Shown: positions 1 to 32,000 of the stretch, one piece after another
How the letters are laid out: each line of letters starts with the position of its first letter
Position numbering within the stretch: the first letter of the stretch is position 1
DNA from: a bacterium
Lineage (GTDB): Bacteria; UBP7; UBA6624; JBBIMK01
DNA: 32,000 nucleotides
Direction: 5' to 3'
NCBI GenBank assembly: GCA_037444445.1
Contig: JBBIMK010000011.1
Coordinates: forward strand, 29,083 to 61,082
Translations under genes and position numbers: made by a program
Notes under the pieces: model-generated
Told to the model about the DNA's origin: nothing
The model's input: the letters and a program-made list of their open reading frames with translations, nothing else
The model's database searches: none

Positions 1-1
1 T

Positions 2-1015
2 CCCACGGGAATTTACAAGCTGGGCATCCTGATTACGGAAGCCGTTCGGGGTGAGGGTGGGATTCTCCTCAATCAGGATAATGAACGGTTTATGGAACGC
101 TACGCACCCACGCTGAAAGACCTGGCACCCCGGGACCTGGTTTCCCGCTGTATGTACACCGAAATCCGTGAGGGCAGGGGCATTGATGGAAAGGATTACC
201 TGTATCTGGACGCCACTCATCTCGGAAGGGAAGTCATAGAGAAGAAACTTCCTGATGTGGCTGATTTCACACGAACCTATTTAGGAATTGACCCTGCAGA
301 GAAGCCCATCCCCGTCCAGCCTACTGCTCATTATATGATGGGCGGTATACCCACAGATGTGGACGGTCGGGTGATACAGGATGAAAAGAATACCCCCGTT
401 CCAGGCTTGTATGCGGCGGGAGAATGCGCCTGCGTCAGCGTTCACGGAGCAAATCGTCTGGGCACCAACTCCCTGGTGGATATTCTGGTTTTCGGGCGTC
501 GCTCAGGCCGTCACGCTGCCCTCTACGCCCGGGAGGTGGATTTACCCTCACTGCCCGATGACCCGGAACGCTACGCCCGCCAGCAAATAGAAGCACTCCT
601 GAGAAGAGAAAAAGGGGAATCGGTGGCTGAAATCCGCTCCACCCTCCAGAGCGAAATGATGGACAAGTGCTCCGTTTTCCGAACCAGCACGGATTTGCTC
701 CTCCTCCAGAAAACGATTCAGAATCTAAAGGACCAGTATCGGGGCGTGGCTATCCACGACCGTGGAAAAAAGTTCAACACGGAATTGATGGAAGCATGGG
801 AACTGGGATGCTTGCTGGAATTAGCCGATTGCACCGTCGCATCCGCACTTCAGAGAACGGAAAGCCGGGGTGCCCACTACCGTGAAGATTTCCCCAATCG
901 CGATGATGAACGCTGGCTGAAACACACCCTCGCTTATCCGAAGGAGGAGGGCTGGAACTTCCGCTACAAGCCCGTCGTCATCACCCGCTTCCCCCCCGCT
1001 GAACGAAAGTATTAA
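2..1015 (+). CDS. sdhA: succinate dehydrogenase/fumarate reductase flavoprotein subunit, C-terminal part (5' end outside window)
   Basis: The frame is open from nt 2 (PTGIYKLGILITEAVRGEGGILLNQDNERFMERYAP...), so track ORF 92..1015 starts at an internal Met. Family motifs: HYMMGGI, GLYAAGECACVSVHGANRLGTNSL, SRGAHYREDFPNRDD. No Fe-S subunit gene follows. Confidence 0.9.
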   Translation, partial: PTGIYKLGILITEAVRGEGGILLNQDNERFMERYAPTLKDLAPRDLVSRCMYTEIREGRGIDGKDYLYLDATHLGREVIEKKLPDVADFTRTYLGIDPAEKPIPVQPTAHYMMGGIPTDVDGRVIQDEKNTPVPGLYAAGECACVSVHGANRLGTNSLVDILVFGRRSGRHAALYAREVDLPSLPDDPERYARQQIEALLRREKGESVAEIRSTLQSEMMDKCSVFRTSTDLLLLQKTIQNLKDQYRGVAIHDRGKKFNTELMEAWELGCLLELADCTVASALQRTESRGAHYREDFPNRDDERWLKHTLAYPKEEGWNFRYKPVVITRFPPAERKY

Positions 1016-1085
1016 ACCGTTAAACTACTGAACTTTTGAGGCCTGCCCCCAAAAGTTCCTTTATCAAACAGGGGTGGGAAATGCG

Positions 1086-1117
1086 AAAAAATGGAGGGGA
1101 GGAGCTTGTCTCCTCCC
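1086..1117 (-). terminator. candidate intrinsic terminator (minus strand)
   Basis: 8-bp GC-rich stem GGGAGGAG (1097-1104) / CTCCTCCC (1110-1117) with a 5-nt loop. On the minus strand it is followed by CTCCATTTTTTCG. It lies ~310 nt downstream of the stop of the minus-strand gene ending at 1427. Confidence 0.35.
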
Positions 1118-1180
1118 GCCAGAATAAGCGAGACTCCAGAATTATTCAGATTGATTCTTTTCTATCCTGTCTACAAAAGA

Positions 1181-1208
1181 TTGACTTTTTTTACATTCCC
1201 TTTATATT
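1181..1208 (+). promoter_or_regulatory. sigma70-like promoter candidate with no obvious downstream gene
   Basis: TTGACT (1181-1186), 16-nt spacer, TATATT (1203-1208). A transcript from here would run antisense into the 3' end of the riboswitch-controlled gene. Confidence 0.3.
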
Positions 1209-1426
1209 ACATAATGCCAGTGAAGTTAAAGAAAGAAACCGAAATTTTTCCCCTTTACTCTCTCTCGTAGTAGCCGTTGGTGGCTGGCTTTCTGCCCTCT
1301 CTTTGCCATTTTATACCCCTTAAAAATGGGAAGATTCCCTTTCTTCGCACCCTCTTTTATCTGGCTGTCCTGATTTCCTTTATCCTCTGGATTTTCCGCT
1401 GTAGGGTCGTCCCCTGCACCAATCTA

Positions 1427-2581
1427 TTATATGGGCAGGATGACCCAGGCGAGCCAGAAGGGGGGCAAACCGGTGGAAAGGGGGGCAGATGTTTCCCACT
1501 GGTCGTTGTTTGTTCGTAAGATTCGTAAGCCGGGAGCGGATGGGTTTCTATCCAGCACGAATAGTTTATCTCCCCCGGGCGCCAAAGCAATTCTGGCAAG
1601 GTGAAATCCTTCGGAAACGAGAAGGGTCTGCTCCACCATTTTCGTAATCGGATTGAAACTCACCAGAAGGGTTTTGAAAGAAGAATCCGAGAGGATGGCA
1701 TATCCTTTGCCCGGCTGGAGAGCGAAATCTAACAAGTCTCCGCCCAGTGCTTCTTCCGTAATCAGGAAGCCGCGTGAGGAAAGGTTCACCGGGTTCACGA
1801 CTTCAATGCCCCCATCTAATACCCCGTATTCACCCGTATCCGCTACATACAGCAAGCCGTCCTGAAACAGGAGGTCAGTTCCCGCACAAGGATTTTTCCC
1901 CTGCAGGGGTATGGCATCGGGTTCCGGGGTGGAAGGATTGACATCTACGAGAGTATCCGTAGTGGCATCCACAACCGCTAAAAGGCCGTTCCCAGCAGGA
2001 GTGTAGAGATTATTCCGGTCCAGTCGCTGGATGGCGATGAATAGTCGGTTGTCGTGAAGCAGCATATAGGACATCTCAGGAAGTCCATCCGCATCAGCGA
2101 AGGGTGAGAGGTCAATTTCCTTCATAGTGGCACCATTGGTCAGGTTCATCTTGAGGAGTTCAGGACGGTCGTATCGGGAGATATAGGCGTAGTCGGGACT
2201 GATGAATTCCATATCATAGGGGTTTGAGCCAGCGCCTGTAGACCACTGGGAAGTAGTGGGCTGAAAACCCTGCCCGGGGTTCACCATCAGCACATTGTCT
2301 TGCCCCCGGCGGTTGATCACCCAGATGCGCCCTCTGTTAGAGTCATATACTGCGGTGGCATCGCTGTGTATGGGATAGTTCAGCACGGTCATCTGGTTTG
2401 TATCCATAGAATAGGTGGCATACTGGCCGGTTTGAAAATCGGTGGTGACGATGAAGGCGAATGAACTGCCCACGATGGGAGTCGGTAACGGAGGATTACC
2501 CCCGCACGCTGAGAATCCGGAAATCACCATAAACAGGCAGAGAGTGAGAACCCTCTGCCTCCTGATACAGAAAAGATACAT
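1427..2581 (-). CDS. putative lipoprotein, probable beta-propeller fold, under cobalamin riboswitch control
   Basis: 384-aa ORF. GGAGG lies 9 nt upstream of the ATG. N-terminal signal with lipobox-like ISGFSAC|GG. Recurring strand-rich blades (GRIWVINRRGQDNVLMVNP, RLFIAIQRLDRNN, LLYVADTGEYGVLDGGIEVVNP, KLFVLDRNPSAPGLRIL). Confidence 0.75.
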   Translation of the reverse strand: MYLFCIRRQRVLTLCLFMVISGFSACGGNPPLPTPIVGSSFAFIVTTDFQTGQYATYSMDTNQMTVLNYPIHSDATAVYDSNRGRIWVINRRGQDNVLMVNPGQGFQPTTSQWSTGAGSNPYDMEFISPDYAYISRYDRPELLKMNLTNGATMKEIDLSPFADADGLPEMSYMLLHDNRLFIAIQRLDRNNLYTPAGNGLLAVVDATTDTLVDVNPSTPEPDAIPLQGKNPCAGTDLLFQDGLLYVADTGEYGVLDGGIEVVNPVNLSSRGFLITEEALGGDLLDFALQPGKGYAILSDSSFKTLLVSFNPITKMVEQTLLVSEGFHLARIALAPGGDKLFVLDRNPSAPGLRILRTNNDQWETSAPLSTGLPPFWLAWVILPI

Positions 2582-2595
2582 TTTGTCTCGCCTCC

Positions 2596-2778
2596 TGCGA
2601 GATGGATTGAGTCTGGCAGGTCTCCCGGCTCCCGGTTCAGTCTACTGGCGGCGCCTTCCCACCCCGATTTTTCAGGGCAGTGGCATCTTGCCGCTTTCGT
2701 CCCCGGACACGGTGGCAGGGGCCACCCTCGCTTTCACGAGGTTCCCTTTTCAGGCTATTGCCACCAGACCCTCACCGC
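2596..2778 (-). promoter_or_regulatory. cobalamin (B12) riboswitch
   Basis: The minus-strand RNA reads GGUGGCAAUAGCCUGAAAAGGGAACCUCGUGAAAGCGAGGGUGGCCCCUGCCACCGU...GAUGCCACUGCCC...GGGUGGGAAGGCGCC...GAGCCGGGAGACCUGCCAGAC. It contains the conserved GGGAA/GUGAAA core, GCCACUG, GGGAAGGC and a B12-box-like AGCCGGGAGACCUGCC (plus coords 2611-2630). It is followed by hairpin UCUCGC-AGGAG-GCGAGA, which carries the SD, and then the ATG at 2581. Confidence 0.8.
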
Positions 2779-2780
2779 AA

Positions 2781-2789
2781 ATTATAGCA
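2781..2789 (-). promoter_or_regulatory. extended -10 promoter (TGCTATAAT) for the riboswitch transcript
   Basis: The reverse complement of 2781-2789 is TGCTATAAT, immediately 5' of the riboswitch. No convincing -35 element. Confidence 0.45.
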
Positions 2790-2843
2790 TAAAAAACTGA
2801 ACCCTCCGCGCCAGACAATCCAGTGTGCTTTTATTCTTCATGA

Positions 2844-3950
2844 TTATAGGGTTCCATTTCCCTCCAGATGGTTCAGGAGGGATTGATAAGGCGGGGGGAG
2901 AGGGATTTGAAATTTCATCGGGACGCCGGAAGCAGGATGGGAAAACTCCAGGCGATAGGCAATCAGAAATTGCCCGGGAAGGGCTATAATATGCCGAAAG
3001 AGACTGGGAGCCAGGGGTTGAAGAAGTTTTCGGGAGGAATAGAGCGGGTCGCCCACCAGAGGATGCCCTATCTCTTTGAAGTGGACTCGAATCTGATGCG
3101 TTCGTCCTGTAGAAAGCGTCGCTTCCACCAGCGTAAATCTTACCGGGCTTTTGATGCCACTTTCAGATTTCACGAAGAACCGTTTTAGAATCCGAAAATG
3201 TGTCATCGCAGGTCGCGCATAGCGGGTATGGCTGGAAATTTTCTTTCGCTCCGTTATATGTCGTCCCAGCGCCAGCCAGATTTTCCCTTCTTCACCCTGA
3301 ACTTCATAAAACCCATACTTTTTTCGCACCCGTTCCCGGATGTCTCCCCAGCATAACGCCAGATAGTGACGATGCACTTCCCGGGCTTTGAGCATTTTCA
3401 CCAGAGCAAGATACGCAGAGTCCGTCTTCGCCACTACCAGAAGGCCACCGGTATCTTTATCCAGGCGGTGAACAATTCCGGGGCGCACAGGAGCGCCGTA
3501 AGAAGAGAGGGCACCCAATCGTGCCAGCAGGGCACTCACCAGCGTATCGTTCAAATGCCCCGGTCCGGGATGAGTGGGAACACCTGCCGGCTTATTCACC
3601 ACTGCGATATTTTCATCCTGGTAAAGAATCTCGCAGGGTATCGTGGAATCCGGTTTCACTGCAACCTCTGAAATCATCGGCTTGAATGCGGTTTCCATCA
3701 CCCGGATGCGTTCGCCCGCTTTCACCCGATAGTCCGGGTCCTTCTGGCAAGAATTCACCAGCACCTGCCCTGAACGAATGAGGGCTTGCACACGGCTTCT
3801 GGAGAGGTTCTGCAGATAGGCGCCCAGCAGTTTATCCAGCCGGCTCCCCTTCTCATTTCCCTTTACGGTGAGTTCCATCGGCCCTTCCGGCAGTTTCATT
3901 TTAGCCGTTGAGCAGGTGCTTCCCCCCCCGATGGGGCCGGGGGCAGTCAT
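2844..3950 (-). CDS. rluD: RluA-family 23S rRNA pseudouridine synthase (RluD-like) with N-terminal S4 domain
   Basis: S4-like RLDKLLGAYLQNLSRSRVQALIRSGQVLVN. Catalytic motif HRLDKDTGGLLVVAKT. HQIRVH motif. The track ORF extends to 4070 but overlaps fabF. The ATG at 3950 overlaps the fabF stop as ATGA. Alternative starts at 3899 and 3878. Confidence 0.85.
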   Translation of the reverse strand: MTAPGPIGGGSTCSTAKMKLPEGPMELTVKGNEKGSRLDKLLGAYLQNLSRSRVQALIRSGQVLVNSCQKDPDYRVKAGERIRVMETAFKPMISEVAVKPDSTIPCEILYQDENIAVVNKPAGVPTHPGPGHLNDTLVSALLARLGALSSYGAPVRPGIVHRLDKDTGGLLVVAKTDSAYLALVKMLKAREVHRHYLALCWGDIRERVRKKYGFYEVQGEEGKIWLALGRHITERKKISSHTRYARPAMTHFRILKRFFVKSESGIKSPVRFTLVEATLSTGRTHQIRVHFKEIGHPLVGDPLYSSRKLLQPLAPSLFRHIIALPGQFLIAYRLEFSHPASGVPMKFQIPLPPPYQSLLNHLEGNGTL

Positions 3951-5194
3951 TCTTCCTGCATTTTCTTGAAAATGAGGCAGGCATTGTGCCCGCCGAAGCC
4001 GAAGGAATTGGTAAGGGCGATACGAACTTCCTTTCGCCGGGGAATATGGGGAACATAATCCAGGTCGCATTTTGGGTCCGGGGTTTCCAGATTCAAAGTC
4101 GGCGGGATTATTCCCTCGTTCATCGCTACGATGGTGAGGATGGATTCTGTGGTGCCCGCCGCTCCCAGTTGATGTCCAATCATACTCTTTGATGCACTCA
4201 CCGGTATCTTATAAGCATAATCGCCAAACAGACGCTTAATGGCGAGAGTTTCAATCTCATCATTGTAAGGAGTGCCGGTGCCGTGGGCATTGATGTATTC
4301 CACTTCCTCCGGCAAAACCCGGGCATCCATCAGCGCACGCTTCATACATTGATAGGCCCCTTCCCCTTCCGGGTCAGGAGCGGTGATATGGTAGCCATCA
4401 TCCGTGGAAGCGAAGCCGATGATTTCTGCGTAGATTCTGGCATTCCGTTTTCGGGCATGCTCCAGGGATTCCAGAAACAGGGCGGAGGCACCGTCGCCGA
4501 ACAGGGTTCCACTCCGGTTCCGGTCAAAGGGCCGCAGGCTCTTCGTCGGGTCTGGCTCCCATTTCTTCGCCAGCGCCCTCATCCGGGTGAACCCGGCGAA
4601 CGCCAGAGGCGTGACGCAAATTTCTGAACAGCAGACGAGGACAGCCTCCGCTCCCCCTCCCCGTATCATCCGTGAAGCCACTCCCAGAGAGATATTTCCT
4701 GTGGCGCAGGAGGTGGAGATTCCGATATTCGGACCCCTGAACCTGAAGAAGATGGCTAACAGGCCGGGAATCATATTCACCGTGGTCCTGGGAATGGCGA
4801 AGGGGGAGATTCTGTTCTTGCCCTTCAGGTGGTAACGCCCCGTCTCTTCTTCAATGGAGAACAGGCCGCCGAGGGAATTTCCACCCACCACCCCGATGTT
4901 GAACGGGTCTTCCTGGCTCCCCTCTATTCCCGCATCTCTCACCGCTTCCAGGCTCGCCGCATAAGCAATCTGCTGATGAATATCCAGGGTGGGAATGTAT
5001 TTTTTCTCCAGAAAATCTTCGGCGTGGAAGTCATTGAGGGGAGCCCCTACATTGCAGGAGAACTGCGAGGTATCAAAATGGGTGATAACTTTTATTCCGT
5101 TACGGGCGGTGGAAACCGCTTCCCATAATTTTTTCACCCCGATGCCGAAGGTGGAAACTGCTCCCATTCCTGTTATCACTACGCGTCGGACCAT
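3947..5194 (-). CDS. fabF: beta-ketoacyl-ACP synthase II
   Basis: 415 aa. VVITGMGAVS N-terminus, active-site Cys in STSCATG, His motifs INAHGTGTP and SMIGHQLGAAG, C-terminal NSFGFGGHNA. AAGGAG lies upstream of the start. Confidence 0.9.
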   Translation of the reverse strand: MVRRVVITGMGAVSTFGIGVKKLWEAVSTARNGIKVITHFDTSQFSCNVGAPLNDFHAEDFLEKKYIPTLDIHQQIAYAASLEAVRDAGIEGSQEDPFNIGVVGGNSLGGLFSIEEETGRYHLKGKNRISPFAIPRTTVNMIPGLLAIFFRFRGPNIGISTSCATGNISLGVASRMIRGGGAEAVLVCCSEICVTPLAFAGFTRMRALAKKWEPDPTKSLRPFDRNRSGTLFGDGASALFLESLEHARKRNARIYAEIIGFASTDDGYHITAPDPEGEGAYQCMKRALMDARVLPEEVEYINAHGTGTPYNDEIETLAIKRLFGDYAYKIPVSASKSMIGHQLGAAGTTESILTIVAMNEGIIPPTLNLETPDPKCDLDYVPHIPRRKEVRIALTNSFGFGGHNACLIFKKMQEE

Positions 5195-5225
5195 TCCTCG
5201 TCACACTCCTTTCGTCGCCACAGAG

Positions 5226-5234
5226 ATTATATCA
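5226..5234 (-). promoter_or_regulatory. extended -10 promoter (TGATATAAT) upstream of fabF
   Basis: The reverse complement of 5226-5234 is TGATATAAT, ~30 nt upstream of the fabF ATG in the 108-nt gyrB-fabF gap. Confidence 0.4.
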
Positions 5235-5302
5235 CAAACCTGTCACGATGTGGAGCCTGTCCCATTTCGGATTTGGGACTTCGGCGCTATTTTTCCATCG
5301 TG

Positions 5303-7243
5303 TTAGATGTCCAGGTTATGAACGGTGAGGGCGTTTTCTATGATGAACTTCTTCCTGGGCTCCACTTCCTTCCCCATCAGGATGTTGAACATCTCCGCAG
5401 CGGCACTGGCATCCTCCAGTTTTACCCGACGCAGGGTTCTGCTCTGGGGGTTCATTGTGGTTTCCCAGAGTTCGTGGGCATCCATTTCACCCAGGCCCTT
5501 GAACCGTGTTACTTCCACGCTGTCGCTTTCCTCCTTGAGGATTTTGTCTTTCTCCTCGTCGGTGAAAACATACCGCCATTTTTTCCCTTTCTTAATCCCA
5601 TAAAGGGGAGGGAGTGCGATGAAAATTCTGCCTTGCTCTATCAGGGGTCGCATGTGCTTGAAGAAGAAAGTCAGCAGAAGGGTGCGGATGTGAGCCCCGT
5701 CAACATCCGCATCCGTCATAATGATGATGCGTCCATACCGGAGGCGGGATGCGTCAAATTCCGAATGATTGCCCAGAGTTACGCCGGTTCCGATGGCAGT
5801 AATCAGAGCCTTGATTTCCTCATTATTCAGAATTTTCTCATCCGAGGCCTTTTCCACATTCAGGATTTTCCCCCGCAGAGGGAGTATGGCTTGATGCTTG
5901 CTATCCCTGCCCTGTTTGGCGTTTCCCCCCGCTGAATCGCCTTCCACGATGAAGAGTTCCGATTCTTCTGGATTTTTGGAAATGCAATCCACCAGTTTCC
6001 CGGGGAGCATGGTTCCGCCCATGAGAGCGGACTTACGGGTGAGTTCTGCGGCTTTACGAGCGGCGATTCTGGCTCTCGCCGCCATACAGCACCGGTTGAC
6101 GATGGCCCGTGCGGTTTGAGGGTTCATCTCCAGGAAGCGGTAAAACTCCGCCCCAAACAGGGTTTGAACCTGACTCTTCACCCGGGAAGTCCCCAGTTTC
6201 GTCTTCGTCTGCCCCTCAAACTGCGGTTCAGGAAGTTTCACTGAAATCACCGCAGTCAATCCTTCCCGAACATCCTCTCCGCTCAAAGAGATTTCTTTCT
6301 CCTTGATTAAATCATTTTCCTCCGCATACCGCTTGATGCAGTTGGTTAGAGCGGCTTTGAAACCCTCCAGGTGGGTTCCCCCCTCTTCGGTATGAATGTT
6401 ATTAGCGAAAGTGAGGATTCTTTCCTTCGTTCCCTGGATATACTGGAGAGCACCCTCCAGAATCAATTCCCCCTCTTCCAGGGCAAAGGAAAAGGGTGGG
6501 GTAAAGAGGGTTTCTTCCCCCTGGTCCAATTCCGTCACCAGGGCTTTCAAACCCTCCTCGGAGTGAAAAGTTTCCTCAGTTCCCGTCCGCTCATCCTTCA
6601 GCACGATTTTCAGATTCCGATTGAGGTAGGAAAGCTCCTTCAGCCGGTAGCGGATGATGGAAGAATCAAAATGGGTGACTTCCATAATGGAATCATCGGG
6701 GAGGAATGTAATCTCAGTTCCTCGTTCGTCGCTTTTCCCGACCTTCTGAACCGGAGTGATGGGCTTACCCTTCTGGTATTTCTGCTGATAGGTGAAGCCA
6801 TCCCGCCGGACGGTGGCCACGAGAGAGGAGGAGAGGGCATTCACAACGGAAACCCCAACACCGTGGAGGCCACCGGAGATGCGATACACTTTGTGCTCAA
6901 ATTTTCCACCCGCATGGAGCATGGTAAGAACCACTTCCAGGGCGGATTTCCCCGTGGGTTCGTGGATGTCCACGGGGATTCCCCTTCCGTTGTCTTTCAC
7001 GGTGGCTCGGCCATCGGCATGCAGCGTAATACAAATCTCTGTGCAGTGCCCCACCATCGCCTCATCTATAGAGTTGTCAATGACTTCATATAGAAGATGA
7101 TGAAGCCCTCGGGTGCTGGTGTCGCCGATATACATAGCGGGACGCCGACGAACCGCCTCCAGCCCCTCCAGAACGCTGATGTCTTCCGCCGTATACTCTT
7201 CTGTCTTCCCGGTATCCACCCTCTTTTCACCTCTGCCTTTCAT
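5303..7243 (-). CDS. gyrB: type IIA topoisomerase subunit B, most likely DNA gyrase subunit B
   Basis: VLEGLEAVRRRPAMYIGDT, GLHHLLYEVIDNSIDEA, DNGRGIPV, LHAGGKF, GGLHGVG, Toprim EGDSAGG and IMTDADVDGAHI, C-terminal VEPRKKFIIENA..NLDI. The track ORF runs to 7432 but overlaps the upstream gene. The Met at 7243 gives a 646-aa product with a normal N-terminus. A DUF721 gene upstream is typical gyrB context. Confidence 0.85.
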   Translation of the reverse strand: MKGRGEKRVDTGKTEEYTAEDISVLEGLEAVRRRPAMYIGDTSTRGLHHLLYEVIDNSIDEAMVGHCTEICITLHADGRATVKDNGRGIPVDIHEPTGKSALEVVLTMLHAGGKFEHKVYRISGGLHGVGVSVVNALSSSLVATVRRDGFTYQQKYQKGKPITPVQKVGKSDERGTEITFLPDDSIMEVTHFDSSIIRYRLKELSYLNRNLKIVLKDERTGTEETFHSEEGLKALVTELDQGEETLFTPPFSFALEEGELILEGALQYIQGTKERILTFANNIHTEEGGTHLEGFKAALTNCIKRYAEENDLIKEKEISLSGEDVREGLTAVISVKLPEPQFEGQTKTKLGTSRVKSQVQTLFGAEFYRFLEMNPQTARAIVNRCCMAARARIAARKAAELTRKSALMGGTMLPGKLVDCISKNPEESELFIVEGDSAGGNAKQGRDSKHQAILPLRGKILNVEKASDEKILNNEEIKALITAIGTGVTLGNHSEFDASRLRYGRIIIMTDADVDGAHIRTLLLTFFFKHMRPLIEQGRIFIALPPLYGIKKGKKWRYVFTDEEKDKILKEESDSVEVTRFKGLGEMDAHELWETTMNPQSRTLRRVKLEDASAAAEMFNILMGKEVEPRKKFIIENALTVHNLDI

Positions 7244-7314
7244 TTTTTTCCCGCAGGGAATTGCGGGCTTCCTGTGTTTTATCCGGGCATCGCCCCTGTT
7301 CCTCCATCGTTTTT

Positions 7315-8712
7315 CTATAGCCCCAGGTAAGTTAGAACTTTCTGCTCCATCCGGGGCAGTTCTTCCTGCTCGGGTGTTTCCATATAAATTCGGAGCAAGG
7401 GTTCCGTGGTGGAAGGACGAACCAGAAACCACCGTTCACCTTCAAACACGAATTTCACGCCTTGAAGGTCCCGGGCTTCCATAAGGGGTCTCCCGAGGAG
7501 TTCCAGCACAGGCTCCTCGCGAAGGCGAGCCATCAGTTCCCCCTGCTCCTTTATCGTCAGGTGAACACTCAGGCGTTTGGAATAGAACTTCCCAAAGGTA
7601 TGGCGGACTTCCGTCAGGATTTCGGATAAGGGGCGTGATTCCTGCCGCAGGAGTTCTATCAGAAGTAGGTGAGCCAGTAAGCCATCGGAAGAAGATAGAT
7701 ACCCCCGGAGCCCGAATCCACCATTCTCTTCTCCACCCATCAGAGCGTTTTTGCTTTTCATAGCCTGGATGAGATAATGGAAGCCCACGGGCGTTTCCAC
7801 GCATTCTTGATGGAAAGCCGTCGCCAGCCTGTTGAGAAAATGGGTGGTGGCGATGGTGCGAACCAGTGGACCGGAAAGACCGCGCCGGGAATAAAGATGA
7901 TAAGCCAGCAACCCCAGAATCCAGTTCTGAGGGATGAAATTCCCCTTCTCATCCACCACACCGAAACGGTCACCATCCCCGTCCAGAGCCACTCCCAGGT
8001 CTGCTCCTGCTTTTATAACCGCTTCCGACAATTCCTTGAGATTCCCCTCTGTGGGGTCGGGTGTGAGCCCGCCGAACAGCACATCCCGATAGTTGTGGAT
8101 AGAGGAAATTTCCACACCCATAGATTGAAGGGCTTTTTGGCCCACATTCCGCCCGCTTCCATACAGAGGGTCAAAAACCACCTTTAACGGGCGAACGGCA
8201 CGCCCACCCCCCCGAGGCTCCTCCACTTGCCCCAGCAGGTTCTTCAGGTATTCTTCCGAAGGAGAAAGAGGTTCCACGGGAAACACCGCAGAAGATGGCA
8301 AATTTACACCCCTTTCTTCCTCCGAAATCACCGCCTTCCATTCCTCCGGTGGCACCGGAGCACTCTCGGAGGTAAACATTTTCAGCCCCTGGTAATCCGC
8401 AGGATTGTGGCTGGCTGTGACCAGAATTCCCGCTGAAAGGCCCCATCGCTTTACTGCGAAAGCCACCTGGGGCGCAGTTACAGGCTCCGGGCACCGAAAA
8501 ACCGGTAGAAAACCTGCGAGAACTGTCACCATTCTCTCGGCGAAATCCTCCGCCATAAAACGCGTATCATACCCCACCAGCACTCCATTTACCCATCCCT
8601 TTTCCAGTAAGAACCTGGCGATGGCAGATGTGATGCGCTCGGCTTCCGCAAGGGTGAACTGACGGGCGAAAATCCCACGCACGCCCTCTGCGGTAACTTC
8701 CAGGCCCATCAT
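7315..8712 (-). CDS. alpha-D-phosphohexomutase family protein (phosphoglucomutase/phosphomannomutase)
   Basis: Phosphoserine loop TASHNPADYQGLK, metal loop DGDGDR, sugar loop GEENGG, phosphate loop RPSTTEP. The track ORF extends to 8910 across the upstream gene. The MM start at 8712/8709 follows GAGAGGGG and lies 8 nt after the upstream stop. Confidence 0.85.
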   Translation of the reverse strand: MMGLEVTAEGVRGIFARQFTLAEAERITSAIARFLLEKGWVNGVLVGYDTRFMAEDFAERMVTVLAGFLPVFRCPEPVTAPQVAFAVKRWGLSAGILVTASHNPADYQGLKMFTSESAPVPPEEWKAVISEEERGVNLPSSAVFPVEPLSPSEEYLKNLLGQVEEPRGGGRAVRPLKVVFDPLYGSGRNVGQKALQSMGVEISSIHNYRDVLFGGLTPDPTEGNLKELSEAVIKAGADLGVALDGDGDRFGVVDEKGNFIPQNWILGLLAYHLYSRRGLSGPLVRTIATTHFLNRLATAFHQECVETPVGFHYLIQAMKSKNALMGGEENGGFGLRGYLSSSDGLLAHLLLIELLRQESRPLSEILTEVRHTFGKFYSKRLSVHLTIKEQGELMARLREEPVLELLGRPLMEARDLQGVKFVFEGERWFLVRPSTTEPLLRIYMETPEQEELPRMEQKVLTYLGL

Positions 8713-8720
8713 CCCCTCTC

Positions 8721-8996
8721 TCACCCTACCCGAAACCGAAGGCTCGCCACCTGCAAACCCTCCCGCCGTAGCCTCTGCAAAATTTCCTCCCGATGGCATT
8801 CCAGTTCCATACACACCGCCGGCGATGCTCCCTCTACGGTCAAGCATCCTTCTCGGTAGGAAACCACCTTCGTCGTCGCCGCAAGGGCAGGTCCTACGAT
8901 GGTTTCCCATTTCCCTTTAATCTTCCCCTCCGTGTAGAGATGGGACATACCCAGTTTCTTTAATGTGCCACTGACTACTTTATCCAGACTCTTCAT
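8721..8996 (-). CDS. DUF721 (DciA-like) small protein
   Basis: 91 aa. W..IVGPALAATTKVVSYREGCLTVEGASPAVCMELE resembles the DUF721 core (W-IVG-IA-HT...L-V-V-S...A-EL). It sits at the head of the gyrB-containing gene string. Confidence 0.6.
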   Translation of the reverse strand: MKSLDKVVSGTLKKLGMSHLYTEGKIKGKWETIVGPALAATTKVVSYREGCLTVEGASPAVCMELECHREEILQRLRREGLQVASLRFRVG

Positions 8997-9228
8997 CCAC
9001 CCACCAACAAAAAGTATACATCAAAATCCAACAAAATCAAACAGAACATCCAGTTATCCTTCAGGGGGTCAGGCATCGGATTGTGCCATTATTTGCAGAG
9101 TGTCTCCCCTGTCCTGATTTTCGGGAGCCCAACTCTGTCGGGGCAGGCCGCCGAGTGTCTGTGCCCTGACACACTTCCCTGCCAGCCAACCTGAATGACC
9201 TGTGGTGTAAAATAGAGAATGGAAGAGG

Positions 9229-10242
9229 ATGAAAAGAATTCTCATTCTGAAAAAGGGAATACCACCGGCCACAAGAAACCGCCTGGTGGACAGGTTAATG
9301 CGCCTCCCGGTGAAGTATGAATCGGGCTTGTGGAAGGGAGAAGATGCCATTTTTATCCAGGGCTCATTCTCCTTCTCTCCTCGGCTACTTACCCGCTTGC
9401 CAGGAGTCAGAGAAGTGATTCAGCCCTCTACCCCATATTCCCTCGCATCCCGGGATGCACGGGAAGGGGACACGGTGATTCAGGTGGGCCAGGTTCGCAT
9501 CGGGGACGGCTGTTTTGTCATCATCGCCGGTCCCTGCTCGGTGGAGAGTCGGGAGCAAATCATTGCGACGGCGAAAGTGGTGAAGAAAGCGGGGGCGCAC
9601 CTCCTTCGGGGCGGAGTGTATAAACCCCGCACCTCTCCTTACTCCTTCCAGGGCCTGGGCAAAACGGGCCTCCAGTACCTGTCAGAAGCCAGGAAACTCA
9701 CGGGCTTGCCTGTGGTGACTGAAGTCCTTTCCCCGGAGGACATAGAGAGGGTGAGCAGTGTGGCGGATGTCCTGCAGATTGGCTCCCGAAATATGCAGAA
9801 TTTCCCCCTTCTGAAAGCCGTTGGAAAAACCTCCCACCCGATTCTCCTGAAGCGGGGTATGATGGCCACGCTGGAAGAGTTCCTTCTGGCGGCGGAATAT
9901 ATCCTGTCGGAAGGGAATGACCGGGTGATTCTGTGCGAGCGTGGGATACGAACCTTTGAGACCAGCACAAGGAACACGCTGGATATTTCTTGCGTTCCAC
10001 TTTTGAAAGAATTGAGCCATCTGCCGGTGATTGTGGACCCCTCGCACGCCTGCGGTCGGAGAAGCCTGGTTCTGCCTCTTTCCCGGGCGGCTCTGGCGGT
10101 GGGCGCCGACGGGTTGATGGTGGAAGTCCATCCCGACCCGGTTCGGGCTCTATCGGACGGGTTTGAAAGCCTGGATTTCCCCGCCTTTTCTGCATTGATG
10201 AAGGAGTTACACCGACTCCGCCACATCTTCCAGCGGTCGTGA
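9229..10242 (+). CDS. aroF: 3-deoxy-7-phosphoheptulonate (DAHP) synthase, type I-beta, with N-terminal ferredoxin-like regulatory domain
   Basis: 337 aa. ~70-aa N-terminal extension, then the catalytic core IIAGPCSVESREQ, LRGGVYKPRTSPYSFQGLG, LQIGSRNMQNF, VIVDPSH. Confidence 0.9.
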   Translation: MKRILILKKGIPPATRNRLVDRLMRLPVKYESGLWKGEDAIFIQGSFSFSPRLLTRLPGVREVIQPSTPYSLASRDAREGDTVIQVGQVRIGDGCFVIIAGPCSVESREQIIATAKVVKKAGAHLLRGGVYKPRTSPYSFQGLGKTGLQYLSEARKLTGLPVVTEVLSPEDIERVSSVADVLQIGSRNMQNFPLLKAVGKTSHPILLKRGMMATLEEFLLAAEYILSEGNDRVILCERGIRTFETSTRNTLDISCVPLLKELSHLPVIVDPSHACGRRSLVLPLSRAALAVGADGLMVEVHPDPVRALSDGFESLDFPAFSALMKELHRLRHIFQRS

Positions 10243-11528
10243 TGACCCTCTCACGCCCCCGACGAATCCGGGGAGTCCTTCGCCCTCCCGGAGATAAATC
10301 CATCACCCATCGGGCTTTGATTCTTTCTGCATTGAGCCGGGGGACCTCGGAGATTGGGAACCCGGCTCCCGGCGTGGATGTTCTTCGGACGGTCCGAGCC
10401 CTGAAAGCCCTGGGCCTGTCGGTGGTCCTCAGCGGTTCCAGATTTCAGGTTAAAGGGTGCCCGAAAACCGGGTTTCGGGAGCCCCTGTCCCCTTTGCAGT
10501 GCGGGAATTCCGGCACGACTGCCCGTCTGCTGATGGGGCTTTTAGCCGGTCGGCAGGGCTTCGCCGTCCTCACGGGTGATGCTTCGTTACGCCGACGCCC
10601 GATGGGTGATGTCATCACTCCTTTGATGCGTATGGGCGCTTCTATCCTCGCCCGGGGACGGAATCACCTCTTGCCTGCCGCCATTCAGGGTGCCCGATTA
10701 CATCCCATCCGTTACTCTTTTCCTGACCCCAGCGCCCAGGTGAAATCCGCTCTCCTCATCGCTGGAATTCAAGCCCTCGGAACCTCCACCTTTGTGGAAC
10801 CAGTTCCCACCAGAGACCACACAGAGCGTCTGCTGAAGGCGATGGGGGCTCGCATCCAGATTCACGGCACACACATTCAGGTCGCTACCTCTCACCTGAC
10901 CCCGATTTCCATTGAAGTTCCCGGCGACTTTTCCTCATCCGCATACTTTCTGGCTTTAACGGTGGCTCATCCAGACGCCAGTGTTTGCCTTCAGAATGTG
11001 GGGTTAAACCCCACCCGAACCGCCTTCCTCAATGCCCTCCAGAGGATGGGCGCCCGAATCTCTGTCCGTCCTGATCCACCTCCCACAGATGAAACTCTGG
11101 AACCCATCGGTGAAATCTCTGCTGAATCTTCCTCCTTAAAAGCAACTCGTGTGGAAGGGATAGAGGCGAATCAGATGCTGGATGAAATCCCTCTTTTAGC
11201 CGTGGTAGCCACGCAGGCAGATGGCGAAACGGTGATTCGGGATGTCCCACAACTCAGGCAGAAAGAGAGCGACCGCATCCATACCATCGCACAGAACCTG
11301 AATAGAATGGGCGCTCGCGTGCAAGAACTCCCCGATGGCTTGCGTATCCAGGGCCCCACACCCCTTCAAGGGGCCTCCTTCCTTCGCATCGCCGACCATA
11401 GAATCCTGATGAGCCTCGTCATTGCCTGTTGTCTGGCGCACGGAAAGTCTGTTTTCTACCACCCCCACCCGGTGAACATCTCATACCCTTCCTTCTTTGA
11501 ACACCTTCAATCCCTTCTCCCCGGATAA
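10239..11528 (+). CDS. aroA: 3-phosphoshikimate 1-carboxyvinyltransferase (EPSP synthase)
   Basis: PGDKSITHRALILSAL, CGNSGTTARLLMG, ESDRI motifs. The GTG at 10239 (or ATG at 10242) overlaps the DAHP synthase stop. Confidence 0.9.
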   Translation: MMTLSRPRRIRGVLRPPGDKSITHRALILSALSRGTSEIGNPAPGVDVLRTVRALKALGLSVVLSGSRFQVKGCPKTGFREPLSPLQCGNSGTTARLLMGLLAGRQGFAVLTGDASLRRRPMGDVITPLMRMGASILARGRNHLLPAAIQGARLHPIRYSFPDPSAQVKSALLIAGIQALGTSTFVEPVPTRDHTERLLKAMGARIQIHGTHIQVATSHLTPISIEVPGDFSSSAYFLALTVAHPDASVCLQNVGLNPTRTAFLNALQRMGARISVRPDPPPTDETLEPIGEISAESSSLKATRVEGIEANQMLDEIPLLAVVATQADGETVIRDVPQLRQKESDRIHTIAQNLNRMGARVQELPDGLRIQGPTPLQGASFLRIADHRILMSLVIACCLAHGKSVFYHPHPVNISYPSFFEHLQSLLPG

Positions 11529-11718
11529 AAATGGAGAATGGGTAACCCTCTGCGATTACCCTCACTTCTCATTCCACACCCCGCAGGGCGAAATGACTGT
11601 TTCCACCCCCTTTTCCTCCTTCCCCACACAAACTAAGATGTGAAATCACTTGAATCTTCCCTCAACCTGTAGTAGGGTGATTCGCCTTTCGCCATCCGCC
11701 ACAGGCTTTGCTGAATGG

Positions 11719-11754
11719 AAAATAATATTCTGACATTCTTGAGAATGTGAGAAT
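11719..11754 (-). terminator. candidate intrinsic terminator after the ARPP-1-like gene
   Basis: Inverted repeat ATTCTGACATTC (11727-11738) / GAATGTGAGAAT (11743-11754), 11 of 12 bp paired, 4-nt loop. On the minus strand it is followed by ATTATTTTCC. It also contains the tandem 8-mer GAGAATGT x2. Confidence 0.4.
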
Positions 11755-11830
11755 GTTGCAGGCAGAGATGTCAATAGTGAATAGTCTCACACATTTCTAT
11801 ACAGAAGCCACATCTGTTGGAAATAACGAT

Positions 11831-12787
11831 TTACTTCGGGAGGTGGAAGAGGGAAAGATGTAGAGGGTGGGAGTTGGTAATAAGGGCTTTGCCGATGTTT
11901 TTCCCACGGCTGAACCGCTTTTCGTATCCTTTGCCCACCGCTGGATATTTCTCCCAGGAAGGATATTGAACCGCCAGAGAGAAGAATTTTTGAATTTCTT
12001 CCTCGTCCAGTTCTGAAGATTCTTCACCGGCGCCTTCCAGGTCCTCTAATGCATCCAGAGAATAACTTAACAGGAGTTTTGGGGCGAGACGGGTGAACAG
12101 GGAGGGCGTGGAAAAAATGTCCAGGCAGAGGATTCGGCGCTGGGTGGCCGCCAGGAAACCTACCTGCTCTGGCTTCAGGATGAGAATTTCAGATTTCACA
12201 CCGGTAGATGTGGACCGCGGATTCACTATCTGGCGGGTGTACCGGGATAATTCCTGGTGTTTGGAGGCATAGGACTGGCTCATAGAAGAGGTGGCAGAAG
12301 CCACGCGCAGGGTGGAGAGTTTTCGGTCCACCTCATTCCAGATGCCTGCCTGGTCGGCCTCAAATCTGCCGGTGGTTTTCAGGGATTTGTGAACGGAGCG
12401 TGTGGACAGACCACGAAGGGTGGGATAGGCACAATATAAACTGCTGGAGAAGGCTTTTGAACCGCTCCATCGCCCCGCTTCCACACAGGCTACGGGAGCG
12501 GAAATCCGACTCTCCGCAGGCAGACGAAAGGAGGTAACGAACACCCGGTTCTGCAGGGCTCCGATGACCTCTTCGCCATCCAGAACGAACACATCCTGCC
12601 CCCCATCATTTTCCATTTCCACTTCAGGCACCCTCTCCGTATCGTGCACTCTCACCGATTTGGATGCCAGCCCTTCTTCCAGTGTCAGCACCGGGTCCTC
12701 CCCTTTCCCGCCTCCAAAAACCGGGAAGAGGTAAAGATTGCTGGAAAAAACAGGCTCACCCATTTCCCATTTCATTTCCTTTGCCAT
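11831..12787 (-). CDS. hypothetical protein resembling the ARPP-1 / DUF6569 family
   Basis: 318 aa. GGAGGAG RBS. N-terminal pattern LYLFPVFGGG...LTLEEGL...VPEVEMENDGGQDVFVLDGEEVIGALQNRVFVTSFRLPA...VACVEAGRWSGS matches my recollection of that family (LTVFPL...ELxVxNxxxxPVLLLDGEELxGAKQNR...VSCVEQGRW). Confidence 0.6.
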   Translation of the reverse strand: MAKEMKWEMGEPVFSSNLYLFPVFGGGKGEDPVLTLEEGLASKSVRVHDTERVPEVEMENDGGQDVFVLDGEEVIGALQNRVFVTSFRLPAESRISAPVACVEAGRWSGSKAFSSSLYCAYPTLRGLSTRSVHKSLKTTGRFEADQAGIWNEVDRKLSTLRVASATSSMSQSYASKHQELSRYTRQIVNPRSTSTGVKSEILILKPEQVGFLAATQRRILCLDIFSTPSLFTRLAPKLLLSYSLDALEDLEGAGEESSELDEEEIQKFFSLAVQYPSWEKYPAVGKGYEKRFSRGKNIGKALITNSHPLHLSLFHLPK

Positions 12788-12983
12788 TTCTCTCTCCTCC
12801 TTCTGCTTCTATTGTAGCACACCAGTTCGCGGGTAGGGCAGTGGGCTCGCATCCCAGTAAAAATGAACGATTGATTTTCCTCTCCCCCTGTTTCTATCCC
12901 ACGCAGAGGGACAGGAAAAAGAGGAAGGGTTGTATATACAATGAAAAGAGGATAAAATGGAAAGTGGTAAGGGGGTGCTGGAA

Positions 12984-13403
12984 ATGAGAGTGCATGAATT
13001 TATGAGCCACCCTGTGGTGACGGCAAAACCGGACGACTCTCTCCTCTCCGCAGCCCGGGCGATGAAAGAGCAAAATGTGGGGTGCGTGGTCGTGATGGAT
13101 GGCGGGGAAATTAAGGGCATTCTCACGGACCGGGACATCGTCATCCGGGTCGTCAGCCCCGGCCTGGAGCCGGAGGAGATCCGGGTGGAGGATGTGATGA
13201 CCCGGCAGGTGGTGGCGATTCGTGAGGATGCAGACATAGATTTTGCCCTGAACCTGATGAAAAATAATCGGATTCGCCGCCTGCCCGTGTTAAATGGCAG
13301 TGGCCAGCTCACCGGAATTGTGTCTATCTGCGACCTTGCCCGGGTAATCGGGCGGGATACCCAGAATTTCCTCGCCACCGTCTCCGCCCATCTCCCCCTC
13401 TGA
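12984..13403 (+). CDS. CBS domain pair protein
   Basis: MRVHEFMSHPVVTAKPDDSLLSAARAMKEQNVGCVVVMDGGEIKGILTDRDIV and a second CBS unit (VMTRQVVAIRED...RRLPVLNGSGQLTGIVSICDL). The ATG at 12984 follows AAGGGGGTG. The track start at 12957 is possible but lacks an RBS. Confidence 0.8.
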   Translation: MRVHEFMSHPVVTAKPDDSLLSAARAMKEQNVGCVVVMDGGEIKGILTDRDIVIRVVSPGLEPEEIRVEDVMTRQVVAIREDADIDFALNLMKNNRIRRLPVLNGSGQLTGIVSICDLARVIGRDTQNFLATVSAHLPL

Positions 13404-13419
13404 CACCCGGGCTTTTTTG

Positions 13420-14229
13420 ATGTTGCCCCGTTATGCCTCTCTTGCCTTCCTGAATGCGGTGTATGAAAAATACCACCGCCCCCTATTCATCCCCACCGAT
13501 GTGATTCTCTTCCCTCACCGCTTTCAAAATGAAACCGACATTGAAATCTCTGCACTCCTTTCTTCCATCCTCGCATTCGGAACGGTAAAAAGTATATCCA
13601 CGAACCTGGAAAGCCTCTTCAGAAGAATGGGAAAAAAGCCCTATGAATATATCCGTAATGCGCTCTGGCAAAGGGATGAAAAGTTTTTCTCCTCCTTCCG
13701 TCACCGTTTTGTTCGGGGTGAGGACCTGGTATGCATCCTCCGGGCTTTACAGAAGATATACGAACGATACCCTTCGCTGGAATCCCTGTTCTTACAGGGA
13801 TATTCTTCACCGGAAAGCCGGAATGACACCCCGATAAGCAACACAGGACACGCCATCGCTTTTTTCACGAGTGAAATCCGTCAGCACTGCCCCTCCTGTT
13901 CTTCTCTAACTCCAGGGGTTCGTTTTCTCCTTCCTTCACCCGGAAGGGATGGAAGCGGGAGCGCCTGCAAGCGATGGAACCTCTTCCTGCGCTGGATGGT
14001 TCGGAAGGATGAAATAGATTTCGGGCTGTGGCGGAATGTGAGCCCTGCTGACCTCATCATGCCATTAGACACCCACATCATCCAGATTTCTCGCAGGTGG
14101 GGGTTCCTGCACCGCAAGAGTATAGATTGGAAATCGGCGGAAGAAGTGACGCAGGCGTTTCGTCGTTTTTCCCCCCGTGACCCCGTGAAATACGACTTCT
14201 CCCTCACCCGCTACTTTATGCTGAAATAA
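13420..14229 (+). CDS. TIGR02757/DUF2400-like protein (HhH-GPD superfamily-like)
   Basis: ~269 aa. DIEISALLSSILAFG, ACKRWNLFLRWMVRKDEIDFGLW, IMPLDTHI motifs as I recall them for TIGR02757. The start is ATG 13420 or TTG 13417. Confidence 0.7.
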   Translation: MLPRYASLAFLNAVYEKYHRPLFIPTDVILFPHRFQNETDIEISALLSSILAFGTVKSISTNLESLFRRMGKKPYEYIRNALWQRDEKFFSSFRHRFVRGEDLVCILRALQKIYERYPSLESLFLQGYSSPESRNDTPISNTGHAIAFFTSEIRQHCPSCSSLTPGVRFLLPSPGRDGSGSACKRWNLFLRWMVRKDEIDFGLWRNVSPADLIMPLDTHIIQISRRWGFLHRKSIDWKSAEEVTQAFRRFSPRDPVKYDFSLTRYFMLK

Positions 14230-14262
14230 TGCCCCCCGGACCTGTGGTAAAATAATGACAGA

Positions 14263-14550
14263 ATGCCAAAACGACGCTTTAGAGTTGCAAAGACGAAAAA
14301 GGAAAGCCCGGAGACCATAACCTTGAAGGAACCCCCGGAAAAGATGGAGGAGTATCCGGGCAAGAAATTACGAGAAGAGGGGGCAGAATCCCTCACCCCC
14401 GCCCAACTTCTCGCCGTCCTCTCCTGGCAAGTCAAGCGCCTTGAAAACGCACTCACAGAAGTCACGAGAGGAGCAGGTATCACCGTCTGCAAACGCCACA
14501 AGGAACGGCGCATAAGGAAGATTACGCTGTTTTCCGGAGGTTACGTGTGA
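14263..14550 (+). CDS. small basic hypothetical protein (95 aa)
   Basis: Preceded by the extended -10 TGGTAAAAT (14245-14253), so nearly leaderless. Contains GAESLTPAQLLAVLS, reminiscent of the first helix of RadC N-terminal modules. 4-bp overlap with the next ORF. Confidence 0.45.
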   Translation: MPKRRFRVAKTKKESPETITLKEPPEKMEEYPGKKLREEGAESLTPAQLLAVLSWQVKRLENALTEVTRGAGITVCKRHKERRIRKITLFSGGYV

Positions 14551-14747
14551 TGTGGTGGTGTGAGGGGTGCAAGCGGGAGTTTGACCAGGATCGGATGGCG
14601 GTGGAGGTCCGGTTTGGATATGTGGACCCGCCGGATGCCGACCGTCCGGAAGAGGACCAGTGGGAACGGTTCACCACCGACTCCTCGTATGCGCCGCTGT
14701 GCGACGATTGCGCCATCGCCTACATTCGTGGCGACATCAACCTCTGA
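14547..14747 (+). CDS. small zinc-ribbon-like hypothetical protein (66 aa)
   Basis: CEGC...CDDC cysteine pairs at each end, acidic centre. GTGATG overlap with the upstream ORF suggests translational coupling. Confidence 0.5.
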   Translation: MMWWCEGCKREFDQDRMAVEVRFGYVDPPDADRPEEDQWERFTTDSSYAPLCDDCAIAYIRGDINL

Positions 14748-14865
14748 GCTTCAGATCGGGGAACGAGGCGGGAGGGGGCGGGCAGTATGAGTGAATGGCG
14801 ACTGGTGGCACATCATTGAGAATGCAACTAAGACGGGGATTGGGGGGTTTACTTTGGCTCTAAAT

Positions 14866-14908
14866 CCTTGACACAAATATAGGGGGTATAGTTTAGTATA
14901 ATAATAGT
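14866..14908 (+). repeat. promoter-like direct repeat, copy A
   Basis: CCTTGACACAAATATAGGGGGTA (23 nt, identical to 19013-19035), then 5 nt, then TAGTATAATAAT (identical to 19038-19049). TATAAT at 14897-14902 puts the predicted +1 on the A of the ATG at 14909. Confidence 0.8.
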
Positions 14909-15607
14909 ATGGATGGACGAAAGGCAAAACTTTCAGGCAGGATGAAGGGAGACAAATTTCGGGAGGAGGCCAGCTTGTTTCCTACACCAGAAGGGAAGGA
15001 GCCGGCACCTCCGCCGCTGAAGCCGGAGGCAGACTATTTCCATCCGGGCGGTAAACTGCTTTACACGGGTGCAGAGAACTGCACGGATGAGGAACTTGTG
15101 GCGATACTTATCGGGTATGGTTGCAAGGGGCGGACTGCCAAGCAGATTGCCGACGAAATCCTGCTGGACTGGTATTCGGTGAACGGCATGATGAATAAGT
15201 TCAATCGGCAATGTATTACCCGGGAAGACTTGCTTACATATCGGTGTATGGACGAACTGAAAGCACGACGGGTCCTGGCAGGTCTTGAACTTGCACGGCG
15301 AATCTGTAAGTATGTGGGCTACCAGGGGCGGACGCTGGAGATGATGAAGGATGACCGCCCGGATGTAGAAGTGCTGACGGACCTGTTCCATGACCTGGGC
15401 ACCAGGCTTGAAGAAGCGCGGCTCATCGCTCAAGGATACCTCAGCAAATATAACGGCTTATTGGGATGGATGGGCAAGCCGCTGGCGGATATGTTGAAAA
15501 TCAGGGGCATTGGCAAGGTGAAAGTGGCGCGCTTGGGCACGGTTTATGAAATCGCACGCCGAACTACTAAGCGGGAGGACCTGGACTGGCGCGTTTGGGT
15601 GAAATGA
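14909..15607 (+). CDS. tandem RadC-N-terminal-like (UPF0758 HhH) protein lacking the JAB/MPN domain
   Basis: 232 aa. Module 1: LLYTGAENCTDEELVAILIGYGCKGRTAKQIADEILLDW...ELKARRVLAGLELARR. Module 2: ARLIAQGYLSKYNGLLGWMGKPLADMLKIRGIGKVKVARLGTVYEIARR. Both follow the RadC N-terminal pattern (L-D-ELLA-LL-G-KG...A-L...GL...L..I-GIG-KA--L-A--EL-RR). No HNHPSG-type JAB motif. Confidence 0.7.
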   Translation: MDGRKAKLSGRMKGDKFREEASLFPTPEGKEPAPPPLKPEADYFHPGGKLLYTGAENCTDEELVAILIGYGCKGRTAKQIADEILLDWYSVNGMMNKFNRQCITREDLLTYRCMDELKARRVLAGLELARRICKYVGYQGRTLEMMKDDRPDVEVLTDLFHDLGTRLEEARLIAQGYLSKYNGLLGWMGKPLADMLKIRGIGKVKVARLGTVYEIARRTTKREDLDWRVWVK

Positions 15608-15616
15608 GGTGAGATT

Positions 15617-18151
15617 GTGGTGGGAAAGATAACGGCGAGCACTCCCCAATCAGAAGGAACTGGAATCCAGCATATCAACCGGCAAATCCCACCCCTCGCC
15701 CACGCGCCGATGCATGTCTGGCACAAGTTCTGGTCTCGCAAGACCTGGAATGTGGTCGCAGAGCATATCAAGTGCTATTGCCCGGAGGGCGGGGTCGTTC
15801 TGGACCCGTTCGCGGGCAGCGGGGTCACCGCTATGGAAGCTCTCAGGAACGGACGGCGTGCCATCGTTTGCGATATTCTGCCCGTTGCCACCGAAATTAT
15901 TCGCCTCACCATCCAACCCGTGAACATTGAAGAACTCCAAAAAGCGTTCCGACGGGTAGAGAGGAGAGTAAGGAACAGAATTGAAAGATTGTATATGACC
16001 AAGTGTCGGAAATGTGGGGCTGAATTCCCCTTTACCTGCGCTGTCTGGGATGCGGGAGAATTGGAAGAAATCCGTTATGAACAGTGTCCGAAATGCGGCG
16101 ACCGCAGGGAACAGAATTGCCCCCCCACATCTTCGGATATTGCTTTGCTTCGTCAGATAGAATCGCGGCAGGTCAAGGAATGGTATCCGCGGAATCGGTT
16201 GTACTATCCGGACGGGCGGGCTTTCAAGGAAAAACAGCAGTACGAATCACTGGACCAACTGTTCACAAAGCGGAATCTTCAAGCCCTCGCCTGGCTCATG
16301 GATGCCATAGAGAAAGAACCCAACCCTTTGCTCAGGGATTTTTTGAAGATTGCCTTTACCTCAATGGTCCACTTGTGTAGCCGGCTTGCGGCCGCTGGTC
16401 GTCCCGGTTATCGCCCATTTAGTGGCGTGGGATGGAACCAGCAGAGTTACTGGTATACGCCGCTTTACTTAGAATCCAATATCTGGCTCAAATTTGAAAG
16501 CGCCATCTTTGGTCCACAGGGGCTTCTCAGAGGCAAGGAGGAATCTAATGAGTATTTTGCAAATAAACGCATGGTCAAAACCCTCCGCACCTTTCTAAAG
16601 GGGACGGGCCACATCTACATCCACACCGGCGATTGCCTGAGATTGATGAAACAAATGCCGGATGGCTGTGTGAATTACATTTTCACCGACCCACCTTATG
16701 CATCCTCCATTCAATTCGGAGAACTGGCATATCTCTGGGTTGCGTGGCTCAAGAAAGACAAGGGCTACTTAGACAGCCTGTTGCGAGATGAGGTTGTGGA
16801 AAACCTGAATCAAGGCAAATCTTTTGATTTTTATATAGCCAGAGTGAGAACAGCCTTTGACGAAATGTTCCGCGTCCTCAAGCGGGGTGGGTGGCTGACC
16901 GTCACTTTTCATAATCCTACACTCAAAGTGAGGAATGCAACAATCCGGGCCGGGCATATTGCGGGGTTTGATTTTGAGCATATCCATCTGCAGGAACTGG
17001 CTCGTCCTTCGGCAAAATCGCTTCTCCAGCCTTACGGGTCTGCCCACGGTGACTTCTATCTGCGATTTCGCAAGCCGGCCGCTGTAAGGACTTTGACCGC
17101 AGGTGAACGAACAGCAGATAAGTTTGAGCGTGTGGTCGTGGATGCGGTGATTCAAGTCCTTGCAGAGCGCGGGGAAGCAACCCCAAAGTATGTGATAGAT
17201 AACTATGTGGACCCCATCCTCTCCAGGAACGGGTTCTTCCCGTCCATAGAAGTGGACGGAAAAACATTGAGTGTGGATGAGGTTCTGAAGAGGCACGAGG
17301 GGCAGGAATTCATCAAGGTGCCAATGGAAGTTGGTGGGCACAAGGGCTATGGCTGGTGGTTGAAAAACCCGCAACAGGTCAAGAACCTTGAGAAAATCCC
17401 CCTTTCAGAGCGTGTGGACCAGGCGATTATACGCTTGCTGATGGAGAGGGGAAAAGCCACTTTCACAGAAGCATTGGAGAAAGTCTTTACAGAATTCCCC
17501 AATTCGTTGACTACGGACAGCACAAGCGTAAAGGAAGCGCTGGAACGCTATGGCAACAAGCGAGGAAGTGGCTCCTCCGCTACTTATGTGCTAAAGCCTG
17601 TCATCAGACAAACTGAAAGAGAGCACGACCAAATCATCGGGCACCTCGCTGAAATCGGCAGGGCCCTCGGATACGGGGTATGGATCGGGATGCCCGAACA
17701 ATCCAGAACATATCCACGCAAGAATAAACCCCTGAGTGAATGGGTTACCGCAGACCTCAACCAGGTGGACAATGTGCTGAGCCTTGAGGATGCAGAAAGG
17801 GTAGATTGTCTCTGGGTGAGCGAAAGAAAAATTGTCTATTCTTTTGATGTAGATAGGTTTACTCCGCTGATGGAGTCGCTGAGGCGCGGCGCCAGTATCT
17901 CAGAACCTGTGAAACGGTATCTTGTCCTTCCGGATGAACGCCACACTCAATTCCAGAAAAGGCTGAAGAACCCGCTGTTCAACGAGGATTACGAGAAATA
18001 TGGATGGGATGTTCTTTACTTCAGCGCCCTTCAGTCCAACTTCAAATCCCTGAAAGCCGGCAAAAAGACGATAGAAGAAATAGCCGGTTCCCCTCCCGAG
18101 AATCCCCACCGCAATCCCGAAGTGAAGCCCACAAAATTATTTGACCCCTGA
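15617..18151 (+). CDS. DNA N6-adenine/N4-cytosine methyltransferase with permuted motif order, Zn ribbon, winged-helix-like middle region and C-terminal PD-(D/E)xK-like domain
   Basis: 844 aa. The GTG start follows AGGTGAG. Motif X/I at the N-terminus (MHVWHKFWSRK...VVLDPFAGSGVTAMEA, aa 32-75). CxxC...CxxC at aa 130-160. TGDCLRLMKQMPDGCVNYIFTDPPY at aa 337-361. FRVLKRGGWLTVTF. C-terminus EREHDQIIGHLAEIGRALGYGVWIG...VDCLWVSERKIVYSFDVDR (aa 667-747). Confidence 0.85.
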   Translation: MVGKITASTPQSEGTGIQHINRQIPPLAHAPMHVWHKFWSRKTWNVVAEHIKCYCPEGGVVLDPFAGSGVTAMEALRNGRRAIVCDILPVATEIIRLTIQPVNIEELQKAFRRVERRVRNRIERLYMTKCRKCGAEFPFTCAVWDAGELEEIRYEQCPKCGDRREQNCPPTSSDIALLRQIESRQVKEWYPRNRLYYPDGRAFKEKQQYESLDQLFTKRNLQALAWLMDAIEKEPNPLLRDFLKIAFTSMVHLCSRLAAAGRPGYRPFSGVGWNQQSYWYTPLYLESNIWLKFESAIFGPQGLLRGKEESNEYFANKRMVKTLRTFLKGTGHIYIHTGDCLRLMKQMPDGCVNYIFTDPPYASSIQFGELAYLWVAWLKKDKGYLDSLLRDEVVENLNQGKSFDFYIARVRTAFDEMFRVLKRGGWLTVTFHNPTLKVRNATIRAGHIAGFDFEHIHLQELARPSAKSLLQPYGSAHGDFYLRFRKPAAVRTLTAGERTADKFERVVVDAVIQVLAERGEATPKYVIDNYVDPILSRNGFFPSIEVDGKTLSVDEVLKRHEGQEFIKVPMEVGGHKGYGWWLKNPQQVKNLEKIPLSERVDQAIIRLLMERGKATFTEALEKVFTEFPNSLTTDSTSVKEALERYGNKRGSGSSATYVLKPVIRQTEREHDQIIGHLAEIGRALGYGVWIGMPEQSRTYPRKNKPLSEWVTADLNQVDNVLSLEDAERVDCLWVSERKIVYSFDVDRFTPLMESLRRGASISEPVKRYLVLPDERHTQFQKRLKNPLFNEDYEKYGWDVLYFSALQSNFKSLKAGKKTIEEIAGSPPENPHRNPEVKPTKLFDP

Positions 18152-18207
18152 GTGAAATCAGTTAGGAACCCGCAAATCCACATAGAAAGTGCAATAGGAG
18201 GGAAAAA

Positions 18208-18744
18208 GTGAAGAGAAATAAAGTCCTGAATTATCCCTGGTATGTGTGGTCCTTTATAGGAATTGGATTGGGTGTCGCCGTATTAGCAACTTTCTGTAAG
18301 ATATCGGTTGAATTGGGGACGATGTGGATACTCTTGCTCACTCTCATCGCTGTCATCCTCTATTTTTATGAGACAAAGCGGATTGCTGATTGGGGGCCGA
18401 TGCAGTTCCGCCTGTACTGGATTTCGGAAGTTTTCCGCTATACACTCAATAAAAGGATTGATGACTGTATTTCAGCTCTTAAATCAGATAAAAGGGAGGG
18501 GTTGGATGCTTCTATTAGAAAGGAGATAAATAGCCAGTTAAGTTTTCTGGCTGAGTTGTGGCCAGACCCGAGCGCAGGGAAGAAAATCGGGGAAGAAAAG
18601 AGGGACGAGTTTGAGAAGAAATGGGAGGCAGTTGATGAGAAATATACAGAGAAAAACCGCTGCGAGCTTAGTAGTTATTTATATGAACTAAAAAATTGGC
18701 TCCAAACTGAGTTGGGGAAACTGGCTAAACTGCCAGACCCCTGA
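18208..18744 (+). CDS. two-TM membrane protein with charged helical cytoplasmic tail
   Basis: 178 aa. The GTG start is 6 nt after GGAGGG. TM1 is YVWSFIGIGLGVAVLATF, TM2 is MWILLLTLIAVILYFY. The C-terminal ~110 aa are Lys/Glu-rich. Visibly more AT-rich than the flanks. Confidence 0.65.
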   Translation: MKRNKVLNYPWYVWSFIGIGLGVAVLATFCKISVELGTMWILLLTLIAVILYFYETKRIADWGPMQFRLYWISEVFRYTLNKRIDDCISALKSDKREGLDASIRKEINSQLSFLAELWPDPSAGKKIGEEKRDEFEKKWEAVDEKYTEKNRCELSSYLYELKNWLQTELGKLAKLPDP

Positions 18745-19012
18745 TACTGACAGAGTAAGGGTTCTTGGTTCTATAAGGTCAAGCCCACACCAAAATCCTC
18801 TAATCAAGACACCTGCAATACCAGGAGACAAGAGGGTCGTGCCTGACGAGTGAGCCACCAAACCGCCTCCCGCCTAACAGCCTCAGGTGGCAGGCCTTGA
18901 AACTTGACTTATCCTCAAATCCAGATACCAGGCCTTGCCAAAACGCGTCTCTAAACTTCGGTATCATTGGGTAAAATTTCAAGATCAGATACCTCTGACC
19001 CACATGCGAACC

Positions 19013-19052
19013 CCTTGACACAAATATAGGGGGTAGGTAGTATAATAATGGT
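19013..19052 (+). repeat. promoter-like direct repeat, copy B
   Basis: Same 23-mer and 12-mer as copy A, separated by 2 nt instead of 5. TTGACA at 19015-19020, TATAAT at 19041-19046 (20-nt spacing), or TAGTAT at 17-nt spacing. It lies upstream of the 96-aa ORF, which has GGAGG at 19084-19088. Confidence 0.8.
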
Positions 19053-19097
19053 GAGGCGAATCGGTTTTGAGGCAATGAGGGAAGGAGGCGTGATGAG

Positions 19098-19388
19098 ATG
19101 AAAGAGAAGACTTATATGGAAAAACTGGACCGGGAGGGACGCAGGAAGTTTATGCTGGCGACGCAACTGCTCAGGGATTCCCTTTCCGATGTAGAATCCA
19201 CCCGGCAAAGAGCGGGTATGACCCTGATGGCGCTGCAACGGGAACTTCTGCCAGCCCTGAAGGCCCTTCACGAGAACCCGGAAGCCCTGAGAGAGGCGGG
19301 GCTGGAGCCATCACGCCGCACCCTCACCGCTCTGAGAGGCATCGCTTTCTTCCGGAGTGCGTTTTGTGGCAAAATACCCTTTTCATAA
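19098..19388 (+). CDS. hypothetical helical protein (96 aa)
   Basis: GGAGG lies 9 nt upstream. Driven by repeat copy B. No recognisable family. Confidence 0.5.
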   Translation: MKEKTYMEKLDREGRRKFMLATQLLRDSLSDVESTRQRAGMTLMALQRELLPALKALHENPEALREAGLEPSRRTLTALRGIAFFRSAFCGKIPFS

Positions 19389-19422
19389 AGGGCAGGTAGC
19401 CCTCCCCTACAATGCCGTTTTT

Positions 19423-20337
19423 TTATATGTAGCCGAGGGAGCGCAGTAGGTCTTCCCGCTGTCGCCACTTCTTCTTCACTTTCACCCAGAGTTCTAAATA
19501 GATATGCCTGCCGAGGAGTTTTTCTATATCCTTTCGGGCGGAAGAGCCGATGGCCTTCAACATAGCTCCATCCTTACCGATGAGGATTTTCTTCTGGGAT
19601 TCCTGCTCCACTGCGAGAATGGCTGAGATATGAAGTAAGTCCCTTTTCTCCTCCAGAGTTACATCCATCACGGCGGTAGAATGAGGGATTTCCTCTTTTG
19701 TGAGTTCAAAAACCTTCTCCCGGATGATTTCAGCGATTTGCAGGGGGAGGGGTAAATCTGTCTTCATCTCCGCTGGAAAATAGGGGGGTCCTTCGGGCAG
19801 AATGGATAGAATTTCCTGCAGGAGCCGGTTCAGGTGGATTCCTTTCAATGCAGAAATCAAGAAAGTCTTTTGAAATGGGAAGACAGCGGATAAGGATTTT
19901 TCACGGGCGTGCCACTGGTTCTCAGCAATCAAATCAATCTTGTTAATCAGAAGGAACACCGGAGTGGAAAGGGCAGAGAGTTTTTGAAGAGCCAGGGATT
20001 CCCAGTTCCCTATCCCTTTTGTGGCATCCACGAGGAACAGGATGAGGTCGGAGCCGGAAAGAGCCTGAAAAGCGGTGGAAACGAGGAATTGTTCCACGGG
20101 CAGGCGTGGGTTCACGATTCCGGGCGTGTCCACGAAAACAATCTGGGCATCGGGCAGGTGTAGAACGGCGGAGGTTTTGAATCGGGTGGTCTGAGGCTTT
20201 TCAGAGATGATGGAAACCTTTTCGCCCACGAGAGCATTCACCAGGGTGGATTTCCCCGTATTGGTGGCGCCTGAAACGACCACGATACCCGAACGAAAAG
20301 CCACCCTATCCTTCTTTTCTCCCTGCCCCCCACCCAA
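19423..20337 (-). CDS. era: GTPase Era
   Basis: G1 GATNTGKST, G2 PQTTR, G3 DTPG, G4 NKID, C-terminal KH domain (KKILIGKDGAMLKAIG). The ATG at 20337 overlaps nadK by 32 nt. The alternative GTG at 20304 starts 2 nt after the nadK stop. Confidence 0.9.
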   Translation of the reverse strand: MGGGQGEKKDRVAFRSGIVVVSGATNTGKSTLVNALVGEKVSIISEKPQTTRFKTSAVLHLPDAQIVFVDTPGIVNPRLPVEQFLVSTAFQALSGSDLILFLVDATKGIGNWESLALQKLSALSTPVFLLINKIDLIAENQWHAREKSLSAVFPFQKTFLISALKGIHLNRLLQEILSILPEGPPYFPAEMKTDLPLPLQIAEIIREKVFELTKEEIPHSTAVMDVTLEEKRDLLHISAILAVEQESQKKILIGKDGAMLKAIGSSARKDIEKLLGRHIYLELWVKVKKKWRQREDLLRSLGYI

Positions 20338-21148
20338 ATTTCTTCATCAGAACCGTGTAAAAGGAAAACGGTTTCAAACGCACCAATCGGAAGATGTAGG
20401 GAGACACGGTCATCTTCACCTGGCTCTCCGGTGGGATTTTTAACCCATACTGACCATCCACGGTGACCATCAGGGCGGGTTCCTTCCTGGATTTCACCAC
20501 AATCTCGCTATGGGGAGGAAGAACGAGGGGTCGAACGCTGAGCATGTGAGGGCAGATGAGAGTTAAAATCAATGCCCTCACTCTCGGGTCTATAATGGAA
20601 CCTCCGGCGGAAAGATTATAAGCGGTAGAGCCCGTGGGGGTGGACACAATGATGCCATCAGCAGGAACTCCCTGAATCTCTTCCCCATCCACGGAGAAAT
20701 CAAAGTAGGCGGTTTTGATATAATCTACTTCCCGAATCACGAAATCATTCACCGCTATATACCGGTGTGGGGTAGAGGTTTCTGCCAGCAAGGTCATCCG
20801 TTCTTCCAGAGAGTATTTCCCATCCAGCAGGCGGTTCACCCATTGCGGGAGTTCCGAGAGGCTGACTTCCGTGAGGAAGCCGAATCGTCCAAGATTCACA
20901 CCCAGAACCGGGATATTCAACGGGGCGGCTAACCGCCCCGTGGTCAGCAGAGTCCCATCTCCTCCCAGGGCTATCATCAGGTCAATTTCCGGTTTTTCTT
21001 CCACCGGCACGGCATACATCTCCTTTTTTACCGCATCTTCATCGTAAATCTTCAAGCACTCCACTTTCCGCTGAAATAGTGCTTTCACTGATTCCAGCGC
21101 TTCCCGTGAACCGGCGGAATGAGGATTGATTTTTATGCCCAGCCTCAT
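20306..21148 (-). CDS. nadK: NAD(+) kinase
   Basis: GGDGTLL motif, NLGRFGFL, STPTGSTAYNLSAGG. ATGA overlap with tlyA. Confidence 0.9.
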   Translation of the reverse strand: MRLGIKINPHSAGSREALESVKALFQRKVECLKIYDEDAVKKEMYAVPVEEKPEIDLMIALGGDGTLLTTGRLAAPLNIPVLGVNLGRFGFLTEVSLSELPQWVNRLLDGKYSLEERMTLLAETSTPHRYIAVNDFVIREVDYIKTAYFDFSVDGEEIQGVPADGIIVSTPTGSTAYNLSAGGSIIDPRVRALILTLICPHMLSVRPLVLPPHSEIVVKSRKEPALMVTVDGQYGLKIPPESQVKMTVSPYIFRLVRLKPFSFYTVLMKKFGWGAGRKEG

Positions 21149-21963
21149 ATCGCCACCTTCTGACTGAAAAATTCTTGATGCGCCTGCTGAACGACCTCCT
21201 GAACGGGTATTTCGTTAGTAGGCTCCTGGCAAGCCATCAGCAGGAAAAATTCCAGGTTCCCTTTCGGACCCCGTAAAGGAGAAAAGGTGAGAGCCCGGGG
21301 AAAGTAGCCCTGTTCTCTAACGGAAGAAAGGACTTTCCGAATCACTTCCTGATGAACCAGAGGGTCTTTCACCACACCCTTTTTTACTTTCTCCCTCGGG
21401 GCTTCAAACTGGGGTTTCAGTAGAGCAAGAAGAAGAGAGGAAGGGTTCAAAAAGACCTTCAGGGGAGTGAGAAGTTTTCCGATGGAAATGAAGGAAACAT
21501 CCAGAGTCAGGAGGGCAATCTGCCCTTCCCATTTCTTCACCAGCTCTGCCGGTGGGTAGCGGAGGTTCACTCTCTCCCACACCTCTACCTTTGGGTTCTT
21601 TCTCAATAGGACATCCAGTTGACCGTAGCCCACATCCACCGCAATCACCCGTCGGGCGCCGTGAAGAAGCAGGCAGTGGGTGAACCCACCGGTGGAAGCG
21701 CCACCATCCAGGCATATTTTATCCTTCACATCCACGCCGAGCACCTGGAGGGCTCTCTCCAGCTTCACCCCTCCCCGGCTGACATAAGGGAAAGCCTGCT
21801 TTCGGATTTCAATCGGGGCATTTTCCTCCACCCGTGTTCCCGCCTTCGTCACCGGAAGAGAATGAACATATACCCTCCCTTCCATCAAAGCGGCTTGCGC
21901 CCTGGACCGGGTTTCAAATAATCCCCGCTCCACCAGGAGCGTGTCTATCCGTTTTCGGCTCAC
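21145..21963 (-). CDS. tlyA: TlyA-family rRNA (cytidine-2'-O)-methyltransferase
   Basis: N-terminal S4 domain (RIDTLLVERGLFETRSRAQAALMEGRV), FtsJ-type SAM site LDGGASTGGFT, DVSFIS. Confidence 0.85.
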   Translation of the reverse strand: MSRKRIDTLLVERGLFETRSRAQAALMEGRVYVHSLPVTKAGTRVEENAPIEIRKQAFPYVSRGGVKLERALQVLGVDVKDKICLDGGASTGGFTHCLLLHGARRVIAVDVGYGQLDVLLRKNPKVEVWERVNLRYPPAELVKKWEGQIALLTLDVSFISIGKLLTPLKVFLNPSSLLLALLKPQFEAPREKVKKGVVKDPLVHQEVIRKVLSSVREQGYFPRALTFSPLRGPKGNLEFFLLMACQEPTNEIPVQEVVQQAHQEFFSQKVAI

Positions 21964-23475
21964 CTATCGCTTCAGAATCAGGTACCTCAGGAAATTGTTC
22001 TCTTGCTTTACATGCAAGCCCAGCCTGGTAGCGTTCTGGTATTTCTTCATCAGATTTCGGTAATCTCCTATGTTCTGGACTTTTTGCCCTTCTATCTGGA
22101 CGATGACCTGGTTGGGTTCCAGACCTGCACGGCTGGCAGGAGTTCCCAGTTCCACCCGGGTGATTAGAACACCCTCCACAGGCGAAATGCCCAGGTCCTT
22201 CGCCTCTTCAGAGGTGAGAGTTTTCACCGTCATTCCCCACTCTTTTGACTTTTCCTCCTGACCCTCTTCTTCCGGTGGCCCTTCTTCTTCTGGTGTTTCC
22301 TGCATCTGTTTGGGTAAAGAAGCGATTTTGACGGAAAGGATTTTCTGGGTTTTCTCCCGGAGCAGAGTAATGTCCACCGGGGTACCCGGGGGAGTGCGAA
22401 CGACTTTCTCCCGCAGGTCCCGGGAATCTTTAATCTTTTCACCCTGGTATTTTAAGAGGACATCCCCTGCCTGGATACCCGCTTTCTCCGCCGGGGAATC
22501 CTGTTCCACTTTAGAAATGAAGACCCCAAATTTTTCGGGGAGGTCAAAAGAGCGAGCCGCCTCCTCGGTCAAATCTTGCATCCAGACGCCGAGGTATCCG
22601 ATTTCCACCTTTCCTGTTCGGATGATTTCGTCAGCGGCCCGTCTGGCGATTTTCCCGGGAATTGCGAAACTAATCCCCTCCGCAGAGGCAAGAATGGCGG
22701 TGTTCACGCCCACCACTTCCCCTTTCAGGTTCACCAGTGGACCCCCGCTATTGCCGGGATTGATGGCCGCGTCGGTTTGTAGCAAATCTACTCGTAAATT
22801 CAGCATGGGACGCCCAAAACCACTGATGATGCCCTGCGTTACCGTATGGTCAAACCCGAATGGGTTCCCGATGGCCACCACCCATTCCCCGATTTCCAGT
22901 GCATCGGAATCTCCGAAAGCCGCTGTGGGAAGAGTTTCCTTTGCATTGATTCTGACCACGGCGATGTCAAAAGGTTCCGACAGCCCCACCAGTTTCCCCT
23001 CATAAGAATTTCCGTCAGTCAGTTTCACATTGATTTCATCCACCCCTTTGACCACATGGGCGTTCGTGACGATATAGCCGTCGGGAGTGATGATAAAACC
23101 CGACCCCAGGGATTGCTCGGGAGGTGCCGGCTCCTCTGGAACCTCGGGAAAGGGTATTTCTTCCCCAAAGAACCGACGAAATCTCTGCGAAATCCCTTTT
23201 CTTCCCTTCTTGGTGCCGATGTTCACCACAGCCGGTCCTACCACTTTCGCCACCTGTGTGATGGCGGTTCTCAGGTCGGATGTTGAACTCAGAGGGGGTG
23301 AACTGGCCGCAGGAGTTTTCACCACCCCGGATACTGGGTTCAGGGAATGAACTCCGGCGAGCATTGACCTCCCCCGGGGCTCTGTATTCCCCCATATCCT
23401 CACCGCAAATGCGCCCAGGAAAATCCCCGCAACCACGCTTACGAAAAGCCAGATTTTCACTTCTTTCCCCTTCAT
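21964..23475 (-). CDS. htrA: HtrA/DegP-family periplasmic serine protease with two PDZ domains
   Basis: TNAHV, D(I)AV, GNSGGPLVN catalytic triad context. N-terminal membrane anchor. Two PDZ-like segments. The ATG at 23475 follows GAGGTG by 5 nt. The track start at 23493 is 6 codons upstream. Confidence 0.9.
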   Translation of the reverse strand: MKGKEVKIWLFVSVVAGIFLGAFAVRIWGNTEPRGRSMLAGVHSLNPVSGVVKTPAASSPPLSSTSDLRTAITQVAKVVGPAVVNIGTKKGRKGISQRFRRFFGEEIPFPEVPEEPAPPEQSLGSGFIITPDGYIVTNAHVVKGVDEINVKLTDGNSYEGKLVGLSEPFDIAVVRINAKETLPTAAFGDSDALEIGEWVVAIGNPFGFDHTVTQGIISGFGRPMLNLRVDLLQTDAAINPGNSGGPLVNLKGEVVGVNTAILASAEGISFAIPGKIARRAADEIIRTGKVEIGYLGVWMQDLTEEAARSFDLPEKFGVFISKVEQDSPAEKAGIQAGDVLLKYQGEKIKDSRDLREKVVRTPPGTPVDITLLREKTQKILSVKIASLPKQMQETPEEEGPPEEEGQEEKSKEWGMTVKTLTSEEAKDLGISPVEGVLITRVELGTPASRAGLEPNQVIVQIEGQKVQNIGDYRNLMKKYQNATRLGLHVKQENNFLRYLILKR

Positions 23476-23649
23476 ATTTTCACCTCTTCTCATTCCATTG
23501 CATATTATATCTTACCAGAACAACCTGACAGATTCAAGCCTGATGGTGTGGACGAAAAAAACAGGGAAAGAGCGTCATTCAACTGGAGGGAGTTCTTTAT
23601 TTTTCCCTCGGGTCTTCACCGGGCGGGGATAAATACCTTTGCCTTTCCG

Positions 23650-26600
23650 TTACCGGGTGGGAGCAGGCATCCTGAAAACAAGAATTGCCGCAAGAAGGAG
23701 CGTTAGAGAAAGAAAAATAAAGATGGTTGTGATAAACCCGGGCTTCTTCCAGATAGGCTCTTTAGCGTAGGCTTTATTTTCTGCCCATTTCAGAAGAGGA
23801 ACTGGACCTGCTCCCACATCTTTTTCCTGATATTCCACCGCCCAATCATACCGGGGTGCCCGAGCGTCCGCATTTCCTGCATATACCCTCAAGGGTGGGG
23901 TATAACGCTCGGGATAATATACCCTCCGCTCCCATTGCTTCCACTGTATTTTCAGGAAATTCAATGGCTCGTTATCACCATGCTCAATCACGAATCGCAA
24001 ACTCCGGGGAGACCGGAAGTCGGAAAGACGGATGGATAGGGGATTATCAGGATGCCCTTGATAGCGAAACAGTCGGCCGGTGAGAGCTTCCCGCCATTTG
24101 CCCTTGCCTGCCTCCTCATCCGGAATTTCCAGTCTGTATTCTCTAAAAAAATTTCTCTCCTCAATGTGCAATTCCAGGACTTCAACAGGTATATCGGGAT
24201 AGGGCCATTCTACCTCAATGATGGTTTGCGCCGGATTCTTCTGGTGTGTAATAGACTGACGGGTTGGAAGGATTTCACGATAAATTTCGGGTTTCTTCTG
24301 TATGTGCGCCGCAGTAAAAGAGTCAAAACGGATGGTTTTCGTTCCTCCCAGGTAAGTTTCCACTTCTATCTCTGCTTTGAAGAATTTGTAGGTGACCCCC
24401 GGGAAAGACAATTGAAGATGCTCCTGGGCCGGGGTTTGGAGTTTATACACCTCCCCCTCTGCTACTTGCTTCCACCTCTTTGCGTCTTCACTGGCAAACA
24501 CCTTTGCTCTCCCTTTAAAATATCCACTCACCTTCAGGTTCACCGAAGTGACGCCCCGGGTGATGGGAGATATGGCCTCGGCAGACACTTCAAATTTCTT
24601 CCTGTCTGGCGAGGAAAGTATGTTGAAATAACTTAATGAATAAGGAGTTTCCACAGATTTGCCCTGCATCACACGGAATACATAAGGTATCTCTTTTCCT
24701 TTCGCATCTATAAGCCGGAGGTCGGATGCATCGGAGTTTGTATACTGAAAGGTGGATTCGTCCACGATGAAGTAGTAGACAGGCCCTGCCAATGGCGGGG
24801 CTCCTGCCTCGCGCACCATTTTCCAGGACTTCGGGTCAAAGTCTGCGAAAGAGTATGTGGAGAAGAGAAAGAAGAAGAGGAGGGTGAAGAGAGAGGCTTT
24901 ACCCATTCTTCCTCTCCTGTATAAATACGATACCACGAGCAAGATGACTCCCAGCGCAAAGGCGCTCAGGAACCTCACCTCCGGGGGCAAAAAGAAGAGG
25001 TCATACAGAAAGACTTTAAAGAAAGTTACCCCAGCCAGGACGAAACCAAACGCCCGAAGCACAGGGCTAACGAATCGGAATCCCAGCCCGATAACAACAG
25101 CGGATTCCAGTAGCCAGAAAAGGGTTTGAATCAAGCGAGCCGACTGAGAAACATCCAGATAAGAAGCCACATACCAGGCTTCTCGGAACAGAAATAAAGG
25201 GGTGGAAATCAAGCCAAGAATGCCCCAGATGAAAGAAAGTTTCTTTTCCTCTTCCTTGAGTTGCTCCTGAAATCTCTTCCAGAAGAAGCCCGCATAGAAA
25301 AGCACTCCCATAAGGGTATAGGCGGGGATAGTGTTTTTATGGAGAAAAGGAATGGGGGAGGGCGATATTTCCATTCCGGAATACACAAACCACTCGGGGA
25401 GATAAAGCAGAAACAACACCATCAGGGCGATACCCCCCAGAACTCGGAAGGAAGCATCGGAAAGCACGGCGCTGAGGTAAATGAGGAAAGCGGCCTCCAG
25501 GCACATCGCCGGGAAAAGATAATCATAATTCTGCGTGAAGTTCAAAAGGGCAATGTCCAGCATAATCAGGCTGGAAAAGGTGGACACAAATCGCAGAGAG
25601 GCATCGTATGCCCTCTTCCCGGAGAAAAATAGACCGAGCAGGGCGAAAAATGTCCCCACCAACAGCGAAAACACGGCATATCCCCCTTGCAACTCTACCT
25701 GGGAAACCCTGCCATATAATTTCTTGACCACCTCCCCTACCCATTCCCCGGATAGGTAGAAAAAGACTATAGAATTAGCAAAAAAAACTAATGCATCTAC
25801 TAACCGGATGGGAAATTTCCCATACATTCTTTTGGTGATGATGGAAAGGGTGAAGAGAGCAAAGGCGAGGGTAAATACAACCTCACTGGCACCCGGTGAG
25901 ATTCTGATAGACCATTGCGTGAAAAGAATATAGATGGGGTAGGTCACAAAGAAGACCAGGGAGAAATTGAGCAACCACCCACGAAAGGAATTGAAGAGTG
26001 CCGCTAATAGAAGCAAGACGAAAAAGTATAAAGAAAATTCTATGAACCTGCCTTTTTCAAAAGATAGGATGGTCAATGTGCCGGCAATCAAAGTGAGTGT
26101 CCCGAGAAATGACGAATTGTGGCGGAGCGCGAAAGCAAATCCAGTCAGGGTGATGGAAAAAAGGAACAGGGTGTATACCTCGGAAGGGATTTGCTGATAC
26201 AGGAAATAAGAAGCGAAGACGGAGATGAATAACACCGCAATTCCCGCACCTGAGAGGGCATCCGACTCCCGCCACCGATGTTTGTTGAACAGCCATTCCC
26301 CTCCTGCCAGCATTGCGATTCCAGCCCCAATTCCCATCAGCACCCTCTCCGCAGGCCCAATCCATCCCTTCTGGAAGGCATACAGGAGGAAAAGCAGGGC
26401 GGAAACCACCAGAGCAAACCCGCCCAATCGGCTGAACCATACCCTTCCCACCAGGGTTTCCCATTCCAGGGTTATCGGTAGTTTTTCCCTCTTTACCGCT
26501 AATGGTGTGGGTATTTTCGGCTGGACAACCTGGGGCTGTTCTGACGGCTCTAAAACTCCCACCTTCCTCTCCAACCGCTCCAGCCGCGCCTCTACTTCAC

Positions 26601-26832
26601 GAATTTTCTGAAAGACATCCGCTTTCTCACCTAAAAACCCTTTCAACGCCCAGACTAATGCCACCACCCATCCAATCACCGTCCAGCCCAAAAGCAGGTT
26701 CACCAGGGTGATTGTCCCGGCATCTTTTAACCTCCTGTAGTAAGCGATGAAAGAAGGCAGAGCATAAACGGCAATATAAAATAAAATCTGTAAAATCCCC
26801 TGGGCTCCCCATAAAATCCAGAAAGGTTCCAT
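23650..26832 (-). CDS. 1060-aa membrane protein: Imm-superinfection-like N-terminus + DUF2339-like polytopic region + DUF3999-like C-terminal region
   Basis: N-terminus YALPSFIAYYRRLKDAGTITLVNLLLGWTVIGWVVALVWAL, then coiled coil REVEARLERLERKV, then ~20 hydrophobic helices. An internal signal-peptide-like MGKASLFTLLFFFLFSTYSFA (Met codon 24906-24904, preceded by GGAGAGG) leads into a ~400-aa soluble region ending in a TM helix. Confidence 0.8.
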   Translation of the reverse strand: MEPFWILWGAQGILQILFYIAVYALPSFIAYYRRLKDAGTITLVNLLLGWTVIGWVVALVWALKGFLGEKADVFQKIREVEARLERLERKVGVLEPSEQPQVVQPKIPTPLAVKREKLPITLEWETLVGRVWFSRLGGFALVVSALLFLLYAFQKGWIGPAERVLMGIGAGIAMLAGGEWLFNKHRWRESDALSGAGIAVLFISVFASYFLYQQIPSEVYTLFLFSITLTGFAFALRHNSSFLGTLTLIAGTLTILSFEKGRFIEFSLYFFVLLLLAALFNSFRGWLLNFSLVFFVTYPIYILFTQWSIRISPGASEVVFTLAFALFTLSIITKRMYGKFPIRLVDALVFFANSIVFFYLSGEWVGEVVKKLYGRVSQVELQGGYAVFSLLVGTFFALLGLFFSGKRAYDASLRFVSTFSSLIMLDIALLNFTQNYDYLFPAMCLEAAFLIYLSAVLSDASFRVLGGIALMVLFLLYLPEWFVYSGMEISPSPIPFLHKNTIPAYTLMGVLFYAGFFWKRFQEQLKEEEKKLSFIWGILGLISTPLFLFREAWYVASYLDVSQSARLIQTLFWLLESAVVIGLGFRFVSPVLRAFGFVLAGVTFFKVFLYDLFFLPPEVRFLSAFALGVILLVVSYLYRRGRMGKASLFTLLFFFLFSTYSFADFDPKSWKMVREAGAPPLAGPVYYFIVDESTFQYTNSDASDLRLIDAKGKEIPYVFRVMQGKSVETPYSLSYFNILSSPDRKKFEVSAEAISPITRGVTSVNLKVSGYFKGRAKVFASEDAKRWKQVAEGEVYKLQTPAQEHLQLSFPGVTYKFFKAEIEVETYLGGTKTIRFDSFTAAHIQKKPEIYREILPTRQSITHQKNPAQTIIEVEWPYPDIPVEVLELHIEERNFFREYRLEIPDEEAGKGKWREALTGRLFRYQGHPDNPLSIRLSDFRSPRSLRFVIEHGDNEPLNFLKIQWKQWERRVYYPERYTPPLRVYAGNADARAPRYDWAVEYQEKDVGAGPVPLLKWAENKAYAKEPIWKKPGFITTIFIFLSLTLLLAAILVFRMPAPTR

Positions 26833-26982
26833 CTGTTTAAACTACTCCACCCTATATTATAGGGGCACTGCGAGAAGAGTCAATCAATGAAGGATATTTT
26901 TGAAAAGTCCGAGCCTGACTTGCAGTTTAGTTCATCATACCTCTTTTGTTGTTCAATTGCCTGTTCAGTGCAGGGTGGAATA

Positions 26983-27414
26983 TCACCGGAGGGGTTTCAG
27001 GGCTTTTAATGCTCGGACCACCCTGTTGGCATCCTCTGAAGAGAGGAAGCGAAAGAGCATAACGAAGCGGTTGCCCGCCACGAGGGCGTTCGTGGCATAG
27101 ATATTCACACCTTTCCCGGCGATGGTCCGGGTGATGTAACTCCCCACACCGGGCTTATTTACGCCTTCCAACCGCACAGCGGTGACTTCATCGGGTGAGA
27201 AGCCGAGGGCTTTCGCCGCCTCCGTTTGCCTCTTTCCCTTCACCGGCGCCAGCAGAACCTGTGCCCAACCCGATTTCTTCGGATGAGGATAAGCCAGCAG
27301 AACCGTCAGGTCCGCTCCTGCCTTCGCCATCGGCTCCAGCACCTTTGATAAAGCGCCCGGCTGGTCCTCCACTTCCCCACGCCACACCTCCATCTTCTCT
27401 ACCTGATAAGCCAT
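26983..27414 (-). CDS. ACT-domain protein (two ACT-like repeats)
   Basis: 143 aa. GGAGGTG RBS 7 nt upstream. VEDQPGALSKVLEPMAKAGADL and NKPGVGSYITRTIAGKGVNI are typical ACT beta-alpha starts. Confidence 0.7.
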   Translation of the reverse strand: MAYQVEKMEVWRGEVEDQPGALSKVLEPMAKAGADLTVLLAYPHPKKSGWAQVLLAPVKGKRQTEAAKALGFSPDEVTAVRLEGVNKPGVGSYITRTIAGKGVNIYATNALVAGNRFVMLFRFLSSEDANRVVRALKALKPLR

Positions 27415-27669
27415 CCTGACTCACCTCCTGAATTCCATTTGCCTTCTTTGTTTCACATTCTATCACCACGGCAACAAAACTCCCTCTGTGAAAGGCTCTT
27501 CCTGAAAATAAACCGAAAACGATTAGCGTCATCAAGAAACAACTCAACCTCTTCACGAATGAACACTCTCCTTTTATAGTTCTACTCTAATTATAAAACT
27601 TTTAGAAATGACGGCTCACGGGGTAAGTTTGCCACCTAATTGGAGTTTCTATGATAAAATAAATATGCA

Positions 27670-28038
27670 ATGGGAGGAGCGAAAGACTTGAAATTACCGA
27701 AGAACAATGCCGAAGGAGAACTATCCTGGGCGGAGGATAACAGCCTGAAGATTCTCTGGAACGATGGGCATGAGAGCCAGTATTCCATCGCGTATCTACG
27801 GAGGATTTGCCCCTGCGCCTTTTGCCAGGGTCAGCCGAAAAATGATGAAGGACTTCTGCGGATGCTTCCCTTGCTGAACCCGGGGCTTTTGGAGGTTCAC
27901 GGTGTGGGAAATTATGCCATCTCTTTCACCTTCACAGATGGACATTCTTACGGGATTTATCCCTATCGGTATCTGAAAGAGATGTGCCCTTGCGTGACTT
28001 GCAGGGGAAAGCGAAAGGGAATATCCCTCGGCGAATAA
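27670..28038 (+). CDS. DUF971 (gamma-butyrobetaine hydroxylase N-terminal-like) protein
   Basis: LKILWNDGHESQYSIAYLRRICPCAFC and VGNYAISFTFTDGHSYGIYPYRYLKEMCPC. The extended -10 TGATAAAAT at 27652-27660 makes the ATG at 27670 nearly leaderless. The alternative TTG at 27688 follows GGGAGGAG. Confidence 0.75.
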   Translation: MGGAKDLKLPKNNAEGELSWAEDNSLKILWNDGHESQYSIAYLRRICPCAFCQGQPKNDEGLLRMLPLLNPGLLEVHGVGNYAISFTFTDGHSYGIYPYRYLKEMCPCVTCRGKRKGISLGE

Positions 28039-28172
28039 TCCACTACCGAAGGTCCGTGTCAGGTATTGAGTGGTTTTAACTCATCTGTCAATGATATTAG
28101 CGTTTTAACAGGCGAAGTCACGAGTGCACTTCGCCGGGTCTTATACCGCAATAAGGATTATAATGAAGAAGG

Positions 28173-28601
28173 GTGGAAGAAAGAAGGGTGGAACACAGCC
28201 TGCGGAATACTGAACCCGGAAAGGAGTGGGGAAGCAAGTATGTGGGAGAACCGGTGATTCGGTGCCCACGATGCAATTATACCGGACCCGGGAAGCGTCC
28301 ACCGTTTGAGGTTGTAGACCTTCTATCTTTCATCCCTCATGTGGGAGAACTGCTGAAATGGCTCCTCCGGGTGGGGAAGAAAAAATCTGTTCTCCTCTGC
28401 CCTCAATGCGAGTATGAGAATCCACCCATCCTTCCACCGGCGGAAGCCCGAAAAATCCTCGGTGAATATAATTTTCAAATGCTTTTAGAAAGCCAGCAAA
28501 AGAAATCCCCATTCAACCTCCCGGTGACTCCCGCTGTCCTCATTCTCATCTTCCTCGTTTTCGCCTATATCCTCTGGCGCTTCGTATTCAGGGCTATATA
28601 A
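28173..28601 (+). CDS. small zinc-ribbon protein with C-terminal TM helix
   Basis: CPRC...CPQC pairs. C-terminal VTPAVLILIFLVFAYILWRFVF. The start is uncertain (GTG at 28173, several in-frame GTGs downstream). Confidence 0.45.
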   Translation: MEERRVEHSLRNTEPGKEWGSKYVGEPVIRCPRCNYTGPGKRPPFEVVDLLSFIPHVGELLKWLLRVGKKKSVLLCPQCEYENPPILPPAEARKILGEYNFQMLLESQQKKSPFNLPVTPAVLILIFLVFAYILWRFVFRAI

Positions 28602-28771
28602 AGCCCTTCCTCTGAGCGAGTGTCAGATTCCATCCCCCCGTAAAGCACCACAACTTGAACGGGAATCGGGTATTCAGCATCTCCTCTCCTGCATTCTGTA
28701 ATGTGGATTACAGACAGGGTGGGAGAAAGCCCTCAATAATTGTAATAGAATAGGATATGGAGGTGAGAGGT

Positions 28772-29530
28772 GTGAAAAGCACCTGCAAAAATTTTGTCGG
28801 TTTACTGGTGATGACTGCCCTTCTCCTCGCTGGCTACGGTGCGAAAAAGCCAGCAGGGGGTGGAAAGATGGAGATGAAGGCACCCGCCGGAGAATCCGTG
28901 GTGCTTACAGGCTGGCTCACAGGAGTGGATTGCTTCCTCCACGGTATGACCTGCGACCCGGACCATGCGTGGAAACACGGGGAGACGGTTGGATTCGGCG
29001 ATAACGCCGGAAATTTCTACTACCTCACCAATGTTCCCCGGGACATCCTGGTGGCATTCTTCACTAAAGAAGTCGCCGTAAAAGGCACCCTCTACAAAGC
29101 TGTGGTCGCCCTGGAAGCGGATGGGCTTCAGGTGAGAAAGGAGAAATCCTGGGAACCGGTATTCGGAGAATCCTTTGAGGTAAAGACCACAGGTTCCAGT
29201 GGTAGTTTTTCCCCTCCGAAGAAAGCAGGCTCGGAAGTGAAAGGGTTCACCGGCGCCATTGCTGGAATTGACTGCTTCAATCACGGAATGGCTTGCGACC
29301 CCGACCACATCTGGAAGGAGAATGAATACGCCGGTCTCCTCACCAGTGATGGGAAGTTCATCCATCTCGTGGACTTACCCCCCAACTTCATTCCCGCCTT
29401 CTTCACGAAGGAACTCTACATCCACGGGCTCTATTACGACCAGTTTAAGACCCTTGTGGTCCATCATGTGGAGCAGAAGGGAAAGACGATATTTACGAAC
29501 CCGTCCGCTCTAAGTGGGATGAAGATGTAA
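28772..29530 (+). CDS. secreted protein with two tandem copies of a CxxHGMxCDPDH domain
   Basis: The GTG at 28772 follows GGAGGTGAG (the track ATG at 28757 overlaps the RBS). Signal-like FVGLLVMTALLLAGYGA. Repeat 1 is GWLTGVDCFLHGMTCDPDHAWKHGE...NFYYLTNVPRDILVAFFTKEVAVKGTLY. Repeat 2 is GAIAGIDCFNHGMACDPDHIWKENE...KFIHLVDLPPNFIPAFFTKELYIHGLYY. Confidence 0.7.
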   Translation: MKSTCKNFVGLLVMTALLLAGYGAKKPAGGGKMEMKAPAGESVVLTGWLTGVDCFLHGMTCDPDHAWKHGETVGFGDNAGNFYYLTNVPRDILVAFFTKEVAVKGTLYKAVVALEADGLQVRKEKSWEPVFGESFEVKTTGSSGSFSPPKKAGSEVKGFTGAIAGIDCFNHGMACDPDHIWKENEYAGLLTSDGKFIHLVDLPPNFIPAFFTKELYIHGLYYDQFKTLVVHHVEQKGKTIFTNPSALSGMKM

Positions 29531-29554
29531 CCGGAGTGGCAGGTGCCCCGAGCC

Positions 29555-30382
29555 TTATCGCTCGTGGCCCTCCCGAGTTTCCTGATACAGTTTTTCAAAA
29601 GCCCCTTCCGCAGAAGTTCCAGTCCAGATTTCCAACGAGCGGGCTCCCTGGTGGAAGAGCATACACAACCCATTCTCCACCGGGGAGCCCCTCTTTTTTG
29701 CCTCTTCCATCAGCCGGGTGATGGACGGGTAATAATTCAGGTCATACACCAGATGCTCCGGAGTAAGGGCCTGGATGGGAACAGGAGGCATTTCGTGGAC
29801 ATGGGGATAGGCGCCCAGAGGTGTCGCATTCACGAGAATAGCCGGCTGACGAAGAAGAGTGGCCAGTTCGGAATAGGGATAAACTGAACACTTCTGATTT
29901 AGCACAACGAGCGCATCTTTGGAACTTCTGGAGATGAAAACCGGCGAGATGTGGCGCCGGAGAAGAGCAACCGCTACCGCCCTGGCGCCCCCTCCAGTCC
30001 CGAGGATTATCCCTCGCTCCGGTAGCGAAAGCCCTTCCCTCCCCTGCCATTCTTCTAACCCCCTTTCAAAGCCATACACATCCGTGTTGTATCCGGTCAT
30101 GCCAGAGGGTTGAATGACCACCGTGTTCACGGCGCCCACAGAAGATGCCTCGGGTTCAATCTCAGTCAGAAAGGGCTGAATCCTCTCCTTAAAAGGGTGC
30201 GTAACCTGAAACCCGTGAATCTTCAAAGCCAGCAGGGCTTTGATTCCCTCCTTCAGCCGTTCAGGCTTGATGGGAAAAGTGTGATAGGAAATATCCAGAT
30301 TCTCCCGTCGGGCTACCTCCATCATCATCCATCGGGAAAGCGAGCCCCGAAGAGGATACCCGATGAGCCCAAAGATTTTCAT
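29555..30382 (-). CDS. aroE: shikimate dehydrogenase
   Basis: IFGLIGYPL..SLS, GFQVTHPFK, GAVNTVV, GYNTDVYGF, ILGTGGGARAV Rossmann motif. Confidence 0.85.
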   Translation of the reverse strand: MKIFGLIGYPLRGSLSRWMMMEVARRENLDISYHTFPIKPERLKEGIKALLALKIHGFQVTHPFKERIQPFLTEIEPEASSVGAVNTVVIQPSGMTGYNTDVYGFERGLEEWQGREGLSLPERGIILGTGGGARAVAVALLRRHISPVFISRSSKDALVVLNQKCSVYPYSELATLLRQPAILVNATPLGAYPHVHEMPPVPIQALTPEHLVYDLNYYPSITRLMEEAKKRGSPVENGLCMLFHQGARSLEIWTGTSAEGAFEKLYQETREGHER

Positions 30383-30546
30383 CCCGCTACCTCCCTCGCC
30401 AATGAGTTACTTTACCACAAAAAATGCCGGCGCAGTGCCTGTCCTCACCCGTCTGGAAAATGGGCAATGAAGGGTGGTCAACAAATCCTGCATTTTGTTA
30501 CCTCAAAGAGGGCAATGGGGGCTGAAATTCCCCCATTTTTTATTAC

Positions 30547-30585
30547 TTGACAGAAGTAACAATTTAGCAATAATGTTATGGATGG
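30547..30585 (+). promoter_or_regulatory. sigma70-like promoter resembling the island repeat (copy C, partial)
   Basis: TTGACA (30547-30552), 16 nt, AATAAT (30569-30574). The segment TTTAGC-AATAAT-GT-TATGGATGG parallels copy A's TTTAGTAT-AATAAT-AG-TATGGATGG. The ATGs at 30578 and 30582 are within a few nt of the predicted +1. Confidence 0.45.
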
Positions 30586-30912
30586 CAATGGGTGAGCGGG
30601 AGGAAACCAGATATATTCATTCTGGAGAACGAGAACCAGATTCAAGAACCTCTACCTTCTGTGAACGAGATAAAATCTTCACTACGGTAAATGAGTGATA
30701 TGATTATGACCCTTTAGAAATTATGGTGCCCCGGAGGTTTTAGACGAGGAAGAGCGAGAAAAATTCCAGAGGAAAGACTTAAAAAGCTGGAGGAAGAGGT
30801 AAAAAAGGAGTTTCCGCGGGATTATGCACTTCAGCCAGTCCATAAAGGCAAGAGAAAATTATGACAAATTTATTCGGAACGCTACAAAAAAGGGTTTGAA
30901 GATGAGGGTGAA

Positions 30913-31563
30913 ATGAGAAGAAAGGCAACGATATATCTGGATACATCGGTTCCGGGCGCCTTTTTTGACCCACCAGATAGTCCGGTTTATAAAGCGACTG
31001 CTACTTTCTGGGATAATGTGCTTCCTGATTACGATGCTTATATTTCAGAACTTGTTGAAATTGAAATAGCGGATTTAAAAAATATCAGCAGGAGAAAAAA
31101 ACTGGAAAGTCTTATCCGAAAATTTAAAGTATTAGAGGTTTCTCAAGAGGCGGTAGAGGTCTCTCAAGAATATCTGAAATTATTACGGATACCTGAAAGA
31201 GATGCGCTCCATGTTGCTATTGCCAGTGTGGAAGGAATGGATTATCTTGTTACATGGAATTTGCGGCATCTTGCCCGGGAGCGAACACGAAGGGCGGCGG
31301 ATTATATTAACCTGACCCTGCTCTTGAAAACAATTGTTATTTATACTCCATTAGATTTTATTGACGAGGTTAATATGGAAAAAAAGGAAGCAACCCGATG
31401 GGAATTGGGTTGTTTTGACATATTTGAAAGCCCCTTCTTAAACGAGTTACACAAAATACGAAGGGAACAGTCAGAAAAGCCAGAAGGATTATCTCCCGGG
31501 GAACTTGCTGAACATATAAAGTATCAAGTAAGAAAGCTAAGAAAAGGAAATCCATGTAAATAA
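30913..31563 (+). CDS. PIN-domain (VapC-like) protein with ~65-aa C-terminal extension
   Basis: IYLDTSV (first acidic residue), ISELVEIEI, ERDALHVAIASVEGMDYLVTWNLRHL (distal acidic residue). After ~aa 150 an in-frame segment begins at GAGG-N6-ATG (31376): MEKKEATRW...LNELHKIRREQSEKPEGLSPGELAEHIK. Confidence 0.7.
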   Translation: MRRKATIYLDTSVPGAFFDPPDSPVYKATATFWDNVLPDYDAYISELVEIEIADLKNISRRKKLESLIRKFKVLEVSQEAVEVSQEYLKLLRIPERDALHVAIASVEGMDYLVTWNLRHLARERTRRAADYINLTLLLKTIVIYTPLDFIDEVNMEKKEATRWELGCFDIFESPFLNELHKIRREQSEKPEGLSPGELAEHIKYQVRKLRKGNPCK

Positions 31564-32000
31564 TGAAACCGACTGAACTTTTACATCCAGAGCAAAGACG
31601 CCCAGGCAAAGCCTACTTAGTGAATGAACTTCGCAAAGCGGTATATACATGGCAGGAACAAGGTTATCCAGGCACAACACCTTCCACAAAAAGACTTTTA
31701 AAATACTGCCCAACTAAAAAAGTTATCTCATTTTTCTTTCTTTTTTTTCTTGAGGAGAGTATAGAAAAACTACTAAGTAGGCCCACACCAATAAAGTATC
31801 TGATTAACATCATAGGAAAGAGATTTTTCTTAGAGGTTGTTAAAGACAAAATAAGATATATGACAAAATTTGTCAGAAAGGATTGGTATTTGTGGTTCAG
31901 CCAGAGTGTGGCATATCCGAACTCAGTTCGTCTATACCACCAAAATAGAAGGATATCCGAACTCAGTTCGGATATAAACGAGCTATATGCCATTGCGCTT
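31563..32000 (+). CDS. open reading frame running off the window; N-terminus faintly resembles helicase/Res-type restriction subunits
   Basis: The ATG overlaps the PIN stop (TAATG). 146 codons are open to nt 32000 in AT-rich DNA, and it is absent from the track only because no stop is reached. MKPTELLHPEQRRPGKAYLVNELRKAVYTWQEQGYPGTTPSTKRLLKY...FFLEESIEKLL recalls the (V)NEIR..V..WR..GYPG.T..T..LL..WF...F..Q.EAIET pattern. It competes with minus ORF 31664..31993. Confidence 0.3.
   Translation, partial: MKPTELLHPEQRRPGKAYLVNELRKAVYTWQEQGYPGTTPSTKRLLKYCPTKKVISFFFLFFLEESIEKLLSRPTPIKYLINIIGKRFFLEVVKDKIRYMTKFVRKDWYLWFSQSVAYPNSVRLYHQNRRISELSSDINELYAIAL
31913..31975. repeat. two copies of the 18-mer ATATCCGAACTCAGTTCG, each hairpin-forming
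   Basis: Copy 1 is at 31913-31930 (imperfect palindrome with TCTATA). Copy 2 is at 31953-31970 and extends to the perfect 11+1+11 palindrome ATATCCGAACT-C-AGTTCGGATAT (31953-31975). The copies are spaced 40 nt apart. Confidence 0.6.

Follow-up and report, generated by a model that had tools for sequence, protein, structure and literature searches.

A stand-alone cobalamin riboswitch and its BtuG-like beta-propeller lipoprotein: a candidate unit for corrinoid capture outside the Bacteroidota

Introduction

What is a full-length cobalamin riboswitch doing in front of a single gene that has no corrinoid transporter beside it, and what might the product of that gene be for? The question is posed by a locus in the 32-kb stretch of bacterial DNA analysed here (the window; 32,000 nucleotides, from the UBP7 lineage). 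A first-pass annotation, made by inspecting the sequence, had singled out the riboswitch and described the product as an orphan, undescribed lipoprotein for which BtuG, the surface propeller of Bacteroides, was the best parallel. From the analysis reported below, we think it probable that the locus serves, as a unit complete in itself, to acquire corrinoids under repression by B12.

Results

A search of the window with Rfam cmscan returned one match, a cobalamin riboswitch aptamer (RF00174) on the minus strand at 2598–2783. The aptamer is full length and carries the peripheral P6 extension; it scores 100.8 bits, against a gathering threshold of 31.5 (E 2.4e-24), and spans model positions 1–189 of 189. 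A nhmmer profile built from homologous loci recovered the same interval independently (E 1.3e-24). All of the motifs listed in the first-pass annotation are present, among them the conserved core elements GCCACUG and GGGAA and the B12 box, AGCCGGGAGACCUGCC (2615–2630, minus strand), on which direct reading, the Rfam match and a motif pattern agree.

The aptamer ends 16 nt from the AUG at 2581. Both the minimum free energy (MFE) and the centroid folds contain an expression-platform hairpin at this point, UCUCGC-AGGAG-GCGAGA (2586–2602, minus strand), whose loop and 3' arm hold the Shine-Dalgarno (SD) sequence AGGAGG (2591–2596, minus strand), 9 nt before the start codon. This is the SD-containing hairpin that had been noticed on first inspection. 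L162 and L163, the two relatives closest to this locus, keep its core, CGCAGGAGGCGAG, 4–6 nt before the AUG. The same two folds show a hairpin within the aptamer, GGUGGC-CCCU-GCCACC (2711–2726, minus strand), whose CCCU loop (2717–2720) is likewise found in L162 and L163. In cobalamin riboswitches of known structure, kissing between loops L5 and L13 has a regulatory role; by extension, the C-rich loop at 2711–2726 is a candidate for the L5 partner of the SD loop. The general layout is that of the E. coli btuB leader and the L5–L13 kissing-loop class, in which the aptamer is also followed directly by a short hairpin bearing the ribosome binding site, with no terminator. Unlike the kissing in that class, the contact proposed here is predicted, and would pair the AGGAG loop with the CCCU loop region through at most 3–5 complementary bases. 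An intrinsic terminator was considered as the expression platform and rejected, since none is predicted between aptamer and AUG and a gap of 16 nt leaves no space for one. The fold energy of the leader is unexceptional overall (z −1.36), so the expression-platform model rests on the Rfam match, on position and on conservation. Given the structure observed, the riboswitch would act on the translation of its single gene. At the far end of the leader, directly upstream of the aptamer, a possible extended −10 promoter element, TGcTATAAT (2781–2789, minus strand), was read directly and is proposed with low confidence; the sigma-70 scan did not report it, for lack of a −35 match.

The regulated gene (1427–2581, minus strand), delimited by its open reading frame and characterized by an AlphaFold2 model and profile homology, encodes a BtuG-like seven-bladed beta-propeller lipoprotein of 384 aa. 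The protein begins with MYLFCIRRQRVLTLCLFMVISGFSAC, followed by GGNPP. Direct reading of this segment reveals a lipoprotein signal peptide (residues 1–25) with an arginine-rich n-region, a hydrophobic core and the lipobox G-F-S-A-C, which ends in Cys26 (codon 2504–2506; signal peptide and Cys together, 2504–2581, minus strand). Cys26 is conserved in at least 90% of short-form homologues, and its aligned counterpart in BtuG2 is the lipidated Cys32. The lipoprotein export signal of Bacteroidota is absent from the window protein, which has GGNPPLPTP after the cysteine where BtuG2 has MKWD. The AlphaFold2 model (pLDDT 91.1, pTM 0.86) contains 28 strands, consistent with seven blades of four. The protein has no match in Pfam or NCBIfam. 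On its 3' side lies a convergent gene (ORF 92–1015, plus strand) with FAD_binding_2 and Succ_DH_flav_C domains, and scanning the window ORFs against Pfam revealed neither a TonB-dependent transporter nor any further B12 gene in the 32 kb. The outline drawn in the first-pass annotation (one regulated lipoprotein gene, blade-like repeats, a lipobox context that does not look Bacteroidetes-like, a convergent neighbour and no adjacent outer-membrane transporter) agrees with these results.

Comparison of the model with the PDB by Foldseek, a check that had been suggested at the outset, led straight to BtuG. Chains of BtuG1, BtuG2 or BtuG3 make up 15 of the top 16 matches (E 1.7e-13 to 1e-11). Entries 8BMX, 8BMY, 8OKV, 8P97/8P98 and 3DSM are known BtuG structures (PMC10404256); the other BtuG chains were identified as such by their description (BtuG or BT1954/BT2095). 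TM scores normalized to the target are 0.70–0.78 for BtuG, 0.53–0.57 for the metallochaperone AztD and 0.41–0.53 for NirS, a cd1 nitrite reductase. Sequence profiles concur. Among propellers in the PDB, BtuG chains were the only significant matches of the family profiles (E 1e-5 to 5e-4), and no YncE or YVTN chain was matched. Aligned by hhalign, the family matches BtuG3 with 92.8% probability (E 4e-7) and a BtuG2/3 alignment, for which full-length sequences were taken from a metagenome scan, with 93.8% probability (E 1.7e-7) over 334 columns; the blade-1 motif (D/N)FQxG is common to both sides. Distances are nonetheless large: BtuG proteins are 11–16% identical to the window protein. Pfam DUF5074 (PF16819), which BtuG3 matches at 72.5 bits, does not match the window protein even at E 10, nor any of the 41 members of alignment A2 (the window protein and 40 aligned relatives) at E 0.1, and a divergent member (L071) reaches 20.3 bits (E 3e-4), below the cut-off of 27.2. 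As judged by profiles, then, the relation between the family and BtuG is one of detectable remote homology. The choice of BtuG as the best parallel is upheld by the structural matches, though the word "parallel" understates the relationship.

When the published list of the corrinoid-contact residues of BtuG2 (10.1101/2024.02.16.580637) is projected onto the window protein, F58/Q59 fall opposite F49/Q50, and N106 opposite the invariant N90. At the position of Q219 the window protein has D222, the family consensus there being Q. W149 (D138 in the window protein) and W194/S195 (Q185/R186) are not conserved. Most contact residues are not identical in the window protein, those of blades 5–7 falling in a poorly aligned region.

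Far from being isolated, the protein is part of a family that comprises more than 1350 sequence clusters and to which the term "undescribed" does apply: no Pfam or NCBIfam model covers it and no publication describing it was found in the literature searched. Homologous loci were obtained from an alignment-based genome scan; a scan using the window protein as single query was abandoned, its 64 pattern matches including no relatives. Members of the family are almost always under B12-riboswitch control and usually adjoin a TonB-dependent transporter gene. In the survey of homologues, which the first-pass annotation had recommended, the nhmmer profile found a cobalamin riboswitch upstream and on the same strand in 63 of 80 genome loci; 16 of the 17 others have less than 2.4 kb of sequence on that side. 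With Rfam, the riboswitch was confirmed in 21 of the 63, as well as in L162 and L163. The homologue directly follows a TonB-dependent transporter gene, within a riboswitch-led operon, in 61 of 64 informative loci, and this is the btuG position. Two such pairs are found in L001 (transporter 7785–9902, propeller 9917–11353) and L026 (transporter 7863–9986, propeller 9986–11113). All eight upstream transporters tested against Pfam have Plug and barrel domains. None of the neighbouring transporters attains an equivalog cut-off in NCBIfam, and a genuine Bacteroides BtuB3 fails as well; as NCBIfam is unable to name these proteins BtuB, the label "BtuB-type" rests on the riboswitch context. In four loci (L071, L057, L060 and L067) a BtuF-like Peripla_BP_2 gene comes directly after that of the propeller, and other members precede corrinoid-salvage genes (CobC/U/T/S). 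No metal transporter was seen among the scanned neighbours.

Family members possess either a lipobox or a type 9 secretion (T9SS) C-terminal domain, never both, as would be expected of two ways to anchor one protein at the surface. This alternation lends indirect support to surface exposure of the lipoprotein forms. The invariant residues, among them D74, N90, R91, D95, D123, D163, D165, R186, D205, D213 and D256, are rich in Asp and include an ADADGxPE motif; an invariant cluster of His or Cys is absent. Members occur in metagenome-assembled genomes labelled Krumholzibacteriota, Eisenbacteria, Latescibacterota, Fibrobacteraceae, Deltaproteobacteria/Polyangiaceae, Binatia, Nitrospirae and Udaeobacter, phyla of soil, sediment and groundwater. 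For the organism of the window itself, a GyrB comparison gave one relative at 92%, whereas the best matches with a name ("bacterium JZ-2024 1", KSB1, Calditrichaeota, Firmicutes) lie at about 60%.

Within this family, the unit made of a riboswitch and a lone gene recurs in the two closest relatives. Their proteins are 47–48% identical to that of the window, their riboswitches score 77–81 bits each with RF00174, and no transporter gene occurs in the 9 kb and 2.9 kb of sequence available around them. The reading frame in the window is unbroken and encodes the signal peptide, the lipobox and each of the 22 residues that are invariant in the family. In transporter-linked homologues, 59 columns reach a conservation of 90% or more; the window protein retains 53 of them and differs at six. 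With its closest relatives it shares Y87W, Q98L and D330R/K, the last a charge reversal, at near-invariant positions.

Discussion

Homology and fold are matters of comparison; from them and from gene context we infer the ligand and the location, and the capture of corrinoids at the envelope, under repression by B12, appears as the most likely function of the window protein. One could picture the following sequence of events. When a corrinoid is bound, the SD hairpin would most likely be locked against the aptamer through a kissing loop of the L5–L13 type, keeping the ribosome out. When corrinoids are scarce, the propeller would be made and exported as a lipoprotein, capture cobalamin or related corrinoids at the envelope and hand them over to a transporter. 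In most relatives it would cap, like a lid, the TonB-dependent transporter of BtuB type encoded immediately upstream. In the genome of the window, as in its two closest relatives, the propeller gene would have become separated from the transporter gene while keeping a riboswitch of its own. Either the partner would then have its gene at another site, or the protein works as a scavenger in its own right.

The parallel with BtuG goes beyond the seven-bladed fold. It includes profile-level homology over the whole length, the aligned N-terminal lipoprotein cysteine, the correspondence of N90 with N106, control by a cobalamin riboswitch and, in the family at large, a TonB-dependent transporter gene next door. 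On the other hand, the window protein falls below the DUF5074 thresholds, lacks the Bacteroidota export signal and appears to have most of the published B12 contacts replaced, its gene stands alone, and in many of its relatives a T9SS C-terminal domain takes the place of the lipid anchor. Gene order differs too: the transporter precedes the propeller in the family, whereas btuG3 precedes btuB3 in locus L112. BtuG has been described as exclusive to Bacteroidetes (PMC6143338). Set against the occurrence of the present family in many other phyla, this makes the family, on the evidence of its sequences, a variant of the known BtuG kind.

The second branch of the alternative, a corrinoid scavenger or reservoir that works without docking on a TonB-dependent transporter, would account for both the private riboswitch and the missing transporter gene. 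Such a protein might operate in the manner of BtuJ or BtuH, or as a tethered binding protein feeding an inner-membrane ABC importer, an idea to which the BtuF-like genes that follow the propeller gene in four loci lend some colour. The conservation of the stand-alone layout in all three members of the subclade (the window, L162 and L163) and the substitutions Y87W, Q98L and D330R/K point the same way. We nevertheless consider it unlikely, because the window protein keeps 53 of those 59 conserved columns, the family is paired with a transporter gene in 61 of 64 informative loci, and a 32-kb stretch in which no transporter was found is uninformative on the rest of the genome. A possible functional counterpart of an undocked copy is provided by BtuH and BtuJ (DUF4465), extracytoplasmic accessory proteins of the surface that bind B12, are under riboswitch control and are believed to capture corrinoids. 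Both are known beyond Bacteroidota (PMC13616437; PMC13398666), and a 2026 review discusses, outside that phylum, BtuH and BtuJ only (PMC13616437). Their folds are unrelated to the propeller: BtuJ is a beta-jelly roll (PMC13398666), BtuH a separate B12-binding domain (PMC8941943), and neither resembles the window protein in sequence or structure by the Pfam and Foldseek comparisons.

It is improbable that the propeller has a role away from corrinoids, as an AztD-like chaperone of cobalt or another metal or as an enzyme, and is under B12 control for its part in cobalt supply or a B12-sparing pathway. Cobalamin riboswitches do control cobalt transporters, which counts in favour of such a role. 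Furthermore, AztD, cd1 nitrite reductase and NirF/NirN are also significant in Foldseek (E 3e-11 to 1e-9), and the ADADGxPE motif appears to resemble calcium- or metal-binding loops. But AztD is structurally more distant than BtuG, the only propeller with significant sequence matches, and has no sequence match of its own; moreover, the scanned genes flanking family members encode TonB-dependent transporters, BtuF-like proteins and CobU/T/S/C functions rather than metal transport, and the family has no invariant His/Cys cluster. As for the locus being what is left of an earlier btuB-btuG operon, decaying or silent and now without function, its separation from any transporter gene and the six changed near-invariant positions would fit, but an intact reading frame that retains lipobox, signal peptide and the invariant residues, a full-length, high-scoring riboswitch and the persistence of the same layout in relatives just 47–48% identical, which implies long-term selection, make this highly improbable.

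Returning to corrinoid capture as the preferred function, it is tempting to speculate, and we do so tentatively, that BtuG-type lids, rather than being peculiar to Bacteroidota, form an old, multi-phylum class that sits on BtuB-type transporters by means of a lipid or a T9SS anchor. The window would then stand for a derived branch: its lid gene would have moved out of the transporter operon together with a translational riboswitch of its own and acquired the changes Y87W, Q98L and D330R/K, the product perhaps acting as a free-standing scavenger. Should the family bind corrinoids, B12 piracy of the "lid plus barrel" sort would be widespread among environmental bacteria, T9SS anchoring would constitute a second way of attaching the lid, and the family would help genome annotation to recognize corrinoid scavengers among uncultured lineages.

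A final remark concerns nomenclature. Seven-bladed propellers of the YncE and YVTN kind share the generic fold, and 1L0Q (YVTN) is a good Foldseek match of the model. The designation "YncE DNA-binding propeller", which some sources apply to homologues, is an automatic name, which we discarded as unsupported by gene context or by the PDB profile matches. At present, proteins of this family are labelled hypothetical, YncE-like or T9SS-sorting.

A cobalamin riboswitch adjoining a lipoprotein gene

The leader of ORF 1427-2581 (-), which encodes 384 amino acids, contains a cobalamin riboswitch at 2598-2783 (-). Rfam model RF00174 is matched in its entirety at 100.8 bits (E 2.4e-24), the gathering score being 31.5 bits, and is the only Rfam family found in the whole 32-kb window; the B12 box lies at 2615-2630 (-). 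Only 16 nt lie between the end of the aptamer and the ATG (2581); a terminator is neither predicted there nor accommodated by so short a stretch. Both MFE and centroid folds contain a 6-bp hairpin at 2586-2602 (-), UCUCGC-AGGAG-GCGAGA, whose loop and 3' arm hold the Shine-Dalgarno (SD) sequence AGGAGG. The core of the expression platform, CGCAGGAGGCGAG, is kept in both of the closest relatives, P0002 and P0003. Corrinoid binding to the aptamer would stabilise a contact of the C-rich CCCU loop (2717-2720) with the AGGAG loop, or would otherwise occlude the SD, and so turn translation off. A weak terminator-like element (GGGA-AUCU-UCCC, then AUUUUUA) lies ~90 nt past the stop codon at 1322-1339 (-), and a stronger one at 1097-1117 (-).

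The N-terminus, MYLFCIRRQRVLTLCLFMVISGFSAC followed by GG, reads as a lipoprotein signal peptide with Cys26, judging from its sequence. The downstream gene, ORF 92-1015 (+), encodes a flavoprotein C-terminus and is convergent; upstream lies a pseudouridine synthase gene, 2844-4070 (-). The remaining Pfam-scanned ORFs are housekeeping or of unknown function, and no transporter or B12 genes are found among the Pfam-scanned ORFs of the 32-kb window. Riboswitch, hairpin, ORF, signal peptide and neighbors are thus accurately described in the first-pass annotation, which had also reported no adjacent outer-membrane transporter, and its interpretation was essentially right. The pseudouridine synthase ORF shares 124 nt with the end of a fabF-like gene, 3947-5194 (-), and the S4 domain of its product begins only at residue 77; the real start of this ORF is probably further downstream.

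Propeller fold and remote homology to BtuG

The AlphaFold2 model of the protein, built from 42 sequences (pLDDT 91.1, pTM 0.86), comprises 28 strands, in line with seven blades of four strands each. Fifteen of its 16 top structural matches in the PDB are chains of BtuG1, BtuG2 or BtuG3, from Bacteroides thetaiotaomicron or B. uniformis (E 1.7e-13 to 1e-11, target-normalised TM 0.70-0.78, rmsd ~4 Å); 8BMX, 8BMY, 8OKV, 8P97/8P98 and 3DSM are listed as BtuG structures (PMC10404256). AztD (target-normalised TM 0.53-0.57) and cd1 nitrite reductase rank behind BtuG. The parallel originally drawn, a beta-propeller resembling BtuG, is borne out by these matches. Among propellers, family HMM profiles retrieve BtuG chains only from the PDB (E 1e-5 to 5e-4). 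For comparison, BtuG2 and BtuG3 were recovered in full length from contigs of human-gut metagenomes; hhalign matched the family to BtuG3 alone at 92.8% (E 4e-7) and to a BtuG2/3 alignment at 93.8% (E 1.7e-7, 334 columns), the latter match pairing the cysteines of the lipobox and a motif in blade 1 (TTDFQTG vs NEGNFQY). The family is thus a remote homologue of BtuG. BtuG3 scores 72.5 bits against Pfam DUF5074, whereas none of 41 family members matches that model at E 0.1 or better, so that by curated thresholds the family stays separate; the divergent Nitrospirae member (L071) alone reaches 20.3 bits.

The ligand contacts of BtuG2 appear to be conserved in part. F58/Q59 align with F49/Q50 of the window protein, N106 with the invariant N90 and Q219 with a family consensus Q; at several aromatic contacts the residue differs (W149 vs D138; W194/S195 vs Q185/R186). 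Since BtuG1 and BtuG2 themselves are only 24% identical and have ~60% of contacts in common (10.1101/2024.02.16.580637), divergence of this kind is compatible with binding. The window protein probably serves in corrinoid capture: the mature lipoprotein would bind corrinoids in the propeller opening, like BtuG, and would pass them to a transporter.

Members and anchoring of the family

The window protein has no assignment in Pfam or NCBIfam. It had been called an orphan, a view contradicted by the more than 1350 homologous clusters recovered at E 1e-3 or better, the best 120 of which are 37-48% identical to it. Members have either ~380-400 amino acids with a lipobox or ~465-490 with an ordinary signal peptide and a FlgD-Ig/type IX secretion (T9SS) C-terminal sorting domain, and the two anchors are mutually exclusive among 75 genomic homologues. 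At four loci labelled Binatia or delta proteobacterium (L033, L036, L037, L059) the ORF continues for 200-330 residues past the propeller and has no T9SS tail of the usual ~100 aa; the extension could be a further domain, or the ORF could have been called too long in this high-GC DNA. A near-invariant motif, ADADGxPE (residues 162-169, nt ~2075-2098 (-)), resembles DxDxDG-type calcium-binding loops and may form a structural metal site outside the ligand pocket.

Genomic context

Scanning one genome per species with the family alignment gave 80 loci, in MAGs labelled Krumholzibacteriota, Eisenbacteria, Latescibacterota, Fibrobacteraceae, "delta proteobacterium"/Polyangiaceae, Binatia, Thermodesulfobacteriota, Nitrospirae and Udaeobacter. 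The survey for riboswitch linkage that had been proposed, made with a profile built from Rfam-confirmed matches, found a same-strand upstream cobalamin riboswitch in 63 of the 80 (Rfam confirmation in 21 of the 63). In 16 of the other 17, under 2.4 kb is available upstream, too little for the layout to be read; in the remaining one (L067), the 2.9 kb upstream contains no riboswitch. The riboswitch is followed by a TonB-dependent transporter and then the propeller in 49 loci, by two unknown genes, transporter and propeller in 12, and directly by the propeller in 2. The intervening gene carried Plug and TonB-barrel domains in all eight cases tested. The 49-locus operon usually stops after the propeller gene, as recurrent downstream neighbors lie on the opposite strand. 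The two direct cases are L071 and L057. The Nitrospirae locus (L071, 1155-6578) has riboswitch, propeller, a BtuF-like binding protein, CobC, CobU, CobT and CobS, and no adjacent transporter gene; here, therefore, a BtuG-like protein heads a cobinamide salvage operon. At L057 two back-to-back divergent riboswitches, 6685-6890 (-) and 7511-7711 (+), drive respectively one or other of two units, propeller plus BtuF-like gene and TonB-dependent transporter; the latter is called as separate Plug and barrel ORFs and may be frameshifted. From these layouts it follows that the family is, almost without exception, tied to corrinoid uptake and salvage, its gene normally occupying the btuG position beside a btuB-type gene.

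Additional conserved genes without Pfam match occur in the riboswitch-led operon of MAGs labelled delta proteobacterium, Polyangiaceae or Binatia: two ahead of the transporter (~459 and ~335 aa) and, at five or more of the loci concerned, a third (~485 aa) after the propeller. Examples are L026 5498-6877 and 6859-7866 (+) and L041 11053-12510 (+); the layout recurs in L033, L034, L036, L037, L040, L045, L047, L048, L066 and L069. NCBIfam shows only faint similarities for them (ScyE-like, LIC_13355 lipoprotein); they may encode additional surface proteins that handle corrinoids.

The stand-alone form

P0002 and P0003, 47-48% identical to the window protein, stand alone as it does, each with RF00174 (80.6 and 77.4 bits) ending 16 nt before the gene and with unrelated gene neighbors. 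Of the 59 columns conserved at 90% or more among transporter-linked homologues, this subclade retains 53, and its members have three changes in common at positions that hardly vary elsewhere (Y87W, Q98L, D330R/K). The stand-alone arrangement is thus an old, selected variant rather than a broken operon. Among named organisms, the best GyrB matches of the window organism are only about 60% identical.

Relation to known systems

We would class the family as distantly BtuG-like and uncharacterised; the window holds a rare stand-alone form of it that has a riboswitch of its own. The working of this unit would resemble that of BtuG combined with a translational cobalamin riboswitch, and the underlying mechanism would extend a known one. 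Unlike BtuG, the window protein falls below the DUF5074 threshold and lacks the Bacteroidota export signal, in keeping with the earlier remark that its lipobox context was not Bacteroidetes-like, and many of its relatives are anchored by T9SS. BtuG is described as exclusive to Bacteroidetes (PMC6143338); the family occurs in phyla from which BtuG is said to be absent, and so conflicts with a repeated literature statement on BtuG distribution. In the literature searched, we found no paper tying BtuG to these phyla or describing the family.

Other genes in the window

An ARPP-1 gene (PF20208, 238 bits; 11831-12787 (-)) lies beside a 189-aa ORF without Pfam match (12809-13378 (-)) and a divergent DUF2400 gene (13417-14229 (+)). 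A RadC-like gene with a UPF0758 N-terminal domain (14909-15607 (+)) precedes 15617-18151 (+), encoding 844 aa, with N-terminal matches to several DNA methyltransferase families; the other ~700 residues have no assignment. The 1060-aa predicted membrane protein of 23650-26832 (-) combines a superinfection-immunity domain (PF14373) with DUF2339 and DUF3999.

What the first reader, a model, noticed from the sequence alone, without database searches (positions are those of the whole stretch)
14245..19388. Candidate undescribed modification/defence-like island
**Content**
- About 5 kb is wedged between the TIGR02757-like gene and era, and encodes six ORFs with no housekeeping role.
- Operon 1 (14263-14747) holds two overlapping mini-proteins: one basic with a RadC-like first helix, one a Zn ribbon.
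- Operon 2 (14909-18744) holds a double RadC-N HhH protein without the JAB peptidase, an 844-aa DPPY methyltransferase fused to a nuclease-like fold, and a 2-TM protein. Gene gaps are 9 nt and 56 nt.
- A 96-aa protein follows, under a copy of the same promoter.

**Why it may be new**
- There is no separate restriction endonuclease, helicase, specificity subunit or ATPase, so it does not fit Type I, II or III R-M, BREX or DISARM as I know them.
- RadC-type modules and methyltransferases co-occur on mobile elements, but I do not recognise this particular combination.
- The 3' part looks more AT-rich than the surrounding core genes, which suggests horizontal acquisition.
Basis: inference. Interest (0 to 1): 0.85.

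Follow-up and report, generated by a model that had tools for sequence, protein, structure and literature searches.

The report
Single-chain restriction-modification enzyme with HhH partner
The conserved core here is a two-gene cassette: a small RadC-N-type DNA-binding protein, then one large protein combining a DNA adenine methylase with a restriction-type nuclease domain; this is a recognisable but uncharacterised kind of restriction-modification system, and the other four small ORFs are local extras.

Summary
The six ORFs, the 9-nt and 56-nt gene gaps and the duplicated promoter are all real. The "six-gene island" is not a unit. Only two genes travel together elsewhere: the 232-aa RadC-N (HhH) protein and the 844-aa methyltransferase. 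In 66 of 85 related loci from many phyla the HhH gene lies directly upstream of the methyltransferase, usually overlapping it. The 844-aa protein has three parts: an alpha-class (Dam-topology) DPPY adenine methylase with a Zn-ribbon insert, tandem winged helices, and a C-terminal NmeDI_C-type PD-(D/E)xK-like domain. The acidic residues of that last domain are invariant across 77 homologues. This is the layout reported for the Type IIC enzyme BtgZI, so it does fit Type II R-M. Searching with the HhH protein gave 75 loci with enough downstream sequence to judge. In 68 of them it precedes a single-chain R-M enzyme: this family in 28, and two unrelated classical Type IIG families in 40. I found no description of that partnership. 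The remaining ORFs (95, 66, 178 and 96 aa) have no homologues at related loci, apart from one close relative that carries the 178-aa and 96-aa genes. Composition gives no sign of recent transfer. Verdict: a new variant of a known kind, of moderate interest. No function has been tested.

The parts
14263..14550 (+). 95-aa ORF: truncated paralogue of the RadC-N partner, keeping only the N-terminal 'PGxKL...LLAVL' segment. Specific to this lineage and not part of the conserved module.
   Evidence: Residues 1-53 align with residues 12-67 of the 232-aa protein (36% identity, E 2e-5). tblastn with partner proteins hits only 14290-14466, in this frame. Pfam UPF0758_N is weak (0.011). No full homologue in related loci.
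14547..14747 (+). 66-aa ORF with two CxxC pairs (possible Zn ribbon). It overlaps the 95-aa ORF by 4 nt. Function unknown; not conserved with the module.
   Evidence: sequence. Pfam gives only weak hits (0.09). No homologue in 85 related loci. No similarity to the Zn ribbon of the 844-aa protein.
14866..14908 (+). Promoter-like element, copy 1: TTGACA at 14868-14873, then a TAGTAT/TATAAT box. A 3-nt insertion relative to copy 2 makes the spacer 20-23 nt.
14909..15607 (+). RadC-N (UPF0758_N) helix-hairpin-helix partner protein, tandem form, no JAB domain. Its likely true start is ATG 14942.
   Evidence: Pfam 1.8e-12 and NCBIfam RadC 7.6e-16, below the full-length cut-off. A homologue lies directly upstream of the MTase in 66 of 85 loci. 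Alignment.
15617..17071 (+). Residues 1-485 of the 844-aa protein: alpha-class N6-adenine methyltransferase module. DPFAGSG is at 15803-15823, the Zn-ribbon insert (C130, C133, C157, C160) at about 16004-16096, and DPPY at 16688-16699.
   Evidence: Pfam N6_N4_Mtase 2.7e-18. PADLOC PglXI 2.3e-37 and MTase_II PDLC03319, which aligns with residues 36-456. The AF2 model's best PDB matches are E. coli Dam. Invariant residues.
17114..17581 (+). Residues about 500-655 of the 844-aa protein: two winged-helix-like domains.
   Evidence: AF2 models. After FokI, the Foldseek matches are tandem winged-helix proteins.
17582..18151 (+). Residues about 656-844 of the 844-aa protein: NmeDI_C-type PD-(D/E)xK-like domain. 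The putative site is E694, D730 and D744-x-D746; the family consensus is E-x-E.
   Evidence: Precomputed Pfam PF27126 NmeDI_C. H670, E694, Q695, D730, W733, E744, E746, T749, R757, G758 and R775 are invariant or nearly so in 77 homologues. Alpha/beta core in the AF2 model.
18208..18744 (+). 178-aa protein with two predicted TM helices and a strong GGAGGG Shine-Dalgarno sequence. Lowest GC in the island. Found only in the closest relative, L086, where it appears frameshifted.
   Evidence: No family hit.
19013..19052 (+). Promoter-like element, copy 2: TTGACA, 17 nt, TAGTAT (10 of 12 consensus matches).
   Evidence: Also present upstream of the homologous gene in L086.
19098..19388 (+). 96-aa protein of unknown function. 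It is 95% identical in L086 and absent from all other related loci.
   Evidence: The only family hit is a weak NHLP-like match (5e-4, below cut-off).

Best explanation
The functional unit is the two-gene operon at 14909-18151.

- **The enzyme (inferred).** The 844-aa protein is a single-chain restriction-modification enzyme of the Type IIC kind. Its N-terminal alpha-class methylase recognises a short DNA site through the insert between motif I and DPPY, which contains a Zn ribbon and resembles the insert of PglXI. It methylates an adenine there on host DNA.
- **Cleavage (inferred).** The C-terminal half has a Type IIS-like layout: tandem winged helices followed by an NmeDI_C-type PD-(D/E)xK domain. 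By analogy with FokI, NmeDI and BtgZI, it cuts unmethylated incoming DNA near or at a fixed distance from the site, probably after two molecules pair up.
- **The partner (inferred).** The small RadC-N (HhH)2 protein is made from the same transcript, immediately before the enzyme. It acts as a DNA-binding accessory that either loads or activates the enzyme on DNA, or tempers its nuclease.

Shown here: domain content, conservation of catalytic residues, and gene linkage. Inferred: enzymatic activities, cleavage geometry, and the partner's exact role.

The 95-, 66-, 178- and 96-aa ORFs are local additions at a variable spot next to era.
For: **Domains and active sites**
- Both catalytic modules are in one chain, with intact motifs: DPFAGSG and DPPY, plus E694, D730 and acidic-x-acidic at 744-746.
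- The nuclease-domain residues are invariant in 77 homologues from more than 15 phyla, which argues for a working active site.
- The C-terminal domain carries the Pfam label of a characterised Type IIS restriction enzyme (PMC2095814, PMC4081073).
- Fold searches give Dam for the N-terminal half. For the C-terminal half the best PDB match is FokI, but it is weak.
- The same domain order is reported for the Type IIC enzyme BtgZI (PMC4081073).

**Gene linkage**
- The partner lies directly upstream of the MTase in 66 of 85 loci, with gaps of -44 to +12 nt in nearly all.
- Searching from the partner gave 75 loci with at least about 600 nt downstream. In 68 the next large gene is a single-chain R-M enzyme: this family in 28, and two unrelated Type IIG families in 40. 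Those two match the PADLOC REase_MTase_IIG models PDLC03606 and PDLC03630 over most of their length. All three share the same overlap geometry with the partner.
- Replacement of one enzyme by unrelated ones next to the same partner points to a shared job.

**Evolutionary behaviour**
- Closely related operons differ most in the segments between motif I and DPPY, at residues 115-195 and 235-310, where an alpha-class TRD lies.
- The window and L086 are 95-97% identical in era but only 55-65% identical in parts of this gene.
- The family is essentially absent from 2.9 million viral contigs, and no full-length member was found in the plasmid or phage collections.
Against: - No activity has been measured, and no methylome or recognition site is known.
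- The third catalytic position is E (D in the window) rather than K. This occurs in BamHI (my own knowledge) but weakens the motif argument.
- The window's copy has unusual substitutions (E744D, E746D, T748F), so its nuclease could be attenuated.
- The FokI match is weak (E 4e-3, TM about 0.2), and profile comparison with the FokI cleavage domain found nothing.
- Sequence conservation is fairly uniform along the protein.
- In Bacteroidota/Ignavibacteria the gene sits in a stable enolase-MTase-phosphoglucomutase arrangement without the partner. That looks more like a resident housekeeping methylase than a typical mobile R-M system.
- Neighbouring genes are ordinary metabolic genes, not defence islands.
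- Homology to BtgZI itself could not be tested.
Confidence: 0.6

Rival explanations
1. The 844-aa protein is a resident (orphan) adenine methylase used for epigenetic control or DNA repair. Its C-terminal nuclease-like domain would nick or bind DNA for a host process, for example methyl-directed strand discrimination, and the HhH protein would be a repair-type cofactor. It would not be a phage-restriction system.
For: - The family shows 41-55% identity over the full length across phyla, with fairly uniform conservation.
- The PVC and FCB clades group together in the clustering, which suggests long vertical descent.
- A fixed enolase-MTase-phosphoglucomutase arrangement occurs in 8 loci.
- Neighbours are metabolic and housekeeping genes.
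- Host-like codon composition.
- HhH domains and RadC have a repair association in the literature (PMC3239186).
Against: - The same partner family is coupled to two classical Type IIG restriction enzyme families.
- The C-terminal domain is the one found in a proven restriction enzyme.
- Variable segments map to the expected specificity region.
- Divergence between near-identical genomes is mosaic.
- Distribution is patchy across Nitrospirota, Deltaproteobacteria and CPR lineages, which are intermixed in the clustering.
Confidence: 0.2
2. The enzyme is an R-M fusion as above, but the HhH protein is only a transcriptional controller, analogous to C proteins. It would delay or set expression of the enzyme and would not be a subunit.
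For: - It occupies the position of C proteins: a small gene immediately upstream in the same operon.
- The window has the same promoter-like element in front of the operon and in front of the 96-aa gene, which would suit a shared regulator.
Against: - (HhH)2 modules usually bind the DNA backbone without sequence specificity (established knowledge of the fold).
- A controller cannot separate methylation from cleavage in time when both are in one chain.
- Overlapping stop and start codons in nearly all loci suggest stoichiometric co-production.
- A whole clade lacks the partner but keeps intact active sites.
- No conserved operator was identified. I did not search for one systematically.
Confidence: 0.2
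3. One reading: all six ORFs from 14245 to 19388 form one new multi-gene defence system acquired horizontally.
For: - The ORFs are contiguous on the same strand between two housekeeping genes.
- A promoter element is shared between the operon and the 96-aa gene.
- The 178-aa and 96-aa genes persist next to the MTase in the close relative L086.
Against: - The four small ORFs have no homologues in 85 loci carrying the MTase family, and none were seen next to the partner in 80 further loci.
- Downstream genes differ even within the window's own clade: 214 aa in L001, DUF6602/NucC-like in L002, and the 2-TM protein here.
- The 178-aa homologue appears frameshifted in L086.
- The 95-aa ORF looks like a truncated duplicate of the partner.
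- No compositional or structural sign of an island.
Confidence: 0.05

Closest known systems
BtgZI (Type IIC/IIS restriction-modification enzyme, GCGATG 10/14)
   Same: As described in PMC4081073: one polypeptide with an N-terminal alpha-class methyltransferase and a C-terminal variant PD-(D/E)xK cleavage domain. The 844-aa protein has the same order and the same MTase class.
   Different: BtgZI's variant is reported as Q replacing E, whereas this family has E/D-x-E/D with no lysine. No accessory HhH protein is reported for BtgZI. Sequence homology could not be tested because I had no BtgZI sequence.
NmeDI (Neisseria meningitidis symmetric Type IIS endonuclease, 351 aa)
   Same: The C-terminal domain of the 844-aa protein carries the Pfam NmeDI_C label. 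The C-terminal half (about 350 aa: winged helices plus this domain) is about the size of whole NmeDI.
   Different: NmeDI is a separate protein with a separate m5C methylase gene (PMC2095814). Here the domain is fused to an N6-adenine methylase. Only the Pfam label was available, not a direct alignment to NmeDI.
Classical Type IIG enzymes (MmeI, Eco57I, BpuSI)
   Same: Methylase and nuclease are in one chain, and no separate R gene is needed. Two such families share the same RadC-N partner as this family.
   Different: Their order is reversed (N-terminal PD-ExK, gamma-class NPPY methylase, C-terminal TRD), and there is no sequence relationship to the 844-aa protein beyond the Rossmann fold.
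RadC / UPF0758 proteins (YeeS-type)
   Same: The partner is homologous to the N-terminal HhH domain (Pfam 1.8e-12). The partner family, tested with a 99-aa member, is about 35% identical to annotated RadC proteins.
   Different: It lacks the JAB/MPN domain that defines RadC. It is 90-230 aa long with one or two HhH modules. Source databases name its 100-aa relatives 'DNA repair protein RadC'.
PglXI / BrxXI, the Type 3 BREX methyltransferase, and DUF1156 methylases
   Same: It is the best PADLOC match (2.3e-37, residues 167-451), including the insert after the AdoMet-binding region (PMC12839542).
   Different: No PglZ, BrxC, BrxHII or other BREX genes occur nearby in the window or at related loci. 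PglXI has no nuclease domain.
FokI
   Same: It is the best PDB fold match for the C-terminal half: winged-helix recognition modules followed by a cleavage domain.
   Different: The match is weak (probability 0.69, TM about 0.2) with no sequence similarity. FokI has separate methylases.

Membership tests
Type IIC (combined) restriction-modification enzymes | A DNA methyltransferase domain with intact AdoMet-binding and catalytic motifs in the same polypeptide as the nuclease | tested here: met
   DPFAGSG (63-69) and DPPY (358-361) are invariant. Pfam N6_N4_Mtase 2.7e-18.
Type IIC (combined) restriction-modification enzymes | An endonuclease domain with a conserved catalytic site | tested here: inconclusive
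   The NmeDI_C label, an alpha/beta core in the AF2 model, and E694, D730, E744 and E746 invariant in 77 homologues all point that way. The motif lacks the lysine, there is no strong structural match, and the window has D744 and D746.
Type IIC (combined) restriction-modification enzymes | Demonstrated site-specific methylation and cleavage | not testable with these tools
   Needs cloning, a methylome and cleavage assays.
Classical Type IIG (MmeI/Eco57I-like) | N-terminal PD-ExK nuclease, gamma-class (NPPY) methylase, C-terminal TRD | tested here: not met
   The motif order is FxGxG, insert, DPPY (alpha class). The best fold match is Dam. The nuclease-like domain is C-terminal. No REase_MTase_IIG model is among the 25 best of 71 PADLOC hits listed.
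BtgZI-like Type IIC enzymes | N-terminal alpha-class MTase plus C-terminal PD-(D/E)xK variant | tested here: met
   Architecture as above, compared with the description in PMC4081073.
BtgZI-like Type IIC enzymes | Sequence homology to BtgZI; the Q-for-E catalytic variant | not testable with these tools
   No BtgZI sequence was available. The motif here is acidic-x-acidic, not the Q variant described.
NmeDI-type Type IIS endonucleases | NmeDI_C domain (PF27126) | tested here: met
   Precomputed Pfam hits on the window protein (P0001) and on all listed homologues. Fragments equivalent to the C-terminal 190 aa carry only PF27126.
NmeDI-type Type IIS endonucleases | Stand-alone endonuclease of about 350 aa with a separate cognate methylase gene | tested here: not met
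   The domain is fused to the methylase in one 844-aa ORF. The apparent 336-aa stand-alone case, L087, looks like a split copy of the fused gene: 267 aa plus a gap plus 336 aa spans 2478 nt.
RadC (UPF0758) family | N-terminal HhH domain (UPF0758_N) | tested here: met
   Pfam 1.8e-12 and NCBIfam RadC 7.6e-16, covering the N-terminal part only.
RadC (UPF0758) family | C-terminal JAB/MPN domain | tested here: not met
   No JAB hit. Scores are far below the NCBIfam full-length cut-offs (58 bits against 180). The homologues are 90-230 aa with PF20582 only.
BREX (Type 3) | PglXI-type methylase together with PglZ, BrxC, BrxHII, BrxA and BrxF | tested here: not met
   Methylase similarity is present. 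No other BREX component was found among the window ORFs or among 150 neighbours at 45 related loci.
Type I / Type III R-M | A separate specificity subunit, or a Res/HsdR helicase-nuclease | tested here: not met
   No such ORFs in 14245-19388, and none recurrent at related loci.
Horizontally acquired genomic island | Deviant composition, flanking direct repeats, a tRNA target, or integrase/transposase genes | tested here: not met
   GC3 of the island genes falls within the host range except for the 178-aa gene. No tRNA and no flanking repeats. No mobility gene is recurrent at related loci. The locus does vary between close relatives.

The most novel reading that the evidence does not exclude
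Stand-alone RadC-N (HhH)2 proteins are a previously unrecognised, dedicated accessory component of single-chain restriction-modification enzymes. The same small protein is translationally coupled to at least three unrelated enzyme families: this alpha-MTase/NmeDI_C family and two classical Type IIG families. It would be needed to load, activate or restrain them. That would define a two-component class of Type IIC/IIG systems, common in uncultivated bacteria, and would give the first concrete functional context for the enigmatic RadC N-terminal domain.
Probability: 0.4. Interest if true: 0.65.

Novelty: new variant of a known kind. Interest (0 to 1): 0.5.

Why it matters
- **Gap in current annotation.** If the reading is right, a very large family is currently annotated only as "DNA methyltransferase" or "16S rRNA methylase RsmD", although it would be a restriction enzyme. 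The family has more than 1,800 clusters at 90% identity and spans many phyla; all 80 genome records recovered were MAGs, and none was found on sequenced plasmids or phages. PADLOC matched only its methylase half (best models PglXI and Type II MTase).
- **Possible reagents.** BtgZI-like enzymes are rare reagents, so this family could yield new Type IIS-like specificities.
- **A missing component.** The recurrent HhH partner suggests that single-chain R-M enzymes, thought to be self-sufficient, can depend on a small DNA-binding companion. That would matter for heterologous expression of such enzymes and for understanding RadC-type HhH domains.
- **Misnaming.** The "DNA repair protein RadC" label that source databases give the 100-aa proteins is misleading.

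Tried and rejected
- **Exact-sequence look-up of the window's contig** failed.
- **PADLOC, PHROGs, NCBIfam and Pfam** on the 95-, 66-, 178- and 96-aa ORFs gave nothing above threshold.
- **PDB sequence search** with the C-terminal profile found nothing. hhalign against the FokI cleavage domain (sequence from my memory) found nothing.
- **Whole-protein Foldseek** was dominated by the methylase, so I modelled the C-terminal half separately. The result was still only a weak FokI match.
- **Profile search of 1.84 billion representatives** with the nuclease domain returned mostly the same fused family and its fragments. Following a small "stand-alone" hit led to fragments and to a split copy next to an IS element. 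I therefore found no independent architecture for the domain and no NmeDI itself.
- **The idea that the 66-aa Zn-ribbon ORF derives from the MTase Zn ribbon** is rejected.
- **Internal repeat of the 232-aa protein**: only weakly detectable by BLAST (E 0.004), but clear in the family alignment.
- **The first partner alignment** was too diverse for pattern search, so I redid it with the short-form partners.
- **A defence-island context** was looked for and not found.
- **Literature searches** for UPF0758 or RadC with methyltransferase, Type IIG or HhH found no description of the pairing.


Full report

ORFs of 95 aa (14263-14550) and 66 aa (14547-14747) overlap by 4 nt. They are followed by ORFs of 232 aa (14909-15607), 844 aa (15617-18151), 178 aa (18208-18744) and 96 aa (19098-19388). 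All are on the plus strand, between a TIGR02757/DUF2400 gene and era. The gene gaps of 9 and 56 nt are correct.

The duplicated promoter-like element is real. A 23-nt exact core occurs at 14866 and at 19013 and nowhere else in the window, against 0 expected. It is followed by a near-identical TAGTATAATAAT box, with a 3-nt indel between the copies. Only the second copy has canonical 17-nt spacing.

The claim of AT-richness is only weakly true. GC falls to 0.46-0.48 at 17.5-19 kb, but by gene this is due to the 178-aa ORF (GC 0.43, GC3 0.50). The other five ORFs have GC3 of 0.58-0.78, against 0.59 +/- 0.07 for the other genes in the window. The window has no tRNA, and the island has neither flanking repeats nor room for a mobility gene of usual size.

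**2. What the proteins are**

[quoted passage not shown] Aligned with its relatives it is a tandem of two such modules. Its probable start is M12 (ATG 14942). That is where the closest homologue (L002) and the internal paralogue begin to align.

*The 844-aa protein.* Its motif order is DPFAGSG, then a long insert with an invariant four-cysteine Zn ribbon, then DPPY. That order is alpha class and predicts N6-adenine methylation.

- The best PADLOC models are PglXI, the Type 3 BREX methylase (2.3e-37), and several Type II methylases. One of these aligns with residues 36-456.
- An AlphaFold2 model (pLDDT 83) has E. coli Dam as its best PDB match.
- Residues about 500-655 fold as two winged helices, and residues about 656-830 as an alpha/beta domain.
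- The collection's precomputed Pfam annotation labels that last domain PF27126, NmeDI_C.
- NmeDI is a characterised 351-aa restriction enzyme that cuts 12/7 on both sides of RCCGGY. It is treated as a symmetric Type IIS enzyme (PMC2095814; PMC4081073).
- The C-terminal half modelled alone (pLDDT 82.6) has FokI as its best PDB match, but weakly (E 4e-3, probability 0.69), followed by tandem winged-helix proteins.
- There is no sequence-level match to any PDB chain or to the FokI cleavage domain.

*The small ORFs.* The 95-aa ORF is a truncated paralogue of the partner's N-terminus (36% identity over 53 residues; only that frame and that segment match). The 66-, 178- and 96-aa ORFs match nothing above threshold. 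The 178-aa ORF has a strong Shine-Dalgarno sequence and two hydrophobic helices.

**3. What travels together**

The 844-aa protein belongs to a large family. More than 1,800 clusters at 90% identity were found. Most are about 840 aa and 50-55% identical to the window protein.

A scan of one genome per species returned 80 loci, all from MAGs. They come from Nitrospirota, Desulfobacterota, Planctomycetota, Verrucomicrobiota, Bacteroidota/Ignavibacteriota, Elusimicrobia, CPR and other lineages.

- In 66 of 85 loci a RadC-N homologue lies immediately upstream on the same strand, with a gap of -44 to +12 nt in nearly all (typically -1, -4 or -14). This implies translational coupling.
- Including the window's own protein, 39 partners are about 100 aa with one module and 28 are about 140-230 aa, mostly with two modules.
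- Most loci without a partner belong to one Bacteroidota/Ignavibacteria clade, where the gene sits between enolase and phosphoglucomutase.
- None of the 85 loci has a homologue of the 66-, 178- or 96-aa ORFs. The 95-aa ORF hits only the partner proteins themselves.
- All-against-all clustering of neighbours found no other recurrent gene.
- Family scans of 150 flanking proteins from 45 loci showed ordinary metabolic genes, with no recurrent defence or mobility families.

The conserved unit is therefore two genes, not six.

**4. The reverse test**

I searched metagenome contigs with a profile of the short partners and kept 80 loci. The gene immediately downstream fell into these classes:

| Downstream gene | Loci |
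|---|---|
| This methylase family | 28 |
| A 1,030-1,175-aa protein, family B | 31 (5 with a small intervening ORF) |
| A third family of about 1,080 aa, family C | 9 (1 with a small intervening ORF) |
| Less than about 600 nt of sequence downstream | 5 |
| None of the three | 7 |

The second and third families have gamma-class N6_Mtase/Eco57I/MmeI domains. They align over most of their length with PADLOC "Type IIG restriction enzyme-methyltransferase" models (PDLC03606: residues 39-959 on positions 27-892 of 935; PDLC03630: 80-721 on 55-744 of 1100). They also have obvious N-terminal PD...ExK motifs.

So in 68 of 75 assessable loci the partner precedes a single-chain R-M enzyme, drawn from three unrelated families. 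This is the strongest argument that the 844-aa protein is itself a combined restriction-modification enzyme and that the HhH protein is a dedicated companion of such enzymes.

The partner family is large. At least 989 clusters were found, about 100 aa each, with PF20582 only, unnamed or called "DNA repair protein RadC" by the sources. A 99-aa member of the family is about 35% identical to the N-terminus of annotated RadC proteins.

**5. Does the nuclease domain look alive?**

Across 77 full-length homologues, with or without a partner, the following are invariant or nearly so: H670, E694, Q695, D730, W733, E744, E746, T749, R757, G758, E774 and R775. The layout is an acidic residue after beta-1, D at the start of beta-2, and E-x-E at the end of beta-3. 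That fits a PD-(D/E)xK core in which the lysine is replaced. BamHI is a precedent, from my own knowledge.

The window's copy is atypical. It has D744 and D746, and F replaces a conserved T at 748. Its close relative L086 has D744 and E746. An attenuated nuclease in this particular genome cannot be excluded.

**6. Evolutionary behaviour**

L086, a contig from a close relative, is 95-97% identical to the window in era and around the 96-aa gene. Within the methylase-nuclease gene, however, identity alternates between 90-95% and 55-65%. L086 also has an extra 1.2 kb between the 96-aa gene and era. The spot is therefore variable.

In several other closely related pairs, the least conserved segments are residues 115-195, 235-310 and 388-428. 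The first two of these segments lie between motif I and DPPY, where alpha-class target-recognition elements sit. Both observations fit specificity turnover.

Two things argue for long residence. The clustering is partly congruent with taxonomy: the PVC and FCB clades are coherent and the rest are mixed. Codon composition is host-like.

The family is essentially absent from 2.9 million viral contigs. No full-length member was found in the plasmid or phage collections. The plasmid-borne relatives at 25% identity are plain methylases beside McrBC-like genes.

**7. Comparison with known systems**

The Pingoud et al. review states that Type IIC enzymes normally have an N-terminal nuclease and a gamma-class methylase.

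I could not test homology to BtgZI. It is not a classical Type IIG enzyme (wrong order, wrong methylase class). It is not BREX (no PglZ or BrxC). It is not Type I or Type III. The partner is not RadC in the defining sense, because it has no JAB domain.

I found no paper linking RadC-N or UPF0758_N proteins to Type IIG or Type IIC enzymes. The one detailed treatment of RadC contexts lists fusions to ArdC, primase and DinG-like helicases, but not this pairing (PMC3239186).

**8. Verdict**

The best-supported reading (confidence about 0.6) is a two-gene Type IIC-like restriction-modification module: a single-chain alpha-class m6A methylase plus NmeDI_C-type nuclease, with a translationally coupled (HhH)2 accessory protein. 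The four remaining ORFs are lineage-specific passengers at a variable locus.

The main rival (about 0.2) is a resident methylase whose nuclease-like domain serves a host DNA process. Whether the partner is a subunit or a controller is open.

The enzyme architecture is a known kind. The recurrent HhH partner shared by three unrelated single-chain R-M families appears to be new, hence "new variant of a known kind" and an interest score of 0.5. Every functional statement is inference from sequence, predicted structure and gene linkage.

Noticed in passing
L090-L169 (e.g. L124:3953-7766, L118:3212-6689, L145:554-4119): The same roughly 100-aa RadC-N protein family is coupled to two unrelated classical Type IIG enzyme families, often with the same 14-nt overlap. 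The N-termini of all three enzyme families begin with a similar basic peptide (MKKSKL...), encoded partly within the overlap with the partner's stop codon.
   Followed up: partly
L123:1264-1680, L141:3285-3698, L153 (about 1552-1965): In some loci a small ORF is inserted between the RadC-N gene and the Type IIG gene. It is a PIN-domain protein in L123 and a 137-aa ORF in L141 and L153.
   Followed up: partly
L036, L038, L042, L051-L053, L069, L074 (MTase at about 8001-10500): In a Bacteroidota/Ignavibacteria clade the methylase-nuclease gene has no HhH partner and sits in a conserved enolase-MTase-phosphoglucomutase arrangement. Its putative nuclease residues are intact.
   Followed up: partly
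L086:3547-4678 versus window 19388-19423: A close relative of the window (era 96% identical) carries about 1.2 kb extra between the 96-aa gene and era, with ORFs of 187 aa and 140 aa and no family hits. Its homologue of the 178-aa gene appears frameshifted.
   Followed up: partly
L002:9948-10679: In the second-closest homologous locus, L002 (61% identical MTase), the gene downstream of the MTase is a DUF6602 protein that matches PD-DExK/NucC-like nuclease models (PADLOC 2e-21). Downstream cargo differs in every member of the window's clade.
   Followed up: partly
window 11831-12787 (-): A 318-aa protein with a full-length ARPP-1 domain (Pfam 1.2e-70). From memory, this family has been tied to predicted biological-conflict systems. 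It lies two genes upstream of the island.
   Followed up: no
window 23650-26832 (-): A 1060-aa membrane protein combining Imm_superinfect, DUF2339 and DUF3999 domains. The region at 24.5-26.5 kb has a marked AT skew (0.23-0.34).
   Followed up: no
window 30500-32000: GC drops to 0.38-0.40. The region contains a 216-aa ORF with an N-terminal PIN domain (30913-31563, GC3 0.32), far below the window's norm. It is a better candidate for recently acquired DNA than the island under study.
   Followed up: no
window 2598-2783 (-): Cobalamin riboswitch (Rfam RF00174, 100.8 bits), upstream of the 384-aa ORF at 1427-2581.
   Followed up: no
L087:3747-6224: An apparent 'MTase (267 aa) plus stand-alone NmeDI_C protein (336 aa)' pair next to a DDE transposase gene. 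It spans 2478 nt and looks like a disrupted copy of the fused gene rather than a two-gene R-M system.
   Followed up: partly

Follow-up and report, generated by a model that had tools for sequence, protein, structure and literature searches.

Results

Organization of the locus

The window, a 32-kb stretch of DNA (32,000 nucleotides) analyzed here in full, contains two neighboring sets of genes, each preceded by one copy of a short repeat; these genes and both copies of the repeat lie on the forward strand. The first copy (copy A) stands before three genes: a RadC-like gene (14909..15607), an 844-aa DNA methyltransferase of the N6_N4_Mtase type recognized by Pfam and PADLOC (15617..18151), and a 178-aa predicted membrane protein taken from the ORF listing (18208..18744). 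No terminator-like site is predicted between these genes. The RadC-like protein matches only the N-terminal helix-hairpin-helix region of UPF0758 (Pfam UPF0758_N, 1.8e-12), with no match to a JAB domain and no sequence match in the PDB. The second copy (copy B) precedes a 96-aa ORF (19098..19388) that shows no similarity to the RadC-like protein. Comparison was possible with a sister strain known from an independent assembly, in which the locus of copy A is L085 and that of copy B is L084; the flanking genes are about 95% identical to those of the window at the nucleotide level. Relative to this strain the methyltransferase is mosaic, and the L084 counterpart of the membrane protein ORF is broken into two frames. 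Two small ORFs, orf95 and orf66 (14263..14747), directly precede copy A, also on the forward strand, and both are conserved in L085. The first is a paralog, cut short, of the N-terminal part of the RadC-like protein (BLASTP against the RadC-like protein, 2e-05), and the second is zinc-ribbon-like, with a CxxC...CxxC pattern read from the translation; their pN/pS values of 0.46–0.52 indicate constraint weaker than that on the 96-aa ORF.

A compact repeated element

The two copies are in direct orientation, 4.15 kb apart, and each spans ~45 bp. In copy A the upstream block is the 23-mer CCTTGACACAAATATAGGGGGTA (14866..14888, with TTGACA at 14868-14873), followed by the variable linker TAGTT (14889..14893) and the −10 block TAGTATAATAAT (14894..14905, with TATAAT at 14897-14902). 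In copy B the same 23-mer lies at 19013..19035 (TTGACA at 19015-19020), the linker is GG (19036..19037), and the −10 block is again exactly TAGTATAATAAT (19038..19049, with TATAAT at 19041-19046). The original prediction had described precisely this, a 23-mer and a 12-mer shared between 14866-14905 and 19013-19049 with linkers of 5 and 2 nt, a match length beyond chance in 32 kb, and unrelated flanks, and the sequence agrees with it on each of these points. Specifically, the 23-mer, allowing up to three mismatches, has exactly two matches in the window where 100 shuffles give 0.00 expected, and an inner 16-mer has the same two matches against 0.09 expected. The likeness between the copies runs from ~5 nt upstream of TTGACA to ~3 nt past AATAAT, which is the extent of the putative promoter. 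Downstream of the −10 block the two sequences are no more similar than chance (p = 0.13–0.26), and a longer duplication, one reaching across the leader as far as the start codon, was rejected because local alignment scores are no better than those of shuffles. From 5' to 3', the module thus consists of the TTGACA block, 15 nt of conserved spacer, the variable linker, and the −10 block with GTATAATAAT.

Both copies are present in the sister strain at orthologous positions, and because that assembly is independent and has both in the same places, the repeat is not an assembly artefact. Copy B is identical in L084 at 37 of 37 bases, including the whole upstream block. The copy A 23-mer has one change in L085, with 20 of the 21 bases from TTGACA onward kept, and all four copies (A and B in each strain) have GTATAATAAT unchanged. 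In contrast, the intergenic surroundings of copy A are only 66–83% identical between the strains, and its linker also differs, such that the TTGACA–TATAAT spacing is 23 nt in the window and 19 nt in L085. With a synonymous divergence of 0.06–0.12 between the strains, about 7 changes would be expected over the 72 orthologous positions of the blocks and 2 are seen, a Poisson estimate (P about 0.03) that is statistically weak because the collections contain no more than two genomes of the lineage, as cluster look-ups show: the source and one other, which has the same arrangement. An appearance of selection could also arise if the copies undergo gene conversion.

Promoter-like architecture

The shared segment has the extent of a promoter, both of its blocks are kept in the sister strain, and the flanks and linker around them diverge, all of which fits the reading of the repeat as a promoter. 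Judged by the sigma-70 hexamers (a TTGACA-like −35 and a TATAAT-like −10), all four copies are perfect, and an overlapping TAGTAT is found in three of the four. As was noted when the repeat was first described, the coordinates of the two hexamers place them 23 nt apart in copy A and 20 nt apart in copy B; over the four copies the spacings are 19, 20, 20, and 23 nt, all of them non-canonical. In copy B the GG linker sets both TTGACA-20-TATAAT and TTGACA-17-TAGTAT, the latter a canonical geometry, and this copy is the best sigma-70-like site predicted within 13–21 kb of the window. The window copy A contains no hexamer pair with a spacing of 16–18 nt, the range expected of a sigma-70 promoter. 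Relative to the start codon, the shared segment occupies −43 to −4 in copy A and −85 to −49 in copy B. The promoter activity and start sites discussed here are those that these sequence features would predict.

A further question is whether the motif is simply the usual promoter type of this organism. The other promoter-like sites read in the window are mostly of the extended −10 form TGnTAnAAT, and no other promoter in the window resembles the repeat; within the window, at least, the motif is distinct from the general type. The 23-mer has no consistent dyad symmetry as read from the sequence. A short CCCCT/AGGGG pairing is found in copy B and is absent from the window copy A. Resemblances by eye to sigma-54, SigB-like, and ECF-like promoters were set aside, as was phase variation of the G-tract; the G5 run is the same in all four copies.

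It is also worth considering a promoter for a single-subunit RNA polymerase of the phage type in place of sigma-70. The 23-bp length and an ...ACAC...TATAGGG core, which resemble the promoters of T7, SP6, and K11, give this idea its appeal: by eye, TATAGGGGG resembles TATAGGGAGA in T7, TGACAC is as in SP6, and the block is 23 bp long. However, the region that determines phage-promoter specificity needs gaps to align, and there is no phage-type RNA polymerase or other phage gene in the window. Likewise, the motif was found in none of 2.9 million viral contigs and in no phage or plasmid record, and the invariant TATAAT block with an ATG 6 nt further on is explained by a sigma-70 promoter and not by a phage-type one. 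We consider a phage-type promoter highly improbable.

The putative start of the copy A unit

In both strains, TATAAT in copy A lies 6 nt before an in-frame ATG, which in the window is at 14909; transcription from a sigma-70 promoter would be expected to start 5–9 nt downstream of the −10 element. Leaderless mRNAs that arise from a −10 element 6–8 nt upstream of the start codon are common in Actinobacteria and Deinococcus-Thermus, and copy A has the same geometry. The distant RadC-like/methyltransferase modules carry TATAAT or TACAAT 7–8 nt before their ATG, and because the −10 hexamer sits so close to the start there as well, the proposal that copy A gives rise to a leaderless mRNA gains support. 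A 6-nt indel relative to L085 leaves the upstream ATG and a short N-terminal extension in frame. A leaderless start of the RadC-like gene at 14909 (MDGRK...) is probable, with the difference from established leaderless genes that this start is predicted and that the alternative ATG at 14942 (M12, MKGDK...) fits the N-terminus of the homologues, which begin at the M12 position. A third candidate, the TTG at 14975 chosen by the gene caller with GGAGG upstream, was rejected; L085 has kept neither the TTG nor the GGAGG.

The copy B unit

The 96-aa ORF has a leader of about 45 nt with GGAGG, as had been predicted, and its pN/pS of 0.20 indicates purifying selection. Over 79 residues it shares 95% identity with P0006 of L084. 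Its C-terminus departs from that of the 94-aa family to which it is related, other members of which are found at 58% and 40% identity. In L084 and in L167 the gene of the 94-aa family is followed by a gene of 187–189 aa that the window does not have; the hydrolase-like gene that follows the copy B small gene in the sister strain is lost from the window. In a relative, the homologue of the 96-aa ORF and its hydrolase partner sit after PhoU. The 94/96-aa protein yields only sub-threshold matches, to RiPP-leader families and a lambda-repressor-like chain, with no significant helix-turn-helix match, and the model of the 94-aa protein is an all-helical bundle (pLDDT 82) with no significant structural match.

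Several other features that might have been assigned to the vicinity of copy B were examined. Two minus-strand ORFs that overlap it (18800-19075 and 18951-19271) were rejected as genes; in the first, 13 of 91 residues differ between the strains, with about as many nucleotide changes (92–96% identity). A 14-nt complementarity between the copy B leader and the methyltransferase coding region, which could suggest antisense pairing, is attributed to chance because L084 has no compensatory change. In addition, Rfam returned nothing relevant at the locus, there are no tRNA genes, and on neither strand does the predicted folding of the 268-nt intergenic region that precedes copy B exceed that of shuffled sequences.

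Distribution and the boundaries of the methyltransferase module

The motif is restricted to the lineage as far as the collections reach. A 21-mer had no match in GTDB representative genomes or JGI metagenomes (the source genome is not among the searchable DNA), a degenerate 19-mer had none in the 2.9 million viral contigs, and BLAST with a 56-bp region found nothing in phage or plasmid collections. RadC-like/methyltransferase modules at 73% and 61% protein identity occupy other genomic contexts and have no 23-mer, and the motif is likewise absent at the 58% and 40% homologues of the 96-aa ORF, which are located elsewhere. Because the count of two copies covers a 32-kb window, the motif could be more widespread in the genome itself.

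Direct repeats that bracket a gene module invite a different interpretation. They might have been left by insertion of the RadC-like/methyltransferase/membrane-protein cassette, site-specific or of the Campbell type, at a pre-existing promoter, or they might serve as substrates for homologous recombination that deletes the 4.15-kb cassette and leaves one hybrid promoter for the 96-aa ORF. Relatives of the bracketed module do occupy different genomic contexts, and the surroundings are an indel hot spot, with a 1.2-kb indel by copy B, the truncated RadC-like paralog by copy A, and the mosaic methyltransferase; also, a 23-bp identity is close to the shortest that RecA-dependent exchange requires. 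Several observations stand against these scenarios. No integrase, transposase, or other recombinase was found in or beside the segment (14.2–19.4 kb; Pfam, NCBIfam, PADLOC), of the kind expected next to an attachment site. The shared segment coincides exactly with a promoter, and its two blocks match perfectly while the linker between them diverges, an arrangement that a single core crossover would not leave. Both copies and the cassette are kept in both strains, and to take copy B for a core gene's own promoter would be too simple, since the 96-aa ORF and the hydrolase are of separate origin. Furthermore, the two distant modules that also pair the methyltransferase with a RadC-like gene (L081 and L083) are not flanked by repeats of this kind, although only L083 is informative because L081 ends inside the methyltransferase.

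Searches for an empty site, by locus in genomes and metagenomes, found none. Those based on Era reached at best 47% identity in genomes and 51% in metagenomes, with synteny stopping at Era. For the closest relative by DUF2400 (L086, 79% identity), the contig stops 117 nt past that gene, and the next relatives (at most 79% for DUF2400, 51% for Era) are not syntenic at the locus. With no recombinase in the island, no comparable repeats around the informative distant module, and no empty site found, the suggestion that the repeats are cassette boundaries gains no support, and we regard it as improbable.

Discussion

The observations are most readily explained by a lineage-specific promoter that was duplicated and now drives two unrelated, separately acquired, adjacent transcription units, a reading to which we assign a probability of roughly 0.6. 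Copies A and B would be paralogs derived from a single compact promoter, ~45 bp long, which the lineage would have placed before two unrelated units, separately acquired and now side by side. Transcription from copy A would start at or within a few bases of the ATG at 14909 and yield a leaderless mRNA for the RadC-like protein, the methyltransferase, and the membrane protein; transcription from copy B would begin some 45 nt upstream of the 96-aa ORF, in a unit that in the sister strain runs on into the hydrolase-like gene. The housekeeping sigma factor would most likely act mainly through the perfect −10, and TTGACA could contribute where the spacing permits, as in TTGACA-17-TAGTAT of copy B. 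The indels in the linker, which give TTGACA–TATAAT distances of 19–23 nt, may be changes that followed the duplication and altered promoter strength.

Reuse of a promoter before unrelated genes is a known phenomenon, and the present case is a real and conserved instance of it, not a new class of element. As far as the account in PMC3575422 goes, similar promoters are reused before unrelated genes in many genomes, and putative mobile promoters were described by Matus-Garcia, Nijveen and van Passel (2012), whose screen, as summarized there, took sequences that were at least 80% identical over 50 nt or more, located at −150 to −50 relative to the start codon, and mostly excluded the −10. The likeness to the present case is clear: near-identical upstream sequence stands before non-homologous genes with no known mobile element, the genes downstream are non-paralogous, and in both cases the identity may stem from recent duplication or from selection. 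Unlike the mobile promoters, the present segment spans ~45 bp and takes in the −10, which puts it outside the length and position limits of that screen, and its copies are adjacent, 4.15 kb apart, bracketing one operon.

That both units carry the same upstream block raises the possibility, which we put forward tentatively, that they may be co-regulated by a factor binding it. A stronger form of this idea makes the 23-mer primarily the binding site of a dedicated regulator, either an activator that binds the spacer in the manner of MerR or a controller-like protein, with the likeness to a −35 secondary and the two units forming a small regulon. It overlaps the duplicated-promoter reading and differs in that regulation rather than duplication accounts for the identity. 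Across the four copies there is little or no variation in the 15 nt that separate TTGACA from the linker, a part of the promoter that sigma-70 constrains little. MerR-family promoters have spacers of 19–20 bp, and three of the four copies here have spacers in that range, together with consensus-like hexamers and a conserved spacer. However, the conserved block has no consistent dyad, one spacer (that of the window copy A) is 23 nt, and none of the 29 window ORFs scanned has a MerR-family Pfam match.

The comparison with the controller proteins of restriction-modification systems is similarly divided. In controller-protein operons the operator lies 17–18 nt before a leaderless start (PMC2632904), and the Esp1396I system uses a single regulator at two of its promoters (PMC2632904, PMC2691842). 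As in PvuII, AhdI, and Esp1396I, the copy A unit begins with a small gene of DNA-binding type and includes a modification enzyme; its first gene would likewise be leaderless, and the distance from the end of the conserved block to the ATG is 20 nt in the window and 16 nt in L085. The differences are substantial: the first gene encodes a RadC-type helix-hairpin-helix protein that matches UPF0758_N only and not an Xre-type helix-turn-helix controller, the element is non-palindromic and has no double C-box (palindromic C-boxes span about 35 bp), and the window has no separate nuclease gene. Also, controller-dependent promoters are characteristically without a good −10 (PMC2632904), and the −10 here is perfect. 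No gene for a MerR-type or Xre-type regulator lies beside either copy, the 94-aa protein has no helix-turn-helix match, and the motif is missing upstream of homologous operons in relatives. The search for a regulator among the 94/96-aa and RadC-like proteins and, by Pfam, the 29 window ORFs identified none, and we consider a dedicated regulator as the primary cause of the identity rather unlikely.

Beyond the duplicated promoter itself, one can imagine more ambitious roles, which we offer as doubtful speculation. The 23-mer might be the site of a lineage-specific factor and the 45-bp module a portable expression cassette that this deep-branching lineage places before newly acquired genes, with further copies at accessory modules; or the direct copies might let the methyltransferase cassette be lost by recombination, switching the methylation state and leaving the downstream operon under a hybrid promoter.

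The value of these observations lies mainly in annotation, with two putative transcription units, their probable start sites, and a corrected start for the RadC-like gene, and the motif is a candidate for whole-genome scanning. They also offer a testable leaderless first gene in a methyltransferase operon, from a lineage with almost no sequenced relatives. If the duplicated-promoter reading is correct, one compact promoter was copied before two operons of separate origin and its linker altered afterwards, and the locus would show, cleanly and on a small scale, how a bacterium brings recently gained genes into expression.

The locus and its repeat pair

The window is chromosomal (gyrB, fabF, aroA, era, and the genes for DAHP synthase and NAD kinase) and also holds genes for a TlyA-type methyltransferase and an HtrA-type protease, as well as a cobalamin riboswitch (2598–2783, minus strand; Rfam RF00174, 100.8 bits) directly upstream of a 384-aa ORF (1427–2581, minus strand) that has no Pfam match. 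Between the DUF2400 gene (13417–14229) and era (19423–20337, minus strand), the order is orf95 (14263–14550), orf66 (14547–14747), copy A of the promoter-like repeat (14866–14905), the RadC-like gene (14909–15607), the gene for an 844-aa N6/N4-type DNA methyltransferase (15617–18151), that for a 178-aa membrane protein (18208–18744), copy B (19013–19049), and a 96-aa ORF (19098–19388). The lineage is very poorly sampled and without close sequenced relatives: a set of 15 billion proteins includes just one further genome from this species-level group, and the best identity for Era in the GTDB representatives and JGI metagenomes is 47–51%.

Copy A reads CCTTGACACAAATATAGGGGGTA-TAGTT-TAGTATAATAAT and copy B CCTTGACACAAATATAGGGGGTA-GG-TAGTATAATAAT; that is, a 23-mer with TTGACA (the upstream block) and a 12-mer with TATAAT (the −10 block) surround a linker, with the two hexamers separated by 23 nt in copy A and by 20 nt in copy B. 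With up to three mismatches allowed, the 23-mer has exactly two matches on the two strands of the window versus none expected in shuffled sequence, and its inner 16-mer likewise has two, unlike shuffled sequence. The original prediction thus described the pair correctly in every detail. Copy B also offers a TAGTAT 17 nt from TTGACA, and in a consensus scan of 13–21 kb this TTGACA-17-TAGTAT is the best sigma-70-like site; the same scan finds no canonical sigma-70 site at copy A. Searches with a 21-mer gave no match in the GTDB representatives or JGI metagenomes, and a degenerate 19-mer gave none in viral contigs.

Conservation in a sister strain

The sister strain, reached through protein look-ups, consists of two contigs of one public run (SRR11582170): L085, which aligns to window 11605–15837 at 93% identity, and L084, which aligns to 15825–20290. 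The contigs overlap by 14 nt, and the flanking genes are ~95–97% identical to those of the window. Both copies are present at orthologous positions in this independent assembly, which rules out an assembly artifact; the repeat pair is a real, non-random, and conserved feature. Copy B is identical at 37 of 37 bases, with the same 20-nt distance between TTGACA and TATAAT, and copy A reads TTGACACAAGTATAGGGGGTA-GTC-GTATAATAAT, with a distance of 19 nt. Aligning all four copies gives a common core of TTGACACAA[A/G]TATAGGGGGTA, a 3–7-nt linker, and then GTATAATAAT[A/G]GT, outside of which the flanks are unrelated. Elsewhere in the intergenic region around copy A identity is 66–83%, the lowest of any non-coding stretch at the locus, and synonymous divergence between the strains is 0.06–0.12. 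At 72 orthologous block positions two changes are seen versus ~7 expected by drift (P ~0.03, a Poisson estimate). Changes among the copies cluster in the linker; hence, the upstream and −10 blocks look constrained, or homogenized by gene conversion, while linker length appears free to vary.

Start of the RadC-like gene

The RadC-like protein matches only the N-terminal helix-hairpin-helix region of UPF0758. An ATG lies 6 nt after the TATAAT of copy A in both strains, and the 11 or 13 codons from there to M12 (ATG 14942), the methionine that matches the N-terminus of RadC-like homologues, contain no stop codon and keep the frame even with an indel of 6 nt between the strains. The start chosen by the gene caller, TTG 14975, was rejected; neither this TTG nor its GGAGG is kept in L085. 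Related RadC-like/methyltransferase modules, with 73% (L081, L082) and 61% (L083) protein identity, lie in very different neighborhoods and do not contain the 23-mer. These distant modules have TATAAT or TACAAT 7–8 nt ahead of the ATG, so a leaderless first gene seems to be a property of the module itself, and the leaderless mRNA predicted for copy A fits this pattern. The window lineage seems to have gained a new promoter 33 nt farther upstream, which brought its own in-frame ATG (14909).

The transcription unit after copy B

The predicted copy-B start lies ~45 nt ahead of ATG 19098 with GGAGG in between, as originally proposed. Judged from its sequence, the 96-aa ORF is a real gene: its first 79 codons have a pN/pS of 0.20 against the sister strain, and it has homologues of 94 aa that are 58% and 40% identical. 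An overlapping gene of 187–189 aa comes next both in the sister strain and in L167, which carries the 58% homologue; the 187-aa product in L084 has a weak, sub-threshold alpha/beta-hydrolase match. The strains differ here by a 1.2-kb indel (window 19334–19422 versus L084 3510–4739), at which the sister strain carries both the 187-aa gene and a 151-aa minus-strand gene that the window does not have. By this comparison the window has lost the 187-aa partner gene through the indel, which also replaced the C-terminus of the 96-aa ORF, differing after ~residue 79. In L167 the ORF pair begins 44 nt after a PhoU gene, without a promoter of the copy-A/B kind, and at L168, another locus with a relative of the ORF, the upstream region is also unrelated to the copies.

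Transcription from copy B is predicted to begin with a 14-nt stretch (19048–19061, ATGGTGAGGCGAAT) that is perfectly complementary to 15899–15912 within the methyltransferase coding region. The sister strain has one change in the copy-B leader and no compensating change in the methyltransferase gene, and the complementarity is therefore probably due to chance.

Neighboring genes

Compared with L084, the methyltransferase gene is a mosaic, with patches of 50–65% identity (~15967–16066, 16367–16462, 16763–16862, and 17263–17962) in a ~95% background, and the sister-strain assembly breaks ~30–40 bp ahead of the onset of divergence at 15867. There is a hint here that several methyltransferase alleles coexist in the sister sample and that specificity-determining segments are exchanged. 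In L083 the gene after the methyltransferase encodes a DUF6602 protein (9948–10679) matching PD-(D/E)xK and NucC-type nuclease models, which gives that module the appearance of a full restriction-modification pair; in the window the membrane protein occupies this place, and hence the window methyltransferase may be an orphan. The L084 homologue of the membrane protein (2378–2921) is split over two frames, with a C-terminal half that is 52–62% identical, and this split could reflect gene decay, or else an error in assembly. Orf95, a truncated paralog of the N-terminal part of the RadC-like protein (BLASTP 2e-05), carries a separate −10-like element, TAAAAT, 9 nt ahead of its ATG; an earlier RadC-like module may have stood at this site and left orf95 behind. 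Farther away, 30500–32000 has a G+C content of 38–40% versus ~52% elsewhere in the window; this stretch, which includes a PIN-domain gene (30913–31563) and a near-perfect 23-nt inverted repeat (31913–31975), may be another acquired segment.

Regulation and origin of the repeat pair

The invariant 15-nt stretch that separates TTGACA from the linker is a candidate operator, but it shows no consistent dyad. No MerR-type or Xre-type regulator is found near the copies, and the model of the 94-aa protein, a bundle made up entirely of helices, has no significant structural match. The copies resemble the controller-protein promoters of restriction-modification systems in the predicted leaderless first gene and in an element ending 16–20 nt before the ATG, and MerR-type promoters in the 19–20-nt spacers of three of the four copies, although defining features of both families fail at copies A and B.

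It had also been proposed that the copies mark the ends of a recombined or inserted RadC-like/methyltransferase/membrane-protein segment. In principle, recombination between the two direct 23-bp identities could delete the 4.15-kb segment; however, there is no recombinase between the DUF2400 gene and era, no comparable repeats bracket the L083 module (L081 ends inside its methyltransferase), the same arrangement is kept in both strains, and the repeat has a divergent linker between its two identical blocks instead of forming a single crossover core. The available data, comprising one sister genome with the same arrangement and otherwise distant relatives, contain no empty site. With nothing positive found for it, we consider a cassette boundary improbable.

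Both transcription units occur elsewhere without the repeat, which argues that neither of them brought the promoter along; ahead of both, the window lineage has one and the same compact promoter-like sequence. By our reading of the upstream regions, promoter-like sites elsewhere in the window mostly belong to a different type, and none shares the block. Most of the recognizable ones are extended −10 elements (TGnTAnAAT) that lie only 8–30 nt from the start codon and lack a clear −35, for example upstream of the genes at 9229, 11831 (minus strand), 14263, 21964 (minus strand), 27670, and 28757; short or absent leaders are thus suggested to be common in this organism. As far as 32 kb shows, then, the repeat is not the general promoter consensus of the genome. 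The simplest account is that a promoter-sized segment was duplicated, after which the two functional blocks would have been maintained in both copies and the linker adjusted. The best explanation for the pair is promoter duplication, with one copy driving each of two neighboring accessory operons and the first operon being expressed from a predicted leaderless mRNA. Promoter reuse has been catalogued as a phenomenon (PMC3575422); measured against the screen of that study, the copy-A/B segment is too short and too near genes for the formal criteria. The pair is a further example of this known kind of event, the reuse of a promoter.

Follow-up and report, generated by a model that had tools for sequence, protein, structure and literature searches.

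We propose that two adjacent genes of the window (the whole stretch of 32,000 nucleotides that was analyzed) form a two-gene module, in which the larger product is a predicted single-chain DNA modification-plus-cleavage enzyme (Table 1). We give this reading an even chance. The larger open reading frame is a genuine, intact gene, and a chance ORF is excluded; the frame runs unbroken through the C-terminal domain without truncation. Its 844-aa product consists, in order, of an FxGxG block, an insert with a zinc ribbon, a half with the DPPY motif, winged-helix-like modules and an alpha/beta domain of the NmeDI_C family. The sequence features that an earlier note had described in this protein were confirmed element by element at their positions. 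As for its interpretation, the motif permutation, the zinc ribbon, the PglXI/DUF1156-like layout and the restriction-type C-terminal domain stood, but membership in DUF1156 and in Type IIG did not. Our analysis adds a conserved upstream partner with RadC N-terminal (RadC-N) domains and a very large, strongly conserved chromosomal family.

Table 1. Features of the two-gene module, with positions in the window
Feature	Position	Strand	Remarks
Partner gene	14909-15607	+	232 aa; tandem double RadC-N-terminal (UPF0758_N, helix-hairpin-helix type) domain; motif HPGGKL
Shine-Dalgarno-like GAGGTGA	15606-15612	+	overlaps partner stop TGA 15605-15607; just 5' of GTG start 15617; putative function
Whole methyltransferase gene	15617-18151	+	GTG start; 844 aa; methyltransferase, two winged-helix-like modules and NmeDI_C domain
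Methyltransferase fold, N-terminal part	15710-15916	+	aa 32-100; WHKFWSRKTW (motif X), LDPFAGSG (motif I), then core strand 2 and helix
Motif I, LDPFAGSG	15800-15823	+	aa 62-69
Insert between methyltransferase core halves	15917-16603	+	~230 aa; long helix, C4 zinc ribbon, helical bundle (AlphaFold model)
Zinc ribbon C130-x2-C133-x23-C157-x2-C160	16004-16096	+	read from the sequence
Methyltransferase fold, C-terminal part	16604-16996	+	aa 330-460, motifs IV-VIII; DPPY and TFHNPT; matched by PF01555 N-terminal block, CcrM and PRK11524 models
Motif IV, DPPY	16688-16699	+	aa 358-361
Two winged-helix-like modules	17114-17593	+	aa 500-582 and 596-659; AlphaFold secondary-structure order only, pLDDT about 60-88
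NmeDI_C-type alpha/beta domain	17597-18061	+	aa 661-815; PF27126 on identical protein P0001
Conserved H670	17624-17626	+	NmeDI_C domain
Conserved E694	17696-17698	+	NmeDI_C domain
Conserved D730	17804-17806	+	NmeDI_C domain
D744	17846-17848	+	NmeDI_C domain; Glu in most relatives
D746	17852-17854	+	NmeDI_C domain; Glu in most relatives
Conserved T749	17861-17863	+	NmeDI_C domain
Conserved R757	17885-17887	+	NmeDI_C domain

The two genes are linked as an operon. In the window they are separated by a spacer of 9 nt that contains a Shine-Dalgarno-like sequence, and in most related loci the two frames, read from stop to stop, overlap. The partner matches Pfam UPF0758_N (1.8e-12), and the NCBIfam RadC models match it in two stretches, each limited to profile positions 3-90 of 212. 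Pfam and NCBIfam profile searches found no JAB/MPN domain in the gene product. The partner is like RadC (UPF0758) in its match to the RadC N-terminal domain, and it differs from RadC in lacking the defining JAB/MPN domain, in having HPGGKL at the domain start and in being often tandemly duplicated. Of the 85 loci with enough flank, 72 have a homologue immediately upstream in the same orientation, and the other 13 lack it; it occurs as a single domain, as a tandem double domain or as two genes. This small helix-hairpin-helix (HhH) gene is the sole conserved neighbour in the ~85 related loci.

The N-terminal half of the larger protein is related to PF01555 (N6_N4_Mtase), for which a Pfam profile search gave 67.2 bits (cut-off 26.7), above the gathering threshold. 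The halves of the profile match in swapped order: residues 45-94 correspond to profile positions 169-218, and residues ~332-433 to the profile N-terminus. The alignment with M.RsrI is swapped likewise (query 45-96 to RsrI 230-281, and query 329-380 to RsrI 37-87), and positions 9-90 of PF02086, the Dam family profile, match aa 48-127. The linear order of beta-class enzymes, with the DPPY block ahead of the FxGxG block, is absent. As read from these alignments, the motif order is of the alpha type found in Dam and permuted with respect to PF01555 and RsrI. This bears out the permutation claimed in the earlier note, which had also placed the X/I block at the extreme N-terminus and DPPY ~290 aa later, exactly where they are. 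LDPFAGSG and FTDPPY are both intact, and D63, P64, F65, G67, S68, and G69 of the first and D358, P359, P360, and Y361 of the second are invariant in 30 homologues.

DNA methyltransferase models match the protein, including Type II methyltransferase models (up to 1.9e-34) and the PglXI model (2.3e-37). A Foldseek search with the full AlphaFold model returned methyltransferases only, with TTHA0409 and Dam among the fold matches; in the Dam superposition, ~455 columns are aligned and the TM-score, normalised to the target, is 0.55. The closest enzymes by sequence are of the RsrI/CcrM type (beta-class), and the likeness to the Dam type (alpha-class) lies in linear order and fold superposition. The window protein differs from both in combining a beta-like sequence with an alpha-like order, in the zinc ribbon of its insert and in a C-terminal extension of 380 aa. 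We consider that this half would be an intact SAM-dependent amino-methyltransferase of the PF01555 lineage. Because of the DPPY motif, N6-adenine is the likelier target, and N4-cytosine is also possible.

Between motifs X/I and IV-VIII lies the insert, where a CxxC-N23-CxxC ribbon and a helical region had been noticed before; the ribbon is real, and its four cysteines are invariant in 30 homologues. We infer a role in recognition and presume that the insert is the target-recognition domain (TRD). In a BREX methylase the TRD insert is placed after core strand 2, the same placement as here (10.1101/2025.10.09.681413). The PADLOC model of PglXI (PDLC02541, 2.3e-37) aligns aa 167-451 with positions 334-588 of its 919. 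The protein resembles the BREX type 3 PglXI and DUF1156-type (DrmMI-like) N6-adenine methyltransferases in its PF01555-lineage core, with the SAM-binding block first, a large alpha+beta/helical recognition insert after strand 2 and then the DPPY half. It differs from them in being shorter, in having neither the DUF1156 N-terminal domain nor BREX or DISARM partner genes, and in carrying two winged-helix-like modules, an NmeDI_C C-terminus and a paired RadC-N gene. The COG1743/DUF1156-like layout suggested earlier thus holds as a resemblance to the PglXI/DUF1156 type, but not as DUF1156 membership: the NCBIfam model NF042963 reached 28.6 bits against a cut-off of 1000 and covered aa 353-431 only, and the Pfam DUF1156 domain gave no match at E<=0.1.

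The Pfam, NCBIfam, PADLOC, and PHROGs libraries, as searched, had no model for aa 457-844. The two winged-helix-like segments proposed in the first part of this region agree with the secondary-structure order of the AlphaFold model (H-E-H-H-E-E for aa 596-659 and a variant of it for aa 500-582), but they lack any profile match. For the C-terminal domain, the assignment to PF27126 (NmeDI_C) comes from a precomputed Pfam match on P0001, a protein 100% identical to that of the window, and on all relatives. It is independently backed by a match of 75-80 bits to stand-alone PF27126 proteins. The C-terminal segment reads HDQIIGHLAEIGRALGYGVWIGMPE ... VDCLWV ... FDVDRFT. In 204 relatives the motif H..D..F-E-V-E-x-T-T..R is near-invariant, and H670, D730, W733, and T749 are 100% conserved. 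The last strand, given in the earlier note as FEVEHT for related proteins, is present in relatives as FEVEHTT or FEVEHST.

The stand-alone proteins were reached by tblastn of the domain consensus against plasmids. They have ~420 aa, bear the NCBI name ‘type II restriction endonuclease’ and contain NmeDI_C as their sole Pfam domain (Caulobacter, Azospirillum, Pseudarthrobacter, and others). The C-terminal domain of the window protein aligns with them end to end at the 75-80 bits given above, and they share the motif H..D..FEVEH(S/T)T..R. They differ from it in an unrelated N-terminal domain of ~235 aa, and in their occurrence in cultured Alphaproteobacteria and Actinomycetota, also on plasmids. 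Because they have no methylase nearby and adjoin copper and heavy-metal genes, the NmeDI_C domain is not always part of a classical restriction-modification pair.

In the model of the domain (pLDDT 88.7), a helix, a strand, a strand-strand hairpin, a helix and a strand follow each other, an order that fits the alpha-beta-beta-beta-alpha-beta core of PD-(D/E)xK nucleases, and the acidic residues lie where they would be expected. D730 precedes one strand and the pair E/D744-x-E/D746 ends the next, without a lysine. We take this acidic-x-acidic pair to resemble the BamHI E-x-E variant of PD-(D/E)xK. The isolated domain gave nothing significant in Foldseek (best E 0.39 in PDB and 0.02 in BFVD), and its weak, non-significant matches were enriched for restriction-type nucleases (Hef, MUS81-EME1, Avs3, a phage ‘restriction endonuclease’, Mrr, MmcB, and ERCC4). 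Profiles of the domain, made from 17 and 11 sequences, had only chance matches among all PDB chains (LRR proteins, spectrin, and TorS), and a stand-alone endonuclease homologue had no match to PDB chains either. Because no solved structure matches significantly, the PD-(D/E)xK assignment is limited to topology, residue positions and weak fold matches, and it is not established. The nuclease-fold domain of the earlier note can thus be kept as a restriction-enzyme-type domain, on the PF27126 assignment and the bit scores above, and its PD-(D/E)xK fold is a candidate one.

The namesake of PF27126, R.NmeDI of Neisseria meningitidis, is a restriction enzyme whose cleavage, 12/7 to either side of RCCGGY, has been shown experimentally; it is classed as symmetric Type IIS, and enzymes of that type usually have C-terminal cleavage domains (PMC2095814; PMC4081073). 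The window protein has its C-terminal domain family in common with R.NmeDI by the precomputed Pfam assignment alone. Both join a recognition module to a C-terminal module, and NmeDI cleaves away from its site (PMC2095814; PMC4081073). R.NmeDI differs in having 351 aa, no methyltransferase domain and separate C5-cytosine methylases.

A comparison can also be made with Type IIG/IIC enzymes such as MmeI, Eco57I, and BpuSI, since in the window protein one polypeptide unites methyltransferase, recognition module and restriction-type nuclease domain, a likeness of domains and not of activities. In Type IIG/IIC enzymes the nuclease is N-terminal, the methyltransferase gamma-class and the recognition domain C-terminal, and these enzymes are sporadic and variable in specificity. 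The window protein does not have this layout: it has the reverse order and an alpha-ordered methylase of the PF01555 type, and it comes with a partner gene and from a uniform family. The Type IIG-like single-chain MTase-nuclease of the earlier note is therefore right in that both domains are in one polypeptide, but its methylase falls outside the gamma class, and the nuclease-like domain stands at the C-terminus.

Under the proposed mechanism, the inserted helical and zinc-ribbon module would read the DNA site, and the winged-helix-like modules would link the methyltransferase to the NmeDI-type domain. This domain would be a metal-dependent endonuclease with a restriction-enzyme-like core, with D730 at the start of a strand and the acidic-x-acidic pair at the end of the next one, as in the BamHI variant of PD-(D/E)xK. 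Unmodified DNA would be cut near the site or at a distance from it, as by the Type IIS enzyme NmeDI. We infer that the small HhH partner is a DNA-binding subunit, acting as a dimer or pseudo-dimer.

The distribution of the family is unlike that of a typical restriction-modification system. Its members, nearly all of them from MAGs, are co-linear and represent more than 20 phyla including CPR; any two of them are at least 43% identical over the full length. The presumed recognition insert is conserved to the same degree as the remaining protein. With the profile of the C-terminal domain, 1,291 clusters (50% identity) were matched at E<=0.001; among them, the 150 best were full-length members or fragments, all co-linear with the window protein. 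The relatives of P0156, a more distant representative, were again family members from metagenomes or MAGs, with no cultured or named organism among them. Searches of the literature on NmeDI, on RadC with methyltransferases and on COG1743/DUF1156 yielded no description of the family. The G+C content of the window gene is that of its surroundings, and on this ground we reject a recently acquired island. Full-length members were absent from 72,556 plasmids, 50,697 phages and 2.9 million IMG/VR contigs, and on this ground we reject a phage- or plasmid-borne element.

These features would also suit a DNA methyltransferase conserved in the chromosome (‘orphan-like’), with a function in maintenance or regulation, in which the NmeDI_C domain and the HhH partner serve something other than restriction of foreign DNA, for example strand-specific nicking in methyl-directed repair or processing, or the handling of incoming or replicating DNA. 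We regard this as a possible but rather doubtful explanation. It agrees with the unusually strong conservation, which includes the recognition insert, with the absence from the plasmid, phage and viral-contig collections, with the membership of the partner in the RadC N-terminal family and with the stand-alone NmeDI_C proteins that are not paired with methylases. Family members sit among housekeeping genes with lineage-specific synteny (enolase is directly upstream in Bacteroidota and Ignavibacteriota loci), and the clustering partly tracks taxonomy, with clades of Verrucomicrobiota, Desulfobacterota, and Nitrospirota. However, the tree also mixes phyla (a sequence from CPR and one from Deltaproteobacteria share 75% identity, and Planctomycetota are spread over several clusters), so transfer does occur. 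In addition, genes of repair or replication are not among the conserved neighbours in the ~85 related loci, the partner is not found in 13 of 85, and the fusion of a methylase to a restriction-type cleavage domain is a classic signature of self/non-self discrimination. It is also conceivable, although we hold it to be unlikely, that the HhH partner and the methyltransferase-NmeDI_C protein form an unrecognised two-gene modification/cleavage system with one fixed specificity, largely inherited vertically as part of the core chromosome in over 20 phyla, CPR included, that are mostly uncultured, and acting in genome maintenance rather than in mobile restriction-modification. Its roles could be methyl-directed strand discrimination or nicking, or the processing of incoming DNA.

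Another explanation concerns this genome in particular: the nuclease half may be decaying, and the protein would be a methyltransferase only, with the C-terminal domain kept for DNA binding or dimerisation. The D-for-E substitutions reported in the earlier note are real and rare. Among the 204 family sequences, 199 have E and five have D at position 744, and 201 have E and three have D at position 746, with D as the sole replacement; E744 and E746 are thus conserved in at least 97%, and the pattern holds in more distant subfamilies too. The F-D-V-D of the window, with both D, occurs in three of 204. The branch of the window protein (with P0002 and P0003) has also diverged most in the winged-helix region (0.44 identity to the main family vs. 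0.66 within it) and in the C-terminal domain (0.35 vs. 0.51), with the methylase core and the insert normally conserved. Against decay, positions 744 and 746 stay acidic, H670, E694, D730, W733, T749, R757, and R775 are kept, the frame is intact through the domain, and the partner gene is retained and closely linked. Moreover, D is accepted at the first acidic position of PD-(D/E)xK motifs. We consider decay quite unlikely. Since the Asp-for-Glu changes are rare but charge-conserving, the nuclease may have been kept or have become weaker.

A methyltransferase that acts on RNA or protein (RsmD-, Trm11- or HemK-like) is very improbable. The automatic JGI names ‘16S rRNA G966 N2-methylase RsmD’ and ‘tRNA G10 N-methylase Trm11’ point that way, as do weak Cons_hypoth95, UPF0020, and RsmD matches around motif I, the strong conservation and the housekeeping neighbours. 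However, those matches cover the generic SAM-binding loop only and are below or near cut-offs, the full-length matches are the DNA methyltransferase models PF01555, Type II and PglXI, and the accessory parts (winged helices, HhH partner, restriction-enzyme domain) are all DNA-related. That the protein is the methylase of a BREX type 3 or DISARM-like defence system made up of several genes is a reading to which we give almost no credence: PglXI is the best PADLOC match and an anti-phage DUF1156 model matches weakly, far under its cut-off, but PglZ, BrxC, a helicase or other defence genes, and the BREX type 3 set BrxC/PglY, PglZ, BrxHII, BrxF, and BrxA, are absent from the window and from the ~85 related loci, and this contradiction by the gene neighbourhoods leads us to reject it.

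Single-chain methylase-nuclease enzymes are known, and some serve as tools, for example MmeI. The architecture described here differs from theirs in its alpha-ordered PF01555-type methylase with a recognition module and zinc ribbon inside the fold; the C-terminal NmeDI-type domain, for which there is no solved structure, and the conserved helix-hairpin-helix partner add to the difference. This very large family is uniform across phyla and chromosomal, and it is found essentially only in uncultured bacteria; the window gene is an ordinary member of it with a rare Asp-for-Glu variant of the predicted active site. An active nuclease would make the family a new restriction-modification subtype with one widely shared specificity, of possible use as a reagent and the marker of a DNA methylation motif common in environmental metagenomes. 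If the nuclease does not serve restriction, the two genes may form a conserved module with an epigenetic or maintenance role.

The window gene opened with a GTG codon and encoded 844 aa, as read from the sequence, and the C-terminal stretch of its product read HDQIIGHLAEIGRALGYGVWIGMPE ... VDCLWV ... FDVDRFT. In the Pfam search the protein scored 67.2 bits against PF01555 (cut-off 26.7), through two segments whose order was swapped relative to the profile: aa 45-94 corresponded to profile positions 169-218, and aa ~332-433 to the profile start. The alignment with M.RsrI showed an identical swap. The permuted motif order described in an earlier note was thus recovered twice, and the sequence elements that it had named, including a zinc ribbon (CxxC-x23-CxxC) between the motif blocks, were all in place. 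Motifs I and IV and the four Cys of the ribbon were invariant in 30 homologues, and for this reason the methylase half looks active.

An AlphaFold model of the protein (built on 30 homologues, mean pLDDT 79.6) placed the methyltransferase fold in two parts, aa ~30-100 and ~330-460. In the insert of ~230 aa between them, the zinc ribbon (strands 127-154) was accompanied by a long helix and a helical bundle. The model continued with two winged-helix-like modules, aa 500-582 and aa 596-659, of which the latter had the canonical H-E-H-H-E-E order, and then with a compact alpha/beta domain at aa 661-815. Foldseek matched the full model to TTHA0409 and also to E. coli Dam (~455 columns, TM-score 0.55 normalised to the target). 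Given the two-part fold with its insert and the match to Dam, the linear order is therefore alpha-class (X, I ... recognition insert ... IV-VIII); the nearest enzymes in sequence are those of the beta-class PF01555.

The top match in the defence library was the BREX type 3 methylase model PglXI (2.3e-37, aa 167-451, part of the insert included). A preprint (10.1101/2025.10.09.681413) describes the recognition insert of PglXI and DUF1156-type methylases as following core strand 2, and the window protein is arranged likewise. The COG1743/DUF1156-like layout suggested previously agrees with this placement, but DUF1156 membership was rejected because the protein scored 28.6 bits against a cut-off of 1000. 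Methylase-only distant relatives (~25% identity over aa 22-583) with the same permuted order occurred on plasmids of Kurthia and Thiospirochaeta (loci L087 and L088). Genes for a DUF2357 protein and an AAA ATPase, the latter unnamed in L088, lay beside them, and these loci presumably resemble McrBC/LlaJI-like restriction loci.

The C-terminal domain was assigned to PF27126 (NmeDI_C) in the precomputed Pfam annotation of P0001, the database protein identical to the window protein, and of all relatives. Our own search was silent after residue 456 because the Pfam copy used had no PF27126 model. R.NmeDI, a restriction enzyme of 351 aa characterised by experiment, cleaves 12/7 on either side of RCCGGY and is classed as symmetric Type IIS (PMC2095814, PMC4081073). 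A tblastn search with the domain consensus found plasmid genes annotated 'type II restriction endonuclease' (~33% identity, E down to 4e-6). Two of the proteins so annotated, with PF27126 as their sole Pfam domain, aligned end to end with the domain profile (75-80 bits). Sequence comparison leaves the homology of the C-terminal domain to a restriction-enzyme domain family well supported.

Across 204 family sequences, H670, E694, D730, W733, and T749 were 100% conserved, and R757 and R775 were kept wherever the alignment column was filled. Residue 744 was Glu in 199 sequences and Asp in five; residue 746 was Glu in 201 and Asp in three. Distant subfamilies and the stand-alone endonucleases all kept H, D, W, F-E-V-E-x-(T/S)-T, and R, with E694 variable. 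The conserved residues support a putative functional site. A separate model of aa 655-830 (pLDDT 88.7, pTM 0.85) predicted a long helix bearing H670, a strand, a loop, a strand after D730, a strand ending at 744-x-746, a helix with R757, a strand, and helices. This modelled order is that of the restriction-endonuclease-like core, with the acidic pair 744-x-746 in the usual (D/E)xK place; BamHI has E-x-E where (D/E)xK normally lies.

Foldseek found nothing significant for the domain model in PDB (best E 0.39) or BFVD (best E 0.02), and domain profiles gave only chance matches to PDB sequences. The weak, non-significant structure matches were enriched for nucleases of the restriction-endonuclease-like superfamily; among the matches were Hef, MUS81-EME1, Zip2-Spo16, Avs3, a phage 'restriction endonuclease', Mrr, MmcB-like, and ERCC4. 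The modelled fold is therefore plausible, not proven. For the PD-(D/E)xK domain of the earlier note, support came from the element order, the acidic positions, and the weak structure matches, with no significant match in PDB or BFVD.

The collection of 5.8 billion proteins yielded 1,819 matches to the window protein. The best 120 of these had 50-68% identity, and almost all were full length (about 806-866 aa). A relative was encoded in at least 503 of at least 599 candidate stretches of GTDB species genomes. The sources were nearly all MAGs from more than 20 phyla (Nitrospirota, Desulfobacterota, Planctomycetota, Verrucomicrobiota, Bacteroidota, Ignavibacteriota, Elusimicrobiota, Zixibacteria, Binatia, Lentisphaerota, and CPR groups among them). 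The minimum pairwise identity of 75 full-length members was 43%, and their clustering was partly taxonomic with clear exceptions. At E<=0.001 the C-terminal-domain profile hit 1,291 representative clusters (50% identity), and the best 150 were all co-linear with the whole window protein or fragments of such proteins. On these comparisons the family is very large and unusually uniform. No full-length member was found in 72,556 plasmids, 50,697 phage genomes, or 2.9 million IMG/VR contigs. One Nitrospinae MAG (RIFCSPLOWO2_12_FULL_45_22) had two different copies (L012, L061), either paralogues or bin contamination.

In the window, the neighbours were housekeeping genes (gyrB, fabF, aroA, DAHP synthase, era, NAD kinase, a TlyA-like methylase, and HtrA), and the G+C of the gene did not deviate from its surroundings. 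The sole conserved neighbour was a small same-strand gene directly upstream, with a RadC N-terminal (UPF0758_N) domain and no JAB, present in 72 of the 85 loci with enough flank. It took the form of a single domain (~100 aa), a tandem double (~200-235 aa), or two genes, and the motif HPGGKL stood at the start of each first copy. The window partner is a tandem double in one polypeptide. The operon linkage is close: the methylase GTG follows the partner's stop codon after 9 nt, and GAGGTGA overlaps that stop. Just upstream of the partner ATG, TTGACA and TATAAT are spaced by 23 nt, too long for a standard sigma-70 promoter. No obvious ribosome-binding site was seen ahead of the ATG (14868-14909), and with TATAAT so close to the start codon the transcript could be leaderless.

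Six of the 13 partner-less loci (L037, L038, L042, L044, L053, L083; Bacteroidota, Ignavibacteriota, Chitinophagales) had enolase as the next gene upstream of the methylase, with one gene in between in L038. A phosphoglucomutase-like gene lay downstream in seven loci. This conserved synteny points to stable chromosomal residence. Two Peptidase_M14 genes preceded the partner-methylase pair in each of L004 and L092. The two methylases are distant from each other among family members (identity to the window protein 52% and 61%), and the shared arrangement suggests that local synteny is conserved in some lineages.

Coordinates of features in the window and of stand-alone NmeDI_C genes in their own loci
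Feature	Position (nt)	Residues	Strand	Basis
Window gene	15617-18151		+	sequence
LDPFAGSG (motif I)	15800-15823	62-69	+	sequence
Zinc ribbon	16004-16096		+	sequence
DPPY (motif IV)	16688-16699	358-361	+	sequence
Partner gene (ATG at 14909)	14909-15607		+	
TTGACA	14868-14873			
TATAAT	14897-14902			
384-aa ORF	1427-2581		-	
Cobalamin riboswitch	2598-2783		-	Rfam RF00174, 100.8 bits
ARPP-1 domain gene	11831-13378		-	PF20208, 1.2e-70
DUF2400 gene	13417-14229		+	
Membrane protein gene	23650-26832		-	
Low-G+C region	30001-32000			
PIN-domain gene	30913-31563			
Stand-alone gene, L089	3290-4555			
Stand-alone gene, L090	3140-4516			
Stand-alone gene, L093	5001-6260			
Stand-alone gene, L095	5001-6272			

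Elsewhere in the window, the riboswitch lay upstream of the 384-aa ORF, which had no Pfam match. The ARPP-1 gene was followed by a 189-aa ORF, also with no Pfam match, and the DUF2400 gene adjoined both. The predicted membrane protein (1060 aa) combined DUF2339, superinfection-immunity (Imm_superinfect), and DUF3999 domains. The low-G+C region (0.42 vs about 0.50-0.55 elsewhere), which contains the PIN-domain gene, is possibly a toxin-antitoxin or acquired segment.

The name 'type II restriction endonuclease' is given to stand-alone proteins of ~420 aa in which NmeDI_C is the only Pfam domain. They are highly conserved, with 65-93% identity among the best 120 matches, which included Alphaproteobacteria and a Deinococcus. 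No methylase gene was found near the four such genes inspected (L089, L090, L093, L095). These genes repeatedly adjoin copper/heavy-metal genes (DUF305, DUF411, cupredoxin/COX1, a metal-responsive regulator, P-type ATPase), and their restriction-enzyme label may be misleading.

We see about an even chance that partner and enzyme form a two-gene modification-plus-cleavage system. The analysis shows the domain identities, the intact motifs, a conserved candidate active site, the operon linkage, and the distribution; all activities, the partner role, and the biological purpose we infer. The methylase half would recognise one fixed site through the zinc ribbon and helical insert and methylate it, with N6-adenine the likely target because of the DPPY motif. 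The NmeDI-type domain, tethered by the two winged helices, would cleave or nick unmodified DNA, probably after dimerisation, like other cleavage domains of the Type IIS-like kind. As a dimer or pseudo-dimer, the HhH partner would bind DNA without sequence specificity. Its recurrent tandem duplication fits such an arrangement.

The main alternative, possible though on the unlikely side, is that this is not restriction at all: a conserved chromosomal methylase would serve maintenance or regulation and use its nuclease-type domain differently. The uniformity of the family, recognition insert included, speaks for this, as do the housekeeping context, the absence from mobile-element collections, and the stand-alone NmeDI_C genes lying beside copper/heavy-metal genes and away from methylases.

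It is improbable that nuclease function was lost in the window lineage only. The Asp-for-Glu substitutions reported earlier are real, and the family motif FEVExTT only rarely takes the form FDVDRFT seen in the window. FDVE occurs in the two closest relatives, P0002 (68% identity) and P0003 (61%), and FDVD in one further sequence. The window branch diverged from the main family mostly in the winged-helix part (identity to the main family 0.44, vs 0.66 within that family) and the C-terminal domain (0.35 vs 0.51). Its methylase core (0.65 vs 0.73) and insert (0.58 vs 0.60) were about as conserved as elsewhere. Residues 744 and 746 are still acidic and all other conserved residues are present, which argues for a function retained, perhaps altered, rather than decaying, although this is not proven. 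An RNA methylase is effectively excluded, and so, a shade more firmly, is a BREX/DISARM component: the window protein has the methylase architecture of PglXI and DUF1156 enzymes, but their extra domains and partner genes are absent from protein and locus.

In Type IIG enzymes the nuclease is N-terminal, the methylase is gamma-class, and the recognition domain lies at the C-terminus. The window protein does not have this layout, though it had been likened to a Type IIG-like single-chain enzyme; what stands of that comparison is that methylase and nuclease-type domains share one chain. With NmeDI-type endonucleases it has the C-terminal domain in common, here fused to a methylase. Its domains are annotated automatically in databases, and literature searches found no description of the family or its HhH partner. 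The window gene is an ordinary, somewhat divergent family member; what is new is the architecture, together with a conservation and distribution that are odd for such an enzyme.
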